NCBI RefSeq assembly: GCF_003991155.1 | Contig: NZ_CP031294.1 | Length of the DNA stretch: 64,000 nucleotides | Reading direction: 5' to 3' (one strand) | Origin: Escherichia coli | Lineage (GTDB): Bacteria; Pseudomonadota; Gammaproteobacteria; Enterobacterales; Enterobacteriaceae | Made by a program: the position numbers and the translations under genes | Shown: piece after piece, positions 1 to 64,000 of the stretch | Layout of the letters: every line of letters starts with the position of its first letter | How positions within the stretch are numbered: the stretch's first letter is position 1 | The notes under the pieces: generated by a model | Seen by the model: only the letters and a program-made list of their open reading frames with translations | Databases searched by the model: none | What the model was told of the DNA's origin: nothing

Positions 1-1198
1 AAAGATTGTCGTTAATTACACATTTTATCTTAGAAATAAACTCAGATTCATTGTCCTTGAATGAGTCACTAAAAATATCCCAAACATTGTTAACCTCACA
101 TAAAGCCTTGTGTTCTTTATATTGTTTATTTTTTTCTTCTATTATACCTCGAATATTGCTTTCAGTAGAAAGATAACCATTCTTGAGATAAAAATCTATG
201 TCATCATCGAAAGCAATTTCCGCTCGTTCATAAATAATATCAAGACTATTAATAAATGAATATACAGAATCATCCTTTTTATCATCTAACATGTAATCAA
301 ATACATGTATGTTTTTAATTGATTCTTTAAACAAGGCATAATCAACACCTGGAACACCAGAATAGTAAACCACTGAAAACAGAACCAATCTATTGATAAA
401 ACTTTCTCTAACCTTATCCTCTGCCAAGCTTAGCTCATTCCTAAGATTAACCAGAGATGTTTTTATTTTATTTAATATACGGATATTTTTAATGCCTAAG
501 TCATTTGCTAAGACTTTTAACAAAAGAAAATCAGAATCAGTTTCATAAAAAACTTTACGTAAGTTCTTCTCAGGCGTAGGATCGTATTTTATTTCGACAT
601 CAATTACTTTTTCTCTGTACTCTAAAAACTGTTTTTTTGCAGTTTCATCATGTAAATTATCTTCATTTAAAATTAGAACAACTTTGCAACCTTTTCTTCT
701 TGCTAATTCATCAATTACCCCCATAATTTCTTTAACTTCTAGCGAATTACCTTTTCTTTCAACATCATCAATACAAACCAAATAATTATTAACAAATTTA
801 TACTCAAGAGATGACAGCAGGTTATCTGTTTTGAACCCAAAAAAATCGTTCTTTCCGAAATGTATTAAAAATTTTGACAAGGAGTTGTATTTCAACCATC
901 CCCAAAACCCATTTCTATAACGAATCATAGTTCGATCCGTTTCAGATAAAATTAGTTCTTTATATTTCTTTTCATTAATTGGTGTGGCACAATGATAAAG
1001 AGTTTTTTTAATATCACCAATAGAGTTAACCCCAAACAAAGAAACATACGAATATGCATTAAAATCTAATCCTTCAGAATGCTTAGTATAAAAACTATTC
1101 CAATAATGAGTTTTACCAACGCCCCAATCTCCTTTTATGACGGCAACCCGATGATCTGAAACTAGAAAATTTTTTAGAAATGATTCTATCGATTCCAT
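1..1198 (-). CDS. KAP-family P-loop NTPase; N-terminus at 1198, C-terminus runs off the window start (partial)
   Basis: Hand translation of the minus strand from ATG 1198..1196 gives MESIESFLKNFLVSDHRVAVIKGDWGVGKTHYWNSFY... A Walker A of the G-x-W-G-x-G-K-T type sits near the N-terminus and a KAP-style Walker B LVCIDDVERK follows about 150 aa later. An AAGGA RBS lies 8 nt upstream. The frame stays open to position 1. The gene is very AT-rich compared with the neighbouring par genes. Confidence 0.55.
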   Translation of the reverse strand, partial: MESIESFLKNFLVSDHRVAVIKGDWGVGKTHYWNSFYTKHSEGLDFNAYSYVSLFGVNSIGDIKKTLYHCATPINEKKYKELILSETDRTMIRYRNGFWGWLKYNSLSKFLIHFGKNDFFGFKTDNLLSSLEYKFVNNYLVCIDDVERKGNSLEVKEIMGVIDELARRKGCKVVLILNEDNLHDETAKKQFLEYREKVIDVEIKYDPTPEKNLRKVFYETDSDFLLLKVLANDLGIKNIRILNKIKTSLVNLRNELSLAEDKVRESFINRLVLFSVVYYSGVPGVDYALFKESIKNIHVFDYMLDDKKDDSVYSFINSLDIIYERAEIAFDDDIDFYLKNGYLSTESNIRGIIEEKNKQYKEHKALCEVNNVWDIFSDSFKDNESEFISKIKCVINDNL

Positions 1199-1249
1199 TA
1201 GTATCAATCCTTTAATTCATATATTGGGCGTAACAAACGCCCAATATAA

Positions 1250-1609
1250 TCAACCTTTCTTCATCAACTCTCGTTTAATTTCATCGGTACGCATCGTAAC
1301 GTCGGCAGCTGTGATCGCCTCGTTAAGCTTCACGATGTCCTCGATTTCCTGCGGTGACTTCTCTGCCAGATGGAAAATGGCTGCTCGAATCACGTCAGAA
1401 CGAGTGAACTTCTCGAAGCGAGGGATGAACTTCATCATCTCCAGCAGTTCGAAGTATTCGTCTTCCAGTGACATTGTGCGGCTTTTAATTTTCTCTTTGC
1501 CACGAGTCGGGCGTCCCTGTGGTCTGACTGGTTGGCGCAAAGGAGTTGTGTTCTTAGCCGGTGCATCAGGCTCTTTGCGCTTTGCTAGGTCACCCATTTT
1601 CATGGACAT
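1250..1609 (-). CDS. ParG-like small centromere-binding protein (basic N-terminus, C-terminal ribbon-helix-helix-like region)
   Basis: The 119-aa ORF sits directly downstream of the ParA-type ATPase and overlaps it by one codon (ATGA-type coupling). The N-terminal tail is Lys/Arg/Pro-rich and the C-terminus is a short helical domain. This layout is typical of ParF/ParG type Ib partition cassettes. Confidence 0.5.
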   Translation of the reverse strand: MSMKMGDLAKRKEPDAPAKNTTPLRQPVRPQGRPTRGKEKIKSRTMSLEDEYFELLEMMKFIPRFEKFTRSDVIRAAIFHLAEKSPQEIEDIVKLNEAITAADVTMRTDEIKRELMKKG

Positions 1610-2277
1610 TATTCTTCTTCCTCCAGACTCAACAGATAATCTACAAATTCTTCAAACTCGGCTTCCGCCTTTTTGTCGCGCTCGTTACCGGTCATTTCAA
1701 AGATAGAACGACCAGACTCTTCCGCATCATCATAGACGTTGCGGTTATATAGATTGACTGGCGCAGACTCGATGCCAAACGTCTCAACAATCTCTTTAGC
1801 CGCCAGAATGCGAGACACTTGTGATGGCAAAGCCGGGCACTGGTTCATGACCGCGCGGACCTTCACTTTATCGTTTACATTACGAACATTGTCGATAATA
1901 GGATCAATGTCACGTAAAGATTTCAAATCACGACGCTTAGGACGCAGCGGGATAATGATAACGTCAGCCATCAGCATCGCTTGTCGCTGAATTTCGGAGT
2001 CGAAGCCACCAGCATCTACCACTACAAACTCAGCTCTACCCTGAAGCGATTTTAGGTGCTTAATGATGTCATCCTGAACGTATGCAAAAGGAATCAGCTC
2101 AAGGTCTTCGTTCTGTCGACGGTCTTCACACCAGCTCGTTGTCGTGCGCTGAATATCTATATCGGTAATATAAACCTTCTTCTTCTTTTTGACTTTCAGG
2201 CAAACGGCAATTTGCTGGGCAACGGTGGATTTGCCAGGCCCGCCCTTTGTGCCGCCAACCACAAAGATCTTGGTCAT
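1609..2277 (-). CDS. parA: ParA/ParF-family partition ATPase (deviant Walker A)
   Basis: The N-terminus reads MTKIFVVGGTKGGPGKSTVAQQIA, a deviant Walker A of the KGGxGKS/T type. The size is 222 aa. An acidic C-terminus and a downstream small DNA-binding partner complete the pattern. Confidence 0.85.
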   Translation of the reverse strand: MTKIFVVGGTKGGPGKSTVAQQIAVCLKVKKKKKVYITDIDIQRTTTSWCEDRRQNEDLELIPFAYVQDDIIKHLKSLQGRAEFVVVDAGGFDSEIQRQAMLMADVIIIPLRPKRRDLKSLRDIDPIIDNVRNVNDKVKVRAVMNQCPALPSQVSRILAAKEIVETFGIESAPVNLYNRNVYDDAEESGRSIFEMTGNERDKKAEAEFEEFVDYLLSLEEEE

Positions 2278-2312
2278 TGGAGAGTTCCCTTTGCGTATAT
2301 AATTATCGTCTG

Positions 2313-2325
2313 AAACAACTTGTTT
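2313..2325. promoter_or_regulatory. Palindrome AAACAACTTGTTT followed by TTCTTAT, 36 bp upstream of the parA start. Same family as the island operators.
   Basis: Direct reading gives tataattatcgtctgAAACAACTTGTTTtcttatatg. Other copies are at 41013, 42249, 43152, 46268, 46318, 59090 and 59819. Confidence 0.45.
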
Positions 2326-2453
2326 TCTTATATGTGATATAGCCTAAATGCCTACGGCTGTGGTGTAAAGGTTAAATGGTAGGTGCTGCCTTAGAATTTT
2401 TAGGCGAGAATTAATGGCTGTTAACAAAAAAGGCGACCAAAGTCGCCTGATTT

Positions 2454-3206
2454 TTAATCTTTTAGGTATAAACCTACTGGAGTTCTTGTTTTGCGGGAGA
2501 TGATAAGTACGATAAATTTCTGAACGTTAACTTGCACTTTGTTTGGGAGCCAAGAGCTTAACTCTGCATCAAGCAACAATCCTCTGTTCCACGGCAAAAA
2601 TCCGGTTTCTTTCCCCATCCCGTACTCACCTAACACATCTTCGAACGTTTCTGTTTTGGCATTGTATATACGCACATCGCCGGTTCGCATGAGAGGCCCT
2701 GCCCAGATCTTAGCACCAGGAATGGTTTGTGTATCGTCGCAGACTAAATGCTCATACCAATGAAGAAGAAAGAGATAGGTACGGTGACACAATCCTCGCT
2801 GACGACGCTCTCTGACAGTTTCGACACCAGCTACCTGGTAACATTCGATCTCATTACCGTCTTCAACAAAACTATATTCACGCAGAGCTATCCTACCAGC
2901 GATCGTATTTTTGTTTTCGTCCAGAAGCCCGGACTGGAGCACCTCTTTGATAATCTCTTCTTCAGGGGCATCTTCATCCGCTCGATCTAAGATGAATTCG
3001 CTCAGGTCGCCTTGGTCGCGCGCACCTACACGTTCCATAGAGACATACAGGCAAATGTCATCTTCTGGTTCAATGATTTCAATTTCTGAGATTTTATAGA
3101 GGTAGGCTTCATTGATAAGAAAGCCAAAACGAACAACACGAGTCTCCCCTTTATGAGGAAACTCGCTTAGATCTTTTGAATATGCGCTATCTAGTGTAGG
3201 AGCCAT
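2454..3206 (-). CDS. hypothetical protein (250 aa)
   Basis: Long minus-strand ORF in the operon between the lysis genes and parA. No recognisable motif. Confidence 0.45.
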   Translation of the reverse strand: MAPTLDSAYSKDLSEFPHKGETRVVRFGFLINEAYLYKISEIEIIEPEDDICLYVSMERVGARDQGDLSEFILDRADEDAPEEEIIKEVLQSGLLDENKNTIAGRIALREYSFVEDGNEIECYQVAGVETVRERRQRGLCHRTYLFLLHWYEHLVCDDTQTIPGAKIWAGPLMRTGDVRIYNAKTETFEDVLGEYGMGKETGFLPWNRGLLLDAELSSWLPNKVQVNVQKFIVLIISRKTRTPVGLYLKD

Positions 3207-3574
3207 TTTGTAGCAGAATCATCAGCCTTAACCGTGCTGACAATGCTACCATGATTGCGTAAGAAGCGGCGAATAGAATGTTCAATAACCTCCGAAAAAG
3301 CCTCGATAAAACGAGACAGCTCAGGGTACTGTTTAGCTGGCTTGACTACAAAACGAACACGACCATTCAGGTAAATTGCTTCAGCTAATGGCTTCACGCT
3401 TGCACCAGCGCGCTCAACATCGTCTTTGAAGGTAACGATGAAGCGTGAGTCTTCCGGTTCAATAGCGTCATTATTGAGCTTACGTACTTCAAGCTTGTGC
3501 TGATTCAGCACATGAGTCTCGATAATACTCGTGCAATCGCGAATAGTTTGTATAGAACGTTTCTCGTTCAGCAT
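3191..3574 (-). CDS. hypothetical protein (127 aa)
   Basis: Minus-strand ORF that overlaps the next gene by 16 nt, which suggests translational coupling. No recognisable motif. Confidence 0.4.
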   Translation of the reverse strand: MLNEKRSIQTIRDCTSIIETHVLNQHKLEVRKLNNDAIEPEDSRFIVTFKDDVERAGASVKPLAEAIYLNGRVRFVVKPAKQYPELSRFIEAFSEVIEHSIRRFLRNHGSIVSTVKADDSATKWLLH

Positions 3575-3798
3575 GTGTCCACCTTAGCCGTTAACACAAG
3601 TGTCATTGCGGCACCCCTCTCGGGGTTGAAGGCTACGAGGATGCGTAGCCTGTATGTGCCCACTTACGTGGATGCCTAATAAATCTACATCAAATTACTA
3701 AATGATTCAACATGAGCTTGAGTGAACAGGCGTGTATATGAGTGAAGATGCCATCTTTAGGATAAAAGGTAAACTGAGACCACTCATCAATCATCGCC

Positions 3799-4026
3799 TC
3801 AGTTCAGGTGCCCCCACTCACACAGCCTTTCACCTATCGTATTGTGGATAAGCAACTGTCGCTCCGTTTCCTCAGTCATAAAATCCTCTCTACTCACATA
3901 GATAGGATTTGCAGCATCGCAGAATAGCACGCCTGGAGCCTGCGTCTTAATCACGCACCCATTTATCAAGCAGCTCGCGATGAACACCAGAGGCATCTTT
4001 TTGCCGCACTTCATTAACCGTTTCAT
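3799..4026 (-). CDS. Rz1-like o-spanin candidate embedded in, and extending past, the Rz-like gene in another frame
   Basis: The alternative-frame ORF encodes ...MKRLMKCGKKMPLVFIASCLINGCV..., a lipobox-like IASC after a short signal sequence. An embedded or overlapping arrangement is typical of Rz/Rz1. The start is chosen by eye. Confidence 0.3.
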   Translation of the reverse strand: MKRLMKCGKKMPLVFIASCLINGCVIKTQAPGVLFCDAANPIYVSREDFMTEETERQLLIHNTIGERLCEWGHLN

Positions 4027-4198
4027 TTTTGACATCCACTGTGCTTTGAAGTCGTTTTCTGTCTTCCTGTTTTGCCTTCTCTTCCATTGCTCGTCGCGCC
4101 GCATTTCCGCCCATCGTGTAAGCGCCGACAAGAACGAAAAGAACGGCAGCCAGCGTAATCAAAGCAACTTTTAGCTTTGTCATCAGGCTGCCTAGCAT
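3947..4198 (-). CDS. Rz-like i-spanin candidate (N-terminal TM helix plus charged coiled-coil)
   Basis: The 83-aa product reads MLGSLMTKLKVALITLAAVLFVLVGAYTMGG... followed by a K/E/R-rich helix. The gene is adjacent to the other lysis genes. Confidence 0.45.
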   Translation of the reverse strand: MLGSLMTKLKVALITLAAVLFVLVGAYTMGGNAARRAMEEKAKQEDRKRLQSTVDVKNETVNEVRQKDASGVHRELLDKWVRD

Positions 4199-4199
4199 A

Positions 4200-4919
4200 T
4201 TAGACCATCCCTTTCTGGTGTCTTCTTACCTGCGACCAGGCGATAAATCCAGCCACAACAATAGTGGCAATACCGAAGATGATGCGTACTGTATCCCCGC
4301 TAGAGATATGACCTTGTGCTTTATCCATAGCAGCGGAAACCTGCGGCATAACATCGGCCAGCTGCGCCAGACCAATACCTGCTGTAACAGTTGCGCCAGC
4401 GGTTTCTTTAGTTACAGGAACAGCCTTCACGGTTTTCACCGGCTTAACGACGCCAGCTCGACGCAGACCTTCCTCAATAACTTCTGCCGCATACCAGGTG
4501 TTCAGCGTTTTTAGTGGACCTCGACCATTCTCGTGGCGAATGATTGCCTCAACCAAAGGTCGAAGGATGTCGTAATCATGCAGATCGATGATCATGTCTG
4601 CGGTTACACCAACGGCTTTAGACACCTCATTAATGTAGGCGTCAGTGTTGTTTTCATTCGGCGGTGCCCAACGTTCAATAACTTCACGAATGGTATCGAT
4701 ACTTGAGCCGTCTTTTGCGCGACGTTTGTCGTGGTAGGTAATTAGAGTCACCGCCAGCGCACGAATCCCCCAAACAGGGTCTTTAAACGTGCAAAAGCGC
4801 GGTTCGTCTGGATTCGCAACCAGACCTTGCCACGGTGATCCTTTATCAAGATTACCGGGGTTATTATTACGAATGCCTCTCGGAGTCTTCATCCTTGATC
4901 TCCTGTTATTGCAGTCCAC
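4200..4919 (-). CDS. putative endolysin/lysis protein with a C-terminal transmembrane anchor
   Basis: The 239-aa product has an N-terminal motif GIRNNNPGNL and a hydrophobic C-terminal segment IIFGIATIVVAGFIAWSQV. It lies between the holin-like and spanin-like genes. Catalytic class not assigned from sequence. Confidence 0.45.
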   Translation of the reverse strand: MDCNNRRSRMKTPRGIRNNNPGNLDKGSPWQGLVANPDEPRFCTFKDPVWGIRALAVTLITYHDKRRAKDGSSIDTIREVIERWAPPNENNTDAYINEVSKAVGVTADMIIDLHDYDILRPLVEAIIRHENGRGPLKTLNTWYAAEVIEEGLRRAGVVKPVKTVKAVPVTKETAGATVTAGIGLAQLADVMPQVSAAMDKAQGHISSGDTVRIIFGIATIVVAGFIAWSQVRRHQKGMV

Positions 4920-5241
4920 TTTTTACGCCATACGCGGCTAACCCCAAAAGCAGTGCGGTAATAATGAACGACGTTATTTTAGAAACAATGCCGCCAAAGA
5001 ACCCACTTGAGATGGAATCTAACCGGTTAAGGAGTTTGTCCAGATTGGAGTGTTGAATACTATGTTGCGCCGGGGTCATATCACCAAAGTAGGTTTTCAG
5101 CTGATCATTGACCTCCTGGCCAATTTCTTCACGTAGCTCTTTACCTAATTTGCCAACAACCTCCCGAGCAACGATCGCGGCAATACGCTCAACTTGCTCT
5201 GTTGTAACGCCCGCCATCTCGTTCGACATGTTTTCCTCCAT
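4906..5241 (-). CDS. holin-like small membrane protein (single C-terminal TM)
   Basis: The 111-aa product is charged and helical at the N-terminus and ends ...ITSFIITALLLGLAAYGVKSGLQ. It is the first gene of the lysis cassette and overlaps the next gene by 14 nt. Confidence 0.35.
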   Translation of the reverse strand: MEENMSNEMAGVTTEQVERIAAIVAREVVGKLGKELREEIGQEVNDQLKTYFGDMTPAQHSIQHSNLDKLLNRLDSISSGFFGGIVSKITSFIITALLLGLAAYGVKSGLQ

Positions 5242-5431
5242 GAAAAGTCAAATCGGGATGGCGGATTTATATCACACTTCTCCTTTCAATTATAGGTATA
5301 TACTTACCTACCTATGCATATACCGTTTAACGGCTGTTCAAATTCGTATCTAGTAACTCACTAATATATCCCTATGATTGCGGCTGTGAGATCGCATTTT
5401 AAACCTCACAGCCATATAAATAATGTCTAAA

Positions 5432-8400
5432 TCAGTTACTTGTTGCCCCAACAGTACCTGCAAATTTCAGCCATTGACCTGACGGACTTCTATTACTACG
5501 GTAATGATAAACGAGGATTGCGTTTGTAACTCCACCGTAGTCAGCTTTATGTGACGTTGTTAAACGAATTGTATAATCACCGTTAGGTAGATTAAAAACT
5601 TCGATTATAGATTCTGCTAATTCTACAGCACCAAATCCCGTTATATTGTTGATACTGCCAGCATTGAATCCCATAGCATCGCCAAAGCCAATCCAATAAC
5701 TTTTGCTAAACGCCCCATTTGATTTTAGGTGGCTAATGAATGTGGACAAACTCATGCCCATATCCCCACCTGAAACAGAGGAAGTTCGCACAGTCATACT
5801 TGGAAGAGCACTGCTCTTCACATAGGAACTTAGAAGGTTTGTTACCTCTGTTTTCGTATAGGCATTAAGGTTAGCCGCAGTCAAAGTAATATCGGCAGAG
5901 CCATCAAACGCCACACCAGCAATTTTCCTTGCTGTCTGCAATTTTGTGGCAGTGGCAGCATTACCAGTAGTGTTCTGATTACCGGTTGTATTCACACCAG
6001 GTATTGAATCCTTAGCGGTATATACCTGCGCCCACGCAGACCATGCCGCATCAGTGGTATCTCTTCGGGAGCGAATGAAAACCGGCGCATGTGCACCGCT
6101 CGTACCACTCCAGCCAATAAGCAACTCGCCCTCACCAGCAGCACTCGCACCTTTCATGTGCAATACGTTGCCATACGTGGTCGGGTAGCTATTGCTGTAC
6201 GCCTCGTACATTTGAATGCCAGCAGTACCTTGAGCAGAACCGCTTAACGCCGTAACTCGGCCACGAGATACCAATGTATTAATGTTGATATCGCCTGAGC
6301 CATCAAACTTAACACCATTGATGTTTCTCGCTGTTTGCAACTTCGTAGCTGTTGAAGCATTACCGTTCAAACTACCATTTACGCCACCAGTCACATTTAG
6401 TCCATTACCAATTGATACAGCACCGCTGGTATTATTAATTGTAATAGGTCGCAAACCGTTCCATGAACCTAATGTGTCTCCTGATGCTGTTAGCATGAAA
6501 TATGTGTTCGATCCATCATTACGGATAAAGAACCCAAAGCTACCGTAAGCAATGCGGAAACCATTTGCATATTTTGAAATGATCTCGCCAGAAGATGTCA
6601 AACCTCCAGATAATGTACCACCGGTAAGAGGTAATGCACCGACATCAGAGGCTGTTGGTTTGTTTTTCGTGTTATATACTCTTCGCCATCCTGGAGAATA
6701 ATCTGTGCCATTAAATACATAGATAAACTCCGCATTAGTGAGAGCACCAGAGACACTCGTCGTTGTGGCCGTTGTTATACGGATCGTATAATTGTTTGAG
6801 CTACTACCGTTATTAAATACCTCTATAACAGCTCCTGCCAATGGAATAACGCCACAACCAGTTTCACTATTTGGTATGGTTGCACTATTGGCATAGGCCC
6901 ACGCACATCGAGCAATCCATGACTTTGTGTTAAATGCTCCATTATTTTGCAATAACGTCACTAACTGTGCTGTTGTTATTGCTCCGCCATTACTTCCTGT
7001 AGTTAACCAACCAGTAGGAGATGCCGGGCAACCTATATTTGCTGGCGACAAGGAAATATTTGCCGAGCCGTCAAACGACACCCCATTAATAGTACGCGCA
7101 GTCTGCAACTTCGTAGCAGTAGCCGCGTTGCCCGTTGTATTCTGATTACCAGTCGTATTAACACCTGGCAAATTAATATTCGCAGTACCATCAAAGCTCA
7201 CGCCGCCGATAGTTCTTGCCGTCTGAAGTTTTGTAGCAGTTGCAGCATTACCAGTGGTGTTCTGATTACCCGTAGTATTTACACCTGGAAGGTTGATATT
7301 TGCAGAACCGTCGAAACCAACTCCACCGATAGATCTTGCCGTCTGCAATTTCGTGGCTGTACTTGCATTACCATTCAATGAACCAGTTAATCCACCTGTA
7401 ACAGACAACGGACCTGAAACTGTTCCTCCGGTTGTTGGCAGTGCTCCAATATCTGATGGTGTAGGTTTCTGATGTGAGCTATACATCGTATAAACAACAC
7501 CATCGGTAACGCTGGAAGGCTTACTCGCTGAATATGTTGGCGAGGTATAAATAGAAACTGTCGCATTTGCAGTACAATCCCAATGGATATTTACACGAGT
7601 CGCATAATTGCCAATCTCAACGTAAATATCATATGTATCGCCGGATGTGTTGATCCAGGCGAAATTCGTTAATCCGACAGCTGTACGCTTCCACAAAGCA
7701 CCTGTAATCCCTTTGGGGTTTCCATTGCCTGCTCGTAGAACCAGTTCTGAAATGCCTGCCTGATGTGGGGAGCCGACGTTGTAACCAGCGCCACCAATCA
7801 ATGCGATGTAAACGATGGAACTCGCTTGTGGCATGGTAACCGTAGCCAGTTTGAACCACCCTGCCCCGCCAGAGAAAGACATCGTTACTGAATTTAAAGT
7901 ACCAATATCTTTCGGCGTTAATGTGATATCCGCAGTCAGTGCTTTACCGTTAACTTTTCGGTTAGATGGCACCCTGCTATTCGCATTGTCATTGGCTGCT
8001 TTAACTGCTTTTGGCGTTGCGGCCAGCGATTCACTGGTGCTGTCGACAGCACTGCTAAGTTTCACAACACCTTTAGTTGTAAGGCTTGCGTCTTCCATCG
8101 CAACTGCACCGGCAATCTCTTCAGCACGATCAGCAGCAGCTTCCGCACGGGTCGCAGCGGATTCAGCAGCAGTTTTGCTCTGAGATGCTGCCGTCGCACT
8201 GCCTGCCGCCTCTGTTGCTTTCGTGGATGCCGTCGTGGCACTGCCCTTCGCTGCTGACGCCTGTCTGGTCGCCTCATCTTTTGAAGCAGACGCAGATGAT
8301 GCCGATGACGCCGCCGAACTGGCGGACGATGCGGCAGCCGTTTTTGAGGATTCTGCGCTGGTTTCCGACGCTTTCGCGTTCGTTTCGGATGTCTTCGCTG

Positions 8401-9460
8401 CGGAAGCAGACCTCGCTGCTGCGCTGGCCTGTTCAGTGGCTTCGCCAGCCTTCGTTGTGGCTGTTGAAGCAGACGATGCGGCACTTTCTGCCGATTTTCC
8501 GGCGGCGGTGGCACTGGCTGAGGCCTGCCCGGCACTTGTTGACGCGGCACTGGCAGACGACGCAGCCGCTGTTTTTGAGCCTGCCGCAGCTGAGGCACTC
8601 TGTGCTGCTGCCGTCTCAGAAGACTTAGCGTTCGTCTCGGACGTTTTTGCCGCCTTCGCGGAATTGCCTGCCGCTGTTGCCGAGGAGGCTGCACTACTGG
8701 CGCTCAAGGATGCGTTCGTTTCTGATGATTTCGCTGCCTCTTTTGAGGCCGCCGCATCCCGGACTGAGGTGGCAGCTTCTGACGCTTTCGTGGTCGCGGT
8801 GGATGCAGAAGTGGCTGCTGATTGTTGTGACGCTGCGGCATTCGTTTCAGATTTTTTCGCAGCAGTTGCACTCGCACTTGCGGCACTTTGTGAGGATGCC
8901 GCAGCGGATGCACTTTGAGACGCTTGAGAGGCTTTTTCTCCAGCGGTATTGGCGCTTTCTGCTGCTGCGGCAGCACTGGCCGCCGCCTCACGAGCTTTGT
9001 CGCCAGCAGCATCAATCGCGTCAGTGTTATTTTTATACCACTCAACGTTTTCGTTGTGCTCGTTGACGATCTGCATTAGCGGCTTAACGGTTACTTCTGT
9101 ACCGTCTTCACGCTCGATTGTCACCTCATCCAGAGCAGTCAACCAACTGCGCATAGACTTGGAATCAGCCGACATACGCGACATTAGTGCTGTAAAGCGC
9201 GCGCTAAACTGTGTTAAGTCGCCTTCATAGGTCGTAATGATTCGGCACGGAACCTCAGACTGAGTTTCGCCGGTATAAGGTTCTGAGAGAACAATATTCG
9301 TATCGCTTATTACGCGCTTGATCTCATACAGCTTATTGTCGGGGCCAATGACGATCATCCCCGGCAACACACCATTAGCTGTTACGTTCCAGGCTGTCCC
9401 TGCCCCAACCAGAGTATTGCTACCCTGTGTAAATGTGATAGTACCTTCCCTGTACCACAT
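5432..9460 (-). CDS. stf: side tail fibre, lambda Stf-like. It has an Ala/Ser-rich low-complexity rod, five copies of the NASTATKLQTAR-x-I-x-GV-x-FDGS repeat and two related C-terminal-type modules.
   Basis: The 1342-aa product contains the stretch KKSETNAAASQQSAATSASTATTKASEAATSVRDAAASKEAAKSSETNAS..., which closely resembles the lambda Stf middle region. The motif GVNTTGNQNTTGNAATATKLQTAR recurs five times. Confidence 0.85.
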   Translation of the reverse strand: MWYREGTITFTQGSNTLVGAGTAWNVTANGVLPGMIVIGPDNKLYEIKRVISDTNIVLSEPYTGETQSEVPCRIITTYEGDLTQFSARFTALMSRMSADSKSMRSWLTALDEVTIEREDGTEVTVKPLMQIVNEHNENVEWYKNNTDAIDAAGDKAREAAASAAAAAESANTAGEKASQASQSASAAASSQSAASASATAAKKSETNAAASQQSAATSASTATTKASEAATSVRDAAASKEAAKSSETNASLSASSAASSATAAGNSAKAAKTSETNAKSSETAAAQSASAAAGSKTAAASSASAASTSAGQASASATAAGKSAESAASSASTATTKAGEATEQASAAARSASAAKTSETNAKASETSAESSKTAAASSASSAASSASSASASKDEATRQASAAKGSATTASTKATEAAGSATAASQSKTAAESAATRAEAAADRAEEIAGAVAMEDASLTTKGVVKLSSAVDSTSESLAATPKAVKAANDNANSRVPSNRKVNGKALTADITLTPKDIGTLNSVTMSFSGGAGWFKLATVTMPQASSIVYIALIGGAGYNVGSPHQAGISELVLRAGNGNPKGITGALWKRTAVGLTNFAWINTSGDTYDIYVEIGNYATRVNIHWDCTANATVSIYTSPTYSASKPSSVTDGVVYTMYSSHQKPTPSDIGALPTTGGTVSGPLSVTGGLTGSLNGNASTATKLQTARSIGGVGFDGSANINLPGVNTTGNQNTTGNAATATKLQTARTIGGVSFDGTANINLPGVNTTGNQNTTGNAATATKLQTARTINGVSFDGSANISLSPANIGCPASPTGWLTTGSNGGAITTAQLVTLLQNNGAFNTKSWIARCAWAYANSATIPNSETGCGVIPLAGAVIEVFNNGSSSNNYTIRITTATTTSVSGALTNAEFIYVFNGTDYSPGWRRVYNTKNKPTASDVGALPLTGGTLSGGLTSSGEIISKYANGFRIAYGSFGFFIRNDGSNTYFMLTASGDTLGSWNGLRPITINNTSGAVSIGNGLNVTGGVNGSLNGNASTATKLQTARNINGVKFDGSGDININTLVSRGRVTALSGSAQGTAGIQMYEAYSNSYPTTYGNVLHMKGASAAGEGELLIGWSGTSGAHAPVFIRSRRDTTDAAWSAWAQVYTAKDSIPGVNTTGNQNTTGNAATATKLQTARKIAGVAFDGSADITLTAANLNAYTKTEVTNLLSSYVKSSALPSMTVRTSSVSGGDMGMSLSTFISHLKSNGAFSKSYWIGFGDAMGFNAGSINNITGFGAVELAESIIEVFNLPNGDYTIRLTTSHKADYGGVTNAILVYHYRSNRSPSGQWLKFAGTVGATSN

Positions 9461-9553
9461 GTTGAATATGCTCCTTGATTTGGCGGGTTATCCTTGCCCG
9501 CCATTAAGTAAATACTTACCTATTTTTACCGATATAAAATTTTTTTTCCACCA

Positions 9554-12500
9554 TCACAGACGGCCAATTCTTACTCGTAGGACGTTGTTATCGTCATAAA
9601 CGTCAATCCGCTGACCATTTATAACCAATCTCCCATTGCCGCCGCTATTACCGTTGATCTCAAGCGTTCCATTTTTGCCGAACCGCCATCCAGATCTACC
9701 GCTAACAAAATTGGTAGATTGCAGATCGCCTACTTTTGCATTGGTGATTGTGCCATCCTTGATATACGCTCCATTCATATAGGCGATACTGTTTTCGATA
9801 ACAAATGGCGTTGTGATCTTCCCGTTAACAGAGTTGACCAAACCAAACCTGTCCGCCTGAACCAAAAACTGAGATAGCCCAGTGGTGTCAATACCAAGCG
9901 CAATACCGGCAACATACTTCTGCCCTCCGCTCGTTGAAGTCTCCATTTTCAACGTCCACGCGGTTGATACTTTTTTGTTGGTATCAGCAATAGCTGTTGC
10001 CTGCTGTTGAATTGTCGCGGTATTTCCATCCACCTCTGCTTTCAGAGTATCGATTCGCCCACTCAGAGCATTATCTGCCTGCGTTCTCGCTGTCGTTTCA
10101 GTTGTGACCGCCGCAGAAATGTTGGCTGCTGTTTGAGACTCTAAGTTTGTGATTTGAGTCGCCAATGCAGCATCTTGCTCTGTACGCGTTTTCGTTTCGG
10201 TTGCTACAGCCGCTTTAATATCCTCTTTGTATTGAGAGGTCAGCTTGGTGATCTGAGACGACAACGCCGAGTCAGCATCAGTTCGAGCCTGCGTTTCAAC
10301 TGCAACGGCCGCACTAATATCTTTCGCTGTCTGTGCTTTTAAACTTGAAACCTCTTTTGTTAAAGCGGTATCACCATCTGCACGAGCCGTTGTTTCTCTG
10401 GCAAGAGACGCCTCGAGATCATTAGCTTTTGCTGTAAGAGACGTAATCTGGGTAGACAATGCACTATCGGCATCAGTCCTTGCTTTTGTCTCTACAGCAA
10501 CCGCTGCGGCAATATCAGTTCCGGTTTGTGCTCGCAGGCTGTTAATTTCTCGTGAGAGCGCCTGGTCAGCACTTGCTCTGGCCTCCTGCTCCTGAGTGAT
10601 GGCCGCGGATATATCACCGTCAACCTTTGACTGAAGCTGGTTTATTTGTTTGGCTAACGCAGAGTCCCCGCTTGCTCGGGCCTCCTGCTCACTACGTATT
10701 GCAGCAGAAATATCATCATCAACCTTTGCCTGAAGTTGGGTGATCTGGCTTGCCAGAGCCGAATCTTCCGTTGCTCGGGCTTCTTGCTCTTCCTTAATAG
10801 CTGCGACGATATCGTTGCTTACTTTCGACTCAAGCTGAGTGATCTGTGTCGTCAGAGCTTCATCGGCAGATGTACGAGCCTCCTGCTCTGTACTAATCGC
10901 CGCGCTGATATCTCCTTCAAACTTAGATTGCAGCTGAGTGACACGCTTTGCCAACGCTTCATCGCCATCGGCACGAGCGGTGGACTCTTCCAGAATACTG
11001 GCCTTAATGTCTTCGCCAATTTCTACGCGAATTTCCTCAACCTTCGTGGCCATTGCAGACATATCATCAGCAAAGGTTTTCTGTGTTGTTGCGATCTTCG
11101 CGTTATTGACCATCTGCTTGTGCTGGTCTTCATCTTGACGAAGAGCCAGGTCAATATTTGTTTTGGCTAACGCCTCAATGTTCGTAGTCAGTTCTGCACT
11201 GGCACGATCGACCTCTGCAACCGTCTTTTTCATTTCTTCAACGGCAGCGGAGCTTTCCTCTACCGTTGACTGCAACACTTCCAGTTGTTTAGCGTTTGCA
11301 GCATCGCCTTCAACACGAGCCTCGCTTTCCTTAGCAATAAGAGCCGCCGCTTCATCTCTTGCAGCCTTTATTGCCTCGACTGTATTAGCGAGAGCTTTAT
11401 CGTGTTCAGATACGGTGTTTTCGATTTCAACAATTGCAGCATCAGTAGCATCAATTTTTTCAAACGCTTCATTGACCTTGTCGATCGTTGCCGAAACCTC
11501 ACCTTTAAGCTCGGTTTGTGCGTTCTCCAAAGCATCGCTACGCTCGTTGAATTTTATTTCAAAATCCGCGAGGTTATCGCTGAACTGCTTATCTAATTCA
11601 GCTATATCTTCCTTAACGTCGTTTACCGCCCCCTCCAAAGATTCGACGCTCTGGTTGATATGCTCATTTAACTCGTCAACTGCTTCTTGAGAGGCTTTGC
11701 TGTTGATGTCCTCAAGCAGAGCCTGACCAAGCTCGGAAGATGTAATTTTGCCAGTCAGGAACGACAGTACATCGCGAGTTGTCGCCTCTGTACCCAAGTT
11801 TGAGTTCGGAGGACTTAACATACCTCGCTTGTTCGATGCTCGAACCCAGTAATACCACGTTTCGCTATCCCCAAGACCAGCATGTGTAAAGGTGGTGCTT
11901 GCAGACTCTGCGATCAGTTTCGCCGTATCCAGATTGTTGGTCTGGGATGCGTAAACATTAATGTGATCAAGGTCTACCGAATCTGGATTAACCCAATTCA
12001 GTATCACATTACGATAGTCTCCAACGGCCGTTAATGACGTTGGGGCATCCGGCGGTGTCATTGTGCCCAACACCTGATAAACGGTACTGATAATCTCTGT
12101 TTTTTTACCGTTGAATGAAACCGCATACAGCTGGAAGTCGTAGCGTCCATTCTCCGCGACATTAACGATTTCGTATTGCTCTTCGGTTACACGCGCCGAT
12201 TGCCAGTTCGATACATTGTTTTCATCAGAACGTCGCCAACTGATCCAATACTCTGGAGATTTCCCTTCCCATGTTGCAGTCAGTTTTACTGACAGGTTGC
12301 CCGGGCTTGAGAGATAAGTCCCTTCAGTGATTTGCAGATTAGATGGCTTGGAGTAAGTTGGGTCCAATACCGTCGTATTCTGCGGGATCAGCGTTGCACC
12401 ATTGTCGATTGCCTCATATTTAGACGGATTGTTCTCAACAGCGGTGATGTCAAAGCTACCCGGCGTTTCCCCTTGCGCGATGTTAACGATGCGAACGCGC

Positions 12501-14287
12501 ATAGGTTCGAGGTCTGGTTCTGTAATAGTCCAGACGCCGTTCAAAACAGGCGTTTCAGCCGAAGACAGGGCTTTTGAAAACGTAACTTTTGTTATATTTT
12601 CGCCAGTTTCAAGAACATCGCGTTCAACGATTTTGCCTTCCTGATTCAGTATTCGAATAAAGCAGCCGCCTTTGGCTAACGACACAGGCGCATCGAGTGT
12701 GACGCTGTTTTTGGTAAACGCCACAATTCGACCTGAGTTACGTTTGCCTGCGCGATATTTGTTCTGAATCAGAACGGTTTCACCAGGCATCAGAAATGAC
12801 GCGTCTAAGCCGGCAGTAAATGTAATTACATCCGACTCCATTCTGGCGGTATATAAAAGCCACAAACCAACTCGGTGAGCCTGCCCTCGGCTTGTACAGC
12901 CAAATGCTACGACTTCTGTTTTACGCTCACCATAACGGCGCATTGCGTCCTGATCTTCGACGTACTCGATGTTTTGCTTATAACCGTCCTCCTTGTTGTT
13001 GTAGGTTACGAGCGCAACGGATGGGCGATCTTTACGCGCAGAACCTTTATAGGTAAACAATCCATCTTTGACGTTAGAGTTGGTAAACATCATTACCGGA
13101 TCTGATGGGCTATCCTGCATGATGTTAACCATCCCACCAGCCCAAAACACCATGCCGCGGAATGCTCCGGCAATATCCTGAATTAGCCGGTATGCGTCCT
13201 GTCGACTGGTGATCTGCGTATTGATTGCAAAGCGTTTCTCTTTGCCACCAAAGCCATCATCGACCTCTTCGTCACAATATCGACCAATCTGGTACAACTG
13301 GCCAAGGTCAATCATAGATTCCGACACATACTGACCAAGGCCATATCGAGCATTGGTCAGCAAATCAAAGAGAATCCACGCGGGGTTCGAAGAAGACAAC
13401 AGCTTAAAAGTGCCATCCCATACCCCAGCGTAAGTGTTACTGGACTCGTTATAGTTTGAAGGTACTCGAATTTTTAGGCCACGCACCAGATAAGAGCGAG
13501 ATGGCATGGTGCTGCCGAATTGCTCAGAGTTTACCTTCAATCCAACCAAAACAGAGTTTGGATAGTTCATCGGTGTATCGACAATTTCCCCGATTGAATC
13601 CACCCATGTATCGTTATAGAGATACTGGCTACTGTTATCATCGGTAATACGGACCACACGAACCTTGTATGCTCGTCCAGGCTTAGGCAGCTTCAGCTCA
13701 TAGCTACGGTAATAAACGCCGGTCTTCTTTGCTGTTAGCTTAATGCCAACGCTTTTTTCACCTTCAGCGACCACATCTACAAATGTTGAGTCGCCATTTG
13801 CTATCTGGAACTTGTACTCAACAGTCGTACCGTTCGTGTCACCAGTTTTTTTATCTATGCTTCGCAAAGAAGGAAACTTCATGATGACACGAACCCGATC
13901 AGCTTCATCGTTATCGATTGAAACCGTTACATAATGTGTTTTTTTTAACTGGATATTGACGGATTTAGGCGTTTCAACGAAATCAAAGCCAGACATTGGA
14001 GTCTGGTCTTGTGAACCGTCGCGAAAATCCCATGTGATTCCGCTGAAGTTGGAGGAACCGTCTTCATTTACAATCGGCAGATCGTCGATAAAAATAGATC
14101 TTGCGCCATTTACTAAGCCGCCAATTACCCCTTCCCCAAGAAGATCGAGGATAGCGGCCATTGCACGAGAATTTACGGTATCGTCGGCTTCAACCGGTGT
14201 ACGGCTGGAGCTTTTGCTGCTTTTTTTACCACCCGCACCGGCAATAAACAGCGGTAGCTTTTTCTTCTTGAACTGTTCCATGTTCAA
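9554..14287 (-). CDS. central tail fibre / host specificity protein (lambda J-like N-terminal two-thirds, fibronectin-III region, then a long tandem coiled-coil repeat array and a distinct C-terminal domain)
   Basis: The 1577-aa product starts MNMEQFKKKKLPLFIAGAGGKKSSKSSSRTPVEADDTVNSRAMAAILDLLGEGVIGGL, like J. The gene sits directly downstream of the I/K/L/M-like genes. At least ten about 28-aa repeats of the form DISAAI-x-QEARA-x-D-x-AL-x-QITQLQ-x-KV follow. Confidence 0.85.
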   Translation of the reverse strand: MNMEQFKKKKLPLFIAGAGGKKSSKSSSRTPVEADDTVNSRAMAAILDLLGEGVIGGLVNGARSIFIDDLPIVNEDGSSNFSGITWDFRDGSQDQTPMSGFDFVETPKSVNIQLKKTHYVTVSIDNDEADRVRVIMKFPSLRSIDKKTGDTNGTTVEYKFQIANGDSTFVDVVAEGEKSVGIKLTAKKTGVYYRSYELKLPKPGRAYKVRVVRITDDNSSQYLYNDTWVDSIGEIVDTPMNYPNSVLVGLKVNSEQFGSTMPSRSYLVRGLKIRVPSNYNESSNTYAGVWDGTFKLLSSSNPAWILFDLLTNARYGLGQYVSESMIDLGQLYQIGRYCDEEVDDGFGGKEKRFAINTQITSRQDAYRLIQDIAGAFRGMVFWAGGMVNIMQDSPSDPVMMFTNSNVKDGLFTYKGSARKDRPSVALVTYNNKEDGYKQNIEYVEDQDAMRRYGERKTEVVAFGCTSRGQAHRVGLWLLYTARMESDVITFTAGLDASFLMPGETVLIQNKYRAGKRNSGRIVAFTKNSVTLDAPVSLAKGGCFIRILNQEGKIVERDVLETGENITKVTFSKALSSAETPVLNGVWTITEPDLEPMRVRIVNIAQGETPGSFDITAVENNPSKYEAIDNGATLIPQNTTVLDPTYSKPSNLQITEGTYLSSPGNLSVKLTATWEGKSPEYWISWRRSDENNVSNWQSARVTEEQYEIVNVAENGRYDFQLYAVSFNGKKTEIISTVYQVLGTMTPPDAPTSLTAVGDYRNVILNWVNPDSVDLDHINVYASQTNNLDTAKLIAESASTTFTHAGLGDSETWYYWVRASNKRGMLSPPNSNLGTEATTRDVLSFLTGKITSSELGQALLEDINSKASQEAVDELNEHINQSVESLEGAVNDVKEDIAELDKQFSDNLADFEIKFNERSDALENAQTELKGEVSATIDKVNEAFEKIDATDAAIVEIENTVSEHDKALANTVEAIKAARDEAAALIAKESEARVEGDAANAKQLEVLQSTVEESSAAVEEMKKTVAEVDRASAELTTNIEALAKTNIDLALRQDEDQHKQMVNNAKIATTQKTFADDMSAMATKVEEIRVEIGEDIKASILEESTARADGDEALAKRVTQLQSKFEGDISAAISTEQEARTSADEALTTQITQLESKVSNDIVAAIKEEQEARATEDSALASQITQLQAKVDDDISAAIRSEQEARASGDSALAKQINQLQSKVDGDISAAITQEQEARASADQALSREINSLRAQTGTDIAAAVAVETKARTDADSALSTQITSLTAKANDLEASLARETTARADGDTALTKEVSSLKAQTAKDISAAVAVETQARTDADSALSSQITKLTSQYKEDIKAAVATETKTRTEQDAALATQITNLESQTAANISAAVTTETTARTQADNALSGRIDTLKAEVDGNTATIQQQATAIADTNKKVSTAWTLKMETSTSGGQKYVAGIALGIDTTGLSQFLVQADRFGLVNSVNGKITTPFVIENSIAYMNGAYIKDGTITNAKVGDLQSTNFVSGRSGWRFGKNGTLEINGNSGGNGRLVINGQRIDVYDDNNVLRVRIGRL

Positions 14288-14298
14288 AAAATCCTTGT

Positions 14299-14892
14299 TT
14301 ACATTAGCTGGTCAATCGTGATTGAAGAACTCACAACCTGTGAGCCAACCAGAATTTCCTCGCCATAGATAAGTTGTACTGGGTTGCCCTGGTTTTCTGT
14401 ATTTTGAGGGCCGTCGAAATAATAAGAGTTCGAGTTATCTGCCTGTCTCACACTTTCGTTAGTGGCTTGCGGCGATATGATTTGTGATATGCCGCCCATC
14501 ATCAGTGACAAACCGAGAGGTGCTAAAGCAGGCATCACTACCGCCGATACAACCAACAAAGCGGCCCCTACTACCGTCTGAAACCACCCAAAAGCAGATC
14601 CACCGCTTCCTCGCGGAACAGGTGTAATGCGGATTTTGGCAATGTTGTCAGACTGCCCCATCATCTGATATTCACTTTCGTCAACAGACCACTTGTGGCC
14701 CTGTTTATTGGTGATCTGGATGTGGTAACGGTCATAGGTTTTGATATTGCGCTTCATCCATGCTTTAAACCCAGGCTTGTTGGCCTCAATTAAATCCAGA
14801 GCCTGTTTTGTATTGCGCACCTTTAGATGCCAGTGGCGGCCAAAATGTTTGGCCATAGGGCCGCCAAGCTGCACATGAACTAACTCAGACAC
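14299..14892 (-). CDS. tail assembly protein I-like
   Basis: Synteny between K and J. The C-terminus is hydrophobic and Gly-rich (GSGGSAFGWFQTVVGAALLVVSAVVMPALAPLGLSLMMGG) as in lambda I. Confidence 0.65.
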   Translation of the reverse strand: MSELVHVQLGGPMAKHFGRHWHLKVRNTKQALDLIEANKPGFKAWMKRNIKTYDRYHIQITNKQGHKWSVDESEYQMMGQSDNIAKIRITPVPRGSGGSAFGWFQTVVGAALLVVSAVVMPALAPLGLSLMMGGISQIISPQATNESVRQADNSNSYYFDGPQNTENQGNPVQLIYGEEILVGSQVVSSSITIDQLM

Positions 14893-15704
14893 GTCTCATC
14901 TCCCTTGAGCAAGTCTCTGTGACGCAAGTGATGCGTCGTATGTTTCTGATACATTCCGCCGTAATAAGCACGACAACTAAGACGGTCGATCTGGTGATGA
15001 AGAATCATTCCATCGCCGATATAAACCGCGCAGTGATCTGGCATTTTCCCGTATTGAATAAAGAAGACGTCCCCACGTTGAGGCTCTGTTCCAGGTGCAA
15101 GCCGTACCAATCCCTCGTTTCGGTAGTTCTGGTCGAGAATGTCGTTATCGCCGGTGTACCACGATGGAATATGCAGGTGTGCGTTCGGGTTAAGCTCGAC
15201 GTTAAACTCACGCTTCAAATAGTCCCGACACAACATCCAGCAATCGAATACGCCAAATACATACGGTCTACCCAGGTATGGCATTTCGAAACCATCAGGT
15301 GTGATCACATTCATCTCGCTAAAATGGAAAGGGGCATCTCCCTCAACATTCTTGCGAATAGCCAGAATCATCCACGGAACTTCCGTCGCTTCACAGCCTG
15401 CACGATCGGCATCAGATGCTTCTGCTGATTCATCAGTATGTGAATGCCAGATTGCGATTACGTCACCTGCATCCTCTGCCGCCATAATGTCGTCAACGTG
15501 CATTACAAAAGTGTTCTGCGGGTTCTCCGAAACATTTCGCGCTTCCATAAAGCGATATTTGTCGCCATTAGTTCTCACCAGAAAGCCACACGCTTCATTA
15601 GGGTAGCGATTTATGGCGCAGAGATAGATTTGCTGCATAACATCAGAGCCAAGCTCAGGGATTGCTTTATTACCCATATCGCGTAGCTCCAATAAACCCG
15701 CCAA
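14880..15704 (-). CDS. tail assembly protein K-like (MPN/JAMM plus NlpC/P60-like). The true start is probably internal.
   Basis: Carries the JAMM-like HSHTDESAEASDAD motif and a Cys/His region (FDCWMLCRDY...H). It lies between the L-like and I-like genes. The N-terminal 35 nt overlap the upstream gene. Confidence 0.7.
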   Translation of the reverse strand: MAGLLELRDMGNKAIPELGSDVMQQIYLCAINRYPNEACGFLVRTNGDKYRFMEARNVSENPQNTFVMHVDDIMAAEDAGDVIAIWHSHTDESAEASDADRAGCEATEVPWMILAIRKNVEGDAPFHFSEMNVITPDGFEMPYLGRPYVFGVFDCWMLCRDYLKREFNVELNPNAHLHIPSWYTGDNDILDQNYRNEGLVRLAPGTEPQRGDVFFIQYGKMPDHCAVYIGDGMILHHQIDRLSCRAYYGGMYQKHTTHHLRHRDLLKGDETCLS

Positions 15705-16401
15705 AATGGATCACTCCGTTGGCAAAATAATTCCGACGCGCATTACAGGCGTCATAACGTTTTGTGCAGTAATCAGCACCAGACATAGACGTCTGCTGGT
15801 TATTTTTGTCGAAATATGGACCGGTATAGCCGCATTCTGGCCCTCGGTATTTCCACGGGCAGGTGTTTTTAATGATCTGACGATACGGCAGTTGCACCCC
15901 CATCAAATCGAACACACTGGACAATTCAAACTCGACAACCTGATGAGTTTCGAGAGTTTTCTGTTCGATAAACCACATTTCATCCGGGAAATGTTGGTTT
16001 GGATCTGCTGTTGGGTTGCCGTCTTTAAAATTAACGGCATCGAGGAAGCGAGCCAGCGTCATCTTGCGAATAATGCGGCAGCCAACAAGATCGTCGTTCG
16101 CCTGAACTTCCGCAGAGACGGTTCCGGCAAAGTTCGATACCTGAATTTTTGGACGTGGCAACGTTCCCTGGCCAGTTTTGTCAAAGCCTGATGCTTTGAT
16201 TGGCCACGGCTCGTATGTCACTCCTTGCCAGACGACCGGTTGCATCAGTTCGTTTGTTCCGGCGTGGAAGAATAACTTCCCCCCTGAAGTTGTGTTCGAC
16301 ATATCCAGTACGAACAACTCAATGAGTGCAGAGGGAGATAAGCTCTGAATATCAGCTTTAATTCCCATTGTTTCATCCTTGAAATAAGTAGGCGCTAACA
16401 T
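15670..16401 (-). CDS. minor tail protein L-like (C-terminal 4-Cys cluster)
   Basis: The C-terminus reads ...CPWKYRGPECGYTGPYFDKNNQQTSMSGADYCTKRYDACNARRNYFANGVIHFGGF, which matches the lambda L-type Cys cluster. Synteny supports the call. Confidence 0.8.
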   Translation of the reverse strand: MLAPTYFKDETMGIKADIQSLSPSALIELFVLDMSNTTSGGKLFFHAGTNELMQPVVWQGVTYEPWPIKASGFDKTGQGTLPRPKIQVSNFAGTVSAEVQANDDLVGCRIIRKMTLARFLDAVNFKDGNPTADPNQHFPDEMWFIEQKTLETHQVVEFELSSVFDLMGVQLPYRQIIKNTCPWKYRGPECGYTGPYFDKNNQQTSMSGADYCTKRYDACNARRNYFANGVIHFGGFIGATRYG

Positions 16402-16450
16402 CCTGTCAGCGCCACAATGATAGTAAATTAGTACTTACTTATCCAGATAC

Positions 16451-16786
16451 TTAAGCCTCAAATACTTGTCTGAATGTAGCAGTTAAGACACAGTACCCCT
16501 GATATCGCTTGACCGTATGACTGTCACATACAACTACAATCCGTTTTCCTCTTGGATTAACCCAATAGAACGACTCAACGCCTGCTCGCTCAGTCAGGAA
16601 GTCATCGATTGCATTAATTTCGTTGTATGATCTGGTAAAGGTTAACGACCATTCTTCTTTAATACGATTAAGACCTTGAGCCTGTCGCTGCTCGTAGTCA
16701 TCACCAAAATTAAGTACCGTTACATTCGGTTTTACGCTTTTTTCAGATTCGTAATCTGGATACCAATTAAACGTTTGTCTTTCCAT
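16451..16786 (-). CDS. minor tail protein M-like
   Basis: The 111-aa ORF lies directly downstream of the tape measure gene in the lambda M position. Confidence 0.65.
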   Translation of the reverse strand: MERQTFNWYPDYESEKSVKPNVTVLNFGDDYEQRQAQGLNRIKEEWSLTFTRSYNEINAIDDFLTERAGVESFYWVNPRGKRIVVVCDSHTVKRYQGYCVLTATFRQVFEA

Positions 16787-16828
16787 CTCACATCCTTGTG
16801 AGACTGCCCCGGTCGGGGCAGTCGATAG

Positions 16829-19800
16829 TTAGTTACGTTGAGTGTTTGGGTTGAGTGATCCGCCAGGGCGTTTCTCTTGAGCGATAGTCTCAAGCGCGAT
16901 TGCTTTCATCCGTTGAGCGGCATTGTTCCATATGCTTTCTGTATCGCCGGATTCAGTTGTGCTACCGTCACTATGGACGTTGATCTCAATTGATACAGGA
17001 GAAAGAACATTTCCTCCTCCACTCATACCATCGGTACTGAGCGTTACAGGGATTGTTCGACCATCAGGCAATGGAACATACGCCTCATTCATATCGCCTT
17101 CCCCAAACAACGCCAATTGAGGTGAGTTGGCGATACCGCCTTTCTGGTATGCCCGGAGCGGGATCACGCCGTCTTTTCCGAATATGCCACCATTTGCAAA
17201 CTTCGGAATTGCAGGAATACCATTCGTGCCATCGGCAGCAGAACTGGTCAGATTGTTGAACCCGGAAGTTGAGCCAGAAGAACCGGACATCAATCCATCG
17301 AATCCACCACCAGCCCATACTGAAACCAAACCAGATGCAACTGTCGCGCCGAAATTCAACCACTTATTACCAGAGCCGGAAGCATTAGCTCCAAGCATTG
17401 CAAACGCGGCAGACAGAGCGCCGGTAACAGAGCTGAGGTTCTGCATCGAGAAGATGGAGTCCTTCACTGCTTTTGTCTCAGCATCTTTGGCTTCGGTGCT
17501 ATTAAATAGCCCTGATACCCAGCTACCAATCGCATTTGTTGCTGTGCCAATTGCGCTGGTGGTCTGCTGTGTCGTTTGCCCCAATCCAGTTACCGAACTG
17601 GACGTCTCCTTCGTGGCTTCTCCTACCGACTTGTCGCCATTAACAGTGTTGCTTATGCGCACACCTTGATTGGCAACTGCGGAAGCAACCCCGGTGAGCA
17701 AATTACCACTCTGTGAACTACCAGCTGCGGTGGTTCCCATCCCCAACATGTTCATTAGAGGCAGCGTGATCTGCGACTTCACGACCATATTGGTGATATC
17801 TTTCAAAATGGACTGAGATAGGCTGGAGAAGCTCATCTTCCCGTTAATAACGAAATCAGTCAGGACATCAGTTAAGCCACTAAACAAATCAGTCCAGGTG
17901 CTTTCGATCTGCTCTGCCAGATTTTCGTATTCCAGTGCCAACTTCTGCGTCGCAGTCCCCGTCTCTTTAATAAGCGCGGTATTGCCAGCAGCAATCAGTT
18001 GATTGATTTTCTTTGTATAAAGCGCCACAACTTTAGGATCAGACGCCTTATCACGAAGTTCTATCAACGCTTTGAGATTGCGGTTGTAGGTGTCTTCGAA
18101 ATCAGCAACTTTCTCTTCGCGAGACGGCGTATAGCCAGCACTAATAATGGAATCCGCCTCCGGTGCCCAAGTGGAGATCATCTGCTCAACATTGCGGCGA
18201 TTAAACATCTCACGATATTCAGGTGTCGCATTTTTGAGGTCTTCAAGACGTTTTTTCGCCTTGTCGATCATCTCTTGAGTGATGAACTCGTTAGGAACCG
18301 CATTAGCCAAATCTGTCAGCGATTTCGTTGTATCGCGAAGAGACTGATCAAACGATACCGTAGCCTTAGAGCTTTCACCCATTTGCCCCATAAGCTGATC
18401 GGCTTTGTCCAGAGCCTTCTGGTATCCGGCTGCCAGTTTCTGTTGCGCTGCCTGTTCCTTCTTGGCCGCACGCTGCGAGGCGTTAGCTGATCGTTGGGCT
18501 GCTTTCTCGGCAGCTGCTGCATCCTGTTCACGAGCTTTAGTAAGTGCGGCAATGGCTGCGGCACGCTCTTCATCGCTCATTTTCTCCAGAGAGCTGGCAC
18601 TGGATGCTTTCTGCAAATTAAGCTGCGTCTTGAGTTGTTTAGGCCCAATAATCGGCTTACCTTCGAAGTCCATCATCGGAGTGCCGTCAGGCAAAGTACG
18701 CTGATAAGTCGCAGAATCCATCTGGTTTCGCATATATTGCGCCAACGCCTTCTGAGCAGCTTTATCAGTTGTACCTAACCCAAGAACAGTCCCCTGGTTT
18801 GACATTACGCCCTTACCAGTTTTGGCCGCGTTATCTCTCTCGAACTCTGCCTGAGTAAGTTCCTGAGCAACGGCTTCCAAATGCTCCTGATAACCACGAA
18901 TACTGCCTTGCAGTTTCTGGATTTGCTCGGTATTGCCATCCTTTTTGGCTTTTTCAAGCTGATCATTAAGAGTCGCGATTTGCTTCTCGGTCGCATTCTT
19001 ACGAGAAGAAAGTGAATCAACCAGTTTTTGCGCAGGCTCCAGATAGCTTTTGTTTACCGTTTCACGTAACGGTGCCAATAGCTTGTTCTTTTCGTCATCT
19101 GAAAGTGAACCGTCATCATTGATTTTCTGGATCTTATCCAGAGCCTCCTGCCGGGCTTTCACGAATGTTGCCGCGAAAATCTGGTTTTCCGCTCGAATTT
19201 TCTCAATCTGAGATTCGGCAGCCTCTTTAGCCAAACGCTTTGCTACAGCGCCGTCACCAAGAGCTATCGTGCCGGTTATCTTTTGATACTCTTCCTGATT
19301 TTTTTTCAGGCGTGCTTCGATGTCAGCCTTCGACTCTTTGTGAGTAATAACACCGGCAGAGTTAGATACGTAATTAACACCCTCACCAGTTTTTAATGCT
19401 CGTTGATCAGCAAGAATCTGCTTTTCGAGCTTTTCTGCGCGGTCGGCCATTTGTGCACGTTTGGCCGCCGTCATCGCCTCTGGTATTTTCCTAATCTCGT
19501 CAACGACCTTTGAAGTTTCGCTGCGGAGCATGGTCATGTACGTGATTAGGCCAGCAACAGCTACAGTGGCAACTGTAAATGCTGCCCCTATAGGGTTTGC
19601 TGCAATGAACGCCGTTAATCCAGCAAAAGCGCCTTTAAGCCCCGTAATCGCCCCACGGATGGCGAAAATAAGAGAGGGGATCGGAGCCAGCCCCATACGT
19701 GCCGCACGATTGAATCGGGTTACTGCTGTAGCGCCGAGGTTAAATGGAGTCTGTATGGCGGTCGCCATCGTGGCAAAGGTGCTAACCATCTGGCTGCCTG

Positions 19801-21421
19801 CGCCAACTACCCCCATGATCCCTGCTCGCATCAGTTTGAACGCAACCATCGCGGCCACGACCTTACCGAGATTAATTACCAGCTCTTGGTTCTTTGCTAA
19901 CCATTGAGCAAGCTGACGCAACCCATCGATTGCCGTCGTTAACCCCGAGCCTAAAGAATTGGCAAACGAAATCCCTTCGGCGCTATTCATGATTGAAGCC
20001 AGTTCTTTCATCCCCTTCGATAGAGAATCCAGATATCCGGCCTGACCAACCCGATCAGCAAATAACGTGAATGACGTCTGAAGTTGCGCCAGCGCACCTG
20101 TGTAGGTTTGCATCATGTCTTTCGCTGCGTTCTCATTCTCCGCACGCAGACCAACAAACATCAGAGACAACGCCTGTTTTGCCTCAACCGTACCGCTGGC
20201 AACGGCTTTAGTCAGTTCCCCCATAGTGATGCCTGCGGCGTCTGCCATTGCCTGCATCGCGTTAGGAACGGCTTCACCTAATTGCTGACGTAGCTCTTCC
20301 ATTGACACAACGCCCTTACCGGACATCTGCTGAACGGCCACAGCCGCACGTTTCAACAGCTCACTATCACCACCAAAACGAGCAACGGAGTCCACCAGCG
20401 CCTTCAGAGAACCATCGGTTGGATCTAAGCCAGCAGAACGAAACTTCACGAAGGAATCTGTTAACGCCTGCATCGCGAACGGCGCATTTTGCGCCATGTC
20501 TACGATGTACTTCATATCATCAGCGGCAGCCTGGCCCGGGTTGGACTTCTCCTTATTCAACCCTCGAAGCATCACCCGCATACGTTCCATTTCGGCCGCA
20601 GCTTCAACAATAGGCTTCTGCCACCCAAACATGATGTCAGTAACCGTTCTGGCTGCATCTCCGATCTCGCCAAGCAGGAAAATGTTGCCACGAAGGCCAG
20701 AGAACATACCTCCTTCGTTACTTTTACCGCTATGGCCAGAAGCGCCGCTACGCCGCCCGCTACCACCATCGCCACTTCCAGATGTACGAACGCGTACCGG
20801 CTTGCTAATCAGTTGCTGACGTCCGATAACTTCGTCCATCTGCTCACGAACCTTTTTCAGTCCCTCGGCAGCCTGACTCGTTGTGACACCCCAATTACTG
20901 AGTCGCTTCGTCGTGGTATTAAGGCGCGTATTCATGCCACTCACGGACGCAGAGGCTTCTTTGGCCTCCGTACCAAAGCGGCTTGCGCTTTTGCTTGCAT
21001 AGGTCGCCCAATCAGAGAAATCATTTAGCTCTGATTGCACTTTACGTAATGACGCGGTGAGTTTATCTACTGAAGAAGTTGTCGTATCGACGCGCTCAAT
21101 CAGGGCTTTAAGACCAGAATTGAGGCTGGTGATGTTGCCACGCATTTTACGCGTAGCATCTGAAGCAAGCTCAAAACCGGCAGCTACATCCTGTAGTTTA
21201 TCTGCCGTAGAATCGAGCTTGCTTTCCAGAACGCCAATGATACGGGCGACCGAACCCAAAGAGCGTTCAAAGGTTTGGATTTTTTGAGCAGGCTTTGTTA
21301 CCTGCTCACCAAATCGAGTAAGCAGTTTCCCCGCACGATCGATTGACGCTGTAAACTGTTTGTCTTCCAGCGACAGGATAAACTCTACGTTTTGTGACAT
21401 TCCCTTGTCATCCTCTGCCAA
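16829..21421 (-). CDS. tail tape measure protein (1530 aa)
   Basis: Very long, helix-rich, Ala/Gln/Lys-rich protein with a Gly-rich C-terminus. It lies downstream of the G/GT pair and upstream of M/L/K/I/J. Confidence 0.9.
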   Translation of the reverse strand: MAEDDKGMSQNVEFILSLEDKQFTASIDRAGKLLTRFGEQVTKPAQKIQTFERSLGSVARIIGVLESKLDSTADKLQDVAAGFELASDATRKMRGNITSLNSGLKALIERVDTTTSSVDKLTASLRKVQSELNDFSDWATYASKSASRFGTEAKEASASVSGMNTRLNTTTKRLSNWGVTTSQAAEGLKKVREQMDEVIGRQQLISKPVRVRTSGSGDGGSGRRSGASGHSGKSNEGGMFSGLRGNIFLLGEIGDAARTVTDIMFGWQKPIVEAAAEMERMRVMLRGLNKEKSNPGQAAADDMKYIVDMAQNAPFAMQALTDSFVKFRSAGLDPTDGSLKALVDSVARFGGDSELLKRAAVAVQQMSGKGVVSMEELRQQLGEAVPNAMQAMADAAGITMGELTKAVASGTVEAKQALSLMFVGLRAENENAAKDMMQTYTGALAQLQTSFTLFADRVGQAGYLDSLSKGMKELASIMNSAEGISFANSLGSGLTTAIDGLRQLAQWLAKNQELVINLGKVVAAMVAFKLMRAGIMGVVGAGSQMVSTFATMATAIQTPFNLGATAVTRFNRAARMGLAPIPSLIFAIRGAITGLKGAFAGLTAFIAANPIGAAFTVATVAVAGLITYMTMLRSETSKVVDEIRKIPEAMTAAKRAQMADRAEKLEKQILADQRALKTGEGVNYVSNSAGVITHKESKADIEARLKKNQEEYQKITGTIALGDGAVAKRLAKEAAESQIEKIRAENQIFAATFVKARQEALDKIQKINDDGSLSDDEKNKLLAPLRETVNKSYLEPAQKLVDSLSSRKNATEKQIATLNDQLEKAKKDGNTEQIQKLQGSIRGYQEHLEAVAQELTQAEFERDNAAKTGKGVMSNQGTVLGLGTTDKAAQKALAQYMRNQMDSATYQRTLPDGTPMMDFEGKPIIGPKQLKTQLNLQKASSASSLEKMSDEERAAAIAALTKAREQDAAAAEKAAQRSANASQRAAKKEQAAQQKLAAGYQKALDKADQLMGQMGESSKATVSFDQSLRDTTKSLTDLANAVPNEFITQEMIDKAKKRLEDLKNATPEYREMFNRRNVEQMISTWAPEADSIISAGYTPSREEKVADFEDTYNRNLKALIELRDKASDPKVVALYTKKINQLIAAGNTALIKETGTATQKLALEYENLAEQIESTWTDLFSGLTDVLTDFVINGKMSFSSLSQSILKDITNMVVKSQITLPLMNMLGMGTTAAGSSQSGNLLTGVASAVANQGVRISNTVNGDKSVGEATKETSSSVTGLGQTTQQTTSAIGTATNAIGSWVSGLFNSTEAKDAETKAVKDSIFSMQNLSSVTGALSAAFAMLGANASGSGNKWLNFGATVASGLVSVWAGGGFDGLMSGSSGSTSGFNNLTSSAADGTNGIPAIPKFANGGIFGKDGVIPLRAYQKGGIANSPQLALFGEGDMNEAYVPLPDGRTIPVTLSTDGMSGGGNVLSPVSIEINVHSDGSTTESGDTESIWNNAAQRMKAIALETIAQEKRPGGSLNPNTQRN

Positions 21422-21677
21422 ATATTTGCATCAGTTGCTCTTTGGCGTCAGGGTCTGCCTTATCCTGGCTTGGATCGTAGACTTTATCTGTTACGACTGG
21501 TCTTCCAATCCTGAGTTGCAAACCCTCCATGAACGCCTTCACAGCCTCGCCATCCGCCTGGGACGCACGAGCGACTTGTAAGTTGCGGACATCCTCTTCC
21601 GCACGCAGACGGTCTATATTGCGACTGAGCATCCAGAACATCGTGAGAGGAACGTTCAGTAGCTCTAATGGCGACAC
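21408..21677 (-). CDS. T portion of a probable G-T programmed -1 frameshift product (the frame is open upstream of this Met, to about 21780)
   Basis: By coordinate arithmetic this ORF is in the -1 frame relative to the G-like gene and overlaps its 3' end. An A-rich stretch GAAAACGAAAAAGCG lies near the G stop. Position and size match lambda T. Confidence 0.45.
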   Translation of the reverse strand: MSPLELLNVPLTMFWMLSRNIDRLRAEEDVRNLQVARASQADGEAVKAFMEGLQLRIGRPVVTDKVYDPSQDKADPDAKEQLMQIFGRG

Positions 21678-21757
21678 GGCGTAGTGAGCAACTACACGAC
21701 TGAAATAGAATCCGAGATCTATTGAGACGGTCCTTGTCCCGGATTCATCGCGGGAAA

Positions 21758-22075
21758 TTACTTTGCCCCTTCGCCAGCCGCTTTTTCGTTTTCTTCATCA
21801 ATCACTTCCATAGCGAAGGTGAAGATCTGCTGGAGTTGCGGAACAGTCAGTTTTTCAAGAACTTCGTCAGGTACTGAAGGGATAACCTTACGAACCAGAT
21901 CTGCATAAGCTGTCACTTGCTCAACAGGAGACATGTTCATGAGATCTTTGCCTTCCATCTGCTTGATGGAAACGAACAGACCTACCGTCATTTCAACGAT
22001 GGGATATTCCTGACCGCCAAATTTGATGCTTTTCTTCGGAGGCAGAATGGAATCGAGATCGAGTAATTTGGTCAT
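21758..22075 (-). CDS. tail assembly chaperone G-like
   Basis: The 105-aa acidic protein lies between the major tail protein and the tape measure gene. The next ORF is in the -1 frame and runs on from its 3' end. Confidence 0.6.
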   Translation of the reverse strand: MTKLLDLDSILPPKKSIKFGGQEYPIVEMTVGLFVSIKQMEGKDLMNMSPVEQVTAYADLVRKVIPSVPDEVLEKLTVPQLQQIFTFAMEVIDEENEKAAGEGAK

Positions 22076-22130
22076 TGGTTAAAATCCTTTTAAAAGAGAG
22101 GCCCATCCTGAGCCTCTGCTTAATTACTGA

Positions 22131-22913
22131 TTAATCTGCGGGGTTAATCGTTACTGACTTAGTTGCCTTCTTACCACCGCTATTGCTGGTGAAGGAGATA
22201 TTTGTAGAACCCTGCGCCACACCACGTACCAGACCCGTTTGATCTACCGTGGCCTTTTCCTGGTCTTCGGATTCCCAAACACCGGTTTTGTCTGCGGCAT
22301 CAGCTGGAGTGATTTCGGCTGTCAGTTGCACAGTTTCTCCAGCTTTTACGGTTGGAGATTCCGGTGAGATCGACACAGTTTTTACCGGTTTAGGACCGCT
22401 CATTTTGCCCAGAACGCCTTCATCATCCGGGTATGCGCTGAACTGAACAGAGAACACACGAACATCATCAGACTGGTAGGTCATAGTGAAGTTGCCCGCG
22501 GTTGCCGCTTTCGGGATGGTCAACACATAGTCGGTGGTGTCCTGCGGAGTCAGAACCAGCTCCTTCGCCACATCAATCAGGTTAACGCCCTGTGCAGATG
22601 TGATCGTGACAGAGTTGTCATCTTCGCTCAGAGTAGAACCAGGCATCAGGTCAACCATGTTTTGGAGTACAGACTCAGCCAGAGGCGCGGTGATGGTAAT
22701 GTTGCGCCCCTGAACTAATTCGGAAATTACGGTCTGCCCCAACTGATCGACGGTGACTTTCAGCGTTTCAGTGGCTACTTCAACCTGAACACCACCTTTG
22801 GTGTAACCCAAATCCACACCACCAAACGACACCTTACAGGCACCAAGTTTGATGTTTTTTACATGGGTATTAGACATTGATGGAAAACTCCTTTTTCCGT
22901 TAATTCTACGCAT
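22131..22913 (-). CDS. major tail protein V-like with a C-terminal Ig-like (Big_2-type) domain
   Basis: The 260-aa product ends in a TVSISPESPTVKAGETVQLTAEITPADA...ATVDQTGLVRGVAQGSTNISFTS Ig-like segment. AAGGAG RBS. The gene lies upstream of the G/GT pair. Confidence 0.7.
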   Translation of the reverse strand: MRRINGKRSFPSMSNTHVKNIKLGACKVSFGGVDLGYTKGGVQVEVATETLKVTVDQLGQTVISELVQGRNITITAPLAESVLQNMVDLMPGSTLSEDDNSVTITSAQGVNLIDVAKELVLTPQDTTDYVLTIPKAATAGNFTMTYQSDDVRVFSVQFSAYPDDEGVLGKMSGPKPVKTVSISPESPTVKAGETVQLTAEITPADAADKTGVWESEDQEKATVDQTGLVRGVAQGSTNISFTSNSGGKKATKSVTINPAD

Positions 22914-22925
22914 TCATTGCGCTAA

Positions 22926-22945
22926 TAGTAAGTATATACTTACTA
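22926..22945. promoter_or_regulatory. perfect palindrome TAGTAAGTATATACTTACTA upstream of the major tail gene
   Basis: Read directly. Same family as the copy at 62923. Confidence 0.55.
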
Positions 22946-22951
22946 ATTGAG

Positions 22952-23335
22952 TTAATTCAATAAATAGCCAGCAAATTCAACAGGAATGCCTGCTTCTATT
23001 AATGCCCCATCATTTTTGGGATAAATGATTGGCATCGCCATCGGTCGTACAAGTCGAAAATAAACACCACCAGATTCCGTTTCCTCTACTGGAAACATCT
23101 CAATGATTTTATGGGCTTTCTCAACCGTCGTAGTAATTGACGAACCACGCACAATGATTGTGAATGATTCGTGATAAAAGCCCTGTAGCTCATGATCGAT
23201 GCTGATGCCGGTATTTGGGTTAATAAGCAGGACGCCAGATTTCACATTGGCAGGCAAGTAGTGACAGAAAATGTCAGTCCCGACCGTGCCAATCTTTGCC
23301 TTCTGCATCAAACTTGCAAACGCTTCAATAAACAC
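22952..23335 (-). CDS. tail terminator U-like protein. The start is reassigned to the GTG at 23335.
   Basis: The six-frame ORF overlaps the upstream gene by 122 nt. The in-frame GTG at 23335 is preceded by GAGAGG and lies immediately after the upstream stop. The resulting product is 128 aa, in the position before V. Confidence 0.4.
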   Translation of the reverse strand: MFIEAFASLMQKAKIGTVGTDIFCHYLPANVKSGVLLINPNTGISIDHELQGFYHESFTIIVRGSSITTTVEKAHKIIEMFPVEETESGGVYFRLVRPMAMPIIYPKNDGALIEAGIPVEFAGYLLN

Positions 23336-23336
23336 A

Positions 23337-23810
23337 TTAACCTCTCGTAAATCCGGCTTTTCTGGCAGCCTCAAGAATCGCTTCTGAGAACTGCTTCTCG
23401 CTAATTTCCACCGCTCTTTCCAGAAAGTGTGGCCCAACACGGGGTTTAACACCGGCAATTGGTGGGTTTGTCACGTTCTTCATTCGAGAAAGATAACCGA
23501 GTCGGTATTTACCCAGCTCCATGTACTTAGCATAGTCACCTACTTCTACGCCCGGATGCCCCTGACGTGGTTTTGCTCCAGACACAGAAAGCTCAATACG
23601 CAGCCCTGAATAACCTTCTTTAATCACCCTGGCAAAGATGGCTGTCTCCAGAGATCCGGTTTCCAGCGGGGCCATTGCACGGCTGAGACGCTCAACCAAA
23701 CGCGCCAGCTTTTCCATGTCCCGGATAAGATATCGCTTAAATGCTTTCTGGCTGTTGTTGAGTCGATTCCCCGCACGTTTGAACTGATGCGCATCGTATT
23801 TCAGACCCAT
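23337..23810 (-). CDS. tail completion / head-tail joining protein (Z-like position)
   Basis: Synteny between the connector genes and the U-like gene. No motif-level evidence. Confidence 0.35.
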   Translation of the reverse strand: MGLKYDAHQFKRAGNRLNNSQKAFKRYLIRDMEKLARLVERLSRAMAPLETGSLETAIFARVIKEGYSGLRIELSVSGAKPRQGHPGVEVGDYAKYMELGKYRLGYLSRMKNVTNPPIAGVKPRVGPHFLERAVEISEKQFSEAILEAARKAGFTRG

Positions 23811-24241
23811 ATATTCGCCCCTACTTCAAGATGCCCAGGTCTTCCTCGTAGCCCCCAGCGGCGATGAACACTGGACACCTTTAATTTTTGACCTTCAAGG
23901 ATCAGCACATCATCAAGTTGTACAGCCGCTTCTAAAGGGACAACTAACACAGCATCAAACAGCTCCAGACTCGCCTTACCACGACTACCAGAGCTATCAG
24001 CACGAACTGACGATTTCTCATTACTCTGTTCGAACTTAACCACGCCGACATTCGTCTTCCTGACGAATTGTAATTGCGCCTCGCCGTAAACGTTCTTTGC
24101 GCCAAAGCGGTAGATCGCAATTTCTGTTTGCCACGAAATATTCATGCTCTCTCTCTGTTGTTGTCGGTCGCTCTCATTACTGGCCAAAAACCCTTTCGAC
24201 CAAAAGTAAATAATGCGACTGGCGTTACGCACGGCGAACAA
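23801..24241 (-). CDS. head-tail adaptor/connector protein candidate
   Basis: Synteny only. Confidence 0.3.
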   Translation of the reverse strand: MFAVRNASRIIYFWSKGFLASNESDRQQQRESMNISWQTEIAIYRFGAKNVYGEAQLQFVRKTNVGVVKFEQSNEKSSVRADSSGSRGKASLELFDAVLVVPLEAAVQLDDVLILEGQKLKVSSVHRRWGLRGRPGHLEVGANIWV

Positions 24242-25058
24242 TCATACGGTTGTTGATGTAACTGACCAGCAAGCGCCAGGTACTGCGAGCCACATGAACG
24301 TTTGCAGCTTTACCGGTACGGTACATGTTGGTTGTTTCACCGATTGACTCTGACAAAATGCCATCCTCTCGTGCTGCGGCAACATCATTGCCATTTGCGA
24401 TCTCACACGCTTCGTTGACAACGGCAAGCATCAACGCTTCTTTGAAGTAGTCAGGGAACTCTTCAAACTTCTCCTGCGTCATCTTTTCCCAATCGACTAA
24501 ATCATGCCGGTACGCTCCATCTGCTCCCCACGGAATGTCATACACATTCAGCATATTTTGAGGGCGATCGTATCGGTCAAAGTCGATACGTAGAATTTTG
24601 CGGATTGAGAACGGTAAAGTTTTAATTCGTCTGGTAGCCTCAATGAGACGCTTGCGCATTAAGCCTTCACCATCCGACAGCAAAGTGTCCCCATTCAGCA
24701 TATCGATCGCCTGCATTTGAGCATCAGCGACAGTTGCAAACGACTGTTCTGGTATCGACAGTTCAAAACTATTCAGCAGAACATACATTTGCCGCTCTTC
24801 ATGCGTCAGACCCGATGCAACAGCCTTCACAATGACGTACCGCAGATCGCGTTCTTTCTCAGAGAGCTGGTTATATTCAGCCGACACGACAACCGGAATC
24901 GACATTTGACCGCTGGTAATTTCTAGCGGCTCGCCATCAACGAGAATAGCCCCGGTGCTGTCCTTTACTGTGTAGGTAGCAGATTCGATATCCAGCACGT
25001 TGAAGGCAAATGAAAGGGAAACAGCTTCACCGCTACGATACGAGTCGATCTGCGCCAT
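24225..25058 (-). CDS. hypothetical virion protein (277 aa)
   Basis: Large ORF in the head-completion region, co-directional and tightly packed. Confidence 0.4.
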   Translation of the reverse strand: MAQIDSYRSGEAVSLSFAFNVLDIESATYTVKDSTGAILVDGEPLEITSGQMSIPVVVSAEYNQLSEKERDLRYVIVKAVASGLTHEERQMYVLLNSFELSIPEQSFATVADAQMQAIDMLNGDTLLSDGEGLMRKRLIEATRRIKTLPFSIRKILRIDFDRYDRPQNMLNVYDIPWGADGAYRHDLVDWEKMTQEKFEEFPDYFKEALMLAVVNEACEIANGNDVAAAREDGILSESIGETTNMYRTGKAANVHVARSTWRLLVSYINNRMIVRRA

Positions 25059-25492
25059 TACTCACCGCCTTGTGCTTTCAGGATGCCTTCAATCATCTCG
25101 ACAATTCCTTTCGCTTTGACACCAACCTGATTACCAATCACACGTAGACCGGCAATGCCTTCATTGTCTGCAATTGACTCCAACTCTTCTCGTGTGAAAG
25201 TCTGGATCTGTTTGGCCGGTTCATCTGGTGTCCCACGTTTCATTGGCACAATGTCAGGTGCTGCTGGCTCGGTAATCAGGTCTGCGGTCAACTCGCCACG
25301 ATCACTGTATGCGGCAGACGGAGAAACATTTTTGCCCTCGACTGTTGATGCTCGCATTGAGGCACAAATCCTTTGCTGATCGATAAAAGGCAACTCCGCT
25401 ACGGACACCCCGTTCTCGAACTGAACGCCGCACAACATTCCCGAATAACCGGAAAATTGCGGTTCTAATAAAACAATTTTTGCTGGTTTCAT
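25058..25492 (-). CDS. hypothetical virion protein (144 aa)
   Basis: Start and stop overlap the neighbouring gene (coupled). Function not inferable. Confidence 0.35.
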   Translation of the reverse strand: MKPAKIVLLEPQFSGYSGMLCGVQFENGVSVAELPFIDQQRICASMRASTVEGKNVSPSAAYSDRGELTADLITEPAAPDIVPMKRGTPDEPAKQIQTFTREELESIADNEGIAGLRVIGNQVGVKAKGIVEMIEGILKAQGGE

Positions 25493-25536
25493 AACGCATT
25501 CTCTCTACATGGGCGGCTTTCGCCGCCCAATATTGA

Positions 25537-26457
25537 TTATTCCTGTGCAGCAGTGACTTCTACGGTCGCTGTCGCTTTGTGGCTACCATCTTGGGTAGTA
25601 ACCTCGATTGTGGCAGTACCAGCCGCAACGCCAGTTACAACACCGGTTTCGCTATCCACCGTTGCAAACTCGGTATTTTTGGATTCCCAAGTAACGGTTT
25701 TATTTGTTGCTCCTGCCGGCTCGACATTTGCGGTCAGCTGAACAGTTTTGTTTGCCTCAACGGTTGTGCTATTTGGGTCGATTTCGACGCCGGTAACAGC
25801 CACAACAGGCGCAGTTACTTCCACCGTTGCAGTTCCCTTTTTGCTGCCATCTTGGGAAACGATCTCAATCGTCGCAGTGCCAACTTCTACACCAGTAACG
25901 TTCCCGCTCTGGTCTACCGTTGCCTTGTCTTCATTTTTGGAAGACCAAGTAACTGCCTTATTCGTCGCATTTGACGGCTGAACATTCGCTTTCAGACTGA
26001 CTGATTTCCCTTTCTCAACAGAGGTTGAGTCTGGCGTTACCGTTACGGATTGAACGGCTACCGGATTTACGGTGACTTCCACTGACGCGGAAAGCTGGGT
26101 TTCCTGATCAGTTGCGGTAATTTTCACTTTGCCTGGTGCTACGCCAGTTACTAATCCAGTGCCGTTGACGGTTGCAATTTGATCATTGGCTGACTTCCAG
26201 GTGAATGAACTGGCACTCTTACCCATAGTAATACCTGCACTAAGTTGAACAGTTTTCCCAACCAAAACTGACGGTGAAGCCGGGGTTATGTTTACGGATT
26301 GGGAGAAGGGAACCGCCTGCAAACAAGCAGATAGCTGACTTTGTTGTCGCTCGGTTAAAGGTTCATCGGAGATAGAATTGGTAAATCCGGCACGGCACAT
26401 ATGCCCCGTAAAATCCGAAAATGCCTCTTCCGTAATCTTCATCTTTTGTTCTGGCAT
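25537..26457 (-). CDS. Ig-like (three Big_2-type repeats) surface/decoration protein
   Basis: Three repeats of about 90 aa share the pattern ...VTPxSxSVxxGKTVQLSAxVxPxxATNKxVTWxSxNxxxATVDxxGxVTGVxxGxxxIxxT... The gene lies directly downstream of the capsid gene. Confidence 0.6.
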   Translation of the reverse strand: MPEQKMKITEEAFSDFTGHMCRAGFTNSISDEPLTERQQSQLSACLQAVPFSQSVNITPASPSVLVGKTVQLSAGITMGKSASSFTWKSANDQIATVNGTGLVTGVAPGKVKITATDQETQLSASVEVTVNPVAVQSVTVTPDSTSVEKGKSVSLKANVQPSNATNKAVTWSSKNEDKATVDQSGNVTGVEVGTATIEIVSQDGSKKGTATVEVTAPVVAVTGVEIDPNSTTVEANKTVQLTANVEPAGATNKTVTWESKNTEFATVDSETGVVTGVAAGTATIEVTTQDGSHKATATVEVTAAQE

Positions 26458-26530
26458 TTCTCGCTCCTACAAAAAGGGTGGGCGTATAGCCCACCCTTTA
26501 ACATAGATAATTACTTATCTACTTCACTGA

Positions 26531-27406
26531 TTAAATTTTTACATTGGTCAGTGCAGCGATAGCCTTATCGTGCTTATTCGCCAGAGAGCAGTACCACTTC
26601 ACACGGGTACGTACTGCGTCTTTGTTCTGTACAGTACCAATGTTTTCAACAACGATACCTGCGTTGTCGCCGCCATACAGACCAGTAACGCCGTTCTCTT
26701 CTGACAGATGCAGGCAGTAGATGCTTGCTTTGCCAGAATCGGTCGGGATGAAGTCGTTGATGATGAACGGAACGCCGTTATGACACAGCATCGGACGACC
26801 GAAGTTCTCCATCATGATTTCAGACGGACCTACGTTTACTGTACGCAGCAGCGCACGGTAAGCACGCAGGTGCTCTGAACGCATCATGATGCAGTCAGCA
26901 CCAAGATCTTTCACCGCATCGACCAGTTCGTCGAACATAGAGAAAGTCATAGATGCACCGGCGATATCGATCTTCTGATCTGCGTGCATCAGGCGTGGAA
27001 TGCCGTCAAACGCCTTGTTGTTGGAGCTGGAGTCACCCAAAATCAGGTTGCGACGGAACGCACGAGCCAGACCTTTAACTTTCTGACGAACCTGAATAGC
27101 CAACTGGTTGTTGGTGTCGGCCATAGTGGTCGCCAGGAATTTATCAACGTCTACGTCACCAGCCAGAATACGCAGTTTCGCAACGCATTCTTCGAAGGTT
27201 GCTGCACCTTCAGGGATGGTGTCGTTAACGTCGATGAAGGTAGCTTCACTCAGCGTTTTTTCACGGTTGTACAGATATGCCTTTGAATTAATTTTCATAA
27301 AAGGCAGGATGGCAAACAGGTCATCGCGATCGATGATAGTTTCGATCACACCCTGTTCAAGTTCGTTGTTAGACAGCTTTTCAGCTTCTTCACGCAGTAA
27401 TGGCAT
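26531..27406 (-). CDS. major capsid protein candidate (291 aa)
   Basis: Sits after the scaffold-like gene and before the decoration-like gene. Size and position fit a major capsid protein. The HK97-fold assignment is inference, not a motif match. Confidence 0.55.
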   Translation of the reverse strand: MPLLREEAEKLSNNELEQGVIETIIDRDDLFAILPFMKINSKAYLYNREKTLSEATFIDVNDTIPEGAATFEECVAKLRILAGDVDVDKFLATTMADTNNQLAIQVRQKVKGLARAFRRNLILGDSSSNNKAFDGIPRLMHADQKIDIAGASMTFSMFDELVDAVKDLGADCIMMRSEHLRAYRALLRTVNVGPSEIMMENFGRPMLCHNGVPFIINDFIPTDSGKASIYCLHLSEENGVTGLYGGDNAGIVVENIGTVQNKDAVRTRVKWYCSLANKHDKAIAALTNVKI

Positions 27407-27431
27407 CTATCAATTCCCTTTGATTTAGATG

Positions 27432-28319
27432 TTACTTAAGTCCAATTTTCCCCAGACCGGAGGCCAACTTATCCATAGTCGACTTGTTCTTCGGTTGGGA
27501 TATTGTGTAGGTCGATTTGGAATGTGAGCCTACACCCTGCTTGGCTTCGCTACGCATCAATGCGTCAGCTTCCGGATCTGCCCGCACAATGCGTTCAATC
27601 GCGGATTCAAACGGCAACGGCTTACCTTCACCGTCAACCAGAACAGCTCGTTCTTTGTGACCTGCCGGTTTGTCATAACCCACTACGCTACCGTCTTCAC
27701 CCACTTCAAAATGAGAACCGTAGATCACGCGGGCTTTTGCCGGGGTCATCAGAACTTTGTCACGTAGGAAGAGAGAGTTACTGAAGGAAGCGCCCACGGT
27801 CATCTCGACTAATTGAGATTTCAGTGATGCGTTTTCACTTTCCAGTGCTGCATAACGTTCGTCACGCTGTGCCAGCTCTGCCTGGTGTGCTTCGATCATC
27901 TGTTTTTTAACAGCATCGAACTCACCACGACGCTCCAGTTCAGCTTGCTCCGCCTCACGACGTGCGTTTTCTGCGGCCTGTTCAGCTTCTAAAAGCTGGC
28001 GAGCACGAGCCGGATCGATATCACCGTACTGAGCAAGCTGATCGGCCAATGTGCGCTCTTTCTCTTTGCGCTTCATGTTCTCCTTCAGCAGTTCAGCACC
28101 AGCTTTCTTGGTTTTACGAAGTTCGGCCAGTAACTCTTCCTGAGTCATGCCAGCGTATTCGTCATCGCCCTTCGGCTGCTCTTTTTGTTCACCCTGTTTG
28201 TCAGGATCTTGTGTACTCTGCTCATTATCAGCAGCTACACCGCCAGCGCCTCCACGCTCATGCGCTTCAGCGACATCCATCAGACCACGACGGGCCAAAA
28301 GCATTTGCCACAGATTCAT
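27432..28319 (-). CDS. scaffolding protein candidate
   Basis: Highly charged, coiled-coil-rich 295-aa protein (AELLKENMKRKEKERTLADQLAQ..., EAEQAAENARREAEQAELERRGE) between the portal and capsid genes. Confidence 0.55.
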   Translation of the reverse strand: MNLWQMLLARRGLMDVAEAHERGGAGGVAADNEQSTQDPDKQGEQKEQPKGDDEYAGMTQEELLAELRKTKKAGAELLKENMKRKEKERTLADQLAQYGDIDPARARQLLEAEQAAENARREAEQAELERRGEFDAVKKQMIEAHQAELAQRDERYAALESENASLKSQLVEMTVGASFSNSLFLRDKVLMTPAKARVIYGSHFEVGEDGSVVGYDKPAGHKERAVLVDGEGKPLPFESAIERIVRADPEADALMRSEAKQGVGSHSKSTYTISQPKNKSTMDKLASGLGKIGLK

Positions 28320-28340
28320 AAAAATTCCTTTTGTTACTTA

Positions 28341-29915
28341 TCACTCGTTCTCTTGAGTAGATGAGTCCCCATTCCCTCGGGGTTGATCTTGCCCGCTTTC
28401 TTGGGCTGCACCACGATCATAAGTAAGTACTGACTTATTTTCAAGGGTATTTAGATCATTTTTTGGAGGAAAATTCAAGAGATCTTTATCAAATTCCTTT
28501 TTCATCGCCTCAGTAATGTTCGGGAAAATCTTCTCAATAAGCATTTCCATCTGGTGACGACGTACAGAGTCCGGTGCCTGAAGTAATGACAGTTTCTCGG
28601 CAACAGAAAATTCATCAGTAAGGCCACGAATATCGAAACTTTCTGGATATGCAATTAAAGAGTGGTCTTCGTCCAGATCTACCCCCATCCATTTCGCAAC
28701 CAGTAGCATGATTTGGCGTTCAGCCCTTTCCAGACGCTCTGCTTTTGTGACAAGCAAGCTATTTACACGCTGGAAGTCATACATTTTTGCGGCACCAGAT
28801 GAATTATCGATTCCCTGTGCGTTGTCCTGCTTCGTTCGCTCACCAGCTACACCAACTGAATGGTAGATTTCGTTAATCACCGTCTTAATCGTAGTGATGA
28901 TCATCTGAGCTTGTTTCGGGTCTGGTGACAGATAAAACGGCTGGTTTCCACCTTCAGAATCGTAGGTGAAGACTCGCTTTGTGCCCATTTCAAGCACTTT
29001 AGTGTGGTTTTCATCACCAGGTAAAAGCGACTGTACCGGTATAGCCAACTGGCTAAATGTCTGATCCTGAATAATGGCATCAAGGTTTGACAGATAGTTT
29101 GCAACCGCACGATCAAGATAAGCGATATCATCGATCAACGATGGGCTGAAATACGGTGATTCACTTTCTCCAATACAATCAACAGGAAACACAGGAACTA
29201 CGCCGAGATTATGCTCACCGCTATCCTCTAAAATAACTTTTGCCTGACGGCGACCTGCTCCACCAGCGCCCTTCTTCACTTCCTCACGGAACAGATACCA
29301 CTCGTTTTGTGTCCACAGACGATAACGTTGGTATTCCTGACCTGTAGAAGTAAAAGGATCTGCGTCATCACGAGCGACTTCCACAATTAACGCCCACAAC
29401 ATATTCCCGTCGTCGTCCCATGCCACATCCAGCATTTGCTGAGGTGAAATCCAGTAGGCGTAGGCGCGAGCATCTTTCTTTTTCTCGTCAGCTACTGACT
29501 CAACATCACCACTCATCGTGCTATCGACAACAACCCATATGCGACCGTAAATAGACGACTGCAAATCAATAGCGGCCATAAATGAGTCAATAGAGGCATT
29601 CTGGCGAGTCGCACGTTTCCAGAAATTGCGGATCTGCTCTGGTGCCTCTTCGATATTTCTATGAATGTCTTCTTTAAAGAGATATTTGTTGATGAGGTTT
29701 ACCACCTCACGAGTGTGGTTGAAGCGATAAGCACGTTCAACTCGCTCCTTAAACTCCTGATCTCCCTCTTTAAAGTAACGAAAGATATTGTCTGTAAACC
29801 AACCACGCCCGCCAGCGTAAGTGCTGGCGAGGAAGTCCCAATGTTCTTTTTTCTTTTCGTATTCCGGGTGGCGTCGCGCCACCAGATCCTTAATTTGTTT
29901 GTCGTTCAATTCCAT
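28341..29915 (-). CDS. portal protein
   Basis: The 524-aa ORF lies immediately downstream of the large terminase. Size and position are typical. Confidence 0.7.
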   Translation of the reverse strand: MELNDKQIKDLVARRHPEYEKKKEHWDFLASTYAGGRGWFTDNIFRYFKEGDQEFKERVERAYRFNHTREVVNLINKYLFKEDIHRNIEEAPEQIRNFWKRATRQNASIDSFMAAIDLQSSIYGRIWVVVDSTMSGDVESVADEKKKDARAYAYWISPQQMLDVAWDDDGNMLWALIVEVARDDADPFTSTGQEYQRYRLWTQNEWYLFREEVKKGAGGAGRRQAKVILEDSGEHNLGVVPVFPVDCIGESESPYFSPSLIDDIAYLDRAVANYLSNLDAIIQDQTFSQLAIPVQSLLPGDENHTKVLEMGTKRVFTYDSEGGNQPFYLSPDPKQAQMIITTIKTVINEIYHSVGVAGERTKQDNAQGIDNSSGAAKMYDFQRVNSLLVTKAERLERAERQIMLLVAKWMGVDLDEDHSLIAYPESFDIRGLTDEFSVAEKLSLLQAPDSVRRHQMEMLIEKIFPNITEAMKKEFDKDLLNFPPKNDLNTLENKSVLTYDRGAAQESGQDQPRGNGDSSTQENE

Positions 29916-29941
29916 TTGAATAACCTTAGATAATTACTTAC

Positions 29942-31198
29942 CTATCGAGAACCACCAAGAATAACACGGTTTTTGACTGGATACCTACGATGTACTGGAT
30001 AGCCCAATGCGTCTGCACTATGCTCAATGCCACCTGTCTTATCCATATCTCGTGTTCCAGGCTTGTAGATGACTTTTTCCAGTGAATCAATCAAATGCTT
30101 GCACTTCGGATCGATATACAGCCGGATATCTCCAGATGCGGTCATCAGCATTCGGTTAACAGCATTAACACGATCCGCAATTGGCGGGTGCTTTTTCGAA
30201 TAATCGACACGTAAGAATCCCTTCTCTTTGAATATGTCGACGTCAGACTCCCCGCGAGCATGTTGGCGATAAGCACCTGCCGGATCTGGAAATACCGTTA
30301 TCTGTGATTTCCAGCGCCAGAAGCGTCTCTCAAGCTCATCACAAACCTCTGCCGTGTTAGAGGAAAAGAGCACCAATTCATCAATTGCCCATAGCTCACC
30401 ATTTGGCTGAGGTTGCAAAATTACTGAAGACATCGGGTCAATGTTGAAGTCCTGCCCTACCCATATAGGCAACCGAGGGTTGAACTGAAGCGGTTTTACA
30501 TGCACGTTACGATCGAACGGGTAGTAAACGCGCCCGGACATGTTCTCAAAGCTCGCCAGGTACTCCTGAGCGAACGATTTCGGGTCCATATCGTTCTTAG
30601 CAGCTTCAATTTCCGCCGTAGGTACAAACGGAGAATCGGCAGTTACAAACTGCCAGCTCTTCCACTGTCCCTTTCTTTGCAGCTCTACGTTCTGGCCTAT
30701 AGTCCACAGTTTGTGAAATTCCGAGAAGCCTTTTGGCGTACCAATGATCAGTGCACCGCCGCGTGTCGATGAAAGAGTAGGTCGTAACACCTTGTACCAG
30801 GTGTCAGCCTTCATATCCTGAAATTCATCAAGCACTACAAAATGCAACGCTACGCCGCGCAGAGTGTCAGGCTTATCAGCACCTTTGAGGGCGATCTCCG
30901 AACCGTTCTTCAACACGATTGTCATCGTGGTGTCGTTCTTTTTCCTAACCCACTTACGAGGCAGAACTTCCTGTAGATCGTCCCACAAAATCTGGCGAGC
31001 CATCTGGTAAGTAGGAGCGACATACCAGACTCTTTGCTTTTTTTCCTTTGCCGCCGCACGAATAATAGTGGAGATCGACAACCGGGATTTTCCCCAGCGT
31101 CGACCAGCACAAACAACTTTAAATCGATGCGGAGACTGGAAGACTTTCATCTGTCCAGAATGCAGTTGCACAAGACTGAGCGAGGACGGGATTGCCAT
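29942..31198 (-). CDS. terminase large subunit
   Basis: The 418-aa product has an N-terminal ATPase region (…GRRWGKSRLS…, a Walker A-like GKS, and …VLDEFQDM…, a Walker B-like hhhhDE) and a C-terminal acidic nuclease-like region. It is coupled to the upstream small subunit by ATGA overlap. Confidence 0.8.
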   Translation of the reverse strand: MAIPSSLSLVQLHSGQMKVFQSPHRFKVVCAGRRWGKSRLSISTIIRAAAKEKKQRVWYVAPTYQMARQILWDDLQEVLPRKWVRKKNDTTMTIVLKNGSEIALKGADKPDTLRGVALHFVVLDEFQDMKADTWYKVLRPTLSSTRGGALIIGTPKGFSEFHKLWTIGQNVELQRKGQWKSWQFVTADSPFVPTAEIEAAKNDMDPKSFAQEYLASFENMSGRVYYPFDRNVHVKPLQFNPRLPIWVGQDFNIDPMSSVILQPQPNGELWAIDELVLFSSNTAEVCDELERRFWRWKSQITVFPDPAGAYRQHARGESDVDIFKEKGFLRVDYSKKHPPIADRVNAVNRMLMTASGDIRLYIDPKCKHLIDSLEKVIYKPGTRDMDKTGGIEHSADALGYPVHRRYPVKNRVILGGSR

Positions 31199-31830
31199 TA
31201 TTCGTCCTCCCCTTCACTTCCATCATCTGTCGCATCAAATTCGCTTAGAGCTTCTTCTTCCAACGTCTCAAGCAATTCGTCATCGATGATTTCAGGCTCG
31301 TCGTCTTCCTGACGTAATTTCGCCACCTGGGAAGGCGTAAGCTCACCAAATACCAGGTTCGGAATTTCTTCCTCGTCATTTTCCGCATGATCCATGCCCA
31401 ATGCTTTGGACGAAACTTCAAAGCATTTTGCAAGGGTATTACTGGCTCTCTGTAAGCTCTTGAGAGAATCCTCAATCGCCCCTAAAGGCTTACCCTCACG
31501 TTTGGCCGTAGTGACTTCGACCATCACCATCTGCCCCAACGCATACGCCCAGCCGTCATAACGTGTACGACGTTCTTCTATCTTTTCCGCACGGGCTTTA
31601 GCGCGAAGCTCTGCGTCAGATTTAAGAGACTCACGAACCATCTTCCCAACAGAGTCCGCGCCTTTCTCTAATCCTCGCTTTTTGAAATGTCTGGAGAGTG
31701 TTTCACGACGAATGCCGTACTCTTCCTCCAGCTTTGAGAGTGTATATTCGCCTGACGTCCATTTGGCTTCAGCTTCGGCCCACTCCGCTGGTGTCAGGCG
31801 AGTTTTTACCTCGTCTTTTTCGACCGTCAT
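31198..31830 (-). CDS. terminase small subunit candidate (N-terminal HTH)
   Basis: The 210-aa product has an N-terminal helix-turn-helix-like region LSKLEEEYGIRRETLSRHFKKRG and an acidic C-terminus. It lies immediately upstream of the large subunit. Confidence 0.55.
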   Translation of the reverse strand: MTVEKDEVKTRLTPAEWAEAEAKWTSGEYTLSKLEEEYGIRRETLSRHFKKRGLEKGADSVGKMVRESLKSDAELRAKARAEKIEERRTRYDGWAYALGQMVMVEVTTAKREGKPLGAIEDSLKSLQRASNTLAKCFEVSSKALGMDHAENDEEEIPNLVFGELTPSQVAKLRQEDDEPEIIDDELLETLEEEALSEFDATDDGSEGEDE

Positions 31831-31966
31831 AGATCCCTCTAAAACACACAGAGCGCGTCCATGCGCTCTAAAACAACTTGTTTACTGCATCTGCTAACCA
31901 ACTTGTTTTCTGGGGTGTTTAATTAGGTCTGGCATGTCTTACGAAGCCTGCTTCCGTATATATTTA

Positions 31967-31981
31967 ATAAGTTACTTATTA
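31967..31981. promoter_or_regulatory. perfect palindrome AATAAGTTACTTATT upstream of the terminase genes
   Basis: Read directly, in the AT-rich gap between the 88-aa gene and the small terminase gene. Confidence 0.45.
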
Positions 31982-32025
31982 TTTATATATACAGATGCAG
32001 GTCTTTAAATAAGCTCCCAGACCGA

Positions 32026-32292
32026 TTACATCACCAGTAACTTCGCTTTGGCTCGACCTAAAGTGGTTAACCCAAGAGTCCGGCGGTGATAGCGATTGTC
32101 ACTGCGTTGGCGCGTATGCCCTTTCTCCACCAGCCCCTTTTTTATCAGAGCGCGAATTGAGAACTGGATACTTTGCTTGGTTGTCTTGTACGGCAAAACT
32201 TCAAGCAATTCGTCCAGGTCAAGTAGATGACCTCGCTCATAACCGAGATTGAGCGTTTTGATGATGTCCTTTTGTTTGTCGGTTAACGTCAT
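32026..32292 (-). CDS. small winged-helix DNA-binding protein candidate
   Basis: The 88-aa product contains ...TTKQSIQFSIRALIKKGLVEKGHTRQ... (wHTH-like). It lies between the ParB-like operon and the terminase genes. Confidence 0.35.
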   Translation of the reverse strand: MTLTDKQKDIIKTLNLGYERGHLLDLDELLEVLPYKTTKQSIQFSIRALIKKGLVEKGHTRQRSDNRYHRRTLGLTTLGRAKAKLLVM

Positions 32293-32301
32293 GGCAAATC
32301 C

Positions 32302-33192
32302 TTATGCCGGTAAAGCAATTTCTAACGGTTTATCCAAAGGTTGTTTGTCGAATGCCAGCAGTGGCAGCGTGTCAGGCAGTCGACGGCCAAAGTCAGGGTT
32401 TCGGTACACACCATACAACGGAGACGTAAAGCTCAGGTTGTGAATGTCCTTGAGCAGCTTCACAATGCTGGCCTCGTCCACCAGACTGTCGGCAATGTCC
32501 TGAATCGTCGTGCCACGATTCCGCCCAGCTTTTGCCAGGGAACTGTTCTTATGGTAGTCCGCCACCAAATCGCGCAGCGCACGGCGACGACGAGACTCGC
32601 TCATAGCGAACAACTCTTTGACGATCGCCTCGTTATCACCCGGGTCGGAGCGGAAATGGCGCTGGAACACACGCAGTGCACTTTCATAGCTCTTCGGTCG
32701 CTCAGGGCGGATGAACTTAAACCCTGCTTTCATGGCGAAGGGATTGTATTTGCTCATCGAGGACTGGATCTCAATGATTGGCCGGTCATGCATCCTGCTA
32801 ACCAGGTTAATCATTCTATAAGAGACGCCTACGCCACGATACTGAGTATCCACAACTGAGCGACTGATCACCGCAAAGTTGTTATTCACGTACCGACCCC
32901 AGTACTGGTTAGCCACGGTGGTATTAGTGGTTGGTTTCAACTTAGGAAACATGCGGTGGCGAGGTGCCAACAGTAGTTTCGGGTAAGCCATAACCACGAC
33001 GCCCACCAGACGGTCATCAAGTTCGCAGCGATAGTAAGTTGGCGCGAAAGGTTTGCCGTCTGTTTTGTAGTGAAGCGACTTAAGAGCGTGCCAGTCCTCT
33101 ACAGTTCCCTTTGTAACAGTCATTCGCTCCAGAAAGTCCAGATGACGCGGAAACTCTTCAGGGCGGTAGCGTTTAATGATGATGTCCGTCAT
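32302..33192 (-). CDS. hypothetical protein (296 aa), cotranscribed with the ParB-like and ATPase genes
   Basis: ORF only. Overlap-coupled with the upstream ATPase gene. Confidence 0.4.
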   Translation of the reverse strand: MTDIIIKRYRPEEFPRHLDFLERMTVTKGTVEDWHALKSLHYKTDGKPFAPTYYRCELDDRLVGVVVMAYPKLLLAPRHRMFPKLKPTTNTTVANQYWGRYVNNNFAVISRSVVDTQYRGVGVSYRMINLVSRMHDRPIIEIQSSMSKYNPFAMKAGFKFIRPERPKSYESALRVFQRHFRSDPGDNEAIVKELFAMSESRRRRALRDLVADYHKNSSLAKAGRNRGTTIQDIADSLVDEASIVKLLKDIHNLSFTSPLYGVYRNPDFGRRLPDTLPLLAFDKQPLDKPLEIALPA

Positions 33193-33854
33193 GAATGGAC
33201 CTCATCATGACTACCATTGTGATATTCCACCTTCACGCGTTCTTTGTAGTGCTTGGTGATCTGCATATCAGGGCGCAGCGCGTTCTTCAGGTCTTCGTGA
33301 GTCGTCGCCACCATTACCGTCGCACCAACCTTTCGAGCGGCACGCTGGAGGTTAGACGCCACAACCTGAGCGGTTACACGGTCGAGAACAGCGCCGAACT
33401 CGTCAGCAGCCCATACTTTAGCGCCTGACTCAATCAGTTTGGCAATCTTGAGACGATATTTCTGGCCGTCTGACATTTCAGAAGGCTTGCGAACAAACAG
33501 ATATGCATCGTTCAGACCAGCCATAGATAACAACCCAAGCGCATCACTGGTCGTTTTGCCCAACTGATCGATGACGTTAACCTCATTATCGAAGGTAAAA
33601 TCATCGATGGAGGCTACAGACAGCCCTTCATCCTTCATCTGTCGTTGCAACTCGCGCAGCACAACGGATTTGCCGGAACCGGATTGGCCGGTGATGTACA
33701 CCACATCGCCCTGCTTCACTTCCAGCTCCAGATTGTCGTAAAGCGTCCACTCTTTTTCGTCCAGGCCAAGCCCGAACGACTCAGCGATTTCCAACGTGCG
33801 CGTGGTTTTATTTACGCGTGTCTGAAACGATACGTTGATGATGTATTTGCTCAT
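33189..33854 (-). CDS. ABC-type ATPase (Walker A GQSGSGKS, signature-like SDGQK, Walker B VWAADEFGAVLD)
   Basis: Motifs read directly from the translation. Confidence 0.6.
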   Translation of the reverse strand: MSKYIINVSFQTRVNKTTRTLEIAESFGLGLDEKEWTLYDNLELEVKQGDVVYITGQSGSGKSVVLRELQRQMKDEGLSVASIDDFTFDNEVNVIDQLGKTTSDALGLLSMAGLNDAYLFVRKPSEMSDGQKYRLKIAKLIESGAKVWAADEFGAVLDRVTAQVVASNLQRAARKVGATVMVATTHEDLKNALRPDMQITKHYKERVKVEYHNGSHDEVHS

Positions 33855-34552
33855 GCAGCCATCTCCCCGGAAGAGATCTTCTCCGCATATGCCACAAATG
33901 CGTCTACCCCGCTTTCTCCCGTCATTTCTTCCATATGGGCAAGCAAATCACCAACAACAATGGCAGAGCCAGCAGGGAGCGTTTTAAAGCCCAATACGTC
34001 GACAACACGTACTTCTTCCGCTGCAACTTCACGACTGATCTCGGTGTGTTCATCCTTCTGTCGTTTAGTTTCTTCGCCAAGATCGATAACTAGCGAGTCG
34101 GTGTCCATTTCTTCTGTCATACTGCCAACGAGAACATTCAACTCACGCTCTTCAAAGCCGAAAACCTCGATATCGTCCAGAACAAGCGACTCAAGCTCTT
34201 TCTGTAGCTTAATTGCATCGTAATCAATGCTGGCAAGTCGGTTATCTTCAAGGCGCTTCGCACGAACCTCGTCATCACTGAGATCATCGCGAACAATAAC
34301 CGGTACGCGCTCAAGTCCAGCAAAAATTGCAGCCTCACGGCGGCCGTGGCCAGTAATAATTACGTCGTTCTTATCGACCGTAATTGGCTGGTCAAATCCG
34401 CGCTTTTTAATGGCTGCGGCTAGATCTCGGATCTGCTGTTCATCATGCTTTTTGGCATTCATCTCATAGGGAATAAGATCTGCCGGGTCGCGATATACGA
34501 TTTCAAACTTTTTGGTCATTACATACGCTCCTTGTAGTAGTCGACCAGCCAC
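33851..34552 (-). CDS. ParB-like nuclease-domain protein
   Basis: The N-terminal region ...DLIPYEMNAKKHDEQQIRDLAAAIKKRGFDQPITVDKNDVIITGHGRREAAIFAGLERVPVIV carries the ParB/Srx-fold GxxRxxA motif. Confidence 0.6.
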   Translation of the reverse strand: MAGRLLQGAYVMTKKFEIVYRDPADLIPYEMNAKKHDEQQIRDLAAAIKKRGFDQPITVDKNDVIITGHGRREAAIFAGLERVPVIVRDDLSDDEVRAKRLEDNRLASIDYDAIKLQKELESLVLDDIEVFGFEERELNVLVGSMTEEMDTDSLVIDLGEETKRQKDEHTEISREVAAEEVRVVDVLGFKTLPAGSAIVVGDLLAHMEEMTGESGVDAFVAYAEKISSGEMAA

Positions 34553-35217
34553 ACCAGAGCCTCACCAGCGTTCTCCATTTCATTACCGGTGTTAATAGCC
34601 TGCTCTTTGATGATGTTTTTTATGGTTTCTGCAACACGATCTGACGCATCGAAAGTTACTTTGAAGCGCATGGTCTGATGTTCCGCACCCACACGTTCGG
34701 TTTTCTCTCGTTTGTCGGTATCGACAGGCTCATCACTACCACGAGACAACGCCTCCAGTGCTTCAAGGTCGATTGCCGCCTCTTTTGCTAAAACCATCGA
34801 GATTTCGTCGTCATACGGAGCGATTTCAGACAGTTGATAGTCAAGTTCTGACTGAATTTCTTCAATGAAGCGTTGCAATGCGATTTGGTCGTCTTCACCG
34901 TATCGCTCGTTGTCCACCAGTGACATCTGTTTAGCTACGACATCGCTAATTTTGCCCACAGAAAGCACCGGAACCGTTGAAATTCCTTGCTCAATAGCAG
35001 CACGCCAGCGATGTTCGCCGCCGAGGATTTCAAAAAATCCATCTTCAAGTTCACGAGCCAAAATTGGCTTAAAAAAGCCCAATTTTTCGATAGAACCTTT
35101 CAGTTTTTCAAAATTCTGCGCACCAACCGAATTGGTGTTCCAGGTATTCGGGCGAAGGTTGGCAACATCAACCTGCAAAATCGTGATTTTTACATCCATT
35201 TTATTGCTACAATCCAC
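34519..35217 (-). CDS. ParB-like nuclease-domain protein (second paralogue)
   Basis: ...FKPILARELEDGFFEILGGEHRWRAAIEQGISTVPVLSV shows the same motif class as the downstream gene. Confidence 0.6.
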   Translation of the reverse strand: MDCSNKMDVKITILQVDVANLRPNTWNTNSVGAQNFEKLKGSIEKLGFFKPILARELEDGFFEILGGEHRWRAAIEQGISTVPVLSVGKISDVVAKQMSLVDNERYGEDDQIALQRFIEEIQSELDYQLSEIAPYDDEISMVLAKEAAIDLEALEALSRGSDEPVDTDKREKTERVGAEHQTMRFKVTFDASDRVAETIKNIIKEQAINTGNEMENAGEALVWLVDYYKERM

Positions 35218-35281
35218 TAAGTAATCACTTACTTATTATAATAGCCAAATAACATACAAAAGGCACTAAGGAAAGAGGTTT

Positions 35282-36841
35282 ATGACTGTTCGGATTGTAT
35301 CTAACGCAGTAAATGCGCTTATTTCTGGCGCAGATGACAAGGTAAAGCAACTGGTGCAGCAAATGTTGAGCTACGAAGTCGAGACTGGCGACTGGAAGGG
35401 CACAAGCACGATGTTCAACTGGAGTAAAAACTCGTTCCCTGCTGGCTTTGCCAAGCCTGTAGCGGCGAACTTGAACAAGGCGGGCATCAAATGTGTTCAT
35501 ATCCGCAAAGACAAAGCCCCGGCGCTTGGTAAACCAAATCCTGCGGTTAACCCATTCCCATACAATCCTGATTATGCGTATCAGGATCAGACTGTGGAAA
35601 CACTGGTTCGAGAGGGAATGATGATTGCGCAGATCGCTACTGGTGGCGGGAAATCTAACGTTGCCTGCAAAGCAGCTGCACGTATCGGTCGAATGACATT
35701 ATTTTTAACAACCCGCTCTGTTCTGATGTTTCAAATGGCCGAAAACTTCCAGAGATCCATCGACTACCGCGCCGAAAATGGCGAACCGTGGTTAAAAGAC
35801 CAAAAGGTTGGAGTCATTGGCTCGGGTGAGTTCCAGGTATCACGACATATCAACGTCGCTACAGTTCAAACTCTTGCAAGTTTCCTCGAAGAACCACCAC
35901 GCGATGCAACACCAGATAAGAAAAGCTACCACCTCAAACGTCGGGAGTTGGTGAAACGCTTCCTTTCAAGTGTCTCTCTTCTTATTCTGGAAGAGGCGCA
36001 TGAGTCTTCAGGCTCAAATTTCTATGACATCGCCAGATTATGTGTGAACGCAGACTATCGTCTGGCGCTTACAGCCACGCCGTTCATGAAGGATTCGACG
36101 GAAGCCAACATGCGCCTGATGGCGGTGGCCGGGCGAATTGAAATTAAAGTCACAGAAAAGTACCTGATTGATCGAGGCATTCTGGCAAAGCCGTACTTCC
36201 TTTATCATAAAGTTGCCTACAAGCCAGACGAGGCCAGAATCAAGGCCGAACTTGCCAACAAACACCTCAATTTTAGAGTTGGTATGAGCACCGCCTACCA
36301 AAAGGCTTATCAGTTGGGGATCGTGTATAATTTGGGACGTAACGAGGCCATAGTGCGCGAGGCATTGCTTTATAAGCAACATTCACTCAACTGCATGACT
36401 CTGGTTCGTCTTAAACGCCACGGGCAAATCCTGATGGAGATGATGAAGGAGTCAGGTCTTAAAGTTGATTTCATCTATGGGGAATCTAACCAGACGACAA
36501 GGCAAGCAAAGCTGAATAGTTTAGCGTCTGGTGAAATAGATGTTTTAATAGGCTCGACTATTCTGGATGTTGGTGTTGATGTGCCAAGCGTTGGTGCGGT
36601 CATTCTTGCTGGTGGTGGGAAAGCAGAAGTTGAAATGAGACAGCGTGTCGGTCGTGGCTTACGAGCCAAAAAAAATCAGGCAAACGTGTGTTTTATCACC
36701 GATTTCATTGACATTAGCAACAAATACCTGTTGTCTCACTCTTATGAGCGAAAACACATCATCGACACCACACCTGGCTTTGCAGAAGGTGTATTGCCTA
36801 TTGATGGAGCATTCGATTTTGGAGTTCTGAAACGAGATTAG
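35282..36841 (+). CDS. DEAD/DEAH-box superfamily-2 helicase
   Basis: Walker A ATGGGKSNVA, DEAH-like LILEEAHE, SAT-like LTATP and C-terminal helicase motifs. AGGAAAGAGG RBS. Divergent from the ParB operon. Confidence 0.8.
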   Translation: MTVRIVSNAVNALISGADDKVKQLVQQMLSYEVETGDWKGTSTMFNWSKNSFPAGFAKPVAANLNKAGIKCVHIRKDKAPALGKPNPAVNPFPYNPDYAYQDQTVETLVREGMMIAQIATGGGKSNVACKAAARIGRMTLFLTTRSVLMFQMAENFQRSIDYRAENGEPWLKDQKVGVIGSGEFQVSRHINVATVQTLASFLEEPPRDATPDKKSYHLKRRELVKRFLSSVSLLILEEAHESSGSNFYDIARLCVNADYRLALTATPFMKDSTEANMRLMAVAGRIEIKVTEKYLIDRGILAKPYFLYHKVAYKPDEARIKAELANKHLNFRVGMSTAYQKAYQLGIVYNLGRNEAIVREALLYKQHSLNCMTLVRLKRHGQILMEMMKESGLKVDFIYGESNQTTRQAKLNSLASGEIDVLIGSTILDVGVDVPSVGAVILAGGGKAEVEMRQRVGRGLRAKKNQANVCFITDFIDISNKYLLSHSYERKHIIDTTPGFAEGVLPIDGAFDFGVLKRD

Positions 36842-36843
36842 TT

Positions 36844-37122
36844 ATGAGTGAAAAGAAAACAACTTACTGTCAGGTAGCATTGTCTGATAAGGCCAATGAC
36901 AAACTTGGAAAGTTTCAAGTGAAACTAAAAGAAAAAAATATCAAAATGTCTAAGGCTGAAGTCATAAATACCATTCTGGAACAATTGACAATGGCCGACT
37001 TTGACAAGGTTATATCTTCTGTCGGGGCTTCCGCTAAGACTCGTGAGAAAATCATGCGTATCTATGAGAACTCTAATATGACAAAGGAAGATCTCAAAAC
37101 GCTATTAAGCAGATTAAAATAA
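36844..37122 (+). CDS. hypothetical small protein (92 aa)
   Basis: Start overlaps the helicase stop. Confidence 0.35.
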   Translation: MSEKKTTYCQVALSDKANDKLGKFQVKLKEKNIKMSKAEVINTILEQLTMADFDKVISSVGASAKTREKIMRIYENSNMTKEDLKTLLSRLK

Positions 37123-37190
37123 TCACGCTATCAATTAGGGAGACAAAGATGAAGTCTCCCATACTGTTCACTTTCTGTTCTAAAACTATC

Positions 37191-37613
37191 ATGAAATACT
37201 CGCTTCTCCCTCTACTAACGTTACCAGTGTTGATGCTTGCCGCGTGCCAATCACACCCAATATCAATCCATGACGCCAAACCAGCACCGCAGGCCAAAGT
37301 GTTCAAGTATCAAAGCGCAGCGCCAGCTACGTTGGTGGTAATGAGAGACACAGGTTTTGTAGGAGCTGGATGTGATGCTTCCATTTTCATCAACGGCGAA
37401 ACTGTCGCAAAACTGGCTACAGGCGAAAAAGCGACTTTCCATTTAAATGCCGGAGAATTAATTGTGGGTGCATCTCTTGAAGGTGCAGGTTTATGTGCTC
37501 TAAACCCCGCTCGTCAAGAGCGAGAAACGACTCTGAAGAATGGAGACACAAAAGCGTTCAGGGTGTTTACCAGCAATTCTGGTGACATCGACATTCTGCC
37601 AACAACTCTGTGA
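37191..37613 (+). CDS. lipoprotein (signal peptide with lipobox LAAC)
   Basis: MKYSLLPLLTLPVLMLAACQSHP... The start is moved to the internal ATG, which gives a canonical lipoprotein signal sequence. Confidence 0.55.
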   Translation: MKYSLLPLLTLPVLMLAACQSHPISIHDAKPAPQAKVFKYQSAAPATLVVMRDTGFVGAGCDASIFINGETVAKLATGEKATFHLNAGELIVGASLEGAGLCALNPARQERETTLKNGDTKAFRVFTSNSGDIDILPTTL

Positions 37614-37615
37614 TG

Positions 37616-38142
37616 ACATGACAACCAAAGATATTACCTACGGTATCCAAGCTGAACTCTGGCCGCGAGATTACACTAACGTTGAAAAACTACTGATGTT
37701 CTGGCGCAGAGAACAAATTCCTGTAAGGGTCACTCTCGAAGATGGCCAGGCGTTTTGCATGTACGTTTATGGCCTCATGCCATCTCGTAACAAAGTTGAC
37801 CTTTGCCCAGCCCCTTTTGACAAAGAAAATCGTATAAGGCTCCCACTTGAACGCATTAGTACAATTGAATCAGGTGTGGTTGACAGTATCGCTCACGATT
37901 TCAAAGGTCGACTAACAGTTCACCCTGATTATGTCGATAATCGGCCATCACGCCGCGATTTTTTTGCAATTTGCAACCAAGCCTACAAAGCAAACAAATC
38001 TATAAGGGTGTACATGGCGGATGGCCGTGAAATTGAGGGGGTGTCAGCAGGCGCAGATGCTTGTCAGGTTACACTACGTGTCGAGAACGGTAGAAAAATA
38101 GTTGTTTTGTTCGATTGGGTTGAACGAATTTTGCCTTTTTGA
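37616..38142 (+). CDS. hypothetical protein (about 175 aa)
   Basis: The ORF begins MTTKDITYGIQAELWPRDY... The start is chosen at the first ATG after the lipoprotein stop. Confidence 0.4.
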
Positions 38143-38145
38143 GTT

Positions 38146-38454
38146 ATGAAATCGATATTGTTACCACCATTATTTTTACTTTGCTCAGTTGCGGCAAATG
38201 CAATGGACTATAAGCCTGTCATTCAGTCGCTGATGAATGACGTGTGCTCAACGTCTCAGAATGTATCAGTTTGCATGTATCAATTTTCGGCAGCCGTAAA
38301 AGCAGGAAAAGCGATAGGCGAGAATGTGGAACTGTGTAAGAAAGTGGCAAATGAAGAACGGGCAATGTTGGATTGCGAATCTAGCGAGTCATCGGCACAG
38401 TTCGTTGATGCGCTATTTGACACCAATCGTAAGGCTGTAGAGTCTGTTCAATAA
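38146..38454 (+). CDS. small secreted Cys-containing protein (signal peptide)
   Basis: MKSILLPPLFLLCSVAANA followed by a hydrophilic domain with four Cys. The start is 4 nt after the preceding stop. Confidence 0.5.
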   Translation: MKSILLPPLFLLCSVAANAMDYKPVIQSLMNDVCSTSQNVSVCMYQFSAAVKAGKAIGENVELCKKVANEERAMLDCESSESSAQFVDALFDTNRKAVESVQ

Positions 38455-38465
38455 ATCTATAAGGT

Positions 38466-38495
38466 TAATAACCGGCTAAGTCCGGTTATTATTTT
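38466..38495 (+). terminator. rho-independent terminator (TAACCGGCTAAGTCCGGTTA plus T-run)
   Basis: Perfect 7-bp stem followed by TTATTTTT, 12 nt after the stop codon. Confidence 0.6.
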
Positions 38496-38645
38496 TCACA
38501 TCACTTCTTTATATCTACAAATCAAATAACCTAAATATATATAAGGTCTAAAGCCGCAATCAATTATTTATTTAGGGAACACCTTCGACGATCTCGCTTT
38601 TATTTCTAGGACTTTCATCCCTGCAAAAAATTTAAAAAAAAACAC

Positions 38646-38673
38646 TTGCAATCTTTTTTCGCATATCGATAAT
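38646..38673 (+). promoter_or_regulatory. sigma70-like promoter of the AT-rich cassette (TTGCAA, 16 nt, GATAAT) with an upstream A-tract
   Basis: Read directly from aaaaaatttaaaaaaaaacacTTGCAAtcttttttcgcatatcGATAATtgaac. An AAGGAAAAA RBS precedes the ATG at 38739. Confidence 0.5.
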
Positions 38674-38738
38674 TGAACTCGTCGAAAGCGAAGACGCTAA
38701 CGACAATAAATTTTAAATTTACATAAGGAAAAATTATC

Positions 38739-39389
38739 ATGGCTAACATTATCATTTCTAAAAAATCCATCATTGAAGCTGCTTCCATTGTATCCGATGA
38801 ACTGCGCGAAAAAGCAGATCTGGCAACTCAAACATATAACGAACATTATAAAAATGGTACGCACACTAAAGCAGACAAAGCAAATATGCAAGCTGCGACC
38901 ACTAAACTTGCTTACTTCATCAACAACGTCGTAAACGCAGTAGAAGACGAAAAATTATGCTCTGTTTTCTACTATGCGATTAAAGCAAGCAAACAAGCGC
39001 CAGAAGTATTTTTCCGTGATGCAATGACTAATAGTTATTCTCTGGAAAAACTGGTTTATCTGGTTAAATCAATTAAATCTGGTAAATGCGTTTATTCCAT
39101 CGCTGATATGTCTGGATCTCGTGTATTCGCTTTAATCGATATGATTAACGACGAGATCGACACGTTCACTAATGGCGCTGTTTTCGATTTAATGAATGAA
39201 GCTAAAAAAGCGTGTGAAATTAAATTGGACGCTGGTTATACTCAAGCCAACCAGTTGATCAATCTTTGCGAACGTCTTGGACTTGTTGAAAAAGTCAAAG
39301 GAGCTGGGAGCGCGAAAGCTGGTACTCAGCAATATCGCTTCATTAAAAATGATTTCTACAATTATTTAGCTGATGCTTTCAAAGCGTAA
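38739..39389 (+). CDS. hypothetical protein (216 aa), first gene of the AT-rich cassette
   Basis: Good RBS and own promoter. Terminator hairpin 12 nt after the stop. Confidence 0.55.
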   Translation: MANIIISKKSIIEAASIVSDELREKADLATQTYNEHYKNGTHTKADKANMQAATTKLAYFINNVVNAVEDEKLCSVFYYAIKASKQAPEVFFRDAMTNSYSLEKLVYLVKSIKSGKCVYSIADMSGSRVFALIDMINDEIDTFTNGAVFDLMNEAKKACEIKLDAGYTQANQLINLCERLGLVEKVKGAGSAKAGTQQYRFIKNDFYNYLADAFKA

Positions 39390-39401
39390 TTAATGGAATC
39401 A

Positions 39402-39426
39402 AGCGCCCACTATGGGCGCTTTAAAG
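39402..39426 (+). terminator. hairpin AGCGCCCACTATGGGCGCT plus TTT (copy 1 of a duplicated terminator)
   Basis: Perfect 7-bp GC-rich stem. An identical hairpin sits at 39898. Confidence 0.55.
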
Positions 39427-39437
39427 GAGCTTTGAAA

Positions 39438-39641
39438 ATGGTCAGCTATGACAAGATCCGCGCGGAATATCGCGCAAAGTATCGCGCTTATAAACTAGAA
39501 TTAATCGATGATTTAATCGCGCAACGCGACCAATTAAATTTTACGTTTTCTGATTTGCTTAACAGCAAGCGAGATTGCAAGCGCAAACGTGAATACTTAC
39601 GTTTAAGCGCATTAATCGGAAAACTTCAAAATTCTATTTAA
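39438..39641 (+). CDS. small basic helical protein (67 aa)
   Basis: The AAAGGAG RBS lies immediately after the terminator hairpin. The start is reassigned from the track ORF, whose first codons lie inside the hairpin. Confidence 0.45.
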   Translation: MVSYDKIRAEYRAKYRAYKLELIDDLIAQRDQLNFTFSDLLNSKRDCKRKREYLRLSALIGKLQNSI

Positions 39642-39661
39642 TTTTTTTAAGGAGCTTAATC

Positions 39662-39892
39662 ATGTTTGTTCTTATCGCTGGCGTTAACGTCCATAACGAA
39701 TATTATGTTAATCGCATCGCTGGGATCGCTGGTTACGCTGGGCGCGCAGTCGAGTTTATCGATGAAACAACGCGTAAAATTGATTTATTGAGCGACCAGG
39801 AGCGAAAAAAAGCAGACGTGAACGACGCTGATATATTTTTAATGTTAAAAGCGTTTGTAGAAATGGGATTTAAAATCAGTTTACACAAATAA
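39662..39892 (+). CDS. hypothetical small protein (76 aa)
   Basis: TTAAGGAGC RBS. Followed by a terminator. Confidence 0.45.
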   Translation: MFVLIAGVNVHNEYYVNRIAGIAGYAGRAVEFIDETTRKIDLLSDQERKKADVNDADIFLMLKAFVEMGFKISLHK

Positions 39893-39896
39893 AATC

Positions 39897-39921
39897 GAGC
39901 GCCCACTATGGGCGCTTTTTT
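39897..39921 (+). terminator. rho-independent terminator (copy 2 of AGCGCCCACTATGGGCGCT, plus TTTTTT)
   Basis: Identical hairpin to the one at 39402, followed by six T. Confidence 0.7.
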
Positions 39922-39942
39922 CGTTTCCAATACTTCCACAAT

Positions 39943-39970
39943 AACGCGCCATTGATGGCGCGTTTTTTAT
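39943..39970 (+). terminator. second tandem terminator (AACGCGCCATTGATGGCGCGTT plus TTTTTT)
   Basis: Perfect 8-bp stem plus T-run. Confidence 0.6.
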
Positions 39971-40379
39971 TGTCTTTAACTCACTCCAACAACATAAAAA
40001 TAAGCGCCAAAATAACGCCATAAACGCGCTTTTATATCCTTACCAGTACATACCCATTACTTAACACATTAACGCGCTTAAAACGCGTTATATTGCGCTA
40101 TAGCGTATGGTTAATCATTGGCTTTTAGTCTTGCTATGTGATCCGCGTTTATTTGTCGGCGCGGATCGGCATTTTGTTTTGTTCCGTATCCGCTCGCGTA
40201 TTATGTGCGCGTGATTTTTCACATAATCACACCACTTAATCACGTATGTGATTATGCTACGAAAGAAATCTGGATGTCTCAGGCGACGAAAGTCATCATA
40301 ATTTTCCCCGCTCGCCTGTCCGACAACCGCTGGTTGGATTCCACCAGCTTCCCGATGTTTTTTTCTACATAAAGGCGAA

Positions 40380-40500
40380 TGCAGCCGTTTCCCGAAAAAA
40401 TCCTGGCCGTTTCCCGTCGGCTCATGAATACGTTCCTCGCCGTTTCTGAAAATTTCCCTGCGGCAGCTGGTGGCTATAGAGAAAGGGCCGTTTCTGGCCC
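40380..40500. repeat. iteron cluster 1: four copies of GCCGTTTC(C/T) followed by CGAAAA/TGAAAA-type sequence
   Basis: The copies are gcagccgtttcccgaaaaaatcc, tggccgtttcccgtcgg, ctcgccgtttctgaaaatttccctg and gggccgtttctggccc. Confidence 0.5.
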
Positions 40501-40509
40501 TCTTCTCAG

Positions 40510-40992
40510 TTACACGCCATCAAGGATGTGGATGCGGTTGCTTGCGTATACATTCAGCATAAAGTTAGCGCAAAACAGTTTCCATGTATCAACGCCAGCG
40601 GTATACGTAATGTTTTTGCATTTAATCGCATTGTTGGCGATCCGCATCCCCTGCGATACTGCTTCATCGTCGGAAAATTTGAACGACGATTGAGTTTTAA
40701 TCCAGACAGAAATCTGCGTAGCGAACTCAATCAGCTTGGACTGGCAGAATCGCCCGGAGCGCACCGGAAAGACGAACGTTCCGAATCCAGAATTTACCAC
40801 ATATGCTTTCTCAAATACCCGCGAGTAACGACGATTGCCAATGATGTCGCGTGCAATAATGCATTTTTCTTGTGCTGACAGTTCTACCGTCTCATTGTCG
40901 CGCCATGCACCAAGTACTCGTTTTTCAATGTCAGAGAACGTTACAGCGATATTGCCATGTGCGGGTGCGTTTACAGTAGCGATAAAATTCAT
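40510..40992 (-). CDS. hypothetical protein (160 aa)
   Basis: AAGGAAT RBS. The operator element lies 20 to 55 bp upstream. Confidence 0.5.
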   Translation of the reverse strand: MNFIATVNAPAHGNIAVTFSDIEKRVLGAWRDNETVELSAQEKCIIARDIIGNRRYSRVFEKAYVVNSGFGTFVFPVRSGRFCQSKLIEFATQISVWIKTQSSFKFSDDEAVSQGMRIANNAIKCKNITYTAGVDTWKLFCANFMLNVYASNRIHILDGV

Positions 40993-41010
40993 GATTAATT
41001 CCTTATCGTA

Positions 41011-41046
41011 AATAACAAATTGTTTTCTTGTTGGTGTTAATTATCG
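41011..41046. promoter_or_regulatory. island operator/promoter element ATAACAAATTGTTTTCTTGTTGGTGTTAATTATCG
   Basis: The core palindrome is AACAAATTGTT. On the coding strand it gives GATAAT or TAATTA (a -10-like hexamer), then about 12 nt, then the palindrome, then the RBS. Confidence 0.5.
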
Positions 41047-41165
41047 TTGTACGAATAAGGCGTCAAAGTGGAAAGTTGCGGTAGCCGGACGGGAACAGGT
41101 GGGTTTGTCGGTTGCCTGGAGGTAAGAGGTTGGTGTTTTTAGCCTGCGGGAAACAGGATGGTCAT

Positions 41166-41193
41166 TTAAGGCCACCAGCATTGGTGGCCTTAA
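41166..41193. terminator. hairpin TTAAGGCCACCAGCATTGGTGGCCTTAA (copy 1)
   Basis: Perfect 11-bp stem. A near-identical copy with an inverted loop is at 41637. Confidence 0.5.
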
Positions 41194-41196
41194 TCT

Positions 41197-41480
41197 TTAG
41201 TGGAGCAGACCGATGTCGATGGTATCCCCTGAATCATCCACACGGATCATCAGCATGGCAAAGGCGTTTAGTGGATAGCTTGCGTGCCATTCAGGGAAGC
41301 GGTCATCTCGCATGAAGTCGGCAATGTCGTAAACGCATCCCTCAAAGTGGAAGAATCGCGTGCTTACCTGCTCGTCATAATCCACATGATCCATTTCTTG
41401 CTGTTCTGTTTCCGGCAAGTCCAGCCATGATTCAAGAAATACATTTTGTGCTTTAGGGGTAATGGTGAAATCAGTCATGA
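41197..41480 (-). CDS. small acidic protein (about 94 aa)
   Basis: The start is reassigned to the ATG at 41480, preceded by GAGGAT. Reads MLMTDFTITPKAQNVFLESWLDLPETEQQEMDHVDYDEQ... Strongly acidic. Confidence 0.45.
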
Positions 41481-41507
41481 GCATATCCTCACTGCGTAAA
41501 CATGTTG

Positions 41508-41540
41508 TTTTCTTGTTGGTGTAATTATCGCAGTGTAGAT
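41508..41540. promoter_or_regulatory. operator element variant AAACATGTTGTTTTCTTGTTGGTGTAATTATCG
   Basis: Same downstream half (TTTTCTTGTTGGTGT-AATTATCG) as the copy at 41011. The palindromic core is AACATGTT. Confidence 0.45.
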
Positions 41541-41636
41541 AAGGCATAAAAGAAGTTAATACAGGCTGAATACACAAGAAAGGTTCTGGAAGTTGATAGC
41601 CAGGTTTCAAACTAACCTTCGGTTATTAAAAGTCAT

Positions 41637-41664
41637 TTAAGACCACCAATGCTGGTGGCCTTAA
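41637..41664. terminator. hairpin TTAAGACCACCAATGCTGGTGGCCTTAA (copy 2)
   Basis: See the copy at 41166. Both are preceded by GTCATTTAA. Confidence 0.5.
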
Positions 41665-41813
41665 TAATTATCGCCCGATTACGCTAAGGATCTTTTCCTC
41701 AACTGATTTGTTGTTGCGACTAAACTGCCTTGCGTATCTGATGACAGAAGAGGCGTTTTGCTTTCTGACCATCTCGGCTCTTTCCTTCAGGCGTTTCTTG
41801 AAATCGCCCATAT

Positions 41814-42188
41814 TTACCACCAGGCGCAGAAGGTCAGTCTGTTATTGTGAAAGTCGTGGTTCTTAATCAGATCTTCCACAAGCTCTTTCAACTCCCCCAC
41901 ATCATGCCAGTAACCTTCATCGTACTCCTGACTGCCGAAGAAAAAACCTTCCCGGGTAGGCAAGTACTCTTCGCAATTACTTTCGTTTATGTGCATCAAA
42001 TGAGCCTTCAGAAAACAAATGTCATTCATCGTTAATTCTAAAAGCTCACAATTTTCGACTTCACCTACGTTGCGCTCCATCCACCCAACGAGCGCATTGA
42101 ACTTACGGAAGTAAGCAACCTGCTTTCTGGATGCCTCGTTATTCAGATCGTTTTTAGGCTGTGTCTCGATATAGATATCAAGTCCCAT
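41814..42188 (-). CDS. hypothetical acidic protein (about 124 aa)
   Basis: The start is reassigned to MGLDIYIETQ..., preceded by AAGGAAACC. An operator-like AAACAAATTGTTAT lies at 42247. Confidence 0.45.
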   Translation of the reverse strand: MGLDIYIETQPKNDLNNEASRKQVAYFRKFNALVGWMERNVGEVENCELLELTMNDICFLKAHLMHINESNCEEYLPTREGFFFGSQEYDEGYWHDVGELKELVEDLIKNHDFHNNRLTFCAWW

Positions 42189-42305
42189 GATGGTTTCCTT
42201 ATTAAGTTGCTTCAGTGAAATCATTTTCACAAATCAGATAAGGCAGAAAACAAATTGTTATCGGGCATAAGAAAATGGCGCGGTTTACGCGCCATTCAAA
42301 GAGGA

Positions 42306-42698
42306 TTAAGCGAATACGCTTTCAGGGATTAAGGTGTCAGCAGGAATGCCGGAGGTAATGCGCAGGCCGTACTGACCAATCCAGGTAGTGTTGGTATTCA
42401 GGCTGGAGGCGAATACGGTGTTAACCATATTCATCATGGTTTCAAACACCTCTTCATCAACCTGGCGGAAGTAGTTCTCGATTTTCAGCAGCAGCGGGTC
42501 AGTTGCATCGAAAATAGACTGGTATTGAGTCGCGTACTCGCCGCCGGAGGCATCACCTTTACGCACGATCGTACTGGCCTGGACTTCGGCACCAGTTTCG
42601 GTGTTGTACGTAACAACGGTGATTTTTGCCACATTCTTACCTTCGGCGGTTTCAGAGGCATAGTAAACATCAACTGTCAGTTTTTCGCGTTTAACGGT
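42306..42698 (-). CDS. hypothetical protein (about 131 aa)
   Basis: The start is reassigned to MTVKREKL..., preceded by GGAGAGTG. The palindrome GTAAGTATGTACTTAC lies upstream at 42745. Confidence 0.45.
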   Translation of the reverse strand, partial: TVKREKLTVDVYYASETAEGKNVAKITVVTYNTETGAEVQASTIVRKGDASGGEYATQYQSIFDATDPLLLKIENYFRQVDEEVFETMMNMVNTVFASSLNTNTTWIGQYGLRITSGIPADTLIPESVFA

Positions 42699-42827
42699 CA
42701 TTTCACTCTCCGTAGTGTTTTGGTTATTTTTATATTCTATGATCGTAAGTATGTACTTACAATACAAAAAAGCCCCGTAAGGATGGCGGGGCTGTCGTAC
42801 TGTCGACTAATTACCACTTGCACATTA

Positions 42828-43139
42828 TCAGGCTATTGCCATCACTGATGCTCTCTGAATCTCTTGCTGGGCCACGCGGTTAACTTCCATCAAAGCCAGT
42901 TCGAGCTGATGTTCCGGCCACATTCTTTGAAATGCCACCCAGCCTTTTCCACGCTGGCGACGAACATTCATTACATAACGAGTAAAGGTGTATTTATCGA
43001 AAGACACCGCTGTTTCACGGAACAGACGAATAGAGGTTCCATTGGCAACGATGTCCAGCAAAGTTAATTGAGCAACCAGCGCAGGCTTCTCTTTTCTCTT
43101 CTGGTCTTTGTCCAGACCAAGAACCAATGATTTTTTCAT
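42828..43139 (-). CDS. hypothetical protein (about 103 aa)
   Basis: The operator AAACAACTTGTTT at 43152 lies just upstream of the MKKSLVLG start. Confidence 0.4.
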   Translation of the reverse strand: MKKSLVLGLDKDQKRKEKPALVAQLTLLDIVANGTSIRLFRETAVSFDKYTFTRYVMNVRRQRGKGWVAFQRMWPEHQLELALMEVNRVAQQEIQRASVMAIA

Positions 43140-43292
43140 CACAACTCCGTAAACAACTTGTTTTCTCAATGGCGTAAATAATACCAGTAAGAAAACGGCT
43201 ACAAAGCATATTGATCAGGTGCATGAGCGATATGCAGGTTCTTCCCTGCGGCTATAGAGAAATTAAGCCAGCATTGCTGGCTTTGGTTAGGT

Positions 43293-43622
43293 TTACTCGA
43301 ATACTTCAAGAAACTCCTGAACGTCCCAATGCTGGACAAGGTGAAGATAGACCTTAGAAATAACATCATTCTCGCTATCGCATGTGAAGTAGTACTTCTG
43401 GCTGCGGTTGTATGTGTCCACACAAAATTCGCTCATATCCATAAAGTCAGCATCTTCACCCATGTCGCAAATCATCAAAGCAGGTGCGTCATCACGAGTC
43501 ATCAGCTCAAGCACCCACCGCGAATTGATCAGAGTGGAAGACCAACCTTCTAACTCATAAAACTGATCAAACTCTTTTTGAGTTAATTTCTTGATTTGGT
43601 TGATGTCGATATTTGCAAACAT
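43293..43622 (-). CDS. small acidic protein (about 110 aa)
   Basis: The product begins MFANIDINQIKKL... and has high Asp/Glu content. The operator lies at 43633. Confidence 0.45.
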   Translation of the reverse strand: MFANIDINQIKKLTQKEFDQFYELEGWSSTLINSRWVLELMTRDDAPALMICDMGEDADFMDMSEFCVDTYNRSQKYYFTCDSENDVISKVYLHLVQHWDVQEFLEVFE

Positions 43623-43699
43623 AAAGCAATCCTTAAACAACATGTTTTCTTGATGGTGTTATTATCGCAATAACGCACAGGTGAAAAAGGATTTTATTC

Positions 43700-45170
43700 C
43701 GGTGAATGTGGTTTTGGCAGTGAGTTTTCAGGTTCAGTACCGAGTACACTTTTTACATTATTCTGATTTAGTGGCCGAAGGTGGCTGGTGGGCAGAATAA
43801 TCCTCTCCCCGAAAACCTACTGAAATCGATTGTGACCCGTTGGCTGTCTGGCACAATTACGCTGTAACTGGGCATTCAGAGGGAATCCAGCGGTAAGTAA
43901 GTTCGCCTGCACGTGAGCGCCTCTCTTCTTCCCGCACATTACAGGTGGGTAGCCGCAACTCTCCCTCTCGCTATACCGGTACGCCGCCGTTCCTGAACCG
44001 GCATCGAGCCTTCTCCCGAAATCCACACAGGCAACTCGACCGTTTCCCTGAAAACCTCCAGCCGTTCCCCGAAGGCAACCCAGCCGTTTCTGTAGCGGGA
44101 TGCAACCTTTTCCCTGTATGGACCGAAGGCTGACCGTAGGGGTGTTACGGGGGATAAAATCAGGAGTTGAATAAATACGAAAAAGGAGGCGACACCCCTC
44201 CTTCTCTCCCCACTTATACATACCTGGCTTCTTCGCTATACATGTTGTGTTTTATTCGTGTTTTATCTGTCTCAACCTCTCTATGGACGTTAATACTCAC
44301 TCCTTCCAGAACGTTCTATACGGCGACTAATTCTGTTGGTGAATTGGGTGTGTTGTTCTCTCTGTCGGTGTATGTGGTTTCGTTCGTTTTGCGGTGGTTC
44401 TTCTATGGGGTGTTCTCGTCGTTTTGGTGATTGTTCTTCTCCGTGTATGGAGTAATGGCAGGTGGGCGATTCCTTTCGTTATTGTGTTTGAGTTGTTTGT
44501 CTGGAGTGCGTGAAGGGCTTTTGTAGTTATTCGTGTGTTGGGTAATGGCGTTTCCCGTGATTGTTCTGTTTCGTGTCTTTTGGGATTGAGAGAAACCTTG
44601 CGGTTACAGGCTTCGTTGGGGTTTCAGTGATTCTGGTGTTTCTTCGCTGTTTGGGTAATGGCGTGTCGTGGGTATCGCGCGTATGGAAGTTTCGAATTGC
44701 CTGTGAAAGTTAGGTTGGTTGTCCGGTAGCCTGAGAAGAAGAGGTGGGTCTTTTCGGTAGCCTGCCATAAAGAGGTTGGTTGTTTTTGGTAATGGCATAT
44801 GTGTTATTTAGTTGTTTTGTTATGCCTGAAAATAAGTTGTTTATATGGTTATGTAACGCAACGGGAACGATTTTGAGCGTGTGTTTTTGTTGGTAGTGTG
44901 TTGGGTCGTCTGTGGTGAAAATTGGACGCTGTGGCGCTGTCTGCTGCGTAGAATTACGGGTATAAGCAGTGATGTGTGAAAACGTCAATTTTTTAGACCA
45001 AATCGGGTGAAAGCGTTGATGTTTCGTTGATCTGTTATTCAGTTGTTTTCTTATTGGTATAAACAACTGTAACCTATTGATATTTAAGGATGTGATTCCA
45101 GGCATGGAAGGGGAGTAGTGGCGATCAACGGATTCTTATAGAAAAGAATCAAATTGTGACCGCCATTATC
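43700..45170. repeat. 1.4-kb non-coding region: iteron cluster 2 (about 43,960-44,130, the same CCGTTTCCC-GAAAA family as 40380-40500) plus a strongly G/T-skewed segment (about 44,230-44,800) with GGTAATGGC repeated four times and CGGTAGCCTG repeated twice
   Basis: No ORF with a credible start or RBS. The repeats were read directly (ctctccccgaaaacc, ccttctcccgaaatcc, cgaccgtttccctgaaaacc, cagccgttccccgaagg, cagccgtttctgtagcg, aaccttttccctgtatgg). The plus strand between 44,340 and 44,800 has very few A. Confidence 0.6.
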
Positions 45171-45176
45171 AATGTT

Positions 45177-45911
45177 TTACTTAGTTTTGTTTAGCAGAGA
45201 GAGAATTTCATCACTAATTTCACTCGCCTGTTTGATAGCCAATGCAGTTACCTCTTCTATGGTTGGTGACTGTTGATGCTCATATTTGGTTTCGGTTATG
45301 ACAATGTGTTCTTCACCAGAATTTGCGCATAGTGCCGCATTGACGATAAGGTTTGAGTAAGAATTTAGCAGAGCACTGTTGATGAACGCTTTCACGGTAT
45401 TACTGTCTGCACCAAATACATCTTTTCTGACCGCTTCAGCCTCACAGCGAACCCCTGCAGCAACATCGTGAAGAACATGTATGGCCTTGGAGCTTGTTTG
45501 TTCACAGTACTCAATCATTATTGTCGAATTGTTCTGTTCAACAAACGATCTGATGCCTGACGATTTACCCATAGCATCGAAGGCAGCGTGACCCGCACTA
45601 GTAGAGATATCTTCATAGAGTTCTTCATCGCTATCTTTTTCTTCAGGTGTCGAGGTGTCTTCATCGTCGTAATAGATATTGCCTTTAATCAGTGTCTTGG
45701 ACACTTGATATAAACAATAAGAAACGAGATTTAAGCATTGGATTTTAGCTGTATTGTCCTTTGTCGCCTCGCTATTCAGTTCTTTCGCTTCTTCAGTAAG
45801 GCTGTTGATAAGACTTTGTATTTTTTCCAACGCGTTAGGTGCACACTCCGCGTTGTCCATAAAGAATTTATAACCAGTCCCAGGGATTTCTAAACTTTTC
45901 AACTTTTTCAT
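45177..45911 (-). CDS. hypothetical acidic protein (244 aa)
   Basis: Good ORF. The Asp/Glu-rich central segment reads DDEDTSTPEEKDSDEELYEDIS. Confidence 0.5.
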   Translation of the reverse strand: MKKLKSLEIPGTGYKFFMDNAECAPNALEKIQSLINSLTEEAKELNSEATKDNTAKIQCLNLVSYCLYQVSKTLIKGNIYYDDEDTSTPEEKDSDEELYEDISTSAGHAAFDAMGKSSGIRSFVEQNNSTIMIEYCEQTSSKAIHVLHDVAAGVRCEAEAVRKDVFGADSNTVKAFINSALLNSYSNLIVNAALCANSGEEHIVITETKYEHQQSPTIEEVTALAIKQASEISDEILSLLNKTK

Positions 45912-45956
45912 TTCTTTGATAATCCTAAAAACAAACTACCAATGCTTTAATATCTG

Positions 45957-46256
45957 TTACCAGTTCCAGCACTCAAGCCCTTCAACGACCGGCGCACCAC
46001 AATCAAAATGTACAGAGTCAAAGCCTACATCAAGTACTTTCTGAATGTTAGCAATCGCGCCTTCGGATATACCATATCGACGCAAGTCCTCTTTCCAGAC
46101 ATCATCCTGTAACCCAGCGTGGACAATACAACCGCCGTCAATTTGTGAAACCCAATCCAGCTCATTGCTTGCGATCATGAATCGGCGAGCATCTTCCTCT
46201 GATGTATGAGATGAGCTGATCAATGCCACCTGGTAGGCTTGGGTAATGTTCAACAT
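45957..46256 (-). CDS. small acidic protein (99 aa)
   Basis: Two operator palindromes lie immediately upstream. Confidence 0.45.
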   Translation of the reverse strand: MLNITQAYQVALISSSHTSEEDARRFMIASNELDWVSQIDGGCIVHAGLQDDVWKEDLRRYGISEGAIANIQKVLDVGFDSVHFDCGAPVVEGLECWNW

Positions 46257-46265
46257 TTCAACAAC

Positions 46266-46336
46266 TCCGAAACAATTTGTTTTCTTATGTGGCTTATTAT
46301 CTCAATCAACAAAAGGTAGAAAACAAATTGTTTTAG
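46266..46336. promoter_or_regulatory. tandem operators AAACAATTTGTTT (46268) and AAACAAATTGTTT (46318)
   Basis: Read directly. The first is followed by TCTTATGTGGCTTATTATCTC, as in the other copies. Confidence 0.5.
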
Positions 46337-46417
46337 GGTTTGTTAAAGTCAGAAGGGGTTGTGTCTATATGAAAATGCCCAGCGTGTTGCCGGGCATTGC
46401 GAACAGAGGTTGTTTAA

Positions 46418-48451
46418 TTACTTAACCTGGTGGCCTGGTTTAGCACCAGCATCCGGGCTTAACAGGAAGATATCTTTCCCGCCGGGGCCAGCAGCCATCA
46501 CCATGCCTTCGGAGATACCGAAGCGCATTTTACGCGGAGCCAGGTTAGCCACCATAATGGTGTGACGACCAATCAGTGCCTGTGGGTCTGGATAAGCAGA
46601 ACGGATGCCTGAGAAGACATTACGCTTTTCACCACCGAGATCCAGTGTCAGACGCAGCAGTTTGTCAGAACCTTCGACAAACTCCGCGTTTTCAATCAGC
46701 GCCACACGCAGGTCAACTTTGGCGAAGTCGTCAAAGGTGATGGTTTCCTGAATCGGGTCGTCAGCCAGTGGGCCAGTTACCGGTGCAGCTGTGGCTTTCA
46801 CTTCTTCTTTGGATGCTTCCACCAGTGCTTCCACCTGTTTCATATCGATACGGTTATACAATGCCTTGAACGGATTCACTTTATGGCCCAGCAGCGGTTG
46901 CTGGATACCATCCCAGGTCAGTTCTGTATTCAGGAATGCTTCTGCACGTTCAGTCAGTTTCGGCAGTACCGGTTTCAAGTACGTCATCAGCACGCGGAAC
47001 AGGTTAATGCCCATAGAGCAAATCGCCTGCAGATCGGCATCGCGTCCTTCCTGCTTCGCCACCACCCACGGAGCCTGTTCATCGACATATCGGTTAGCCA
47101 GGTCAGCCAATGCCATGATTTCACGGATAGCTTTACCAAATTCGCGGCTTTCCCATGCTTCGCCAATCACTTCAGCGGCATCAGTAAAGGTTTTGTACAG
47201 TTGCGGGTCAGCCAGTTCGCTTGCCAGCACGCCGTCAAAACGCTTGTTGATAAAGCCTGCATTACGGGAGGCCAGGTTAACCACTTTGTTCACGATATCG
47301 GCATTCACGCGCTGAACGAAATCCTCCAGGTTGAGATCGATATCATCAATGCGCGAAGAGAGTTTCGCAGTGTAGTAGTAACGCAGGCTGTCGGCGTCAA
47401 AATGATTCAGCCAGGTGCTGGCTTTAATAAAGGTGCCGCGAGACTTGGACATCTTCGCGCCGTTCACCGTCACATAGCCGTGAACAAACAGGTTGGTCGG
47501 CTTGCGGAAGTTGCTGCCTTCCAGCATGGCAGGCCAGAACAGGCTGTGGAAGTAAACAATATCTTTACCGATGAAGTGGTACAGCTCGGCTGTGGAGTCT
47601 TTCTTCCAGTATTCATCGAAGCTGGTGGTATCGCCGCGCTTGTCGCACAGATTCTTGAAGGAACCCATGTAGCCAATCGGCGCGTCCAGCCAGACGTAGA
47701 AATATTTGCCCGGCGCGTTCGGAATTTCAAAACCGAAGTAAGGCGCATCGCGGGAGATATCCCACTGTTGCAGGCCGGATTCAAACCACTCCTGCATTTT
47801 GTTCGCCACCTGCTCCTGCAACGCACCGCTGCGGGTCCATGCCTGCAACATTTCGCTGAAAGAGGGCAGATCAAAGAAGAAGTGTTCGGAATCACGCATT
47901 ACCGGGGTAGCGCCAGAAACCACCGATTTCGGCTCGATCAATTCAGTCGGGCTATATGTTGCGCCGCAGACTTCACAGTTATCGCCGTATTGATCTGGCG
48001 CTTTACATTTCGGGCAGGTGCCTTTCACAAAACGATCCGGCAGGAACATGCCTTTTTCCGGGTCGTACAACTGAGAGATAGTGCGGTTTTTAATAAAACC
48101 GTTCTCTTTCAGGCGAGTATAGATAAGCTCAGACAGCTGGCGGTTCTCTTCGCTGTGCGTCGAGTGATAGTTGTCATAGCTGATGTTAAAGCCTGCGAAA
48201 TCAGTCTGGTGTTCCTGACTCATTTCGCCAATCATCTGCTCCGGTGTGATACCAAGCTGCTGTGCTTTCAGCATGATCGGCGTACCGTGGGCATCGTCGG
48301 CACAGATGAAATTAACCTCGTGGCCGCGCATTCGCTGGTAACGAACCCAGACATCAGCCTGGATGTGCTCCAGCATATGGCCGAGGTGGATTGAGCCGTT
48401 AGCGTACGGCAGCGCGCACGTCACCAGAATTTTCTTCGCGACTTGGGTCAT
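46418..48451 (-). CDS. metG: methionyl-tRNA synthetase
   Basis: Translation from [35 protein letters not shown]... carries the class I HIGH motif and KMSKS (…GAKMSKSRG…). The full-length product is 677 aa with a C-terminal tRNA-binding domain. A terminator hairpin follows the stop. Confidence 0.95.
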
Positions 48452-48608
48452 AGTAGGCATTACTTCTTTGTAGTGAAAAGGGGCTTGATAGTAACAAAAT
48501 GGCCTTATGTCTGCCATGTGATAACAGCATTTCTCATAAATGATTAAATGTCGTAGCTGGAGTACACTACAAGGCGACAATTGCGCAAATTAAAATAAAG
48601 GAGACGGG

Positions 48609-49709
48609 ATGAGCGAGTCCAAATCGCCGGATGCCCTGAGAGCAATGGTAGCCGGTACGCTGGCTAATTTTCAGCACCCAACCCTGAAACACAACCTGAC
48701 TACGCTTAAAGCGTTACACCATGTTGCGTTGATGGATGACACACTGCATGTCGAACTAATCATGCCTTTCGTGTGGAATAAGCCTTTTGAAGACCTGAAA
48801 GAGCAATGTAGTGGTGATCTGCTCCGTATCACTGGCGCAAAGGCTATTGACTGGAAGCTGTCGTACAACATTGCCACGCTTAAGCGCGTCAAAAACCAAC
48901 CAGGCATTAATGGCGTTAAGAACATTATCGCCGTCAGCTCAGGCAAGGGCGGCGTGGGTAAATCCTCCACGGCGGTAAACCTGGCACTGGCGTTGGCTGC
49001 TGAAGGTGCGAAAGTTGGTATTTTGGATGCCGATATCTATGGTCCATCAATTCCAACCATGCTGGGCGCGGAAAACCAACGTCCAACCTCACCTGACGGT
49101 ACTCACATGGCACCTATCATGTCTCATGGCCTGGCAACCAACTCTATTGGTTATCTGGTCACCGACGACAATGCAATGGTGTGGCGTGGACCGATGGCCA
49201 GCAAGGCGCTGATGCAGATGTTGCAGGAAACTCTATGGCCTGATCTGGACTATCTCGTTCTCGATATGCCGCCGGGCACTGGTGATATTCAGTTGACGCT
49301 GGCGCAGAACATTCCTGTAACTGGTGCGGTTGTGGTAACTACGCCGCAAGACATCGCGCTGATCGATGCGAAGAAAGGCATTGTGATGTTCGAAAAAGTC
49401 GAAGTGCCGGTACTGGGTATCGTCGAAAACATGAGTGTGCATATTTGCAGTAACTGCGGTCATCACGAGCCAATTTTTGGCACCGGTGGCGCACAGAAAC
49501 TGGCCGAGAAATACAACACGCAGTTGTTAGGCCAAATGCCACTTCATATCTCTCTTCGTGAAGATCTGGATAACGGAACACCAACCGTTATTAGTCGTCC
49601 AGATAGCGAATTTACGGCTATTTATCGTGACCTCGCAGATCGCGTTGCCGCCCAAATGTATTGGCAAGGTGAAGTAATACCTGGCGAAATCGCATTCCGC
49701 GCAGTGTGA
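48609..49709 (+). CDS. mrp: Mrp/ApbC Fe-S cluster carrier ATPase
   Basis: MSESKSPDALRAM... The P-loop reads VSSGKGGVGKSSTAVNLA. The CxxC pair reads CSNCGHHEP. Divergent from metG with a 157-bp intergenic region. A terminator hairpin follows. Confidence 0.93.
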   Translation: MSESKSPDALRAMVAGTLANFQHPTLKHNLTTLKALHHVALMDDTLHVELIMPFVWNKPFEDLKEQCSGDLLRITGAKAIDWKLSYNIATLKRVKNQPGINGVKNIIAVSSGKGGVGKSSTAVNLALALAAEGAKVGILDADIYGPSIPTMLGAENQRPTSPDGTHMAPIMSHGLATNSIGYLVTDDNAMVWRGPMASKALMQMLQETLWPDLDYLVLDMPPGTGDIQLTLAQNIPVTGAVVVTTPQDIALIDAKKGIVMFEKVEVPVLGIVENMSVHICSNCGHHEPIFGTGGAQKLAEKYNTQLLGQMPLHISLREDLDNGTPTVISRPDSEFTAIYRDLADRVAAQMYWQGEVIPGEIAFRAV

Positions 49710-49745
49710 TAAAAGGCGGTGCATTGCACCGCCTAATCAGTTCTC

Positions 49746-50135
49746 CTACATCACGGGACAATCATCAAACTCGCCACTTCTTGCGTCGTTGATAATGTGA
49801 GTGATCACACCAAACACGGCATTGCTGCCCGTGCATCCATCGTCATCCTTTGGCAATGCTTCCTTCTTACCGGTTCTTAAATCCTCCAGATGCTGACGTG
49901 GGTACTTCCGGTATCTTTTTACGCGATATTCCCCATCCAGAGCGCATACAAGCAGAGAACCATCAACCGGGGTAAGTGAGGAATCGACCACCAGCAATGC
50001 ACCCTGTAATATTCCCTCACGATGATGACTATCAGCTGCCCTCATGAAGTAGGTCGCTGAAGGATGTCTAATTATCTGCTGATCAAGAGAAATACGGCTC
50101 TCAGCATAATCCGCCGCAGGAGAAGGGAAGCCCAT
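49746..50135 (-). CDS. UmuD/LexA-like S24 peptidase-domain protein (orphan, no umuC partner in the window)
   Basis: The 129-aa product has a C-terminal S24-like domain ...DGSLLVCALDGEYRVKRYRKYP.... A LexA box lies 19 bp upstream. Confidence 0.65.
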   Translation of the reverse strand: MGFPSPAADYAESRISLDQQIIRHPSATYFMRAADSHHREGILQGALLVVDSSLTPVDGSLLVCALDGEYRVKRYRKYPRQHLEDLRTGKKEALPKDDDGCTGSNAVFGVITHIINDARSGEFDDCPVM

Positions 50136-50153
50136 AGCGTTTTCACCTCAGAG

Positions 50154-50173
50154 TACTGTTTATCCATACAGTA
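50154..50173. promoter_or_regulatory. LexA (SOS) box TACTGTTTATCCATACAGTA
   Basis: Perfect CTGT-N8-ACAG with TA flanks, read directly at 50154-50173. Confidence 0.8.
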
Positions 50174-50233
50174 TACATTAAAGATGCTTGAAGTGTGCAA
50201 TAGCGCGATGCTTTGCGCTCGTCTGGTGGCGCG

Positions 50234-50485
50234 TTATTTTTTGGCTATATCTTCTTTCTGATATACCGGATCGTTTCCTTTTGGCAGCAGGAGGCTTAAC
50301 TGCCGGTAGTGCCGTAGCCGTTCCATGAAATAGGTGCGCAGGTTCTCAGGTTGCTCACGGGCTACCTGTTCCGCTATGACGGGTATGTTCAATCGCTCTT
50401 TGTAGGCAACCCCCCTGGCAGCCAGGTCAACGTTAACTTTATTCCTTTCTTCCTGGCTTTTGGCTGCTATGTTCCAGTTGCTCAT
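50234..50485 (-). CDS. hypothetical protein (83 aa)
   Basis: ORF adjacent to the next small ORF. No motif. Confidence 0.4.
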
Positions 50486-50487
50486 GT

Positions 50488-50676
50488 TTAAGGCTCACAT
50501 TTCCAGATGGTATTCTGAACACCCGTACCAGGCGCAAGATGAGGGTTAGCGTTCGCGCTATGCAGATATACAGCTTTAGACTTTCCGTATTGCTGACAGG
50601 CTTTATCTGCGTTTTTTGGCAGGCTATCCAAGCCAATACCAGCCATCGAACTGGATGCTAACCTTTTCACCGTCAT
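50488..50676 (-). CDS. hypothetical small protein (about 62 aa)
   Basis: Weak. Start chosen at MTVKRL. Confidence 0.25.
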
Positions 50677-50837
50677 TGTATTGCACCATCGCACACCCAG
50701 ACATAGCTAAAATCGCACCGACAATACCGCTTTTCCAAAAAGCTCTAATTAGGTCATTCGTTACCTAATGTCCGAACTGCTAAAGCATCCAAGTTGCTGT
50801 AGAATCACATCCAATTACTTAAACCTGAAATAAGTGG

Positions 50838-52396
50838 ATGAAAATGACAAGTATTCAACAACGTGCAGAGCTTCATCGCCAGATCTGGCAAATTGCTAAC
50901 GATGTCAGGGGTTCAGTCGATGGATGGGATTTTAAGCAGTACGTTTTGGGCGCGCTTTTTTACCGTTTTATCAGCGAAAATTTTTCCAGTTATATTGAAG
51001 CCGGTGATGACAGTATCTGTTATGCGAAACTGGATGACAGCGTAATTACTGATGACATTAAAGACGATGCCATCAAAACTAAAGGCTACTTCATCTACCC
51101 CAGTCAGCTTTTCTGCAACGTAGCTGCGAAAGCAAATACTAATGACAGACTGAATGCAGATTTAAACAGCATCTTCGTTGCTATCGAAAGTTCTGCTTAC
51201 GGTTATCCTTCAGAAGCTGACATCAAAGGTTTGTTTGCTGATTTCGATACCACCAGTAACCGCCTGGGTAACACCGTTAAAGATAAAAATGCCCGCTTGG
51301 CTGCGGTTCTGAAAGGGGTTGAAGGGCTAAAACTTGGTGACTTCCATGAACATCAGATTGACCTGTTCGGTGACGCCTATGAGTTCCTGATTTCTAACTA
51401 TGCGGCGAATGCCGGTAAGTCCGGCGGCGAGTTCTTTACACCGCAGCACGTCTCTAAGCTGATTGCACAACTGGCTATGCACGGGCAGACCCACGTTAAC
51501 AAAATCTACGACCCGGCAGCAGGCTCCGGTTCGCTGTTGTTGCAGGCGAAAAAACAGTTTGATGACCATATCATCGAAGAAGGTTTTTTTGGTCAGGAAA
51601 TCAACCATACGACCTATAACCTGGCGCGTATGAACATGTTTTTGCACAACATCAACTACGACAAGTTTGATATCAAGCTGGGTAATACACTGACTGAGCC
51701 GCACTTCAGAGATGAAAAACCGTTTGATGCCATCGTTTCTAACCCGCCGTATTCGGTGAAATGGATTGGCAGCGATGACCCGACGCTGATTAACGATGAA
51801 CGTTTTGCCCCGGCTGGCGTTCTGGCCCCCAAATCCAAAGCTGACTTTGCGTTTGTATTACATGCGCTGAACTATCTTTCGGCCAAAGGTCGCGCTGCGA
51901 TTGTCTGCTTCCCAGGCATTTTTTACCGTGGCGGCGCGGAGCAGAAAATCCGTCAGTATCTGGTCGACAATAACTATGTCGAAACCGTGATTTCACTGGC
52001 ACCGAATCTGTTCTTTGGCACCACTATTGCCGTCAATATTCTGGTGCTGTCTAAACATAAAACGGATACCAAAGTTCAGTTTATTGATGCCAGCGAACTG
52101 TTCAAAAAAGAGACTAACAACAACATTCTGACCGATGCTCATATCGAACAGATTATGCAGGTATTTGCCAGCAAGGAAGATGTTGCTCATCTGGCGAAAT
52201 CTGTTGCGTTTGAGACTGTTGTCGCGAATGACTATAACCTGTCGGTGAGCAGCTATGTGGAAGCGAAAGATACTCGCGAAATTATCGATATCGCTGAGCT
52301 GAATGCTGAGCTGAAAACCACGGTCAGCAAAATCGACCAGTTGCGTAAAGATATTGATGCGATTGTTGCTGAGATTGAAGGTAGCGAGGTACAGGC

Positions 52397-52400
<4 letters not shown>
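50838..52400 (+). CDS. hsdM: type I restriction-modification methyltransferase subunit HsdM (type IC, EcoR124-family)
   Basis: [25 protein letters not shown]... An AdoMet-binding region and a catalytic SNPPYSVKW (NPPY) motif are present. The stop overlaps the hsdS start. Confidence 0.9.
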
Positions 52401-53656
<1,256 letters not shown>

Positions 53657-53777
53657 TTGACCATTGCTACCGACCGGATCACCTTAACATCCGGTCTATA
53701 TAGAGACTATTTTTTACACGCCGGAAGTCGCCCTTAAAGCCCTTCCGGCCCTTGCCAGACGGCACAAAGGATGCGCT

Positions 53778-56700
53778 ATGACTCATCAGACACACACCAT
53801 TGCTGAATCCAATAACTTTATCGTTCTTGATAAGTACATCAAAGCCGAGCAAACAGGCGACAGCTACCAGAGCGAATCGGACCTGGAACGTGAACTGATT
53901 CAGGATCTGCGGAATCAGGGCTATGAATTTATTTCCGTAAAATCTCAGTCGGCGATGCTGGCCAACGTTCGGGAACAGCTTCAGAGCCTCAATGGTGTGA
54001 TGTTTAATGACAGCGAGTGGCGGCGCTTCACGGAGCAGTATCTGGACAACCCCAGCGATGGTATTCTGGATAAAACCCGTAAAATCCATATCGACTATAT
54101 CTGCGACTTTATTTTTGACGACGGGCGACTTGAGAACATCTATTTGATAGATAAAAAGAATCTCATGCGCAATAAGGTGCAGATTATCCAGCAGTTTGAA
54201 CAGACGGGTTCTCATGCTAACCGTTATGACGTCACGATCCTGGTTAATGGTTTACCGCTGGTGCAAATCGAACTAAAAAAACGCGGGGTGGCGATTCGTG
54301 AGGCTTTCAACCAGATACATCGTTACAGTAAAGAGAGTTTTAACAGCGAAAATTCCCTGTTTAAGTATCTGCAACTGTTTGTCATTTCTAACGGCACCGA
54401 TACCCGTTATTTTGCCAACACGACAAAGCGCGATAAAAACAGTTTTGACTTCACCATGAATTGGGCGAAATCAGACAACACGCTGATTAAAGACCTCAAA
54501 GACTTTACCGCTACCTTTTTCCAGAAACATACTCTGCTGAATGTTCTGGTGAACTACAGCGTTTTTGACAGTAGTCAGACGCTACTGGTGATGCGACCGT
54601 ACCAGATTGCCGCCACCGAGCGCATTCTGTGGAAAATTAAGAGTTCCTTTACAGCGAAGAACTGGTCAAAACCGGAAAGCGGTGGGTATATCTGGCATAC
54701 TACCGGTTCTGGTAAAACCCTCACCAGCTTTAAAGCCGCGCGTCTGGCAACAGAGCTGGACTTTATTGATAAAGTCTTCTTTGTGGTCGACAGGAAAGAC
54801 CTCGATTACCAGACCATGAAGGAATATCAGCGTTTTTCGCCAGACAGCGTCAACGGCTCGGAAAATACCGCAGGCCTTAAACGAAATCTGGATAAGGACG
54901 ATAACAAAATTATCGTCACTACTATTCAGAAACTCAATAACCTGATGAAAGCAGAAAGCGACCTGCCTGTATATAATCAGCAAGTGGTGTTTATATTTGA
55001 TGAATGCCACCGCAGCCAGTTTGGAGAAGCGCAGAAAAACCTGAAGAAGAAATTCAAACGCTATTATCAGTTTGGTTTTACCGGCACCCCTATTTTCCCG
55101 GAAAACGCTTTAGGCTCAGAAACGACCGCCAGCGTATTTGGTCGTGAATTGCATTCGTATGTAATTACCGATGCGATTCGTGATGAAAAAGTGCTCAAAT
55201 TCAAGGTGGACTACAACGATGTGCGGCCACAGTTTAAATCTTTAGAGACAGAAACCGACGAGAAAAAACTGAGTGCGGCTGAAAATCAGCAGGCATTTCT
55301 TCATCCCATGCGTATACAGGAAATTACGCAATATATTCTGAATAACTTCCGCCAGAAGACCCACCGTACTTTCCCAGGTTCCAAAGGCTTTAATGCCATG
55401 CTGGCAGTGAGTAGCGTGGATGCCGCGAAAGCCTATTACGCGACGTTTAAACGGTTACAAGAGGAAGCAGCTAATAAATCGGCTACCTATAAACCGCTGC
55501 GTGTTGCAACAATCTTCTCCTTTGCCGCCAATGAAGAACAAAATGCCATTGGTGAAATTTCCGATGAAACTTTTGATACCAGCGCAATGGACAGCAGTGC
55601 TAAAGAGTTTCTTGACGCTGCAATTCGTGAGTATAACAGCTATTTTAAAACTAACTTCAGCACCGACAGTAACGGTTTTCAGAACTACTATCGTGATTTA
55701 GCCCAACGGGTTAAAAATCAGGATATCGATCTGTTAATTGTCGTTGGGATGTTTTTAACCGGCTTCGACGCTCCAACATTGAACACGCTATTCGTCGATA
55801 AAAACTTGCGTTTTCACGGCCTGATGCAGGCATTCTCCCGTACCAACCGCATTTATGACGCTACTAAAACCTTCGGTAACATCGTCACTTTTCGGGATCT
55901 GGAACGCTCAACCATTGATGCCATAACGCTGTTTGGTGATAAAAATACTAAAAATGTGGTGTTAGAAAAGAGTTATGCTGAGTATATGGAAGGCTTTACA
56001 GATGCTGCCACTGGTGAAGCTAAACGCGGCTTTATGGCAGTAGTTTCAGAACTGGAACAACGGTTCCCTGACCCTGCCAGTATTGAAAGTGAAAAACAGA
56101 AGAAAGACTTCGTAAAACTGTTTGGTGAATACCTGCGTGCCGAGAACATCCTGCAAAACTATGATGAATTTGCCACGCTGAAAGCCCTGCAACAAATCGA
56201 TCTTAGCGATCCTGTTGCGGTAGAAAAATTCAAAGCAGAACATTATGTGGATGATGAAAAGTTCGCTGAATTGCAAACAATTCGTCTCCCTGCTGAACGC
56301 AAGATTCAGGATTATCGTTCTGCCTATAACGATATTCGCGACTGGCAGCGCCGTGAGAAAGAAGCTGAGAAAAAAGAGAAATCAACCACTGACTGGGATG
56401 ACGTAGTTTTTGAGGTCGATTTGCTGAAGTCTCAGGAAATAAACCTGGATTATATCCTTGGACTGATTTTCGAACACAACAGACAAAATAAAGGCAAGGG
56501 CGAAATGATCGAAGAGGTCAAACGCTTAATTCGTTCAAGCCTGGGGAACCGGGCGAAAGAGGGCCTGGTGGTCGATTTTATTCAGCAAACGAACCTGGAT
56601 GATTTACCAGACAAAGCCAGTATCATTGAGGCATTCTTTACGTTTGCTCAACGCGAACAGCAACGTGAAGCAGAAGCATTGATAAAAGAAGAAAATCTCA

Positions 56701-56894
56701 ATGAAGAGGCGGCGAAACGCTATATTCGCACGTCTTTAAAACGCGAATACGCCACCGAAAATGGCACAGAATTAAACGAGACATTACCAAAACTTAGTCC
56801 GTTAAACCCGCAATATAAAACGAAAAAACAGACCGTTTTCCAGAAAATCGTCACGTTTATTGAAAAGTTCAAAGGAGTAGGTGGGCAGATATAG
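53778..56894 (+). CDS. hsdR: type I restriction enzyme endonuclease/translocase subunit HsdR
   Basis: The 1038-aa product has an SF2 helicase Walker A …TGSGKT…, a DEAH/DECH-like …[16 protein letters not shown]… and helicase C-terminal motifs. It lies 122 bp after hsdS. Confidence 0.9.
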
Positions 56895-56952
56895 TGTATT
56901 AATCTGAACCAGATCTGGCAGACATCTGTGCAAATTGCAGATAGCTGTCAGA

Positions 56953-57363
56953 TCAAACCATCGTAGGGATGTTTGTATCCACTTTGAACTCAGGTACACC
57001 AACGAACTCTTTAACCTTCATCTGGTAGCCGGTTCTGTCAGTTTTGATGACTTCCTGTTTGCCCTCTATAAACTGCTCACGCCACTCGTCGCGACGGGAA
57101 GCTGGCATGATCAGCAAAACGTTAGTCATATCCGTGACCTTCCTCCAGTACTCGGCCCAAATATTCTGTTTCACCCATTCCAGATCGACTTTATCCAGCC
57201 AAGCTCGATTCAAACGTGAGCGTTCTTCATCTGGTCGATGGTTTAGTCTCAGCAGGCGATTAATCATGTTGTGGCGTTCGTCGCCATAAACGAAGTCGTG
57301 TACCTGATACATGAAGGCGATCTCTTTCTCGCACTCGGCCACGATTTCGTGGATGACATTCAT
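56953..57363 (-). CDS. hypothetical protein (136 aa) convergent with hsdR
   Basis: The product begins MNVIHEIVAECEKEIAFMYQVH... A heptamer tandem repeat abuts its RBS and a 16-bp perfect inverted repeat lies upstream. Confidence 0.5.
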   Translation of the reverse strand: MNVIHEIVAECEKEIAFMYQVHDFVYGDERHNMINRLLRLNHRPDEERSRLNRAWLDKVDLEWVKQNIWAEYWRKVTDMTNVLLIMPASRRDEWREQFIEGKQEVIKTDRTGYQMKVKEFVGVPEFKVDTNIPTMV

Positions 57364-57371
57364 TTCCTGCC

Positions 57372-57399
57372 GATAGTCGATAGTCGATAGTCGATAGCA
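57372..57399. repeat. heptanucleotide tandem repeat (GATAGTC) x3.5, 9 bp upstream of the ATG at 57363
   Basis: Read directly: ccgatagtcgatagtcgatagtcgatagc. Confidence 0.85.
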
Positions 57400-57442
57400 G
57401 CGTTTGAGTTGGGATCGTCGATGATGGAAAGGGCTGTATTCA

Positions 57443-57485
57443 TAATAGCACCATTAAGAAGTGATTTGTTTAATGGTGCTATTAT
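57443..57485. promoter_or_regulatory. 16-bp perfect inverted repeat ATAATAGCACCATTAA-N11-TTAATGGTGCTATTAT
   Basis: Read directly. It lies about 80 to 120 bp upstream of the 136-aa gene. Confidence 0.6.
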
Positions 57486-57546
57486 TTCAAAAATGAAAAG
57501 GTACTAAATAGAAATAAACAGGCAATCCTTCAAATAAAGGCATTGG

Positions 57547-58218
57547 CTAATCATACTTGGAGGTATTTATCACCAGAATTTTGTTTGTATAAATCTTCTT
57601 AATATCCCATGTGACATTACCGGAATACCATTGACCGTTATATACTTGGTTTCCAGTTGCACCTGTCATTGTTACATAGACAGGTCTGTCGTAATCGGTT
57701 CGTCTATAGTTATATACTCCAACCATAGCAGGCATTACCGCACATGGATACCCCATATCTATTGTAAATTGAGGGTCAGAAATAGTGATAAGTTTCGCAT
57801 CAAGGGGCATCATCTCACCGTGATACACCATTGCGCCTGCGCTGTTATACATGGCAATGCCATAGCCAGAATGTGGTAACACCATATCAGAAAAAGCATA
57901 AACTGTTATTGTTCCGGGGCTACCATTTACCTGATGCAATCTGAGAGCATTGTATCCGTTACTATGTTCATGAATAAACATCATGTTCGCCTTATTACTG
58001 CTTTTTATGAAAAAAAAACATGATTTGTTTGATGGGATTGATGTTTGAAAAACAGAACCTTTAGATGTAGACATTGTCCCTTTATTAATCAGATTTTGCG
58101 GAGTAAATTCAGGACTCATCCACAAACTTCCATCTGATTGAGTAATTGACATCCCGAACATAATTATCCCCAGTATGTGTATATGTAAGAACCAAGCCCC
58201 GTATATAAATTTGACCAA
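57547..58218 (-). CDS. Gly/Tyr/Asn-rich protein (223 aa). Possibly the distal part of a frameshifted gene that continues from 58164-58445.
   Basis: Composition is beta-rich and fibre or lectin-like (…TGATGNQVYNGQWYSGNVTW…). It overlaps the upstream ORF by 55 nt in a different frame. Confidence 0.35.
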   Translation of the reverse strand: MVKFIYGAWFLHIHILGIIMFGMSITQSDGSLWMSPEFTPQNLINKGTMSTSKGSVFQTSIPSNKSCFFFIKSSNKANMMFIHEHSNGYNALRLHQVNGSPGTITVYAFSDMVLPHSGYGIAMYNSAGAMVYHGEMMPLDAKLITISDPQFTIDMGYPCAVMPAMVGVYNYRRTDYDRPVYVTMTGATGNQVYNGQWYSGNVTWDIKKIYTNKILVINTSKYD

Positions 58219-58445
58219 CTAACCGTATTTCCATTAATAGTAACATTTGGAACAGGTAAATTGATGTAGTTGTCGTTGTTAAGAGGCATTAATGACCACA
58301 CGGCATGTAGTGATTTACCCGGTGGCGGATTAGAGTACGTCTTAGAGCCTGATGACGCCGTAAATCGATCAAGAAAAAAAATAGGTGTAAGGAAGCCAGT
58401 AACGTTAATTCCTTTATTGTTGTAAATCCCTGTACCGTATGCCAT
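58164..58445 (-). CDS. Gly/Tyr/Asn-rich ORF (93 aa), possible proximal part of the same disrupted gene
   Basis: MAYGTGIYNNKGINVTGFLTPIFF...GLGSYIYTYWG. Composition is similar to the downstream ORF. Confidence 0.3.
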   Translation of the reverse strand: MAYGTGIYNNKGINVTGFLTPIFFLDRFTASSGSKTYSNPPPGKSLHAVWSLMPLNNDNYINLPVPNVTINGNTVSWSNLYTGLGSYIYTYWG

Positions 58446-58499
58446 TTTTCACCCTTGTTTTTATCAACACAATATGGCCGATCATGCGGCCATATCAGA

Positions 58500-59069
58500 T
58501 CAATTAGAGCTTTGAAAGACTTTGTGTGGTTGTGTTGCGAGGTTATGTCGATGGCTTAACTCACGCATCATGTCTTCAAGGCGACTCTTTGTGTCGTCGA
58601 GTTGGTCGGCCATTGCTCCCAAAAGCTGACGAACGGCCATAGGATCATCGCTGTTTAGTGATGGCATTTTATAACCCGCCTGAGAAGACATAAGATTGAA
58701 CGCAGACATCAACATCGTTAGAGAGGATTTAAGCCCAGCAATTTCACGATCTTTGCTGGCAATAATCGTCTCACTCTTGTTAGTGTCATCAGTTCGTTGA
58801 GTCTCGCTCACCATATCCAAAGTCGCCTGCAACTTATCAGCGCGCTCTTTTTCAGCAAGATAATGAACACCGAAATGATGTGCTAAAGCTACAACCTGAG
58901 TTGGCTCTTCAAAGGTGGACTCAAAATTAAGTGCTGTAACCACTCTCTCAAATATGGAAACGTCTTCTATTCCTCGAAGAATGGCTAACATTTTGACCAG
59001 TTCATTAGCATCCATTTCTTCGAATAAGGCGTTTTGTTCATCAGCTATCGCTTTGCATTTCTTGCACAT
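58500..59069 (-). CDS. hypothetical acidic protein (189 aa)
   Basis: The operator AAACAAGTTGTTT-TCTTATTGG-CTTTATTGTGA lies 20 bp upstream of the start. Confidence 0.5.
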   Translation of the reverse strand: MCKKCKAIADEQNALFEEMDANELVKMLAILRGIEDVSIFERVVTALNFESTFEEPTQVVALAHHFGVHYLAEKERADKLQATLDMVSETQRTDDTNKSETIIASKDREIAGLKSSLTMLMSAFNLMSSQAGYKMPSLNSDDPMAVRQLLGAMADQLDDTKSRLEDMMRELSHRHNLATQPHKVFQSSN

Positions 59070-59087
59070 GTGTTTTTCCTAATTCTT

Positions 59088-59125
59088 AAACAAGTTGTTT
59101 TCTTATTGGCTTTATTGTGATGTGG
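59088..59125. promoter_or_regulatory. operator element copy (AAACAAGTTGTTTTCTTATTGGCTTTATTGTGATG)
   Basis: Same family as the copies at 41011, 43150, 43633 and 46268. Confidence 0.5.
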
Positions 59126-59366
59126 CATAAAAGGGGAGCAAGCTAAACGTAAAGGTGCAAACTCTCTATTTCGGTCAACGAAACACAAGGGCCATTTGGC
59201 CCTTGTTATTAACACGTTGCTTTACGGACTAGCGGATAAGCGAAGTAGATCGCCAGACCAATGAGGACGCCATCAGAAATGACAGACATCATCTTTCCCG
59301 TAAAATCCACCAACACCGCCATCACCAGAAGAGCAATGACGATCACAAGCCGGAATCTCTCAAGCA

Positions 59367-59792
59367 TTAGAGATAAGCATCCAGTGACAACTGAAGCGCC
59401 TGGGCGATCTTTTTCAGTGCCTGCTCTTCTTGTTCACCAATGCCATCCTGATCGGCAATATCAAGGCACAGACACAGAACATCGACCGCCTCTGGAGTAC
59501 CCGCAATATCAGACAGCTCACGAATAGCCTGTGCATTAGCAGAACGAGGGGACGCTTCGTAACGAGCACGGATATTGGCGCTCATTTGGGCAATTTCACC
59601 AGCAAACGGAGAAAACGCAGGCAGAGCTGCAATTGTCTTCTCAAGAATGGCAATTTCTTTTGCGTCACATGTGCCGTCGGCATAGGAGATCATGTACGCG
59701 CCCCACACGGTGGCCTCAACCGCATCACGGTTCTCCATTTTTTTGACTTCGATAACTGCTTTACGAGTTTTCTTTTTGAAGAAACCTAACAT
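59367..59792 (-). CDS. TerB-like (tellurite-resistance TerB / DjlA N-terminal type) domain protein
   Basis: The 141-aa product has a helical acidic repeat pattern …AYMISYADGTCDAKEIAILEKTIAAL… and …VLCLCLDIADQDGIGEQEEQALKKIAQALQL…, consistent with the TerB fold. The call is from memory. An operator lies upstream at 59817. Confidence 0.4.
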   Translation of the reverse strand: MLGFFKKKTRKAVIEVKKMENRDAVEATVWGAYMISYADGTCDAKEIAILEKTIAALPAFSPFAGEIAQMSANIRARYEASPRSANAQAIRELSDIAGTPEAVDVLCLCLDIADQDGIGEQEEQALKKIAQALQLSLDAYL

Positions 59793-59816
59793 GTGTTTTC
59801 CTTTTGTTATTTGTCA

Positions 59817-59850
59817 AAACAAGTTGTTTTATAGTTTCATAAATTGCTTA
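59817..59850. promoter_or_regulatory. operator element copy (AAACAAGTTGTTTTATAGTTTCATAAATTGC)
   Basis: The palindrome AAACAAGTTGTTT lies 25 bp upstream of the ATG at 59792. Confidence 0.45.
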
Positions 59851-59885
59851 CGCAAAGATGGTCAATGCATATGCACTAACAGCCG

Positions 59886-60074
59886 TCAGAAATAACCAAG
59901 TACCGAACCGACTGGAAAAACAAAAATCCCAACTACACGAGCCAAGGTCATGCCAGCCTGAAACTGGAGATCGCCAGAGCAAACAAGTTTTATAATGTTC
60001 GATACCCAACCGGCGGCCATGAGGGCAAGAATTGCCAGCCAAATTTTTCCAAAGTGATTTGAAAACCAGTTCAT
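59886..60074 (-). CDS. small two-TM membrane protein (62 aa)
   Basis: MNWFSNHFGKIWLAILALMAAGWVSNIIKLV...VVGIFVFPVGSVLGYF. ATGA overlap with the upstream ORF. Confidence 0.35.
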   Translation of the reverse strand: MNWFSNHFGKIWLAILALMAAGWVSNIIKLVCSGDLQFQAGMTLARVVGIFVFPVGSVLGYF

Positions 60075-60322
60075 ACAACCGCCTTAGTCACAGCATGATC
60101 CTGAGTAACCGGATGAACTTGAGGTATCGCATCCACCGTCATCCCATCCAGAGTGACAGGACGCTCTACTGGAGTGGTGGTAATTGTCGTCGACGGAGGT
60201 GTGGTGATGGATGAACCCGGCATCAAAAGGCTCTGGCCGGCTGGAACGGCTACCGTCGCCAGTGAAACTATAATGAGAACGTAGGCCATTGGTTTCAGCC
60301 TCTTTCTTTGAAAATTTTCCAT
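60071..60322 (-). CDS. small protein with an N-terminal TM/signal-like helix and a Thr/Pro-rich region (83 aa). It lies in the alternative frame of the 60084-60578 ORF.
   Basis: MENFQRKRLKPMAYVLIIVSLATVAVPAG...TTPPSTTITTTP... Confidence 0.3.
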   Translation of the reverse strand: MENFQRKRLKPMAYVLIIVSLATVAVPAGQSLLMPGSSITTPPSTTITTTPVERPVTLDGMTVDAIPQVHPVTQDHAVTKAVV

Positions 60323-60578
60323 TCGAACTGTCCTTGTTGTTTTTCTCCTTCACTAAAGGCCGTGTACTTTTCGCTTCGCGTGAAGAACCAGAGGCAACAA
60401 TCGCCCCCACGTTCGCAACAACTGACGCTTGATTATCTAAACGTTCATTCAGCAACCGAACGGTAGTCTCTAGTTCATCAAGACGTGACATAACACGACC
60501 GCTAAACAATTCGGCCAAAATTTGACGTAAAGAACGAGGACGTTTAGTTGCAGAAGTGAAATAGGTTTGACGTGCCAT
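60084..60578 (-). CDS. ORF whose N-terminal about 85 aa look genuine (charged coiled-coil MARQTYFTSATKRPRSLRQILAELFSGRVMSRLDELETTVRLLNERLDNQ). The distal part overlaps the 60071-60322 ORF and is low-complexity.
   Basis: Two overlapping frames are open. Which one is translated downstream of about 60330 cannot be decided from sequence alone. Confidence 0.3.
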   Translation of the reverse strand: MARQTYFTSATKRPRSLRQILAELFSGRVMSRLDELETTVRLLNERLDNQASVVANVGAIVASGSSREAKSTRPLVKEKNNKDSSNGKFSKKEAETNGLRSHYSFTGDGSRSSRPEPFDAGFIHHHTSVDDNYHHSSRASCHSGWDDGGCDTSSSSGYSGSCCD

Positions 60579-60723
60579 GTGGACTCCATCCAGTGTCAGA
60601 AAGAGTTGCGGCTGGCGATTGCCAGCCGCCTTTCTCGTTCCATCCTGGAACTGTGTCTTACCGACACATTGTCATCCTGACGCTGATAAGATACATGATT
60701 TAAAATGATAGGTAAACACTTAC

Positions 60724-61368
60724 TTACCACTTGTTATAAACAAAACCAATATCTTTCTTGTGAGGCATATCTGCTGCTGAAAAAGCTGCGATCTTCGCGA
60801 GTCGATCACATATTTCATTTTCACGATGCCCGGCGTGACCTTTAACCCACTTCCAGCGAACATTATGTCGACTTGCGGCCTCATCCAGACGTTTCCACAG
60901 ATCAACATTCTTTACCGGTTTTTTATCAGAAGTCATCCATCCATTACGTTTCCACCATTTCATCCACTGTGTCATGCCGTTTTTCAGATACTGGCTATCA
61001 GAGTACAAAATAACGTTGCATGGATATTTCAAACGCTCCAGCCCGATAAGTGCGCCCATCATCTCCATGCGGTTATTGGTGGTGCTATGAAAACCATCTG
61101 AGAACTCGCGTTCCTCACCACGATACTGGAGAACGATACCGTAACCGCCCGGGCCACCCGGATTTTTAAGGCAAGAGCCATCACTAAAGATTTTCACGGT
61201 TTTGAGCTGGGGATTGAACTCTACGACAGGCGTTGTGGGATTGGTGCGGGGAGAATTTTTGTTTTTGGCTTTTTTGCGAGTTTTTGCTTGCGATCGGGCT
61301 GGTGTCTTCGTCGTCATATAAACTCCTGAATCAAGCGCCGCGCCGATTTTTTCCTCGCGCGTGCGCAC
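60724..61368 (-). CDS. RNase HI homologue with a 45-aa basic N-terminal extension
   Basis: …[25 protein letters not shown]…[16 protein letters not shown]…[23 protein letters not shown]…[17 protein letters not shown] aligns residue-by-residue with E. coli RnhA catalytic motifs (the catalytic Asp/Glu/Asp/Asp positions are present). Confidence 0.8.
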
Positions 61369-61439
61369 ACGCGTGCGTGTTAATAATTATTAAAATAAAC
61401 AAATTACTTCCCAGAACAGGTTTTTTATAAACCTGAACT

Positions 61440-61890
61440 GAACGAACGAAGTGAGTGAAGTTCACCTCGAACGAAGTGAGAGGTTGTCTTTTCAGGTAAT
61501 ACTCTCCCAGGGAGGTGAGTATAAAATTCCTCACCAACCTGGTCGTTTCATAACCTGAAAAGCTATGGTCTAAGTCTACTGCCAGCTTAGACTTGGGAAG
61601 TTATGGATGACAGCACCCCAGAACCGAGATCTTCCCACACTTTATGAAGGGGAGTACTGGATTCAACCTCTCGAAACACCCCAGACTCGACAATCATAAA
61701 GTGACCCTTGTCTCTGCTCACTTTGGTTCCCCCTTCCCCGACACCTAAACGGCACCGGTTCTACGCTGGTAGTGAGCTTTTTTAAACCTGACGCCAGTGA
61801 CGCTTACCCCCACCCATCAGGTCGAGTCTCCAGTCTACGACTGGAAACTATCAGATCTTAGCACTTACAATTCACTTTATGAATAGTTTG
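61440..61890. other. about 450-bp non-coding region with direct repeats (CGAACGAAGTGAG x2) and several short inverted repeats. No ORF.
   Basis: The repeats are aacctgaactgaaCGAACGAAGTGAGtgaagttcacctCGAACGAAGTGAGaggttgtc..., ctcccagggaggtgag...ctcacc and ctacgctggtag plus a T-run. No tRNA-like T-arm was recognised. Confidence 0.4.
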
Positions 61891-61900
61891 TACTTATCTA

Positions 61901-62155
61901 TCATTTCGATTGATTATTTTTTCGACCATGTAGTTGAACATTCAAGGCAAACACCTCGTTGATCAACTCACCTAAAAGCTGTTCAACAAGTTCGCGATGC
62001 TCCCCAAGATGCAAGCACTTAATTGCCCATTCGTACAAGTTGAAAGCCTGCTCACGATCTTTCATCATTTCACGAGCCTGGGCCAGAAAATCGCTCTCTA
62101 CGAGCGCAACGACATTAGTCGGATATGACATGTTGGTTTCCTTAAAGTGGTTCAT
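61901..62155 (-). CDS. hypothetical small protein (84 aa)
   Basis: ORF only. Confidence 0.35.
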   Translation of the reverse strand: MNHFKETNMSYPTNVVALVESDFLAQAREMMKDREQAFNLYEWAIKCLHLGEHRELVEQLLGELINEVFALNVQLHGRKNNQSK

Positions 62156-62317
62156 AAAATCGATTTTAAAGCGTCTGGGAAGGGGTTCTAGTGGATTCTG
62201 TAGTGGTGTTCAGGTCTGGGAGTCTCTGATATAAAACAGCCTGCTTCCGTATATTAATAATTAATATGTAGTTATTTATATATACAGAAGCAGGCTAATT
62301 ACAGACGCCAGAACAAA

Positions 62318-62911
62318 CTAAGCAGCCTTCTTTGATGGTCTTTTTTTCCTGATCACATTCGCAGGATCATACCCTCCCAGACTTTTCATGACGTCCAAAG
62401 GGATCTTGCTTATAGAGTGCCCAGCGTCCTGACAGAATCCTCGAAAAACAACGAGCATACTGCCACCGGGGTTGATGTTTACTTCTACCTGACCCAAATT
62501 GACGTCAGGCTCGACAAACGCTACGCGGCCACCAGACAGAATAATCGTCTCATTCGCACACTCTGTTGCACGCTCATACCACTTTGTATCGAGGGATTGA
62601 GGAATTAGCATCACTGTTGTAACTCCGCGAGCCTGCTCACGTATAGCCGCATCAATCCAGGGGGAGATTTTGGAGTAGGGTGGATTGAGGAAGGCAATTG
62701 TACCTGGCTGTCCCCATTCAGATTTCAAAGCATCACGCTCAACGCCTATGAAATTAGGCAGCTTCGCATTGTCCTTGTTGCAGGCAACGTCAACATCAAA
62801 TGTCACTCCAAGATAACGTTGAATGGCAGAAAACAGCCAGTCAGGTGTTCTCCAGAGGTCACGAAGAGAGTTGTCGCGCTTTCGCTGTTTGATTTTTTCG
62901 GCTGCAATCAT
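62318..62911 (-). CDS. phage-type DNA N6-adenine methyltransferase (Dam family)
   Basis: The 197-aa product carries the catalytic motif IAFLNPPYS (NPPY) in the arrangement typical of small phage Dam methyltransferases. N-terminal …WRTPDWLFSAIQRYLG… motif. Confidence 0.75.
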   Translation of the reverse strand: MIAAEKIKQRKRDNSLRDLWRTPDWLFSAIQRYLGVTFDVDVACNKDNAKLPNFIGVERDALKSEWGQPGTIAFLNPPYSKISPWIDAAIREQARGVTTVMLIPQSLDTKWYERATECANETIILSGGRVAFVEPDVNLGQVEVNINPGGSMLVVFRGFCQDAGHSISKIPLDVMKSLGGYDPANVIRKKRPSKKAA

Positions 62912-62922
62912 CTTCTTTCTCG

Positions 62923-62942
62923 ATAGGTAAGTGATTACCTAT
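62923..62942. promoter_or_regulatory. perfect palindrome ATAGGTAAGTGATTACCTAT, 12 bp upstream of the methyltransferase start
   Basis: Read directly. It belongs to the second palindrome family (see findings). Confidence 0.55.
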
Positions 62943-63094
62943 TTTTGCATTTGATTTTATGTCTGACAATCAAATAAAACGCGCCAGAAATGCAAACGAG
63001 AAGCTCTCTGGCGCGTTTTTGTGGTGCTGGATATGTGATTGGCTTACCCAGCACTATAAAGCTCTCTATGGGCTTTATTTTCAGTAGGGGGACG

Positions 63095-63904
63095 TCATCC
63101 AATAGTGTACTCCGCTACAAACTTCTTAACGATCGGTGATTCTTCGTTCAATGTTAGATTTCCACCGTCTCTAACGGCAATTCCTGTCGCTGGAAATACA
63201 GCCATCATTTGCCCAGCCTGAGTTGACGCAGTGTTAAGCGGATACGGTTTTTCTGGATTGCTCATTAAAGCAATCTTAATACTATTACTTGTAGCCTTCT
63301 TTTCTGTGAGAAGGTGTCTCATGGAAATTACCGTGTAAACACTAATATCTGGACCTCCGCTAAACCAATTAAGAAGGTTTAATATCTTATCCTTTGCTTT
63401 GACAGGCGCGTTTTCGTAAGCGTCTAAGAAAATATCTGTTTCTAAGCCTGCTTTATTGAAAAACGAATCATCTTTATCACTTAAAGTAAAACGAGGACCT
63501 CTTGCAGTACGCGCTTTTTTATTTGTGTTGCTATCATTTGACTGTTGAACTTTTAATTCATCATTAACATCAACACACTCTTCAACCTCAATCAATCCCA
63601 ATTGTTCTGGCTCGTTTTCGGCAGATTCAACACTTTCAGCGTTAATTACGTTTATAGGCTCATGCGCTAACTCCAACTCATTTAAAGCAGAGCTGAAATC
63701 ACCTGCTTTTTCTTCATTGAACAGTTCTTCGGCAACATCATCAGAACTCATGGCTACGCCAGCATCGAGGCCGAGCAGCAGATCGTCAATATCATCAGTA
63801 TTTTCAACCTGTGCGGCTTTTTTTACTGGCTCATCAAGTGATTGCAACATGGCTGTCAGCTCGTCCAGATCATCATTTGCCATTACATTTTCAACCGAAC
63901 TCAT
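63095..63904 (-). CDS. hypothetical highly acidic protein (269 aa)
   Basis: The N-terminal 130 aa are about 35% Asp/Glu (…DDLDELTAMLQSLDEPVKK…ENTDDIDDLLLGLD…). The C-terminal half is neutral. Confidence 0.5.
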   Translation of the reverse strand: MSSVENVMANDDLDELTAMLQSLDEPVKKAAQVENTDDIDDLLLGLDAGVAMSSDDVAEELFNEEKAGDFSSALNELELAHEPINVINAESVESAENEPEQLGLIEVEECVDVNDELKVQQSNDSNTNKKARTARGPRFTLSDKDDSFFNKAGLETDIFLDAYENAPVKAKDKILNLLNWFSGGPDISVYTVISMRHLLTEKKATSNSIKIALMSNPEKPYPLNTASTQAGQMMAVFPATGIAVRDGGNLTLNEESPIVKKFVAEYTIG

Positions 63905-64000
63905 GTAAGTCTCCTTCTGCTTGGTTACATTTGCGTTTCGATAGCTACATTTTGACTAAACCTATCAGGCGGAAAAGTATTAAATACAGGCAGGAAATGA

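Follow-up and report, generated by a model that had tools for sequence, protein, structure and literature searches.

Gene content and organization of the locus

The window, a stretch of 64,000 nucleotides, belongs to an Escherichia coli phage-plasmid of the SSU5/pHCM2/pMT1 type. All five genes that the initial annotation had listed upstream of the terminase genes are found both in the sequence itself and in the PGAP annotation of a 100%-identical plasmid (NZ_OW849379.1) (Table 1). That annotation rightly set the block outside the canonical head module; its count of five omitted an 88-aa gene that lies in the same block. The minus-strand genes for ParB-2, ParB-1, the ABC ATPase and the GNAT protein overlap stop to start by 1-4 nt each and therefore form one operon, with the 88-aa gene starting 9 nt past the end of the 296-aa gene and a 195-bp gap separating the end of the block from TerS. 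The block sits between a divergent UvsW-like helicase gene and TerS/TerL. Across 28 of 28 genome loci, and likewise in the examined phage loci, gene order is conserved at 32-64% protein identity, and an arrangement kept at such divergence in every locus examined is not a product of chance.

Table 1. Features of the block and its flanks (window coordinates).
Feature	Position	Strand	Details
TerL gene	29942-31198	-	Pfam Terminase_6N/Terminase_3
TerS-like gene	31198-31830	-	phrog_867
55-bp near-perfect palindrome	31947-32001		inverted repeats I8 + I14
88-aa gene, last of block	32026-32292	-	phrog_900, E 2e-45
296-aa gene (GNAT)	32302-33192	-	296 aa
ABC ATPase gene	33189-33854	-	221 aa; Pfam ABC_tran 50.1 bits
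ParB-1 gene	33851-34519	-	222 aa; Pfam ParB_N 35.0 bits
ParB-2 gene	34519-35199	-	226 aa from PGAP start; Pfam ParB_N 49.9 bits
Promoter-like TATAAT with abutting palindrome	35219-35240	-	read from sequence
UvsW-like SF2 helicase gene	35282-36841	+	Pfam ResIII/DEAD/Helicase_C

The helicase, with a weak UvsW_N match in relatives, had been counted as part of the arrangement. It is indeed a conserved neighbor, syntenic in all SSU5-supergroup loci, but the synteny is limited to that supergroup. As the independent ParB/ABC-GNAT/terminase neighborhoods of Gordonia, Leptospira, Streptococcus and Pasteurella lack the helicase, we treat it as a neighbor and not as an established component.

The ABC ATPase, GNAT and 88-aa proteins

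Whereas attention had initially centered on the ParB-like proteins, the catalytic core of the block comprises the ABC ATPase and the 296-aa protein. The latter, previously listed as unknown, is confidently assigned as a GNAT-fold acyltransferase on its fold and acyl-CoA motif (Q117-Y-R-G-V-G122), and carries a helical insertion or extension of roughly 100 aa. The ABC ATPase (phrog_293) is a soluble, single nucleotide-binding domain with no permease partner and with intact Walker A (GQSGSGKS), signature (SDGQ), Walker B (DE) and H-loop motifs; it is 52-64% identical across the SSU5 supergroup, a level of conservation equal to that of TerL. Its homologues include the N-terminal half of fused ABC-GNAT proteins and also Axumite gp2 (BLASTP 5e-16), and a profile of the 296-aa family matches many proteins of 440-560 aa in which ABC_tran lies N-terminal to the GNAT region, in the order seen here. 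These comparisons show the two proteins to be the halves of a polypeptide that is single (ABC-GNAT) in many other viruses. The 88-aa protein, the gene for which is present in 14 related loci, is possibly a small winged-helix DNA-binding protein, with weak Sta1/Lrs14 wHTH matches and a match to the C-terminal part of a PADLOC CARF model.

The two ParB-like proteins

ParB-1 and ParB-2 both join just one recognized domain, the nucleotide-binding ParB/Srx N-domain fold, to non-canonical tails, and sequence matches to Spo0J, ParB and Noc in the PDB have E values of 1e-5 to 1e-9. The "nuclease domain" attributed to them is only an old Pfam name, and nuclease activity is unsupported. In ParB-2, the longest ORF of which extends to 35217, beyond the PGAP start, an acidic disordered linker connects the N-domain to a confidently assigned C-terminal beta-alpha-alpha domain, which could serve in dimerization or DNA binding. 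ParB-1 (phrog_930) has the invariant residues GHGR (G57-R60), R89, N93 and D101 and a nearly invariant NAKxH motif. Its residues 12-165 match phrog_498 "DNA methyltransferase" (E 5e-32), it matches the PADLOC MTase_II model (E 2.7e-17), and it aligns with the ParB-like protein of Pasteurella Pmp13 (hhalign 99.8%) and with Gordonia Axumite gp1 (hhalign 96.5%). ParB modules of the ParB-1 type form the N-terminal part of phage ParB-methyltransferase fusions, and it is this type that partners ABC-GNAT in other phage lineages.

The genes are named parB or parB-like and placed among plasmid functions in databases and papers, both proteins retain the arginine motif of the ParB N-domain, and the C-terminal domain of ParB-2 may dimerize, all of which would suit a second ParABS-like partition system for the plasmid-prophage state. 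Against this, profile searches detected neither HTH_ParB nor ParB_C in either protein, both fall below the TIGR00180 cutoff (43 bits against 58.45), direct reading of the two N-termini revealed no LG[KR]GL ParA-interaction motif, and repeat analysis found no parS array. The neighboring ATPase is of the ABC type and no ParA gene adjoins the ParB pair; a ParA-type ATPase with MipZ/CbiA/ParA matches (1609-2277, minus strand) and its 119-aa partner (1250-1609, minus strand) lie about 30 kb away. Moreover, phages deposited as ordinary linear or circular genomes (nickie, RHEph10-like and others) and integrated copies conserve the block just as well, and it lies by the terminases of small lambdoid, firmicute and actinobacterial phages. 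We consider a partition role highly improbable, in agreement with the original view that the block is not simply a partition system and that the ParA pair lies elsewhere. A C-terminal dimerization or HTH domain together with parS sites had been named as signs of such a system; ParB-2 does have a C-terminal domain, but it is neither a ParB HTH nor a ParB C-domain, and no parS accompanies it.

Promoter, palindromes and record ends

The GTAAGT palindrome reported for the divergent promoter region is present as AAGTAATCACTTACTT at 35219-35234. On the minus strand, TATAAT (35240-35235) is followed directly 3' by the palindrome AAGTAAGTGATTACTT (35234-35219), together about 20-40 nt upstream of the ParB-2 start, and the palindrome is kept in pMT1, Xenorhabdus and Morganella relatives despite diverged flanks. 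The window has further palindromes of the related form GTAAGTA-N2-4-TACTTAC at positions 9506, 22930 and 42747 and a variant form at 31966; matches number 5, against 0.55 expected, and similar palindromes lie upstream of the tail-fiber and major-tail genes. This shared palindrome is the sole basis on which we infer late timing for the block.

Between the 88-aa gene and TerS lies the 55-bp palindrome, a candidate packaging or regulatory site; Y. pestis pMT1 and L012 retain its outer arms (CCTGCTTCC/GGAAGCAGG). The 11-mer TTACTTATTAT has only two exact copies in the window, one in the ParB-2 promoter and one upstream of TerS, in this palindrome. SSU5 and Cyrano each have a linear GenBank record that begins inside the 55-bp palindrome (window 31964|31965), although these ends may be assembly or annotation conventions.

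Recurrence in other phages

A ParB-1-type gene followed by ABC-GNAT and then terminase recurs in at least five unrelated phage lineages. This order is found in Pasteurella Pmp13, Leptospira LE4, S. pyogenes prophage 315.4, where an ASCH gene is also present, and Gordonia Axumite, where Formyl_trans_N accompanies ABC-GNAT. ASCH proteins hydrolyze N4-acylcytosines (PMC6972931). Formyltransferase partners occur in three other lineages and are absent at the SSU5-type locus. In 34 of 77 metagenomic viral loci, the ABC-GNAT gene shows translational coupling to that for TerL; elsewhere it is fused to family-B DNA polymerase, or lies beside it, within a Prim-Pol/RecA/Mre11/SMC replication module. In Burkholderia phiE255 (Bcepmuvirus), ABC-GNAT and a formyltransferase follow the tail-fiber genes, the position that mom occupies in Mu; ABC-GNAT of the Porphyromonas phages likewise follows tail-fiber genes, in both cases far from terminase. 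A ParB is no obligatory partner, as many ABC-GNAT loci lack one within 8 kb.

The gp1 ParB-like proteins of Sourvirus are 56-64% identical, yet the cassettes downstream differ: that of Sour, a 7-deazaguanine cassette, is annotated with a queuine tRNA-ribosyltransferase (DpdA-like), QueC-, QueD- and QueE-like proteins and GTP cyclohydrolase, that of CaiB has TET/JBP, an amino-acid:DNA transferase (ADDT) and a kinase (PMC9302106), and that of Axumite is the ABC-GNAT with Formyl_trans_N. Comparison of gene content shows that, in Gordonia Sourvirus, orthologous ParB genes head interchangeable cassettes for known base modifications in one slot.

These neighborhoods bear on the possibility that the ParBs, with the 88-aa putative winged-helix protein, bind the palindromic region by the genome end and aid TerS/TerL in its recognition or processing, ABC-GNAT being an ATP-driven terminase cofactor and not an enzyme that modifies DNA. 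Placement just before terminase in at least five lineages, the coupling to TerL in another, the TerL-like conservation of the ABC ATPase, and the conserved 55-bp palindrome, with its shared 11-mer and the record starts within it, are all consistent with this. However, those starts may be conventional, no packaging role is known for any GNAT whose acyl-CoA motif is intact, and ABC-GNAT is fused to PolB in replication modules and lies far from terminase in phiE255 and the Porphyromonas phages. The Sourvirus slot, moreover, holds bona fide base-modification pathways, which makes proximity to terminase a general habit of late modification cassettes. A packaging accessory appears quite unlikely.

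A proposed model for the cassette

Among the three options originally offered, comparative genomics favors DNA modification over packaging-site recognition and anti-defense. The function had been called open, which is so only in part: a specific computational prediction for ABC-GNAT has existed since 2013 (Iyer et al., as cited in PMC7824862), and its exemplar, pT24, was matched by our fused ABC-GNAT query. We found no demonstration of ABC-GNAT activity for any family member in the accessible literature, and no published mention of base modification or of resistance to restriction in the DNA of SSU5-type phages, the genomes of which have been sequenced routinely. We propose, with moderate confidence, that the block is a late, ParB-assisted, ATP-dependent DNA acylation system, its chemistry and target being predicted from gene content and homology.

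In this model, ParB-2, ParB-1, the ABC ATPase, the GNAT and possibly the 88-aa protein would make up a lytic-cycle DNA-modification cassette. The ABC domain would dimerize with ATP, engage or clamp DNA and present a base, in parallel with the ATPase of TmcA/NAT10 in RNA cytidine acetylation and with DNA-scanning ABC ATPases such as UvrA and Rad50, and the GNAT would transfer an acyl group from acyl-CoA to an exocyclic amine of that base in replicated phage DNA. The ParBs, perhaps as a heterodimer joined through C-terminal beta-alpha-alpha domains, may open double-stranded DNA or load onto it, activating or retaining the enzyme, much as a phage thymine dioxygenase acting on dsDNA depends on a ParB-like activator (PMC13229309). 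Phage ParB-CTPase folds are often fused to DNA methyltransferases and can bind ATP, GTP or CTP (PMC12704722). Expression from a promoter with the palindrome common to the tail and terminase operons would place modification just before packaging, and virion DNA could then be protected in the next host from restriction or other DNA-targeting defenses.

ATPase plus GNAT is also the architecture of the tRNA ac4C enzyme TmcA, and ABC-GNAT might instead acetylate a host or phage protein, tRNA or other RNA, or a small molecule (a nucleotide signal or polyamine) in host take-over or anti-defense, with NTP-dependent regulation by the ParBs. RNA polymerase is a substrate of phage GNATs such as Rac (PMC7824862), ASCH proteins remove ac4C from tRNA (bioRxiv 10.64898/2026.02.27.708502), Rhizobium phages carry accessory genes (e.g. 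DUF2829) inside the block, and the element encodes metG, with tRNA genes nearby in relatives. Conversely, the recurrent partners are DNA-linked (ParB, PolB, terminase), ABC-GNAT swaps with DNA-modification cassettes in Sourvirus, a PADLOC/anti-defense family search of the block gave no matches, and the core set is conserved like structural genes, unlike the usually variable anti-defense genes. We regard a non-DNA target as unlikely.

Comparison with known systems

The ParBs share with ParABS ParB (Spo0J/Noc; TIGR00180) an N-terminal ParB/Srx fold of the CTPase type, and differ in lacking an HTH, a ParB C-domain, a ParA partner and a parS array and in their late-gene context. Phage ParB-DNA methyltransferase fusions (phrog_498; PADLOC MTase_II) resemble ParB-1 in their N-terminal module; ParB-1, however, is free-standing, with no methyltransferase domain, and is coupled to a different enzyme. 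TmcA/NAT10 is an ATP-dependent RNA cytidine N4-acetyltransferase that likewise couples an NTPase module to a GNAT, with a nucleobase amine as the presumed shared target, but its ATPase is of the helicase type and not ABC; we draw an analogy and claim no homology. Membership of the Mom family (Mu; a GNAT fold that makes N6-carbamoylmethyl-adenine) was rejected: similarity at the sequence level is absent, the best structural match is a protein other than Mom, and Mom has neither an ATPase nor a ParB partner.

A further comparison is with ParB-dependent phage DNA-modification cassettes, namely the 5mYOX/TET-JBP thymine dioxygenase with its ParB activator (O'Toole et al., PNAS 2026, PMC13229309) and the left-arm cassettes of Gordonia Sourvirus. 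There too the leading gene of a translationally coupled operon, set just ahead of terminase, is ParB-like and has no canonical DNA-binding domain, and Sourvirus gp1 is homologous to both ParB-1 (96.5%) and ParB-2 (93.8%). The SSU5-type block differs in having ABC-GNAT in place of dioxygenase or transglycosylase, in having two ParBs, and in that both keep the G-x-x-R arginine missing from Sourvirus gp1 (GNHT).

The fused ABC-ATPase-GNAT proteins of viruses and prokaryotes (COG2401/"MK0520"-type; e.g. Tenacibaculum phage pT24), for which the prediction of DNA-base acylation cited above was made (Iyer, Zhang, Burroughs & Aravind, NAR 2013), form the remaining comparison. Although the block encodes the enzyme in two overlapping genes, with two ParB paralogues before and the 88-aa gene after them, and the formyltransferase partner is missing, both halves are homologous in the same N-to-C order and share the invariant Walker and signature residues and the H-Y, R..G, E and Y residues of the GNAT.

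Results

The 5.4-kb region containing the block is 100% identical to E. coli plasmid NZ_OW849379.1, 98–99% identical to Escherichia phages CMS-2020a, PhiR41_1 and Cyrano, and 83% identical to Salmonella phage SSU5, and on the strength of these plasmid and phage identities we assign the element to the SSU5/pHCM2/pMT1 type of phage-plasmid. Related copies, nearly unchanged, occur in at least 792 sequenced plasmids of enterobacteria, among them Klebsiella, Escherichia, Enterobacter, Yersinia (the Y. pestis locus being our L009), Salmonella and other genera. The two ParB paralogues, ABC ATPase, 296-aa ORF and divergent helicase of the initial annotation all lie where it had put them; the 88-aa gene that completes the block had been left out. 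Each of the four larger minus-strand genes overlaps with its start the stop of the gene before, and a 195-bp gap separates the 88-aa gene from TerS, which is followed by TerL and portal. Since every block protein falls into a large PHROG (886, 293, 930, 723 and 900), the block represents a standard phage module rather than an oddity of one element.

Elsewhere the element carries metG, apbC, a complete type I restriction-modification system (hsdM/S/R) and a phage N6-adenine methyltransferase; with these it already owns one or more DNA-modification functions of a conventional kind. An inverted repeat of 21 nt (90% complementary), with one arm in the ParB-1 coding sequence and the other in that of the helicase, may be a product of chance.

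Features of the block and its surroundings (window coordinates)
Feature	Position	Strand	Remark
ParB-2	34519-35199	minus	ORF check
ParB-1	33851-34519	minus	ORF check
ABC ATPase	33189-33854	minus	ORF check
296-aa ORF (GNAT)	32302-33192	minus	ORF check
88-aa gene	32026-32292	minus	9 nt after 296-aa ORF
Helicase	35282-36841		divergent from block; ResIII/DEAD/Helicase_C
55-bp near-perfect palindrome CCTGCTTCCGTATATAT...ATATATACAGATGCAGG	31947-32001		centre 31973; between 88-aa gene and TerS
GC-rich hairpin, then TGTGTTTTAG	31849-31870	minus	~10 nt ahead of TerS ribosome-binding site
Two copies of AA(A/C)CAACTTGTTT(A/T)CTG	31871-31887, 31896-31912		25 bp apart
GTAAGTA-N2-4-TACTTAC palindromes	9506-9517, 22930-22941, 42747-42758; also 35219-35234, 31966-31980		intergenic, upstream of minus-strand genes
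21-nt inverted repeat	33961-33981, 35433-35453		arms in ParB-1 and helicase coding sequences
ParA-type ATPase gene	1609-2277		with small partner
metG, apbC, hsdM/S/R, N6-adenine methyltransferase	about 46400-56900 and 62300-62900		plasmid 78418-88882 and 94299-94892

The ABC ATPase matches ABC_tran at 50.1 bits, with readable Walker A, signature, Walker B and H-loop motifs. We rejected an ABC transporter, as there is no permease and the protein is a single soluble nucleotide-binding domain that is fused to a GNAT domain elsewhere. Sequence searches of Pfam, NCBIfam, PADLOC and the PDB gave no match for the 296-aa protein, and the informative searches were those based on structure and on PHROG and other profiles. 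Its AlphaFold model, built from a 49-sequence alignment, is confident (pLDDT 88.3, pTM 0.80) and presents a GNAT fold with a Q/R-x-x-G-x-G/A acyl-CoA loop (Q117-Y-R-G-V-G122, of which R119 and G122 are invariant), encoded C-terminal to the ABC domain. Relatives elsewhere already bear the name 'ABC-type ATPase with predicted acetyltransferase domain'.

A family profile run against 1.8 billion representative proteins recovered 960 relatives, many of them proteins of 440–560 aa in which ABC_tran forms the N-terminal part and the GNAT region the C-terminal part, the order of the two overlapping genes in the window. Matches to fused proteins (440–1260 aa) had E-values of 1e-15 to 1e-28, and the fused query P0163 in turn retrieved both SSU5-type loci and Tenacibaculum phage pT24. 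The ABC motifs are invariant across the fused family together with GNAT residues H41/Y42, R111, R119/G122, E141 and Y260, and these GNAT residues are likewise invariant in the split form. These sequence comparisons indicate that the ABC and GNAT proteins of the window are the split form of one enzyme. Larger fusions add a family-B DNA polymerase (P0176 and P0202, at loci L040 and L080), a TFIIB repeat or an intein; in the fused protein P0164 a Hint/LAGLIDADG intein sits within the ABC domain.

Both ParB-like proteins exceed the Pfam cutoff of 26.3 bits for ParB_N (PF02195), with 35.0 bits for ParB-1 and 49.9 bits for ParB-2, and this is the sole Pfam domain found in either. They show the alpha+beta ParB/Srx fold and the conserved GxxR arginine motif of the putative active site or NTP pocket, which reads GHGR (invariant) in ParB-1, where NAKxH and DN are also kept, and GGEHR in ParB-2, where H63 and R64 are invariant and DNxRYGxDD is kept; the DN(x)R box downstream of GxxR is conserved in the ParBs. 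ParB-1 is similar to the ParB part at the N-terminus of phage proteins in which ParB is fused to a methyltransferase (phrog_498, E 5e-32; PADLOC MTase_II, E 2.7e-17). A first homologue search with ParB-2 returned near-identical Klebsiella and E. coli variants alone, and a profile search supplied the usable alignment. In the resulting model (pLDDT 82.5) the ParB/Srx domain is followed by three weaker helices and by an acidic linker that is disordered, and the C-terminus is a confidently modeled module of an extended strand and two helices (beta-alpha-alpha). One idea is that the tail may serve as an RHH-type dimerization or DNA-binding module; another idea is that ParB-1 and ParB-2 form a heterodimer.

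The initial annotation had set the block apart from a second partition system, and this distinction holds. Neither ParB matches the HTH domain PF17762 or the C-terminal dimerization domain PF23552 in Pfam; the ParB-2 region corresponding to the HTH is acidic and modeled with low confidence, and the protein ends instead in its unusual beta-alpha-alpha module. Against full-length TIGR00180 both proteins reach 43 bits, below the cutoff of 58.45, and the ParA-interaction motif LG[KR]GL is not visible on reading either N-terminus. There is no adjacent ParA, the ATPase beside the ParBs being ABC-type, and the ParA-type gene with its small partner lies ~30 kb from the block. Between 31700 and 37000 we found no tandem or multi-copy parS-like arrays, only single palindromes at two promoter regions. 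A partition system is therefore very unlikely.

The decisive comparative evidence comes from neighborhoods outside the SSU5-type lineage. Pasteurella phage Pmp13 (38.5 kb) encodes a ParB-like protein, which is an orthologue of ParB-1 (hhalign 99.8%), then an overlapping 366-aa ABC-GNAT, a small gene, TerS, TerL and portal. Leptospira phage LE4 has a ParB-like gene, ABC-GNAT, three small genes, TerL and portal, while S. pyogenes prophage 315.4 has ParB_N, ABC, a small ORF, ASCH, an uncharacterized ORF, TerL and portal; ASCH proteins act as amidohydrolases on N4-acylcytosine or erase ac4C (PMC6972931). At the left genome end of Gordonia phage Axumite, gp1 (ParB-like), gp2 (ABC-GNAT), gp3 (Formyl_trans_N) and gp4 (terminase) are joined by 4-bp overlaps throughout. 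Sister Sourvirus phages have an orthologous gp1 (56–64% identical), yet carry other cassettes behind it: in Sour, proteins annotated as queuine tRNA-ribosyltransferase, QueC-, QueD- and QueE-like proteins and GTP cyclohydrolase, which we read from their annotations as a putative 7-deazaguanine pathway, and in CaiB, TET/JBP, an amino-acid:DNA transferase, a kinase and an oxidoreductase, a type of cassette that constitutes a thymidine hypermodification pathway (PMC9302106). It follows from these swaps that ABC-GNAT and established DNA-base-modification cassettes can stand in for one another after the same ParB and in the same pre-terminase slot. Acetylation of a target other than DNA, whether protein, tRNA or a small molecule, is compatible with the GNAT fold considered alone, and we regard it as unlikely.

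ABC-GNAT also occurs in other settings. In Burkholderia phage phiE255 and in Porphyromonas phages it lies with a formyltransferase after the tail genes, and in one metagenomic lineage, with no detectable ParB, the fused protein is translationally coupled to TerL (34 of 77 loci); in another it is fused or adjacent to PolB inside a Prim-Pol/RecA/Mre11/SMC module. In 80 metagenomic loci with fused ABC-GNAT, ParB HMMs built from the SSU5 supergroup detected no ParB gene at distances up to 8 kb, so ParB is not a universal partner. Formyl_trans_N (PurN/Fmt-like) is a second recurrent partner, found directly behind ABC-GNAT in Gordonia, Porphyromonas and Burkholderia phages (L122 1805-2452, L127 5023-5496, L128 5044-5658) and absent from the SSU5-type cassette; this partner hints at further tailoring of the transferred group. 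Among the IMG/VR loci L037–L116, 16 of 77 viral contigs end inside or within 2 bp of the fused gene, and many more end within 1 kb downstream of it; these ends could be genome termini or a recurrent assembly break.

Within the SSU5-type lineage the wider order is helicase(-), ParB-2, ParB-1, ABC, zero to three small inserts, GNAT, the 88-aa gene where present, TerS, TerL and portal. It is unbroken in all 28 bacterial-genome loci retrieved by the GNAT profile, which span alpha-, beta- and gamma-proteobacteria and are mostly contigs of 96–118 kb with some chromosomal copies, and equally in Pseudomonas phage nickie and in Rhizobium, Stenotrophomonas and Xanthomonas phages. Measured against the window, ABC is 52–64% identical (equal to TerL), GNAT 37–45% and the ParBs 32–43%. 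This order is inherited synteny, which marks the genes as core and does not by itself establish that they work together. The junction between ABC and GNAT, empty in the window, is a variable insertion point that holds one to three small genes in other lineages, such as a DUF2829 protein in Rhizobium phages (L007 5043-5345, RHph_N1_15) and an 84-aa gene in SSU5 (101811-102065) and pMT1. In some relatives TerL is split by a ~1-kb insertion (L013 9947-12190, L018 about 9900-12525, L027 9892-12481), perhaps an intein or intron.

The palindrome noticed earlier in the divergent promoter region was found again and is conserved; the promoter region of ParB-2 carries TATAAT together with AAGTAAGTGATTACTT. 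Similar palindromes lie upstream of the tail-fiber, major-tail and TerS genes, and the exact 11-mer TTACTTATTAT occurs at 35229 and 31972 alone. A loose GTAAGTA-type pattern was observed five times (0.55 expected). These palindromes probably represent a shared operator or late-promoter element. The outer arms of the 55-bp palindrome are kept in Y. pestis pMT1 and in one further relative, and the linear GenBank records of SSU5 and Cyrano begin and end within it, at 31964|31965; possible readings of it are a cos/packaging site, a late promoter or operator, and a mere assembly break point. Together with the persistent link to terminase, this conserved palindrome within which both records open speaks for a packaging-accessory role of the block, which we consider quite unlikely. 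The hairpin ahead of TerS, whose stem is kept and whose loop varies in pMT1 and the related locus L012, looks like a terminator/attenuator separating the cassette from the terminase operon, or else like a 5' mRNA structure. The two neighboring repeat copies, each of which holds a small palindrome (AACAA-C-TTGTT), are conserved in pMT1, and they may be binding sites for TerS or the 88-aa protein.

Discussion

The module is real and strongly conserved. Of the functions considered, a ParB-assisted, ATP-dependent DNA acylation system is the most likely, and we give it about even chances. A defense system was rejected, since PADLOC gave weak generic ATPase/helicase matches alone and the context is one of phage late genes.

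Precedent for an enzyme of this kind comes from a phage thymine dioxygenase that requires a neighboring ParB-like protein specifically on double-stranded DNA; that ParB is without a DNA-binding domain, mutants of its NTP site stay active, and the dependence has been demonstrated for the pair 5mYOX176/ParB176 alone (PMC13229309). Phage ParB-CTPase folds are often fused to methyltransferases and can bind ATP, GTP or CTP (PMC12704722). By analogy, it is plausible that ParB-1, helped in the SSU5 lineage by ParB-2, would grant ABC-GNAT access to duplex phage DNA or retain it there. ATP-driven dimerization of the ABC domain would engage the DNA, and the GNAT domain would then move an acyl group onto a base amine. 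The resemblance of the ParB-2 promoter palindrome to those of the tail-fiber, major-tail and TerS genes would suggest late timing, and the putative pay-off is protection from restriction.

A more specific prediction, which we offer tentatively and as the less probable outcome, is that the virion DNA of SSU5/pHCM2/pMT1-type phage-plasmids, and of the many unrelated phages with pre-terminase ParB and ABC-GNAT, bears an undescribed N-acyl base (candidates are N4-acyl-cytosine and N6-acyl-adenine). This base would be installed after replication by the ATP-driven ABC-GNAT, delivered or activated by a heterodimeric ParB-1/ParB-2 clamp whose nucleation sites would be the palindromes beside the operon and the genome end. 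If true, phage DNA hypermodification with the help of ParB would gain a third class, new in its chemistry, and plasmids that are common in the clinic (in E. coli, Klebsiella, S. Typhi and Y. pestis) would carry it.

Genes of this block are routinely labeled 'parB' or 'ABC transporter' and counted as plasmid maintenance or transport, and a DNA-modification reading changes the way in which the gene content of phage-plasmids is sorted. The ABC-GNAT family extends over phages of at least five bacterial phyla, with a specific biochemical prediction dating from 2013: a passage of PMC7824862 that cites Iyer et al. 2013 describes ABC-GNAT as a predicted DNA acylation system and names Tenacibaculum phage pT24. 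Our literature search found no experimental study of ABC-GNAT activity, and nothing on COG2401 or on SSU5 ParB-like genes with terminase. The acylation prediction is open to a direct test, since SSU5, Cyrano and PhiR41_1 can be propagated on laboratory strains of Salmonella or E. coli. A positive outcome would bring a new DNA modification chemistry and would widen the emerging idea of ParB-fold proteins as general activators of phage DNA-modifying enzymes; a negative one would turn attention to a terminase-linked role.

Compared with known systems, the 296-aa protein resembles the Mom family, to which the momylation enzyme of phage Mu belongs, in the generic GNAT fold alone, with no specific relationship in sequence or structure beyond it. 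In layout, the window follows the ParB-led modification cassettes of Axumite, CaiB, Sour, LE4, 315.4 and Pmp13, with a ParB-like gene coupled through gene overlaps upstream of a modifying enzyme and ahead of terminase. The module is already known in kind, the ABC-GNAT core through the 2013 prediction as relayed in that passage and the ParB-led cassettes through their documentation. The SSU5-type version is a distinct variant, in that its enzyme is split, its two ParB paralogues have novel tails and a partner of 88 aa is present, and it sits, mis-annotated today as parB/ABC transporter, in experimentally tractable and clinically common elements.

Follow-up and report, generated by a model that had tools for sequence, protein, structure and literature searches.

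A conserved gene followed by a hairpin-bounded slot for small ORFs, a probable core transcription unit of SSU5-type phage-plasmids

Results

A syntenic unit in SSU5-type elements

We analyzed a 64,000-nt stretch of DNA (the window), which comes from an Escherichia coli SSU5-type phage-plasmid and is a 100% match to NZ_OW849379.1. The locus at 38500-39975 is probably (we put this at about 60%) a conserved core transcription unit of SSU5-type phage-plasmids, composed of a gene for a 216-aa protein (gene 1) and a hairpin-bounded slot for small ORF cassettes. Every record that matches the locus is SSU5-like (777 plasmid and 12 phage records), and about 780 PLSDB plasmids carry it, among them pMT1 of Yersinia pestis and the pHCM2-type plasmids of Salmonella Typhi. 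When 1.84 billion representative proteins were searched exhaustively by profile, just 23 members of the gene 1 family came up, and all members with recoverable context sit in SSU5-like contigs of about 100-110 kb.

SSU5, pMT1, and pHCM2-type elements share with those of Klebsiella, Enterobacter, Cronobacter, and Xenorhabdus the gene order helicase - orf92 - ... - FljA-like gene - gene 1, and gene 1 is never missing from this place across the SSU5-family relatives, out to Xenorhabdus elements with 31-33% protein identity. Gene 1 and its regulatory region are therefore core and syntenic in the entire SSU5 family, and gene 1 is no recent acquisition. The initial annotation had described a separately acquired, insulated module; the insulation stands, with terminators on both sides, while the acquisition is not supported, given a gene 1 that is core and syntenic family-wide. 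For the same reason, a location in a variable accessory or defence hotspot is ruled out, and the plasmid's actual accessory defence locus is a type I restriction-modification system situated elsewhere. Next to the unit is a gene for an FljA-like flagellin repressor, and the lysogen of the related phage Cyrano expresses it.

Base composition and layout

The GC content of 38500-39975 is 37.2%, against a window mean of 46.3% (sd 3.4%, segments of 1476 nt), and only 13 of the 1251 segments of this size are as low. A sharp drop from about 50% to below 40% for exactly this unit had been reported; the low GC is real, but the low-GC zone (about 38350 to about 40150) is slightly broader than the unit, and the left flank has 42-47% GC. 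Gene 1 has a strong codon bias that resembles that of capsid and tail structural genes (Fop 0.61, GC3 0.34). Because AT-richness goes together with strong codon bias, the low GC is weak evidence of foreign origin, and to judge from the sequence, the AT-richness of gene 1 probably reflects a preference for A/T-ending optimal codons.

All features of the unit lie on the plus strand, and the three ORFs (216, 67, and 76 aa, the second basic) are as first annotated. Gene 1 occupies 38739..39389 (phrog_1513, SSU5 gp120, CYRAN_113, WP_001273881.1). The second gene, g2, encodes a basic helical protein of pI 9.7 (39438..39641; phrog_6145) and has an AAGGAG ribosome-binding site at 39424-39429, and the third, g3 (allele type b), encodes a small alpha/beta protein (39662..39892; phrog_1585, CYRAN_112) with an AAGGAG site at 39649-39654. 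All three ORFs are under purifying selection. Upstream, the terminator scan places the terminator of orf102 at 38466..38491 (a 10-bp stem, then a TTTTTCAC T-run), and it would insulate the 5' side of the unit, while two predicted terminators would close the 3' end.

Promoter, upstream blocks, and mRNA leader

The promoter scan predicts a sigma-70-type promoter at 38625..38673, with an 18-nt pure A/T run resembling an UP element (38625-38642), a -35 hexamer TTGCAA (38646-38651), a 16-nt spacer, and a -10 hexamer GATAAT (38668-38673). A 9/12 match alone is not above chance (16 found versus 12 expected in 6 kb); the position, hexamers, and spacing of this promoter are conserved in about 80 distinct relatives, which bears out its initial annotation.

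The non-coding region before the promoter contains conserved blocks at 38535..38615, namely ATATATAAGG (38537-38546), TTTATTTAGGGAACACCTTC (38567-38586), and TTATTTCTAGGACTTT (38600-38615), in which columns are at least 90% conserved over 80 distinct upstream sequences. They can be recognized even in the Xenorhabdus relatives, where identity of the gene 1 protein falls to 31-33%, and every block is single-copy within the 110.7-kb plasmid. The blocks are candidate regulator binding sites by their conservation; operators of a global phage repressor were rejected as an explanation, as the plasmid holds no further copies.

A stem-loop (38681..38704, GUCG-AA-AGCG-AAGA-CGCU-AA-CGAC) lies at about +3 of the predicted mRNA, with a minimum free energy of -9.8 kcal/mol (z = -2.5). 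In relatives, 92% of cells are paired and changes on both sides occur in 5 of the 8 pairs; the observed score was reached by none of 500 shuffles, and slid controls were 12-43% paired. Xenorhabdus relatives keep a stem-loop of different sequence at the same place in the leader. Control of this element by an FljA-like protein was considered and is weakened by two loci (L087 and L088) that have the stem-loop without an FljA-like gene within 2.5 kb. The Rfam scan gave sub-threshold hits only, on terminators. Several signals of high mRNA output come together in the unit: an A/T-tract promoter, a stem-loop near the 5' end, a strong Shine-Dalgarno sequence, the codon bias of gene 1, and tandem terminators.

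The gene 1 protein is a predicted winged-helix DNA binder

AlphaFold models the gene 1 protein with a helical hairpin at the N terminus and a winged helix-turn-helix at the C terminus, the latter as a three-helix bundle with a recognition helix and, after it, a beta-hairpin wing. Residues T168, Q169, and Q172 of the recognition helix are invariant or nearly so family-wide, down to 21-33% identity, and the N-terminal helical domain of 120 residues carries an invariant motif (NSYSLEKLVYL). Structure searches identified no counterpart of this N-terminal domain. Gene 1 matches no curated winged-helix profile in Pfam, NCBIfam, or PDB; for PDB, a profile made from the gene 1 alignment returned nothing at E ≤ 10. 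In the kind of structure search proposed in the initial annotation, Foldseek against BFVD returned weak winged-helix matches only and no full-length analogue.

That none of the three proteins is recognizable, as first reported, agrees with the proposed HMM and defence-database searches, in which the Pfam, NCBIfam, and PADLOC scans, run on the three proteins and on those of neighbouring genes, gave nothing for the cassette proteins. The sole PADLOC match, of g2 to PDC-M47B (E = 0.027, 12 bits), is noise. PHROGs places the proteins in families of unknown function only, plus one that bears a transporter name. The legacy name of g2, "MIT/CorA metal transporter", is unsupported, with no family match above threshold in Pfam, NCBIfam, or PADLOC. 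For g3, the AF2 model is of low confidence (pLDDT 63) with a ferredoxin/ACT-like beta-alpha-beta-beta-alpha-beta topology, and its structural matches are generic and were not relied on.

On its model, gene 1 encodes a predicted winged-helix DNA-binding protein, and it therefore resembles a regulator rather than an effector. Its closest known likenesses, in predicted fold, are the winged-helix regulators ArsR/SmtB, MarR, and PadR and the centromere binder TubR; unlike these, gene 1 has no profile match, an extra N-terminal domain, and no recognizable metal- or ligand-binding motif. The most likely role is that of a DNA-binding regulator acting outside lysogeny. Against this reading, a classical regulator of low copy number would not usually have so high a codon bias.

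A repeated hairpin bounds a slot for small ORFs

The window contains exactly two copies of the hairpin AGCGCCCACTATGGGCGCT, starting at 39402 and 39898 (0 expected by chance), as the initial annotation had noted, and the whole 110.7-kb plasmid contains no others, so that a dispersed repeat is ruled out. Copy 1 (39402..39420) has an 8-bp stem and a CTA loop and is followed by TTAAAGGAG, without a U-tract; it lies directly before the AAGGAG site of g2, with 17 nt from its end to the g2 ATG. Copy 2, after g3, is followed by a six-T run (39898..39922) and has the form of a canonical intrinsic terminator, and a second, different terminator (AACGCGCCATTGATGGCGCGTT and a T-run) follows at 39943..39970, an order that had been correctly described. 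The G+C-rich stem-loop with a direct U-tract that defines an intrinsic terminator is present in copy 2 and the second hairpin and absent from copy 1. In relatives, internal copies have 3.4 T in the next 8 nt and a leading T-run of 1.4, while last copies have 5.9 T and a leading run of 4.9. The internal copies thus look like leaky attenuators, and copy 1, initially annotated as an attenuator, would be one of these or a 3' stabilizer and apparently doubles as a cassette junction.

The stem of the repeated hairpin is exact in relatives with a gene 1 dS of about 1 or more. In the second terminator the stem is conserved and the loop is variable or flipped. In IMG/VR the hairpin is nearly confined to this locus, and an unrelated phage (L091) uses the same 19-mer as a terminator. 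A conserved target of the gene 1 protein is a weakened explanation for the hairpin, as Xenorhabdus relatives keep the recognition helix and upstream motifs and have a different stem (ATCCGCT/AGCGGAT).

We surveyed the slot behind gene 1 in 90 related loci. It is empty in 10 loci and holds g2 in 28, g3 in 23, g2-g3 in 20, g3-g3 in 2, and a divergent 67-aa g2-like ORF in 5; as a rule, the 19-nt hairpin recurs after each cassette. Gene 1 stands alone in at least 10 of the 90 loci and in four distinct Xenorhabdus-type loci. The g2 gene is found in about half of the loci (dN/dS 0.05-0.08), and the presence of g3 varies by locus (dN/dS 0.06-0.43). One locus (L026) has two g3 alleles that are just 46% identical, with a hairpin after each, and two others (L138 and L107) have 44-bp hairpin units in tandem. 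In the window, the g2 stop codon TAA is directly followed by TTTTTTTAAGGAG; in Cyrano the same g3 leader comes after a hairpin, and in SSU5 GCAAT and the hairpin come after the g2 stop. There is no room for a promoter ahead of g2. The results show that g2 and g3 are optional, interchangeable cassettes. Because gene 1 is found by itself or accompanied by g2, by g3, or by the two together, it is no toxin that needs g2 or g3. The proposed format of a large effector with two small regulators is not supported, as the genes are not an obligate set and gene 1 itself is a predicted DNA binder.

Expression in a related lysogen

In an LF82 lysogen of the related phage Cyrano, CYRAN_113 (gene 1) has an expression value of 5.9 and CYRAN_112 (g3) of 5.0, against a prophage median of 9.8 (PMC9928086, S1 table). 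The homologues of gene 1 and g3 are thus at the transcriptome floor in the lysogen of this related element, which is not the exact plasmid. At the last macrophage time point CYRAN_113 is up about 8-fold, and many further Cyrano genes are up at the same late time point, consistent with low-level induction (PMC9928086). A literature search for transcriptomes of pHCM2 or SSU5 returned the LF82/Cyrano data set only.

Discussion

We propose that the gene 1 protein would be a dimeric, sequence-specific DNA binder, in which the modelled helical hairpin serves as a dimerization arm for the winged helix-turn-helix. It would be made in a burst outside lysogeny, in lytic growth or just after infection, a timing that we infer, and may act as a regulator or a DNA-organizing factor. 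The small genes, having no promoter of their own, would depend on read-through of the proximal hairpin, which would have lost its U-tract, and their expression would be lower. Recombination and slipped deletion at copies of the hairpin would drive the turnover of cassettes, and the arrangement in the window (hairpin-g2-g3-hairpin) may be a two-cassette array from which the middle hairpin was precisely lost. The conservation of the hairpin stem exceeds the need of a generic terminator, and this explanation does not account for it.

An origin- or centromere-binding role for gene 1 is unlikely, though it is the strongest of the alternatives. The target would be the adjacent non-coding region (around 40380-40500), perhaps a second (lytic) replication origin or a partition site, where four direct GCCGTTTC(C/T) repeats are conserved in all relatives. 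However, two strong terminators and about 400 bp separate gene 1 from the repeats, no partner NTPase or helicase loader adjoins it, it has no sequence similarity to the Rep, O, or TubR families, and its codon bias suggests a far higher copy number than an initiator needs.

Slightly less probable is that the 19-nt hairpin is a sequence-specific recombination or recognition element, which defines a miniature gene-cassette slot in SSU5-type phage-plasmids where ORF-plus-hairpin modules are captured, stacked, swapped, and deleted. The palindrome might be recognized by the adjacent winged-helix protein or by a host factor. What speaks for this reading is that the stem is exact at dS of about 1 or more, the central loop often flips, the arrays hold one to four hairpins, and divergent alleles lie adjacent to each other. 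An integron cassette array is rejected: it would need attC sites (57-141 bp, with R/L boxes) and, beside them, an IntI integrase gene with attI, whereas the repeat is a 19-nt perfect hairpin and the nearest integrase gene is about 53 kb away. The PeSL "mobile regulatory cassettes" of T4-type phages, reportedly described by Arbiol, Comeau and Krisch in 2010, are alike in that a conserved regulatory stem-loop recurs on either side of small ORFs whose function is unknown, with variable cassette number and content that point to recombination at the repeats; they differ in that the SSU5-type repeat is a promoterless terminator hairpin, at a single slot rather than in hyperplastic regions. Intra-operon attenuating terminators are found, for example, in ribosomal-protein operons and filamentous phage. 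The unit is like them in having a hairpin without a full U-tract between highly and less expressed genes and a full terminator at the operon end, but here a single 19-nt sequence serves as both attenuator and final terminator, exact across lineages at dS of about 1.

An early anti-defence or host-takeover operon of the acr-aca type, in which a strong early promoter drives inhibitors (g2 and g3) and gene 1 is an autorepressor, is about as doubtful as the recombination element. Variable, swappable small ORFs behind a strong promoter, an HTH protein on the same transcript, silence in Cyrano lysogeny, and motifs before the promoter that are unique in the plasmid, as for a local autoregulator, all fit such an operon. 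However, the gene order is reversed relative to typical acr-aca operons, the regulator would be the top-expressed product with the small ORFs attenuated, many elements have gene 1 without any small ORF, and g2 and g3 match no known anti-defence family in PADLOC and fall in PHROGs of unknown function.

Phage morons, a concept of Hendrix and Juhala, are autonomous units with their own promoter and terminators and a GC content below that of their surroundings. The unit resembles them in its autonomy and deviant, low GC and in the presence/absence polymorphism of g2 and g3, and as a conditionally expressed moron (lysogenic conversion) it would be kept silent in standard culture, by H-NS for instance, until certain host environments turn it on, where the winged-helix protein would reprogramme host transcription. 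The late rise of CYRAN_113 in macrophages and the expressed FljA-like neighbour agree with this. We consider it improbable, since morons are typically polymorphic and every relative has gene 1, the one lysogen examined does not express the unit, and the late macrophage rise is common to many Cyrano genes, which low-level induction fits; of the polymorphism and prophage expression expected of a moron, only the polymorphism is seen, and only in g2 and g3.

Least credible is the initial proposal of a toxin-antitoxin, abortive-infection, or other defence module, with the 216-aa protein as effector and the small proteins as regulators or antidotes: a compact, insulated, AT-rich unit with small basic and acidic partner proteins would suit it, and plasmid uptake and phage burst rose when Klebsiella was cured of an SSU5-like plasmid, an effect of the plasmid as a whole that was mapped to no gene (PMC8969562), but PADLOC, Pfam, and NCBIfam give no match, gene 1 occurs naturally without g2 and g3, which are interchangeable, it is core and outside variable islands, its modelled fold is DNA-binding with no enzymatic or pore-like domain, and the unit is transcriptionally silent in the Cyrano lysogen, where such systems should be expressed. 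The likeness to type II toxin-antitoxin systems is limited to a compact multi-gene layout with a DNA-binding protein, and membership is rejected, as obligatory co-occurrence, homology to known families, and carrier-state expression (in Cyrano) are all absent.

The reading of the locus as a conserved core unit removes a false lead, in that the unit is probably not a defence or toxin-antitoxin system, and corrects the misleading transporter annotation of the 67-aa protein. SSU5-type phage-plasmids are very common in clinical Enterobacteriaceae, and their regulatory circuitry is little understood. Gene 1, universally conserved, built for high expression, and silent in Cyrano lysogeny, is a candidate for the control of lytic development or for an origin or centromere function. 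The slot between the hairpins offers a clean natural case of accessory genes turning over at a regulatory hairpin that is present in several copies. If the hairpin were indeed a recombination element, this would be hairpin-mediated cassette exchange in phage-plasmids, with an outcome like that of integrons or T4 PeSLs and homologous to neither.

The unit belongs to SSU5-like phage-plasmids

E. coli plasmid NZ_OW849379.1 (110.7 kb) contains the 1.55-kb region at 100% identity. Matches extend to 777 PLSDB plasmids, found in Klebsiella, Escherichia, Enterobacter, Yersinia, Salmonella, Citrobacter, and Cronobacter, and to 12 phage records. Every matching record is of an SSU5-like phage-plasmid; SSU5 itself, E. 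coli phage Cyrano, and Y. pestis pMT1 are among them. The annotation places the unit at the end of a plus-strand block in the order UvsW-like helicase, 92-aa ORF, lipoprotein, FljA-like gene, 102-aa ORF, gene 1 (216 aa, 38739-39389), g2 (67 aa, 39438-39641), and g3 (76 aa, 39662-39892). The minus strand carries the tail, head, terminase, and ParB-like/ABC-ATPase genes on one side of this block and, beyond the three-gene unit, a long run of small genes. The plasmid's recognisable accessory defence locus is an annotated type I restriction-modification system (hsdM, hsdS, hsdR; 50838-56894), whose hsdS region (about 51900-52750) is another low-GC trough.

The FljA-like gene (37540-38142, +), annotated as a repressor of phase-1 flagellin, is full-length and matches Pfam PF03614 (E = 2.5e-84), its C-terminus has a weak Hfq-like match, and it lies just 5' of gene 1 in most relatives, Xenorhabdus included. 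FljA represses fliC mRNA post-transcriptionally (PMC2652032). The Cyrano lysogen expresses the FljA-like gene, which is therefore probably a moron that silences flagellin. The 102-aa ORF (38146-38454, +; phrog_9536 in PHROGs, with a possible signal peptide) separates the FljA-like gene from gene 1 and is missing from this position in SSU5, pMT1, and Cyrano, indicating that its site is another variable insertion point. The sequence AAATCTATAAGG occurs at 37996 and 38453.

Gene 1 is core and its downstream genes are optional

Gene 1 is present in every one of the 90 loci compared (8 annotated records, 80 IMG/VR contigs, the source plasmid record, and the window itself). The slot 3' of gene 1 is empty in 10 loci and holds g2 in 28, g3 in 23, and g2 then g3 in 20; rarer contents are two g3 genes (2 loci) and a divergent 67-aa g2-like ORF (5 loci). 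Gene 1 is core, and g2 and g3 are optional cassettes. Five Xenorhabdus-type loci were fetched, two of them on one contig, which leaves four distinct loci. Their gene 1 proteins show 31-33% identity to that of the window, and they retain the upstream motifs and the synteny of helicase, 92-aa ORF, FljA-like gene, and gene 1, with no small gene behind gene 1. The initial annotation had regarded the unit as separately acquired, which is at odds with the retention of gene 1, its upstream motifs, and synteny out to Xenorhabdus.

Searches of Pfam, NCBIfam, and PADLOC return no matches for the three proteins. In PHROGs, gene 1 and g3 fall into families of unknown function (phrog_1513 and phrog_1585), and the g2 family (phrog_6145) is labelled "MIT family metal ion transporter". 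None of these searches supports an MIT/CorA identity for g2, a basic helical 67-mer (pI 9.7). The soluble, basic g2 also bears the MIT/CorA name in SSU5 (SSU5_119, NC_018843) and some plasmid records, and the name appears to have been propagated between records. Homologues of all three proteins are found almost entirely on Enterobacterales contigs of about 100-115 kb, and only 23 members of the gene 1 family turn up when 1.84 billion representatives are searched exhaustively by profile. The dN/dS values (0.07-0.10 for gene 1, 0.05-0.08 for g2, and 0.06-0.43 for g3) indicate purifying selection on all three ORFs. The predicted structure of g3 has a generic ferredoxin/ACT-like topology, at low confidence (pLDDT 63). 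Homologues of g3 differ in-frame by 3 or 6 residues (70, 73, and 76 aa), and this polymorphism sits in the IAGIAGYAG segment (codons 19-27, 39716-39742), which is encoded by imperfect ATCGCTGGN repeats.

Hairpins bound the accessory slot

The hairpin AGCGCCCACTATGGGCGCT occurs at 39402-39420 (copy 1, between gene 1 and g2) and from 39898 (copy 2, 3' of g3), where 0 occurrences are expected by chance, and no further copy is found in the whole plasmid. Copy 2 carries a T-run and is followed by a second, different terminator hairpin with its own T-run (39943-39964, +); the two fold together at -32 kcal/mol (z = -5.7). Across the relatives, one copy follows gene 1 and one follows each cassette. 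Internal copies have interrupted T-runs (3.4 T in 8 nt, leading run 1.4), and those that stand alone or come last have 5.9-6.0 T in 8 nt (leading run 4.2-4.9). The gap between copy 1 and the g2 start is only 17 nt long and includes an AAGGAG Shine-Dalgarno sequence, so g2 and g3 must be transcribed by read-through. This requirement and the interrupted T-runs support the earlier proposal that copy 1 is an attenuator, and its closest analogues are intra-operon attenuating terminators. The small accessory ORFs in the hairpin-bounded slot would be expressed via attenuated read-through.

The g2 stop codon TAA in the window directly abuts TTTTTTTAAGGAGCTTAATCATG, a g3 leader that comes after a hairpin in Cyrano, and SSU5 has GCAAT and then the hairpin after its g2 stop. 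Since both neighbours adjoin a hairpin in these relatives, the window array is best read as a putative hairpin-g2-hairpin-g3-hairpin arrangement that lost its middle palindrome precisely. Locus L026 carries two adjacent g3 alleles, each with its own hairpin, and because they are only 46% identical, inter-lineage recombination rather than simple duplication accounts for the pair. Two or three tandem 44-bp hairpin units are present in loci L138 and L107.

Relatives with a gene 1 dS of about 1 or more still have the 19-mer unchanged, a conservation exceeding the need of a generic terminator. The Xenorhabdus relatives have a different stem at the terminator, which argues against the hairpin being what the recognition helix of gene 1 conservedly targets. 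About 15% of copies across relatives have the 3-nt loop (39410-39412 and 39906-39908) inverted, with TAG in place of CTA, and this difference can separate elements whose gene 1 proteins are identical (L007, L012, L014, and L022 are examples among the loci with the inversion); the loop of the second terminator also flips (ATTGTT to AACAAT). These flips suggest frequent hairpin- or cruciform-mediated inversion. The exact 19-nt hairpin with a T-run is also found at L091:12915-12933 (IMGVR_UViG_3300031925_000025), where it closes a tail/baseplate-like operon of an unrelated phage that has no gene 1 homologue on the contig; this reflects either chance or terminator transfer.

Gene 1 has a conserved leader, favourable codons, and little expression in a related lysogen

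All the sequence features listed in the initial annotation are present on re-examination. The GC content is 37.2% over 38500-39975 against a window mean of 46.3%, and the 64 kb contain two other troughs of this kind. From reading the sequence, we infer that much of the AT-richness reflects preferred codons that end in A/T, together with the Lys/Asn/Ile content, and hence it does not have to mean foreign origin. Scored against a list of optimal codons, gene 1 has an Fop of 0.61 despite a GC3 of only 0.34. The scaffold-like protein and the major-tail candidate are on a par with it (0.60 each), and of the sampled phage genes only the one for the major capsid protein (0.72) scores higher.

The promoter TTGCAA-16-GATAAT (38646-38673, +), preceded by an 18-nt pure A/T run, matches the consensus at chance level by itself (16 found, 12 expected) and is credible because it is conserved across relatives. 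Upstream of it, the non-coding blocks ATATATAAGG, TTTATTTAGGGAACACCTTC, and TTATTTCTAGGACTTT, each single-copy in the plasmid, are more conserved than coding sequence and fit control by a dedicated local regulator, for which gene 1 itself is a candidate. At the start of the predicted mRNA lies a stem-loop (38681-38704, +) that covaries across relatives: 92% of cells are paired (12-43% in slid controls), double-sided changes occur in 5 of 8 pairs, and none of 500 shuffles reaches the observed score. A link between the FljA-like protein and this stem-loop is possible; against it, loci L087 and L088 are without an FljA-like gene within 2.5 kb.

In the LF82 lysogen of Cyrano, normalised expression is 5.9 for CYRAN_113 (gene 1) and 5.0 for CYRAN_112 (g3), against a floor of 4.99, a prophage median of 9.8, and neighbouring genes reaching 18-114 (PMC9928086 S1 table). 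These near-floor values indicate that, in Cyrano at least, the unit is switched off in the plasmid state. At the last time point, the gene 1 and g3 homologues reach 5.6 and 4.6 (log2) (PMC9928086), and the few above-floor values weakly fit attenuated read-through.

Possible roles of gene 1

The best-supported reading is that the unit is a core, tightly regulated, and probably high-output gene for a predicted winged-helix DNA binder acting outside lysogeny, whose closest functional analogues are phage/plasmid winged-helix regulators and centromere binders. The protein may regulate lytic or establishment transcription, with autoregulation possible through the conserved upstream motifs. It may instead bind four direct GCCGTTTC(C/T) repeats (40384-40495, spacing 22/33/48 bp) in the 535-bp non-coding region (39975-40510) between the cassette and a convergent 160-aa gene. 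This array is conserved in all relatives, Xenorhabdus included, occurs as a cluster only once in the 110.7-kb plasmid, and lies 40 kb from repA, making it a candidate set of iterons of a second origin, or a centromere. Another option is that gene 1 regulates an acr-aca-like operon, with g2 and g3 as host-takeover or anti-defence factors. The toxin-antitoxin, abortive-infection, or other conflict module proposed in the initial annotation does not hold up on four counts: the genes do not co-occur as an obligate set, no homology to a Pfam, NCBIfam, or PADLOC family is seen, gene 1 has a core genomic position, and the unit is silent in the Cyrano lysogen.

T4-type phages carry small-ORF cassettes flanked by stem-loops (PeSLs), and these are the closest analogue of the slot behind gene 1. 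The locus falls into none of the toxin-antitoxin, PADLOC defence, moron (for gene 1), or integron classes. It is an ordinary-looking phage regulatory gene with accessory cassettes, not characterised before, and is useful to anyone dissecting the biology of SSU5-type phage-plasmids.

Follow-up and report, generated by a model that had tools for sequence, protein, structure and literature searches.

The interval studied here belongs to a phage-plasmid of the SSU5/pHCM2 type and consists of small-gene cassettes, arranged as an array of autonomous units. It holds nine small genes, the eight ORFs of a preliminary description and an unlisted 47-aa ORF, and their products are small soluble proteins, mostly acidic. 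On balance, we lean towards a view of the whole as an array of repressor-gated cassettes, the variable ones of which would act in establishment or counter-defence.

The whole window (the 64,000-nucleotide stretch of DNA that was analysed) belongs to such an element: the E. coli plasmid pEC17CM6_2 is 100% identical to it, and phage Cyrano is 98.3% identical to the window element. All of the E. coli matches (259/259) were plasmid-borne, and none was chromosomal. The block had been placed between virion genes and the chromosome, next to a type I R-M system. Neither placement held, as metG and apbC are phage-plasmid genes, while the R-M system lies 4.6 kb off with four genes intervening, and is missing from Cyrano. 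We conclude that metG, apbC and the R-M system are cargo of the phage-plasmid, not chromosome, and that linking the block to the neighbouring R-M system was wrong.

All eight ORFs are present on the minus strand, with RefSeq and ENA annotations in agreement. Two of the coordinates first given needed a slight correction (41197-41478 instead of -41480, and 42306-42701 instead of -42698). The features of the interval are the following, from high to low coordinates:

46257..46340, minus strand: regulatory region of unit 1 (99-aa ORF), with operator centres 51 bp apart; upstream inverted operator at 46318-46333, -10 element TGAGATAAT (GATAAT at 46296-46301), downstream operator AGAAAACAAATTGTTT at 46270-46285, ribosome-binding site CGGAG
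45957..46256, minus strand: 99-aa acidic ORF, DUF5983 by Pfam match, pI 4.35
45177..45911, minus strand: 244-aa acidic ORF, operator-free, rare cargo, lysogen-expressed
45119..45165, minus strand: conserved compound hairpin 3′ of the 244-aa ORF, opening the non-coding element
43650..45115, no strand assigned: conserved 1.5-kb non-coding element inside the block, about a quarter of the interval; operator-like sites near 45050 and 44830, promoter-like TTGACG (44983-44988), 18-nt spacer and TATACC (44959-44964), hairpin with T-run at 44180-44206
43635..43669, minus strand: promoter and operator of the 109-aa unit (TGCGATAAT, then AGAAAACATGTTGTTT)
43293..43622, minus strand: 109-aa acidic ORF, near-orphan of E. 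coli elements, pI 4.21, D+E 20%
43265..43283, minus strand: terminator-like hairpin of the 109-aa unit, z -4.33
43151..43185, minus strand: promoter and operator of the 103-aa unit (TGGTATTAT, then AGAAAACAAGTTGTTT)
42828..43139, minus strand: 103-aa basic ORF, SSU5-lineage core gene, pI 10.3
42771..42793, minus strand: intrinsic terminator of the 103-aa unit, GC stem then U6
42734-42762, minus strand: sigma-70-like promoter of the 131-aa ORF, operator-free (TTGTAA, 17-nt spacer, TAGAAT)
42306-42701, minus strand: 131-aa acidic ORF (unit spanning 42306..42762)
42273..42297, minus strand: intrinsic terminator of the 131-aa unit, z -4.22
42223..42263, minus strand: region ahead of the 124-aa ORF, left junction of the inserted cassette; inverted operator at 42245-42260, GCCTTATCT at 42236-42244, TGTGAAAAT at 42223-42231
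41814..42188, minus strand: 124-aa acidic ORF, pI 4.69
41668..41811, minus strand: 47-aa basic ORF, pI 11, annotated in Cyrano and absent from RefSeq
41637..41664, minus strand: 28-nt palindromic hairpin ending the 124-aa/47-aa cassette, z -4.67
41498..41545, minus strand: promoter and operator of the 93-aa unit (GCCTTATCT, TGCGATAAT, AGAAAACAACATGTTT)
41197..41478, minus strand: 93-aa ORF, the most acidic, pI 4.11, D+E 21.5%, net charge -15
41166..41193, minus strand: second copy of the 28-nt palindromic hairpin, 3′ of the 93-aa ORF, z -5.73
41013..41066, minus strand: promoter and operator of the 160-aa unit (TTGACG, GATAAT, AGAAAACAATTTGTTA)
40510..40992, minus strand: 160-aa basic ORF, core gene, pI 9.2
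40479..40507, minus strand: terminator hairpin of the 160-aa unit, z -4.07

The operator is AGAAAACAAnTTGTTT, a 16-nt site with a palindromic core of 13 bp, located between the extended -10 and the ribosome-binding site; often, a second, inverted copy is found 51 bp upstream of the first. The sequence AGAAAACAANNTGTTT, with at most 2 mismatches, has 21 matches in the window, for 1.29 expected. Each ORF was said to have its own operator: this is true for six of the eight (45957-46256, 43293-43622, 42828-43139, 41814-42188, 41197-41478 and 40510-40992), but not for 42306-42701 and 45177-45911. Counted over the full plasmid of 110.7 kb, 16 sites have at most 1 mismatch, 8 of them in the island. 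The remaining strong sites head the dnaB/primase (helicase/primase), cobT-AAA-dnaE, terminase and other operons, and the operator therefore marks the lytic regulon of the element. Given its place ahead of replication and packaging operons, it is most likely, as predicted from sequence, the binding site of the prophage master repressor. We infer that the best repressor candidate is a lysogen-expressed Xre/HTH_19 protein whose gene adjoins the integrase; this protein, or another one encoded by the element, would bind AAACAAnTTGTTT.

A typical unit starts with an extended -10 sigma-70 promoter. Its operator spans the presumed transcription start and 5′ UTR, and is followed by the ribosome-binding site, a single small ORF (in some units two) and a terminator hairpin. 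Hairpins, reported earlier after several ORFs, are present in every unit straight after the stop codon, and are stable (z -2.2 to -5.7). The autonomous promoter-operator-ORF-terminator units of a phage accessory region, as initially proposed, are thus confirmed. Eight relatives, drawn from six genera, share this architecture, and in seven cases the operators are again paired at 51 bp; the ∼45-nt promoter-operator block of the 109-aa unit is nearly invariant across nine relatives while its flanks diverge. Two GGGAAACGGC repeats were also seen at 40384-40414, after the 160-aa terminator.

Expression was examined in published RNA-seq data for Cyrano, a 98%-identical relative, covering lysogens only. 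The operator-bearing genes CYRAN_101, 105, 106, 108 and 110 were at 2.3-4.4 log2 in LB, i.e. at background, and rose by 2-3 log2 in macrophages, where the LexA-boxed S24 peptidase gene went from 7.4 to 12.3. The putative repressor CYRAN_45 was expressed in the lysogen. CYRAN_102, equivalent to the 244-aa ORF, reached 6.0-9.2 log2, whereas CYRAN_101 just upstream was at 2.8-5.5; likewise CYRAN_109 (47 aa) was at 5.6-8.2, against 2.3-5.5 for CYRAN_108. The 244-aa and 47-aa ORFs are therefore expressed in the lysogen, and the data from this relative support the view that operator-bearing units behave as repressed, non-lysogenic genes. During plasmid carriage of the element, the cassettes would be off, as seen in the 98%-identical relative; infection of a cell that lacks the repressor, or SOS induction, would be expected to make all of them fire together.

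The ORFs were further characterised by composition and conservation. Six of the listed ORFs are acidic (pI 4.1-4.7, D+E 13-21.5%, net charge -7 to -17), and the 160-aa, 103-aa and unlisted 47-aa ORFs are basic. To call most of them strongly Asp/Glu-rich was right as to the majority, but "strongly" goes too far, and two of the eight are basic. PHROG families could be assigned to all eight, and Ka/Ks was 0.08-0.19 in the 160-aa and 93-aa ORFs and reached 0.44 in the 131-aa ORF; given these values, the families and the AlphaFold model of the 124-aa protein (pLDDT 94), we consider the listed ORFs real genes. They had been described as devoid of detectable homologues, which applies nearly to the 109-aa ORF (10 clusters) and the 244-aa ORF (39 plasmids, exclusively from Escherichia or Shigella, with ≥95% identity), but not to three others. 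The 99-aa ORF matches Pfam PF19419 over residues 12-99 (E 7e-11, 42.7 bits for a cut-off of 27); the start chosen in RefSeq probably makes it too short (222-nt version). Relatives of DUF5983 are carried by 2,300 plasmids, of which 1,663 are conjugative. The 124-aa family comprises 79 clusters, with identity down to 29% and invariant motifs MGLD, YFRKxN and PTxxGFFFG. For the 93-aa family, a profile search retrieved 83 representatives of remote relatives at E≤1e-3.

Half of the listed ORFs (103, 131, 93 and 160 aa) are core genes, specific to the lineage. The 160-aa ORF, without match in Pfam or PDB, is found in 803 plasmids, those of Y. pestis included, at 68-82% identity across genera (Ka/Ks 0.12-0.19). 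The 93-aa ORF also extends to Yersinia pestis (Ka/Ks 0.08-0.12). The 103-aa ORF occurs in 745 plasmids, of which almost none is mobilizable, and its identity between genera is 62-75%; it had no Pfam match and is possibly a small regulator. Fastest-evolving of the core genes is the 131-aa ORF, with 36-54% identity between genera. The position of the 109-aa ORF is occupied in other genera by 72-aa and 70-aa ORFs. The 124-aa ORF and the 47-aa ORF, which is translationally coupled to it, form an insert missing from SSU5, pHCM2 and other aligned relatives, E. coli pLAO4 excepted. It lies precisely in the gap that separates the upstream operator from the -10 of the 93-aa promoter, and GCCTTATCT (42236-42244) recurs across it, at 41537-41545. 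From this one insertion junction, we infer that cassettes may be swapped by recombination within repeated promoter-operator sequences.

The non-coding stretch 43650-45115 went unmentioned in the preliminary description. It has no credible ORF, no RefSeq annotation and no Rfam match, is kept in SSU5 and in 832 plasmids, which come from at least six genera, and is silent in the lysogen RNA-seq of Cyrano. The hairpin that opens it has a free energy of -19.1 kcal/mol (z -4.66), and its outer stem GGCGGTCA/TGATCGCC is kept in nearly all of nine aligned relatives. Within the element, a 31-nt repeat with the pattern ACCnACCTCTT..CAGGCTACCG occurs three times and GCCATTAC three to five times; the gene strand also carries a C+A-rich tract, and there is a G-rich part with phased GGGAAA(A/C)GG repeats; spacings of 22, 31 and 44 nt are compatible with one helical face. 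Copies of the CAGGCTA/ACCnACCT repeats also occur at 41070-41165, ahead of the 160-aa promoter.

What could the cassettes do? Ocr/ArdA-like DNA mimics, as first suggested, found no support in sequence or in the folds of the two ORFs modelled, and the charge density of Ocr and ArdA is far above the maximum found here (21.5% D+E, net charge -17); the variable cassettes are not mimics of this type. More generally, sequence searches matched no ORF to a known anti-defence, defence or DNA-mimic family. Structure prediction had been proposed as a check. The 93-aa model (pLDDT 70.7) had no fold match. The 124-aa model is similar to YfbM, to the DNA mimic DMP12, and to the colicin E3 and CdiI immunity proteins, a predicted likeness at the level of fold to a DNA mimic and to nuclease immunity proteins.

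Gene neighbourhoods lend circumstantial support to an anti-defence reading of the island, which is plausible. One pOXA-48-type plasmid was examined; in its leading region, a DUF5983 relative adjoins ssb, and a PF03230 antirestriction gene is 1.3 kb away and mobA/traI ∼1.6-2 kb. Two unrelated mobile elements with anti-restriction neighbours carry full-length 124-aa relatives (37% and 48% identity): one lies two genes from ArdA, the other immediately upstream of a PF03230 (ArdB/KlcA-type) gene and MPTase-PolyVal, in an element encoding TraI_2 and TraG_N. A remote 93-aa relative was found 2.4 kb from a DUF5983 gene on an unrelated contig. Against this, of six contexts inspected for the 124-aa family, three are large lytic phages, where it lies among nucleotide-metabolism and replication genes, and neither these nor a fourth context, an Enterococcus plasmid, had an anti-restriction neighbour. 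The proposal of phage early anti-defence cargo is thus backed by the families of two variable cassettes, but not by the four core genes out of eight nor by the two lysogen-expressed ORFs. Conservation of four core genes in the lineage is unusual for arms-race cargo; these (103, 131, 93 and 160 aa) may share the establishment or counter-defence role, or they may be linked to the non-coding element next to them, as regulators or as accessories of replication. For the variable cassettes (DUF5983, 124 aa and 109 aa), early establishment or counter-defence would be the most likely role, with products that would bind and inhibit host proteins.

Leading regions are documented anti-defence islands with many uncharacterised genes, and ∼10% of their families are phage-annotated (PMC11541004). 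A published DefenseFinder (v1.3.0) screen of 1,227 SSU5-group contigs for defence and anti-defence found only Rad, in a minority. SSU5-group elements are thus almost without recognised anti-defence genes, meaning that such functions are still to be found. The cassettes probably help the element to establish itself in a new cell, and the array would be the phage-plasmid counterpart of the leading-region anti-defence island of conjugative plasmids.

The interval 40400-46260 shows 100% identity with plasmid pEC17CM6_2 (110,667 bp) and 98.3% identity with Escherichia phage Cyrano, an SSU5-like phage-plasmid carried by E. coli LF82. It was found in 244 of the 5,426 complete E. coli genomes, at 259 places, all of them on plasmids and none on a chromosome. 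The window corresponds to plasmid positions 32001-96000, and the genes annotated on the plasmid include metG, apbC, a LexA-like S24 peptidase gene, a theta-subunit homologue gene and hsdMSR; metG and apbC are also present on Cyrano, which lacks this restriction-modification (R-M) system. A plus-strand group of small genes (35.3-39.9 kb) lies on one side of the block, and cargo genes lie on the other. Since metG, apbC and hsdMSR are annotated on the plasmid and no match is chromosomal, the prophage-chromosome junction proposed in the preliminary description is wrong; it was the presence of metG and apbC on a phage-plasmid that had misled it. A chromosomal island beside metG is ruled out on the same facts. 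The features needed below, in window coordinates, are:

37618-38139, plus strand: FljA-like protein of 174 aa (Flag1_repress, repressor of phase-1 flagellin; Pfam E 1.5e-84), conserved beside the block in relatives
41166-41193 and 41637-41664: 28-nt hairpin, a perfect palindrome (TTAAGGCCACCA..TGGTGGCCTTAA) present twice, closing two different units
43650-45115: non-coding element of 1.5 kb between the 244-aa and 109-aa ORFs, with no credible ORF and unannotated in RefSeq
46418-48451, minus strand, and 48609-49709, plus strand: full-length methionyl-tRNA synthetase gene metG, and apbC, both phage-plasmid genes also found in Cyrano
49746-50135, minus strand: S24-peptidase gene, with a LexA/UmuD-like C-terminal domain
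50156-50171: LexA box of perfect pattern (CTGTTTATCCATACAG), upstream of the S24-peptidase gene
50844-56882, plus strand: type I R-M system (hsdM, hsdS, hsdR), variable cargo; Cyrano has no R-M system at the same position

The eight small ORFs first listed in the block are all present, on the minus strand, two of them with corrected ends (41197-41478 and 42306-42701), and a ninth one of 47 aa (41668-41811) is annotated in Cyrano. Compared with SSU5 and Klebsiella orthologues, the 93-aa and 160-aa ORFs have Ka/Ks values of 0.08-0.19 and the 131-aa ORF one of 0.44, every ORF belongs to a PHROG family (function unknown), and the 124-aa ORF yielded a confident structure model. We conclude that these are real genes, spurious ORFs being ruled out by Ka/Ks, family breadth and model confidence. 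Searches of Pfam, NCBIfam, PADLOC and the sequences of solved structures gave no match for any of them except the 99-aa ORF. The absence of PADLOC matches means that none belongs to a defence system recognised by that tool, and among solved structures no credible relative was found, as the multicystatin and antibody matches had no significant aligned stretch. The 99-aa ORF is a member of Pfam DUF5983 (PF19419), with 42.7 bits for a cut-off of 27 bits, over profile positions 3-90 of 90. RefSeq gives only a 222-nt version of this gene (45957-46256); the 300-nt form is supported by the ENA annotation, by the Pfam match over residues 12-99, and by where the ribosome-binding site and the operator lie. 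The 124-aa family comprises 79 clusters and has the invariant motifs MGLD, YFRKxN and PTxxGFFFG, while an exhaustive profile search with the 93-aa protein detected 83 remote relatives of about 90-100 aa, devoid of Pfam domains. A Pfam search on distant members of both families returned nothing.

The preliminary description had proposed these proteins as candidate DNA mimics, of which Ocr and ArdA are examples, or anti-defence proteins. Six of the nine are acidic, with pI values of 4.11 (93 aa), 4.21 (109 aa), 4.35 (99 aa), 4.48 (131 aa), 4.68 (244 aa) and 4.69 (124 aa), and three are basic (160 aa, 9.2; 103 aa, 10.3; 47 aa, 11.0). The 93-aa ORF is the most acidic (D+E 21.5%, the highest in the block, and net charge −15), and the most negative net charge is −17, for the 244-aa ORF. 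Ocr and ArdA mimics contain roughly 25-30% Asp+Glu and have a net charge of about −25 or lower. By composition, this very high, DNA-like carboxylate density is not reached here, and two of the eight ORFs first listed, together with the 47-aa ORF, are basic. None of the nine ORFs belongs to the Ocr or ArdA families (PF07275 for ArdA) when compared to Pfam, NCBIfam and PDB sequences; the ArdA model did detect a true ArdA, in locus L015. Nor was an Ocr or ArdA fold seen for the two ORFs modelled (124 and 93 aa). The best fold matches of the 124-aa model were DapD-N, YfbM and DMP12; compared with DMP12 (a Neisseria DNA mimic, PDB 3w1o), YfbM (1ryl) and nuclease immunity proteins, identities were 9-15% and Foldseek E-values were not significant, and the invariant motifs of the family (MGLD, YFRKxN, GFFFG) are its own. 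The 93-aa model, only moderate (pLDDT 70.7), had no match in a fold search. The block proteins resemble Ocr (T7 gp0.3) and ArdA in being small, acidic and, as predicted here, early proteins of mobile elements, but differ from them in sequence, in fold for the two models, and by a clearly lower charge density. Apart from the weak DMP12 resemblance of the 124-aa model, the specific claim of DNA mimicry is unsupported.

The repeated operator is AGAAAACAAnTTGTTT, with a core AAACAA-n-TTGTTT that forms a 13-bp palindrome. With up to 2 mismatches, 21 copies are found in the window, for 1.29 expected. In six of the eight units the operator is placed directly 3′ of an extended −10 (TGnGATAAT or TGGTATTAT) and a few bases 5′ of the ribosome-binding site. 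Several promoters have a second, inverted copy upstream. At the first unit of the window and at six promoters of relatives, the centres of the pair are 51 bp apart, a spacing that would suit cooperative binding on a single helix face. The initial statement that each ORF has its own operator therefore stands for six of the eight units and fails for the 131-aa ORF, which has a different sigma-70-like promoter without operator, and for the 244-aa ORF, also without operator. A stable hairpin (z −2.2 to −5.7), followed in several cases by a U-run, comes directly after the stop codon in each unit, which confirms the monocistronic promoter-ORF-hairpin architecture. In relatives, AAGGCC..GGCCTT hairpins similar to the 28-nt palindrome come after operators.

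The operator is not restricted to the block. On the whole 110.7-kb plasmid (reassembled), 16 sites with at most one mismatch were found, 8 of them in the block. The others precede a DnaB-like helicase/primase operon, a cobT-AAA-dnaE operon, the small-terminase/structural operon (two sites in front), the genes of an AAA ATPase and of a DUF7238 protein, and two units located 59.1 and 59.8 kb into the window. One operator sequence is therefore found at many separate promoters genome-wide, where it begins 0-10 nt past the −10 hexamer and overlaps the core promoter or the presumed transcription start. Promoter-operator blocks are nearly invariant, with diverged flanks, among SSU5, pHCM2 and the Salmonella, Citrobacter, Enterobacter and Klebsiella relatives, and the operator is kept at orthologous promoters in eight relatives. 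Judged by its sequence and distribution, the operator is the marker of a predicted genome-wide regulon. The best candidate for the protein binding it is a 128-aa HTH_19 protein encoded beside the integrase (plasmid 16963-17349), the counterpart of CYRAN_45 in Cyrano; we infer that this protein is the repressor acting at the operator. It would hold all operator-bearing units off in the plasmid state, and in a repressor-free cell the operator-bearing cassettes would fire at once. Exact operator palindromes were also seen in intergenic gaps of L030, a short and distant metagenomic contig (3202-3214 and 3766-3778), meaning that the operator system reaches more distant elements. This contig has small ORFs in the same monocistronic spacing, and encodes the nearest remote relative of the 93-aa protein.

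Expression data are available for the 98% identical relative Cyrano in the LF82 lysogen (RNA-seq, log2(fpkm+5), S1 Table of PMC9928086). In LB, the operator-bearing genes CYRAN_101, 105, 106, 108 and 110 have values of 2.3-4.4, i.e. background, and they go up by 2-3 units inside macrophages, where CYRAN_98, the S24 peptidase gene, goes from 7.4 to 12.3 (PMC9928086). CYRAN_45, annotated as a putative repressor, is expressed in LF82 lysogens (PMC9928086). The operator-bearing genes are off and the putative repressor gene is on in the lysogen, which is the pattern of a repressor regulon, and we conclude that the cassettes with an operator are switched off while Cyrano is a plasmid-prophage. Concerning expression upon entry, the promoters are sigma-70-like and predicted to be repressor-gated, and in the lysogens, to which these data pertain, the genes are silent. 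Two genes depart from this pattern: values of up to 9.2 are given for CYRAN_102 (the 244-aa ORF, without operator) and of up to 8.2 for CYRAN_109 (the 47-aa ORF), although their upstream neighbours are silent, and both are listed as morons by the authors of the LF82 study (PMC9928086). Internal promoters are therefore implied for the 47-aa (41668-41811) and 244-aa (45177-45911) ORFs, or else the 47-aa signal could come from a stable 3′ fragment shielded by the terminator.

Ciprofloxacin induces Cyrano 39-fold (PMC9928086), and the LexA-boxed S24-peptidase gene is likely the SOS input to induction. Direct control of the cassettes by LexA is ruled out, as the sole convincing box is the one preceding the S24 peptidase gene; a LexA-like box at 43010 lies within coding sequence and is no more than expected by chance.

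Two other readings of these units were weighed, one of which places the motif in RNA. It would then be a 5′-UTR operator for the FljA-like protein, acting as a translational repressor from 2.4 kb away. FljA works on the fliC 5′ UTR, and the motif sits between the −10 and the ribosome-binding site, mostly in gene orientation; the strong Flag1_repress match of this conserved neighbour (E 1.5e-84) is accompanied by a weak Hfq-like signal. However, a hairpin in RNA is impossible for the core, a perfect 13-bp palindrome whose centre is 1 nt, inverted copies are found 51 bp upstream of promoters, past the terminator of the preceding gene, and the site at the dnaB promoter abuts the −10 and would therefore be partly untranscribed. 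Moreover, mRNA levels themselves are at background in the lysogen. We consider an action in RNA improbable, and favour a DNA operator, based on the single-base centre of the palindrome, the inverted copies upstream of promoters and the site abutting the helicase −10. The target of the FljA-like protein could be the host flagellin or the 5′ UTRs of the element itself. The other reading is that the block is a cargo of lysogenic conversion or defence, made of morons that the prophage would express for the benefit or protection of its host, for instance by superinfection exclusion. Lambdoid morons are promoter-gene-terminator units placed between phage genes and expressed from the repressed prophage. 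The block units share this shape, being autonomous, with their own promoter and terminator, and inserted at intergenic junctions; the 244-aa and 47-aa ORFs are on the Cyrano moron list, and other cargo is aboard (R-M system, metG, toxin-antitoxin genes). Unlike morons, however, the six operator-bearing units among the eight are at background, hence repressed, in the Cyrano lysogen. In addition, no ORF has a PADLOC match, and replication and packaging genes are under the same operator, which makes this reading very improbable for the block.

The regulatory logic predicted here resembles that of two known systems. In the C1 regulon of P1, one repressor acts at many operators dispersed over separate small operons; the P1 operator is asymmetric, and the anti-restriction proteins DarA and DarB are virion proteins. 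The present element is, like P1, a phage-plasmid with one operator sequence scattered before many independent and often monocistronic units, including replication and accessory genes, but its operator is unrelated and palindromic, its repressor is a candidate protein, and the block genes would encode small early proteins. In the CUP regulon, which occupies the leading region of the IncN plasmid pKM101 (ardA, ardB, ardK etc.), each small gene for establishment or anti-restriction has a repeated promoter element, and one repressor shuts expression off after entry. The block likewise has a copy of a repeated promoter-operator per small gene and, presumably, a single element-encoded repressor. The two are not related in sequence, and pKM101 is conjugative, is not a phage, and its genes include proven ArdA and ArdB.

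In gene content, the block is a mosaic. The 103-, 131-, 93- and 160-aa ORFs are syntenic core genes of the SSU5 lineage, present in about 750-930 plasmids, almost all non-mobilizable. Y. pestis plasmids retain the 160-aa and 93-aa genes, and tblastn on them detected no relatives of the 131-aa or 103-aa genes. The remaining ORFs are variable. The 244-aa ORF is found in 39 plasmids, and a search of 5.8 billion proteins gave only ten clusters for the 109-aa ORF, whose position is occupied in other genera by 72-aa and 70-aa ORFs. The 124-aa and 47-aa ORFs form an insert placed exactly between the −10 of the 93-aa promoter and the operator upstream; among the aligned relatives only E. coli pLAO4 shares it, and SSU5 and pHCM2 are among those that lack it. 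A duplicated GCCTTATCT flanks this cassette (42236-42244 and 41537-41545), and looks like the footprint of a cassette exchange at regulatory repeats. The location of the insert between operator and −10, bracketed by the duplication, suggests that cassettes have been swapped by recombination inside the repeated regulatory sequences.

Relatives of two of the nine ORFs, both of them variable cassettes, are found next to known anti-defence genes in unrelated elements. DUF5983 relatives of the 99-aa ORF (32-37% identity, full length) are present on 2,300 plasmids, of which 1,663 are conjugative. In the one pOXA-48-type IncL/M plasmid examined, the DUF5983 gene immediately follows ssb, at 1.3 kb from a PF03230 antirestriction gene (ArdB/KlcA-type) and about 1.6-2 kb from mobA/traI, i.e. 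in the leading region. In the 124-aa family, an E. coli member (37% identity) is two genes upstream of ArdA, and a metagenomic member (48% identity) is immediately 5′ of PF03230 and MPTase-PolyVal genes, in an element encoding TraI_2 and TraG_N. More distant members, among the small early genes of large lytic phages and on an Enterococcus conjugative plasmid, had no anti-restriction neighbours. For the 160-, 131-, 103-, 109- and 244-aa ORFs no such co-localisation was found. An unrelated array of small ORFs contains a remote relative of the 93-aa protein and, 2.4 kb away, a DUF5983 gene. Inside the block itself, Pfam, PHROG and NCBIfam searches detected no recognised anti-defence gene.

In conjugative plasmids, the leading region is an established anti-defence island, rich in uncharacterised genes, with about 10% of families annotated as phage (Samuel et al. 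2024, PMC11541004). On the side of the SSU5 group, a published screen of 1,227 contigs with DefenseFinder (v1.3.0), for defence as well as anti-defence, reported only Rad, in 16-22% of the Escherichia/Shigella elements. Based on these two facts, the block would, by analogy, work like an establishment island of the entry phase. It shares with leading regions small and mostly uncharacterised genes, presumably turned on at entry into a naive cell, as well as the DUF5983 and 124-aa families. It differs from them in that the element is a non-conjugative phage-plasmid, that gating would occur at a double-stranded DNA operator, the predicted site of a prophage repressor, instead of single-stranded Frpo promoters, and that the block has no known anti-defence gene and half of its genes are lineage-specific core genes. 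An anti-defence role is plausible for the variable cassettes, and the case for an establishment or anti-defence role of some cassettes is circumstantial. In all, the observations of the preliminary description were confirmed in part, and its anti-defence interpretation is partly supported, by the two families found in anti-restriction neighbourhoods and not by membership of a known anti-defence family.

The preliminary description did not mention the non-coding element. It is kept in 832 plasmids from at least 6 genera, and in SSU5. An Rfam search of it returned nothing, no known RNA family or tRNA was found in the block or in this stretch, and it is silent in Cyrano lysogens (RNA-seq, PMC9928086). 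It has a conserved hairpin at its start, a promoter-like TTGACG and TATACC with an 18-nt spacer, and operator-like sites. It further contains three 31-nt repeats with CAGGCTACCG at their end, a tract with 70-80% C+A on the gene strand that includes three to five copies of GCCATTAC, a T-run hairpin, and a G-rich part with GGGAAA(A/C)GG repeats spaced by 22, 31, 22 and 44 nt in most relatives. Repeats of the element recur between the 93-aa and 160-aa genes, and 3′ of the 160-aa gene. Such helical phasing points to arrays of predicted DNA sites for proteins, and the element may be a lytic origin or a centromere-like locus. The repeats are not RepA iterons, since those flanking repA have the form TATCCACTATAG. 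A 350-nt fragment of the element, with an operator, was also seen near psiA in a 200-kb IncFIB plasmid of K. variicola and similar plasmids (locus L013, 4501-4856). This match is bracketed by IS fragments, which rules out a native origin of the element in the leading region; the piece is probably a captured remnant of an SSU5-type element.

On this element rests the chief alternative account of the block's conserved half, namely that the element and the 103-, 131-, 93- and 160-aa core genes form a lytic replication or regulation module. The phased repeats would bind a small basic protein, initiator or Cro-like regulator, a promoter reading into the repeats would activate the origin, and the acidic proteins would be accessory instead of anti-defence. 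In its favour, all SSU5-type relatives examined keep the non-coding element in synteny with the four genes, the repeats show a phasing of 22, 31 and 44 nt, and copies of them stand between the 93-aa and 160-aa genes and after the latter. Furthermore, the phage-plasmid encodes a helicase, a primase, a Pol III alpha subunit, RNase H and a UvsW-like helicase, its lytic origin is yet to be located, and the RepA iterons differ in sequence and lie elsewhere. Nevertheless, the small proteins have no detectable DNA-binding or initiator domain, the region has no DnaA box, and variable cassettes with relatives in plasmid leading regions do not fit. We hold this module, together with its basic binding protein and its accessory acidic proteins, to be rather unlikely.

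The reading we propose, tentatively, as a possible one takes the SSU5/pHCM2-type array as the viral equivalent of a leading region. Its repressor-gated single-gene cassettes would fire on entry, would draw on the gene pool of conjugative plasmids and ICEs (DUF5983 and the MGLD-YFRK-GFFFG family), and would swap by recombination at conserved promoter-operator linkers. At least one new family of host defence inhibitors would be present, the best candidates being the 124-aa family, found beside ArdA/KlcA genes elsewhere, and the highly acidic 93-aa family, and the 1.5-kb phased-repeat element would be a new type of lytic origin or control locus.

We conclude that this clinically widespread group of phage-plasmids has, in the block, a real and conserved module, both regulatory and genetic, which had not been described so far. 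SSU5-group elements are common in clinical Enterobacteriaceae, among which pHCM2 of S. Typhi, those of XDR Shigella sonnei, and resistance-gene plasmids of E. coli, Klebsiella and Enterobacter, and their biology is almost unstudied. The analysis provides an operator sequence with a map of its predicted regulon, which concerns the switch between plasmid state and lytic growth, a conserved non-coding element, perhaps the lytic origin, and a shortlist of candidates for establishment or anti-defence functions, with two that tie the gene pools of phages and conjugative plasmids. If these candidates work, they would represent new families of inhibitors, and a phage-plasmid counterpart of the leading-region strategy of plasmids.
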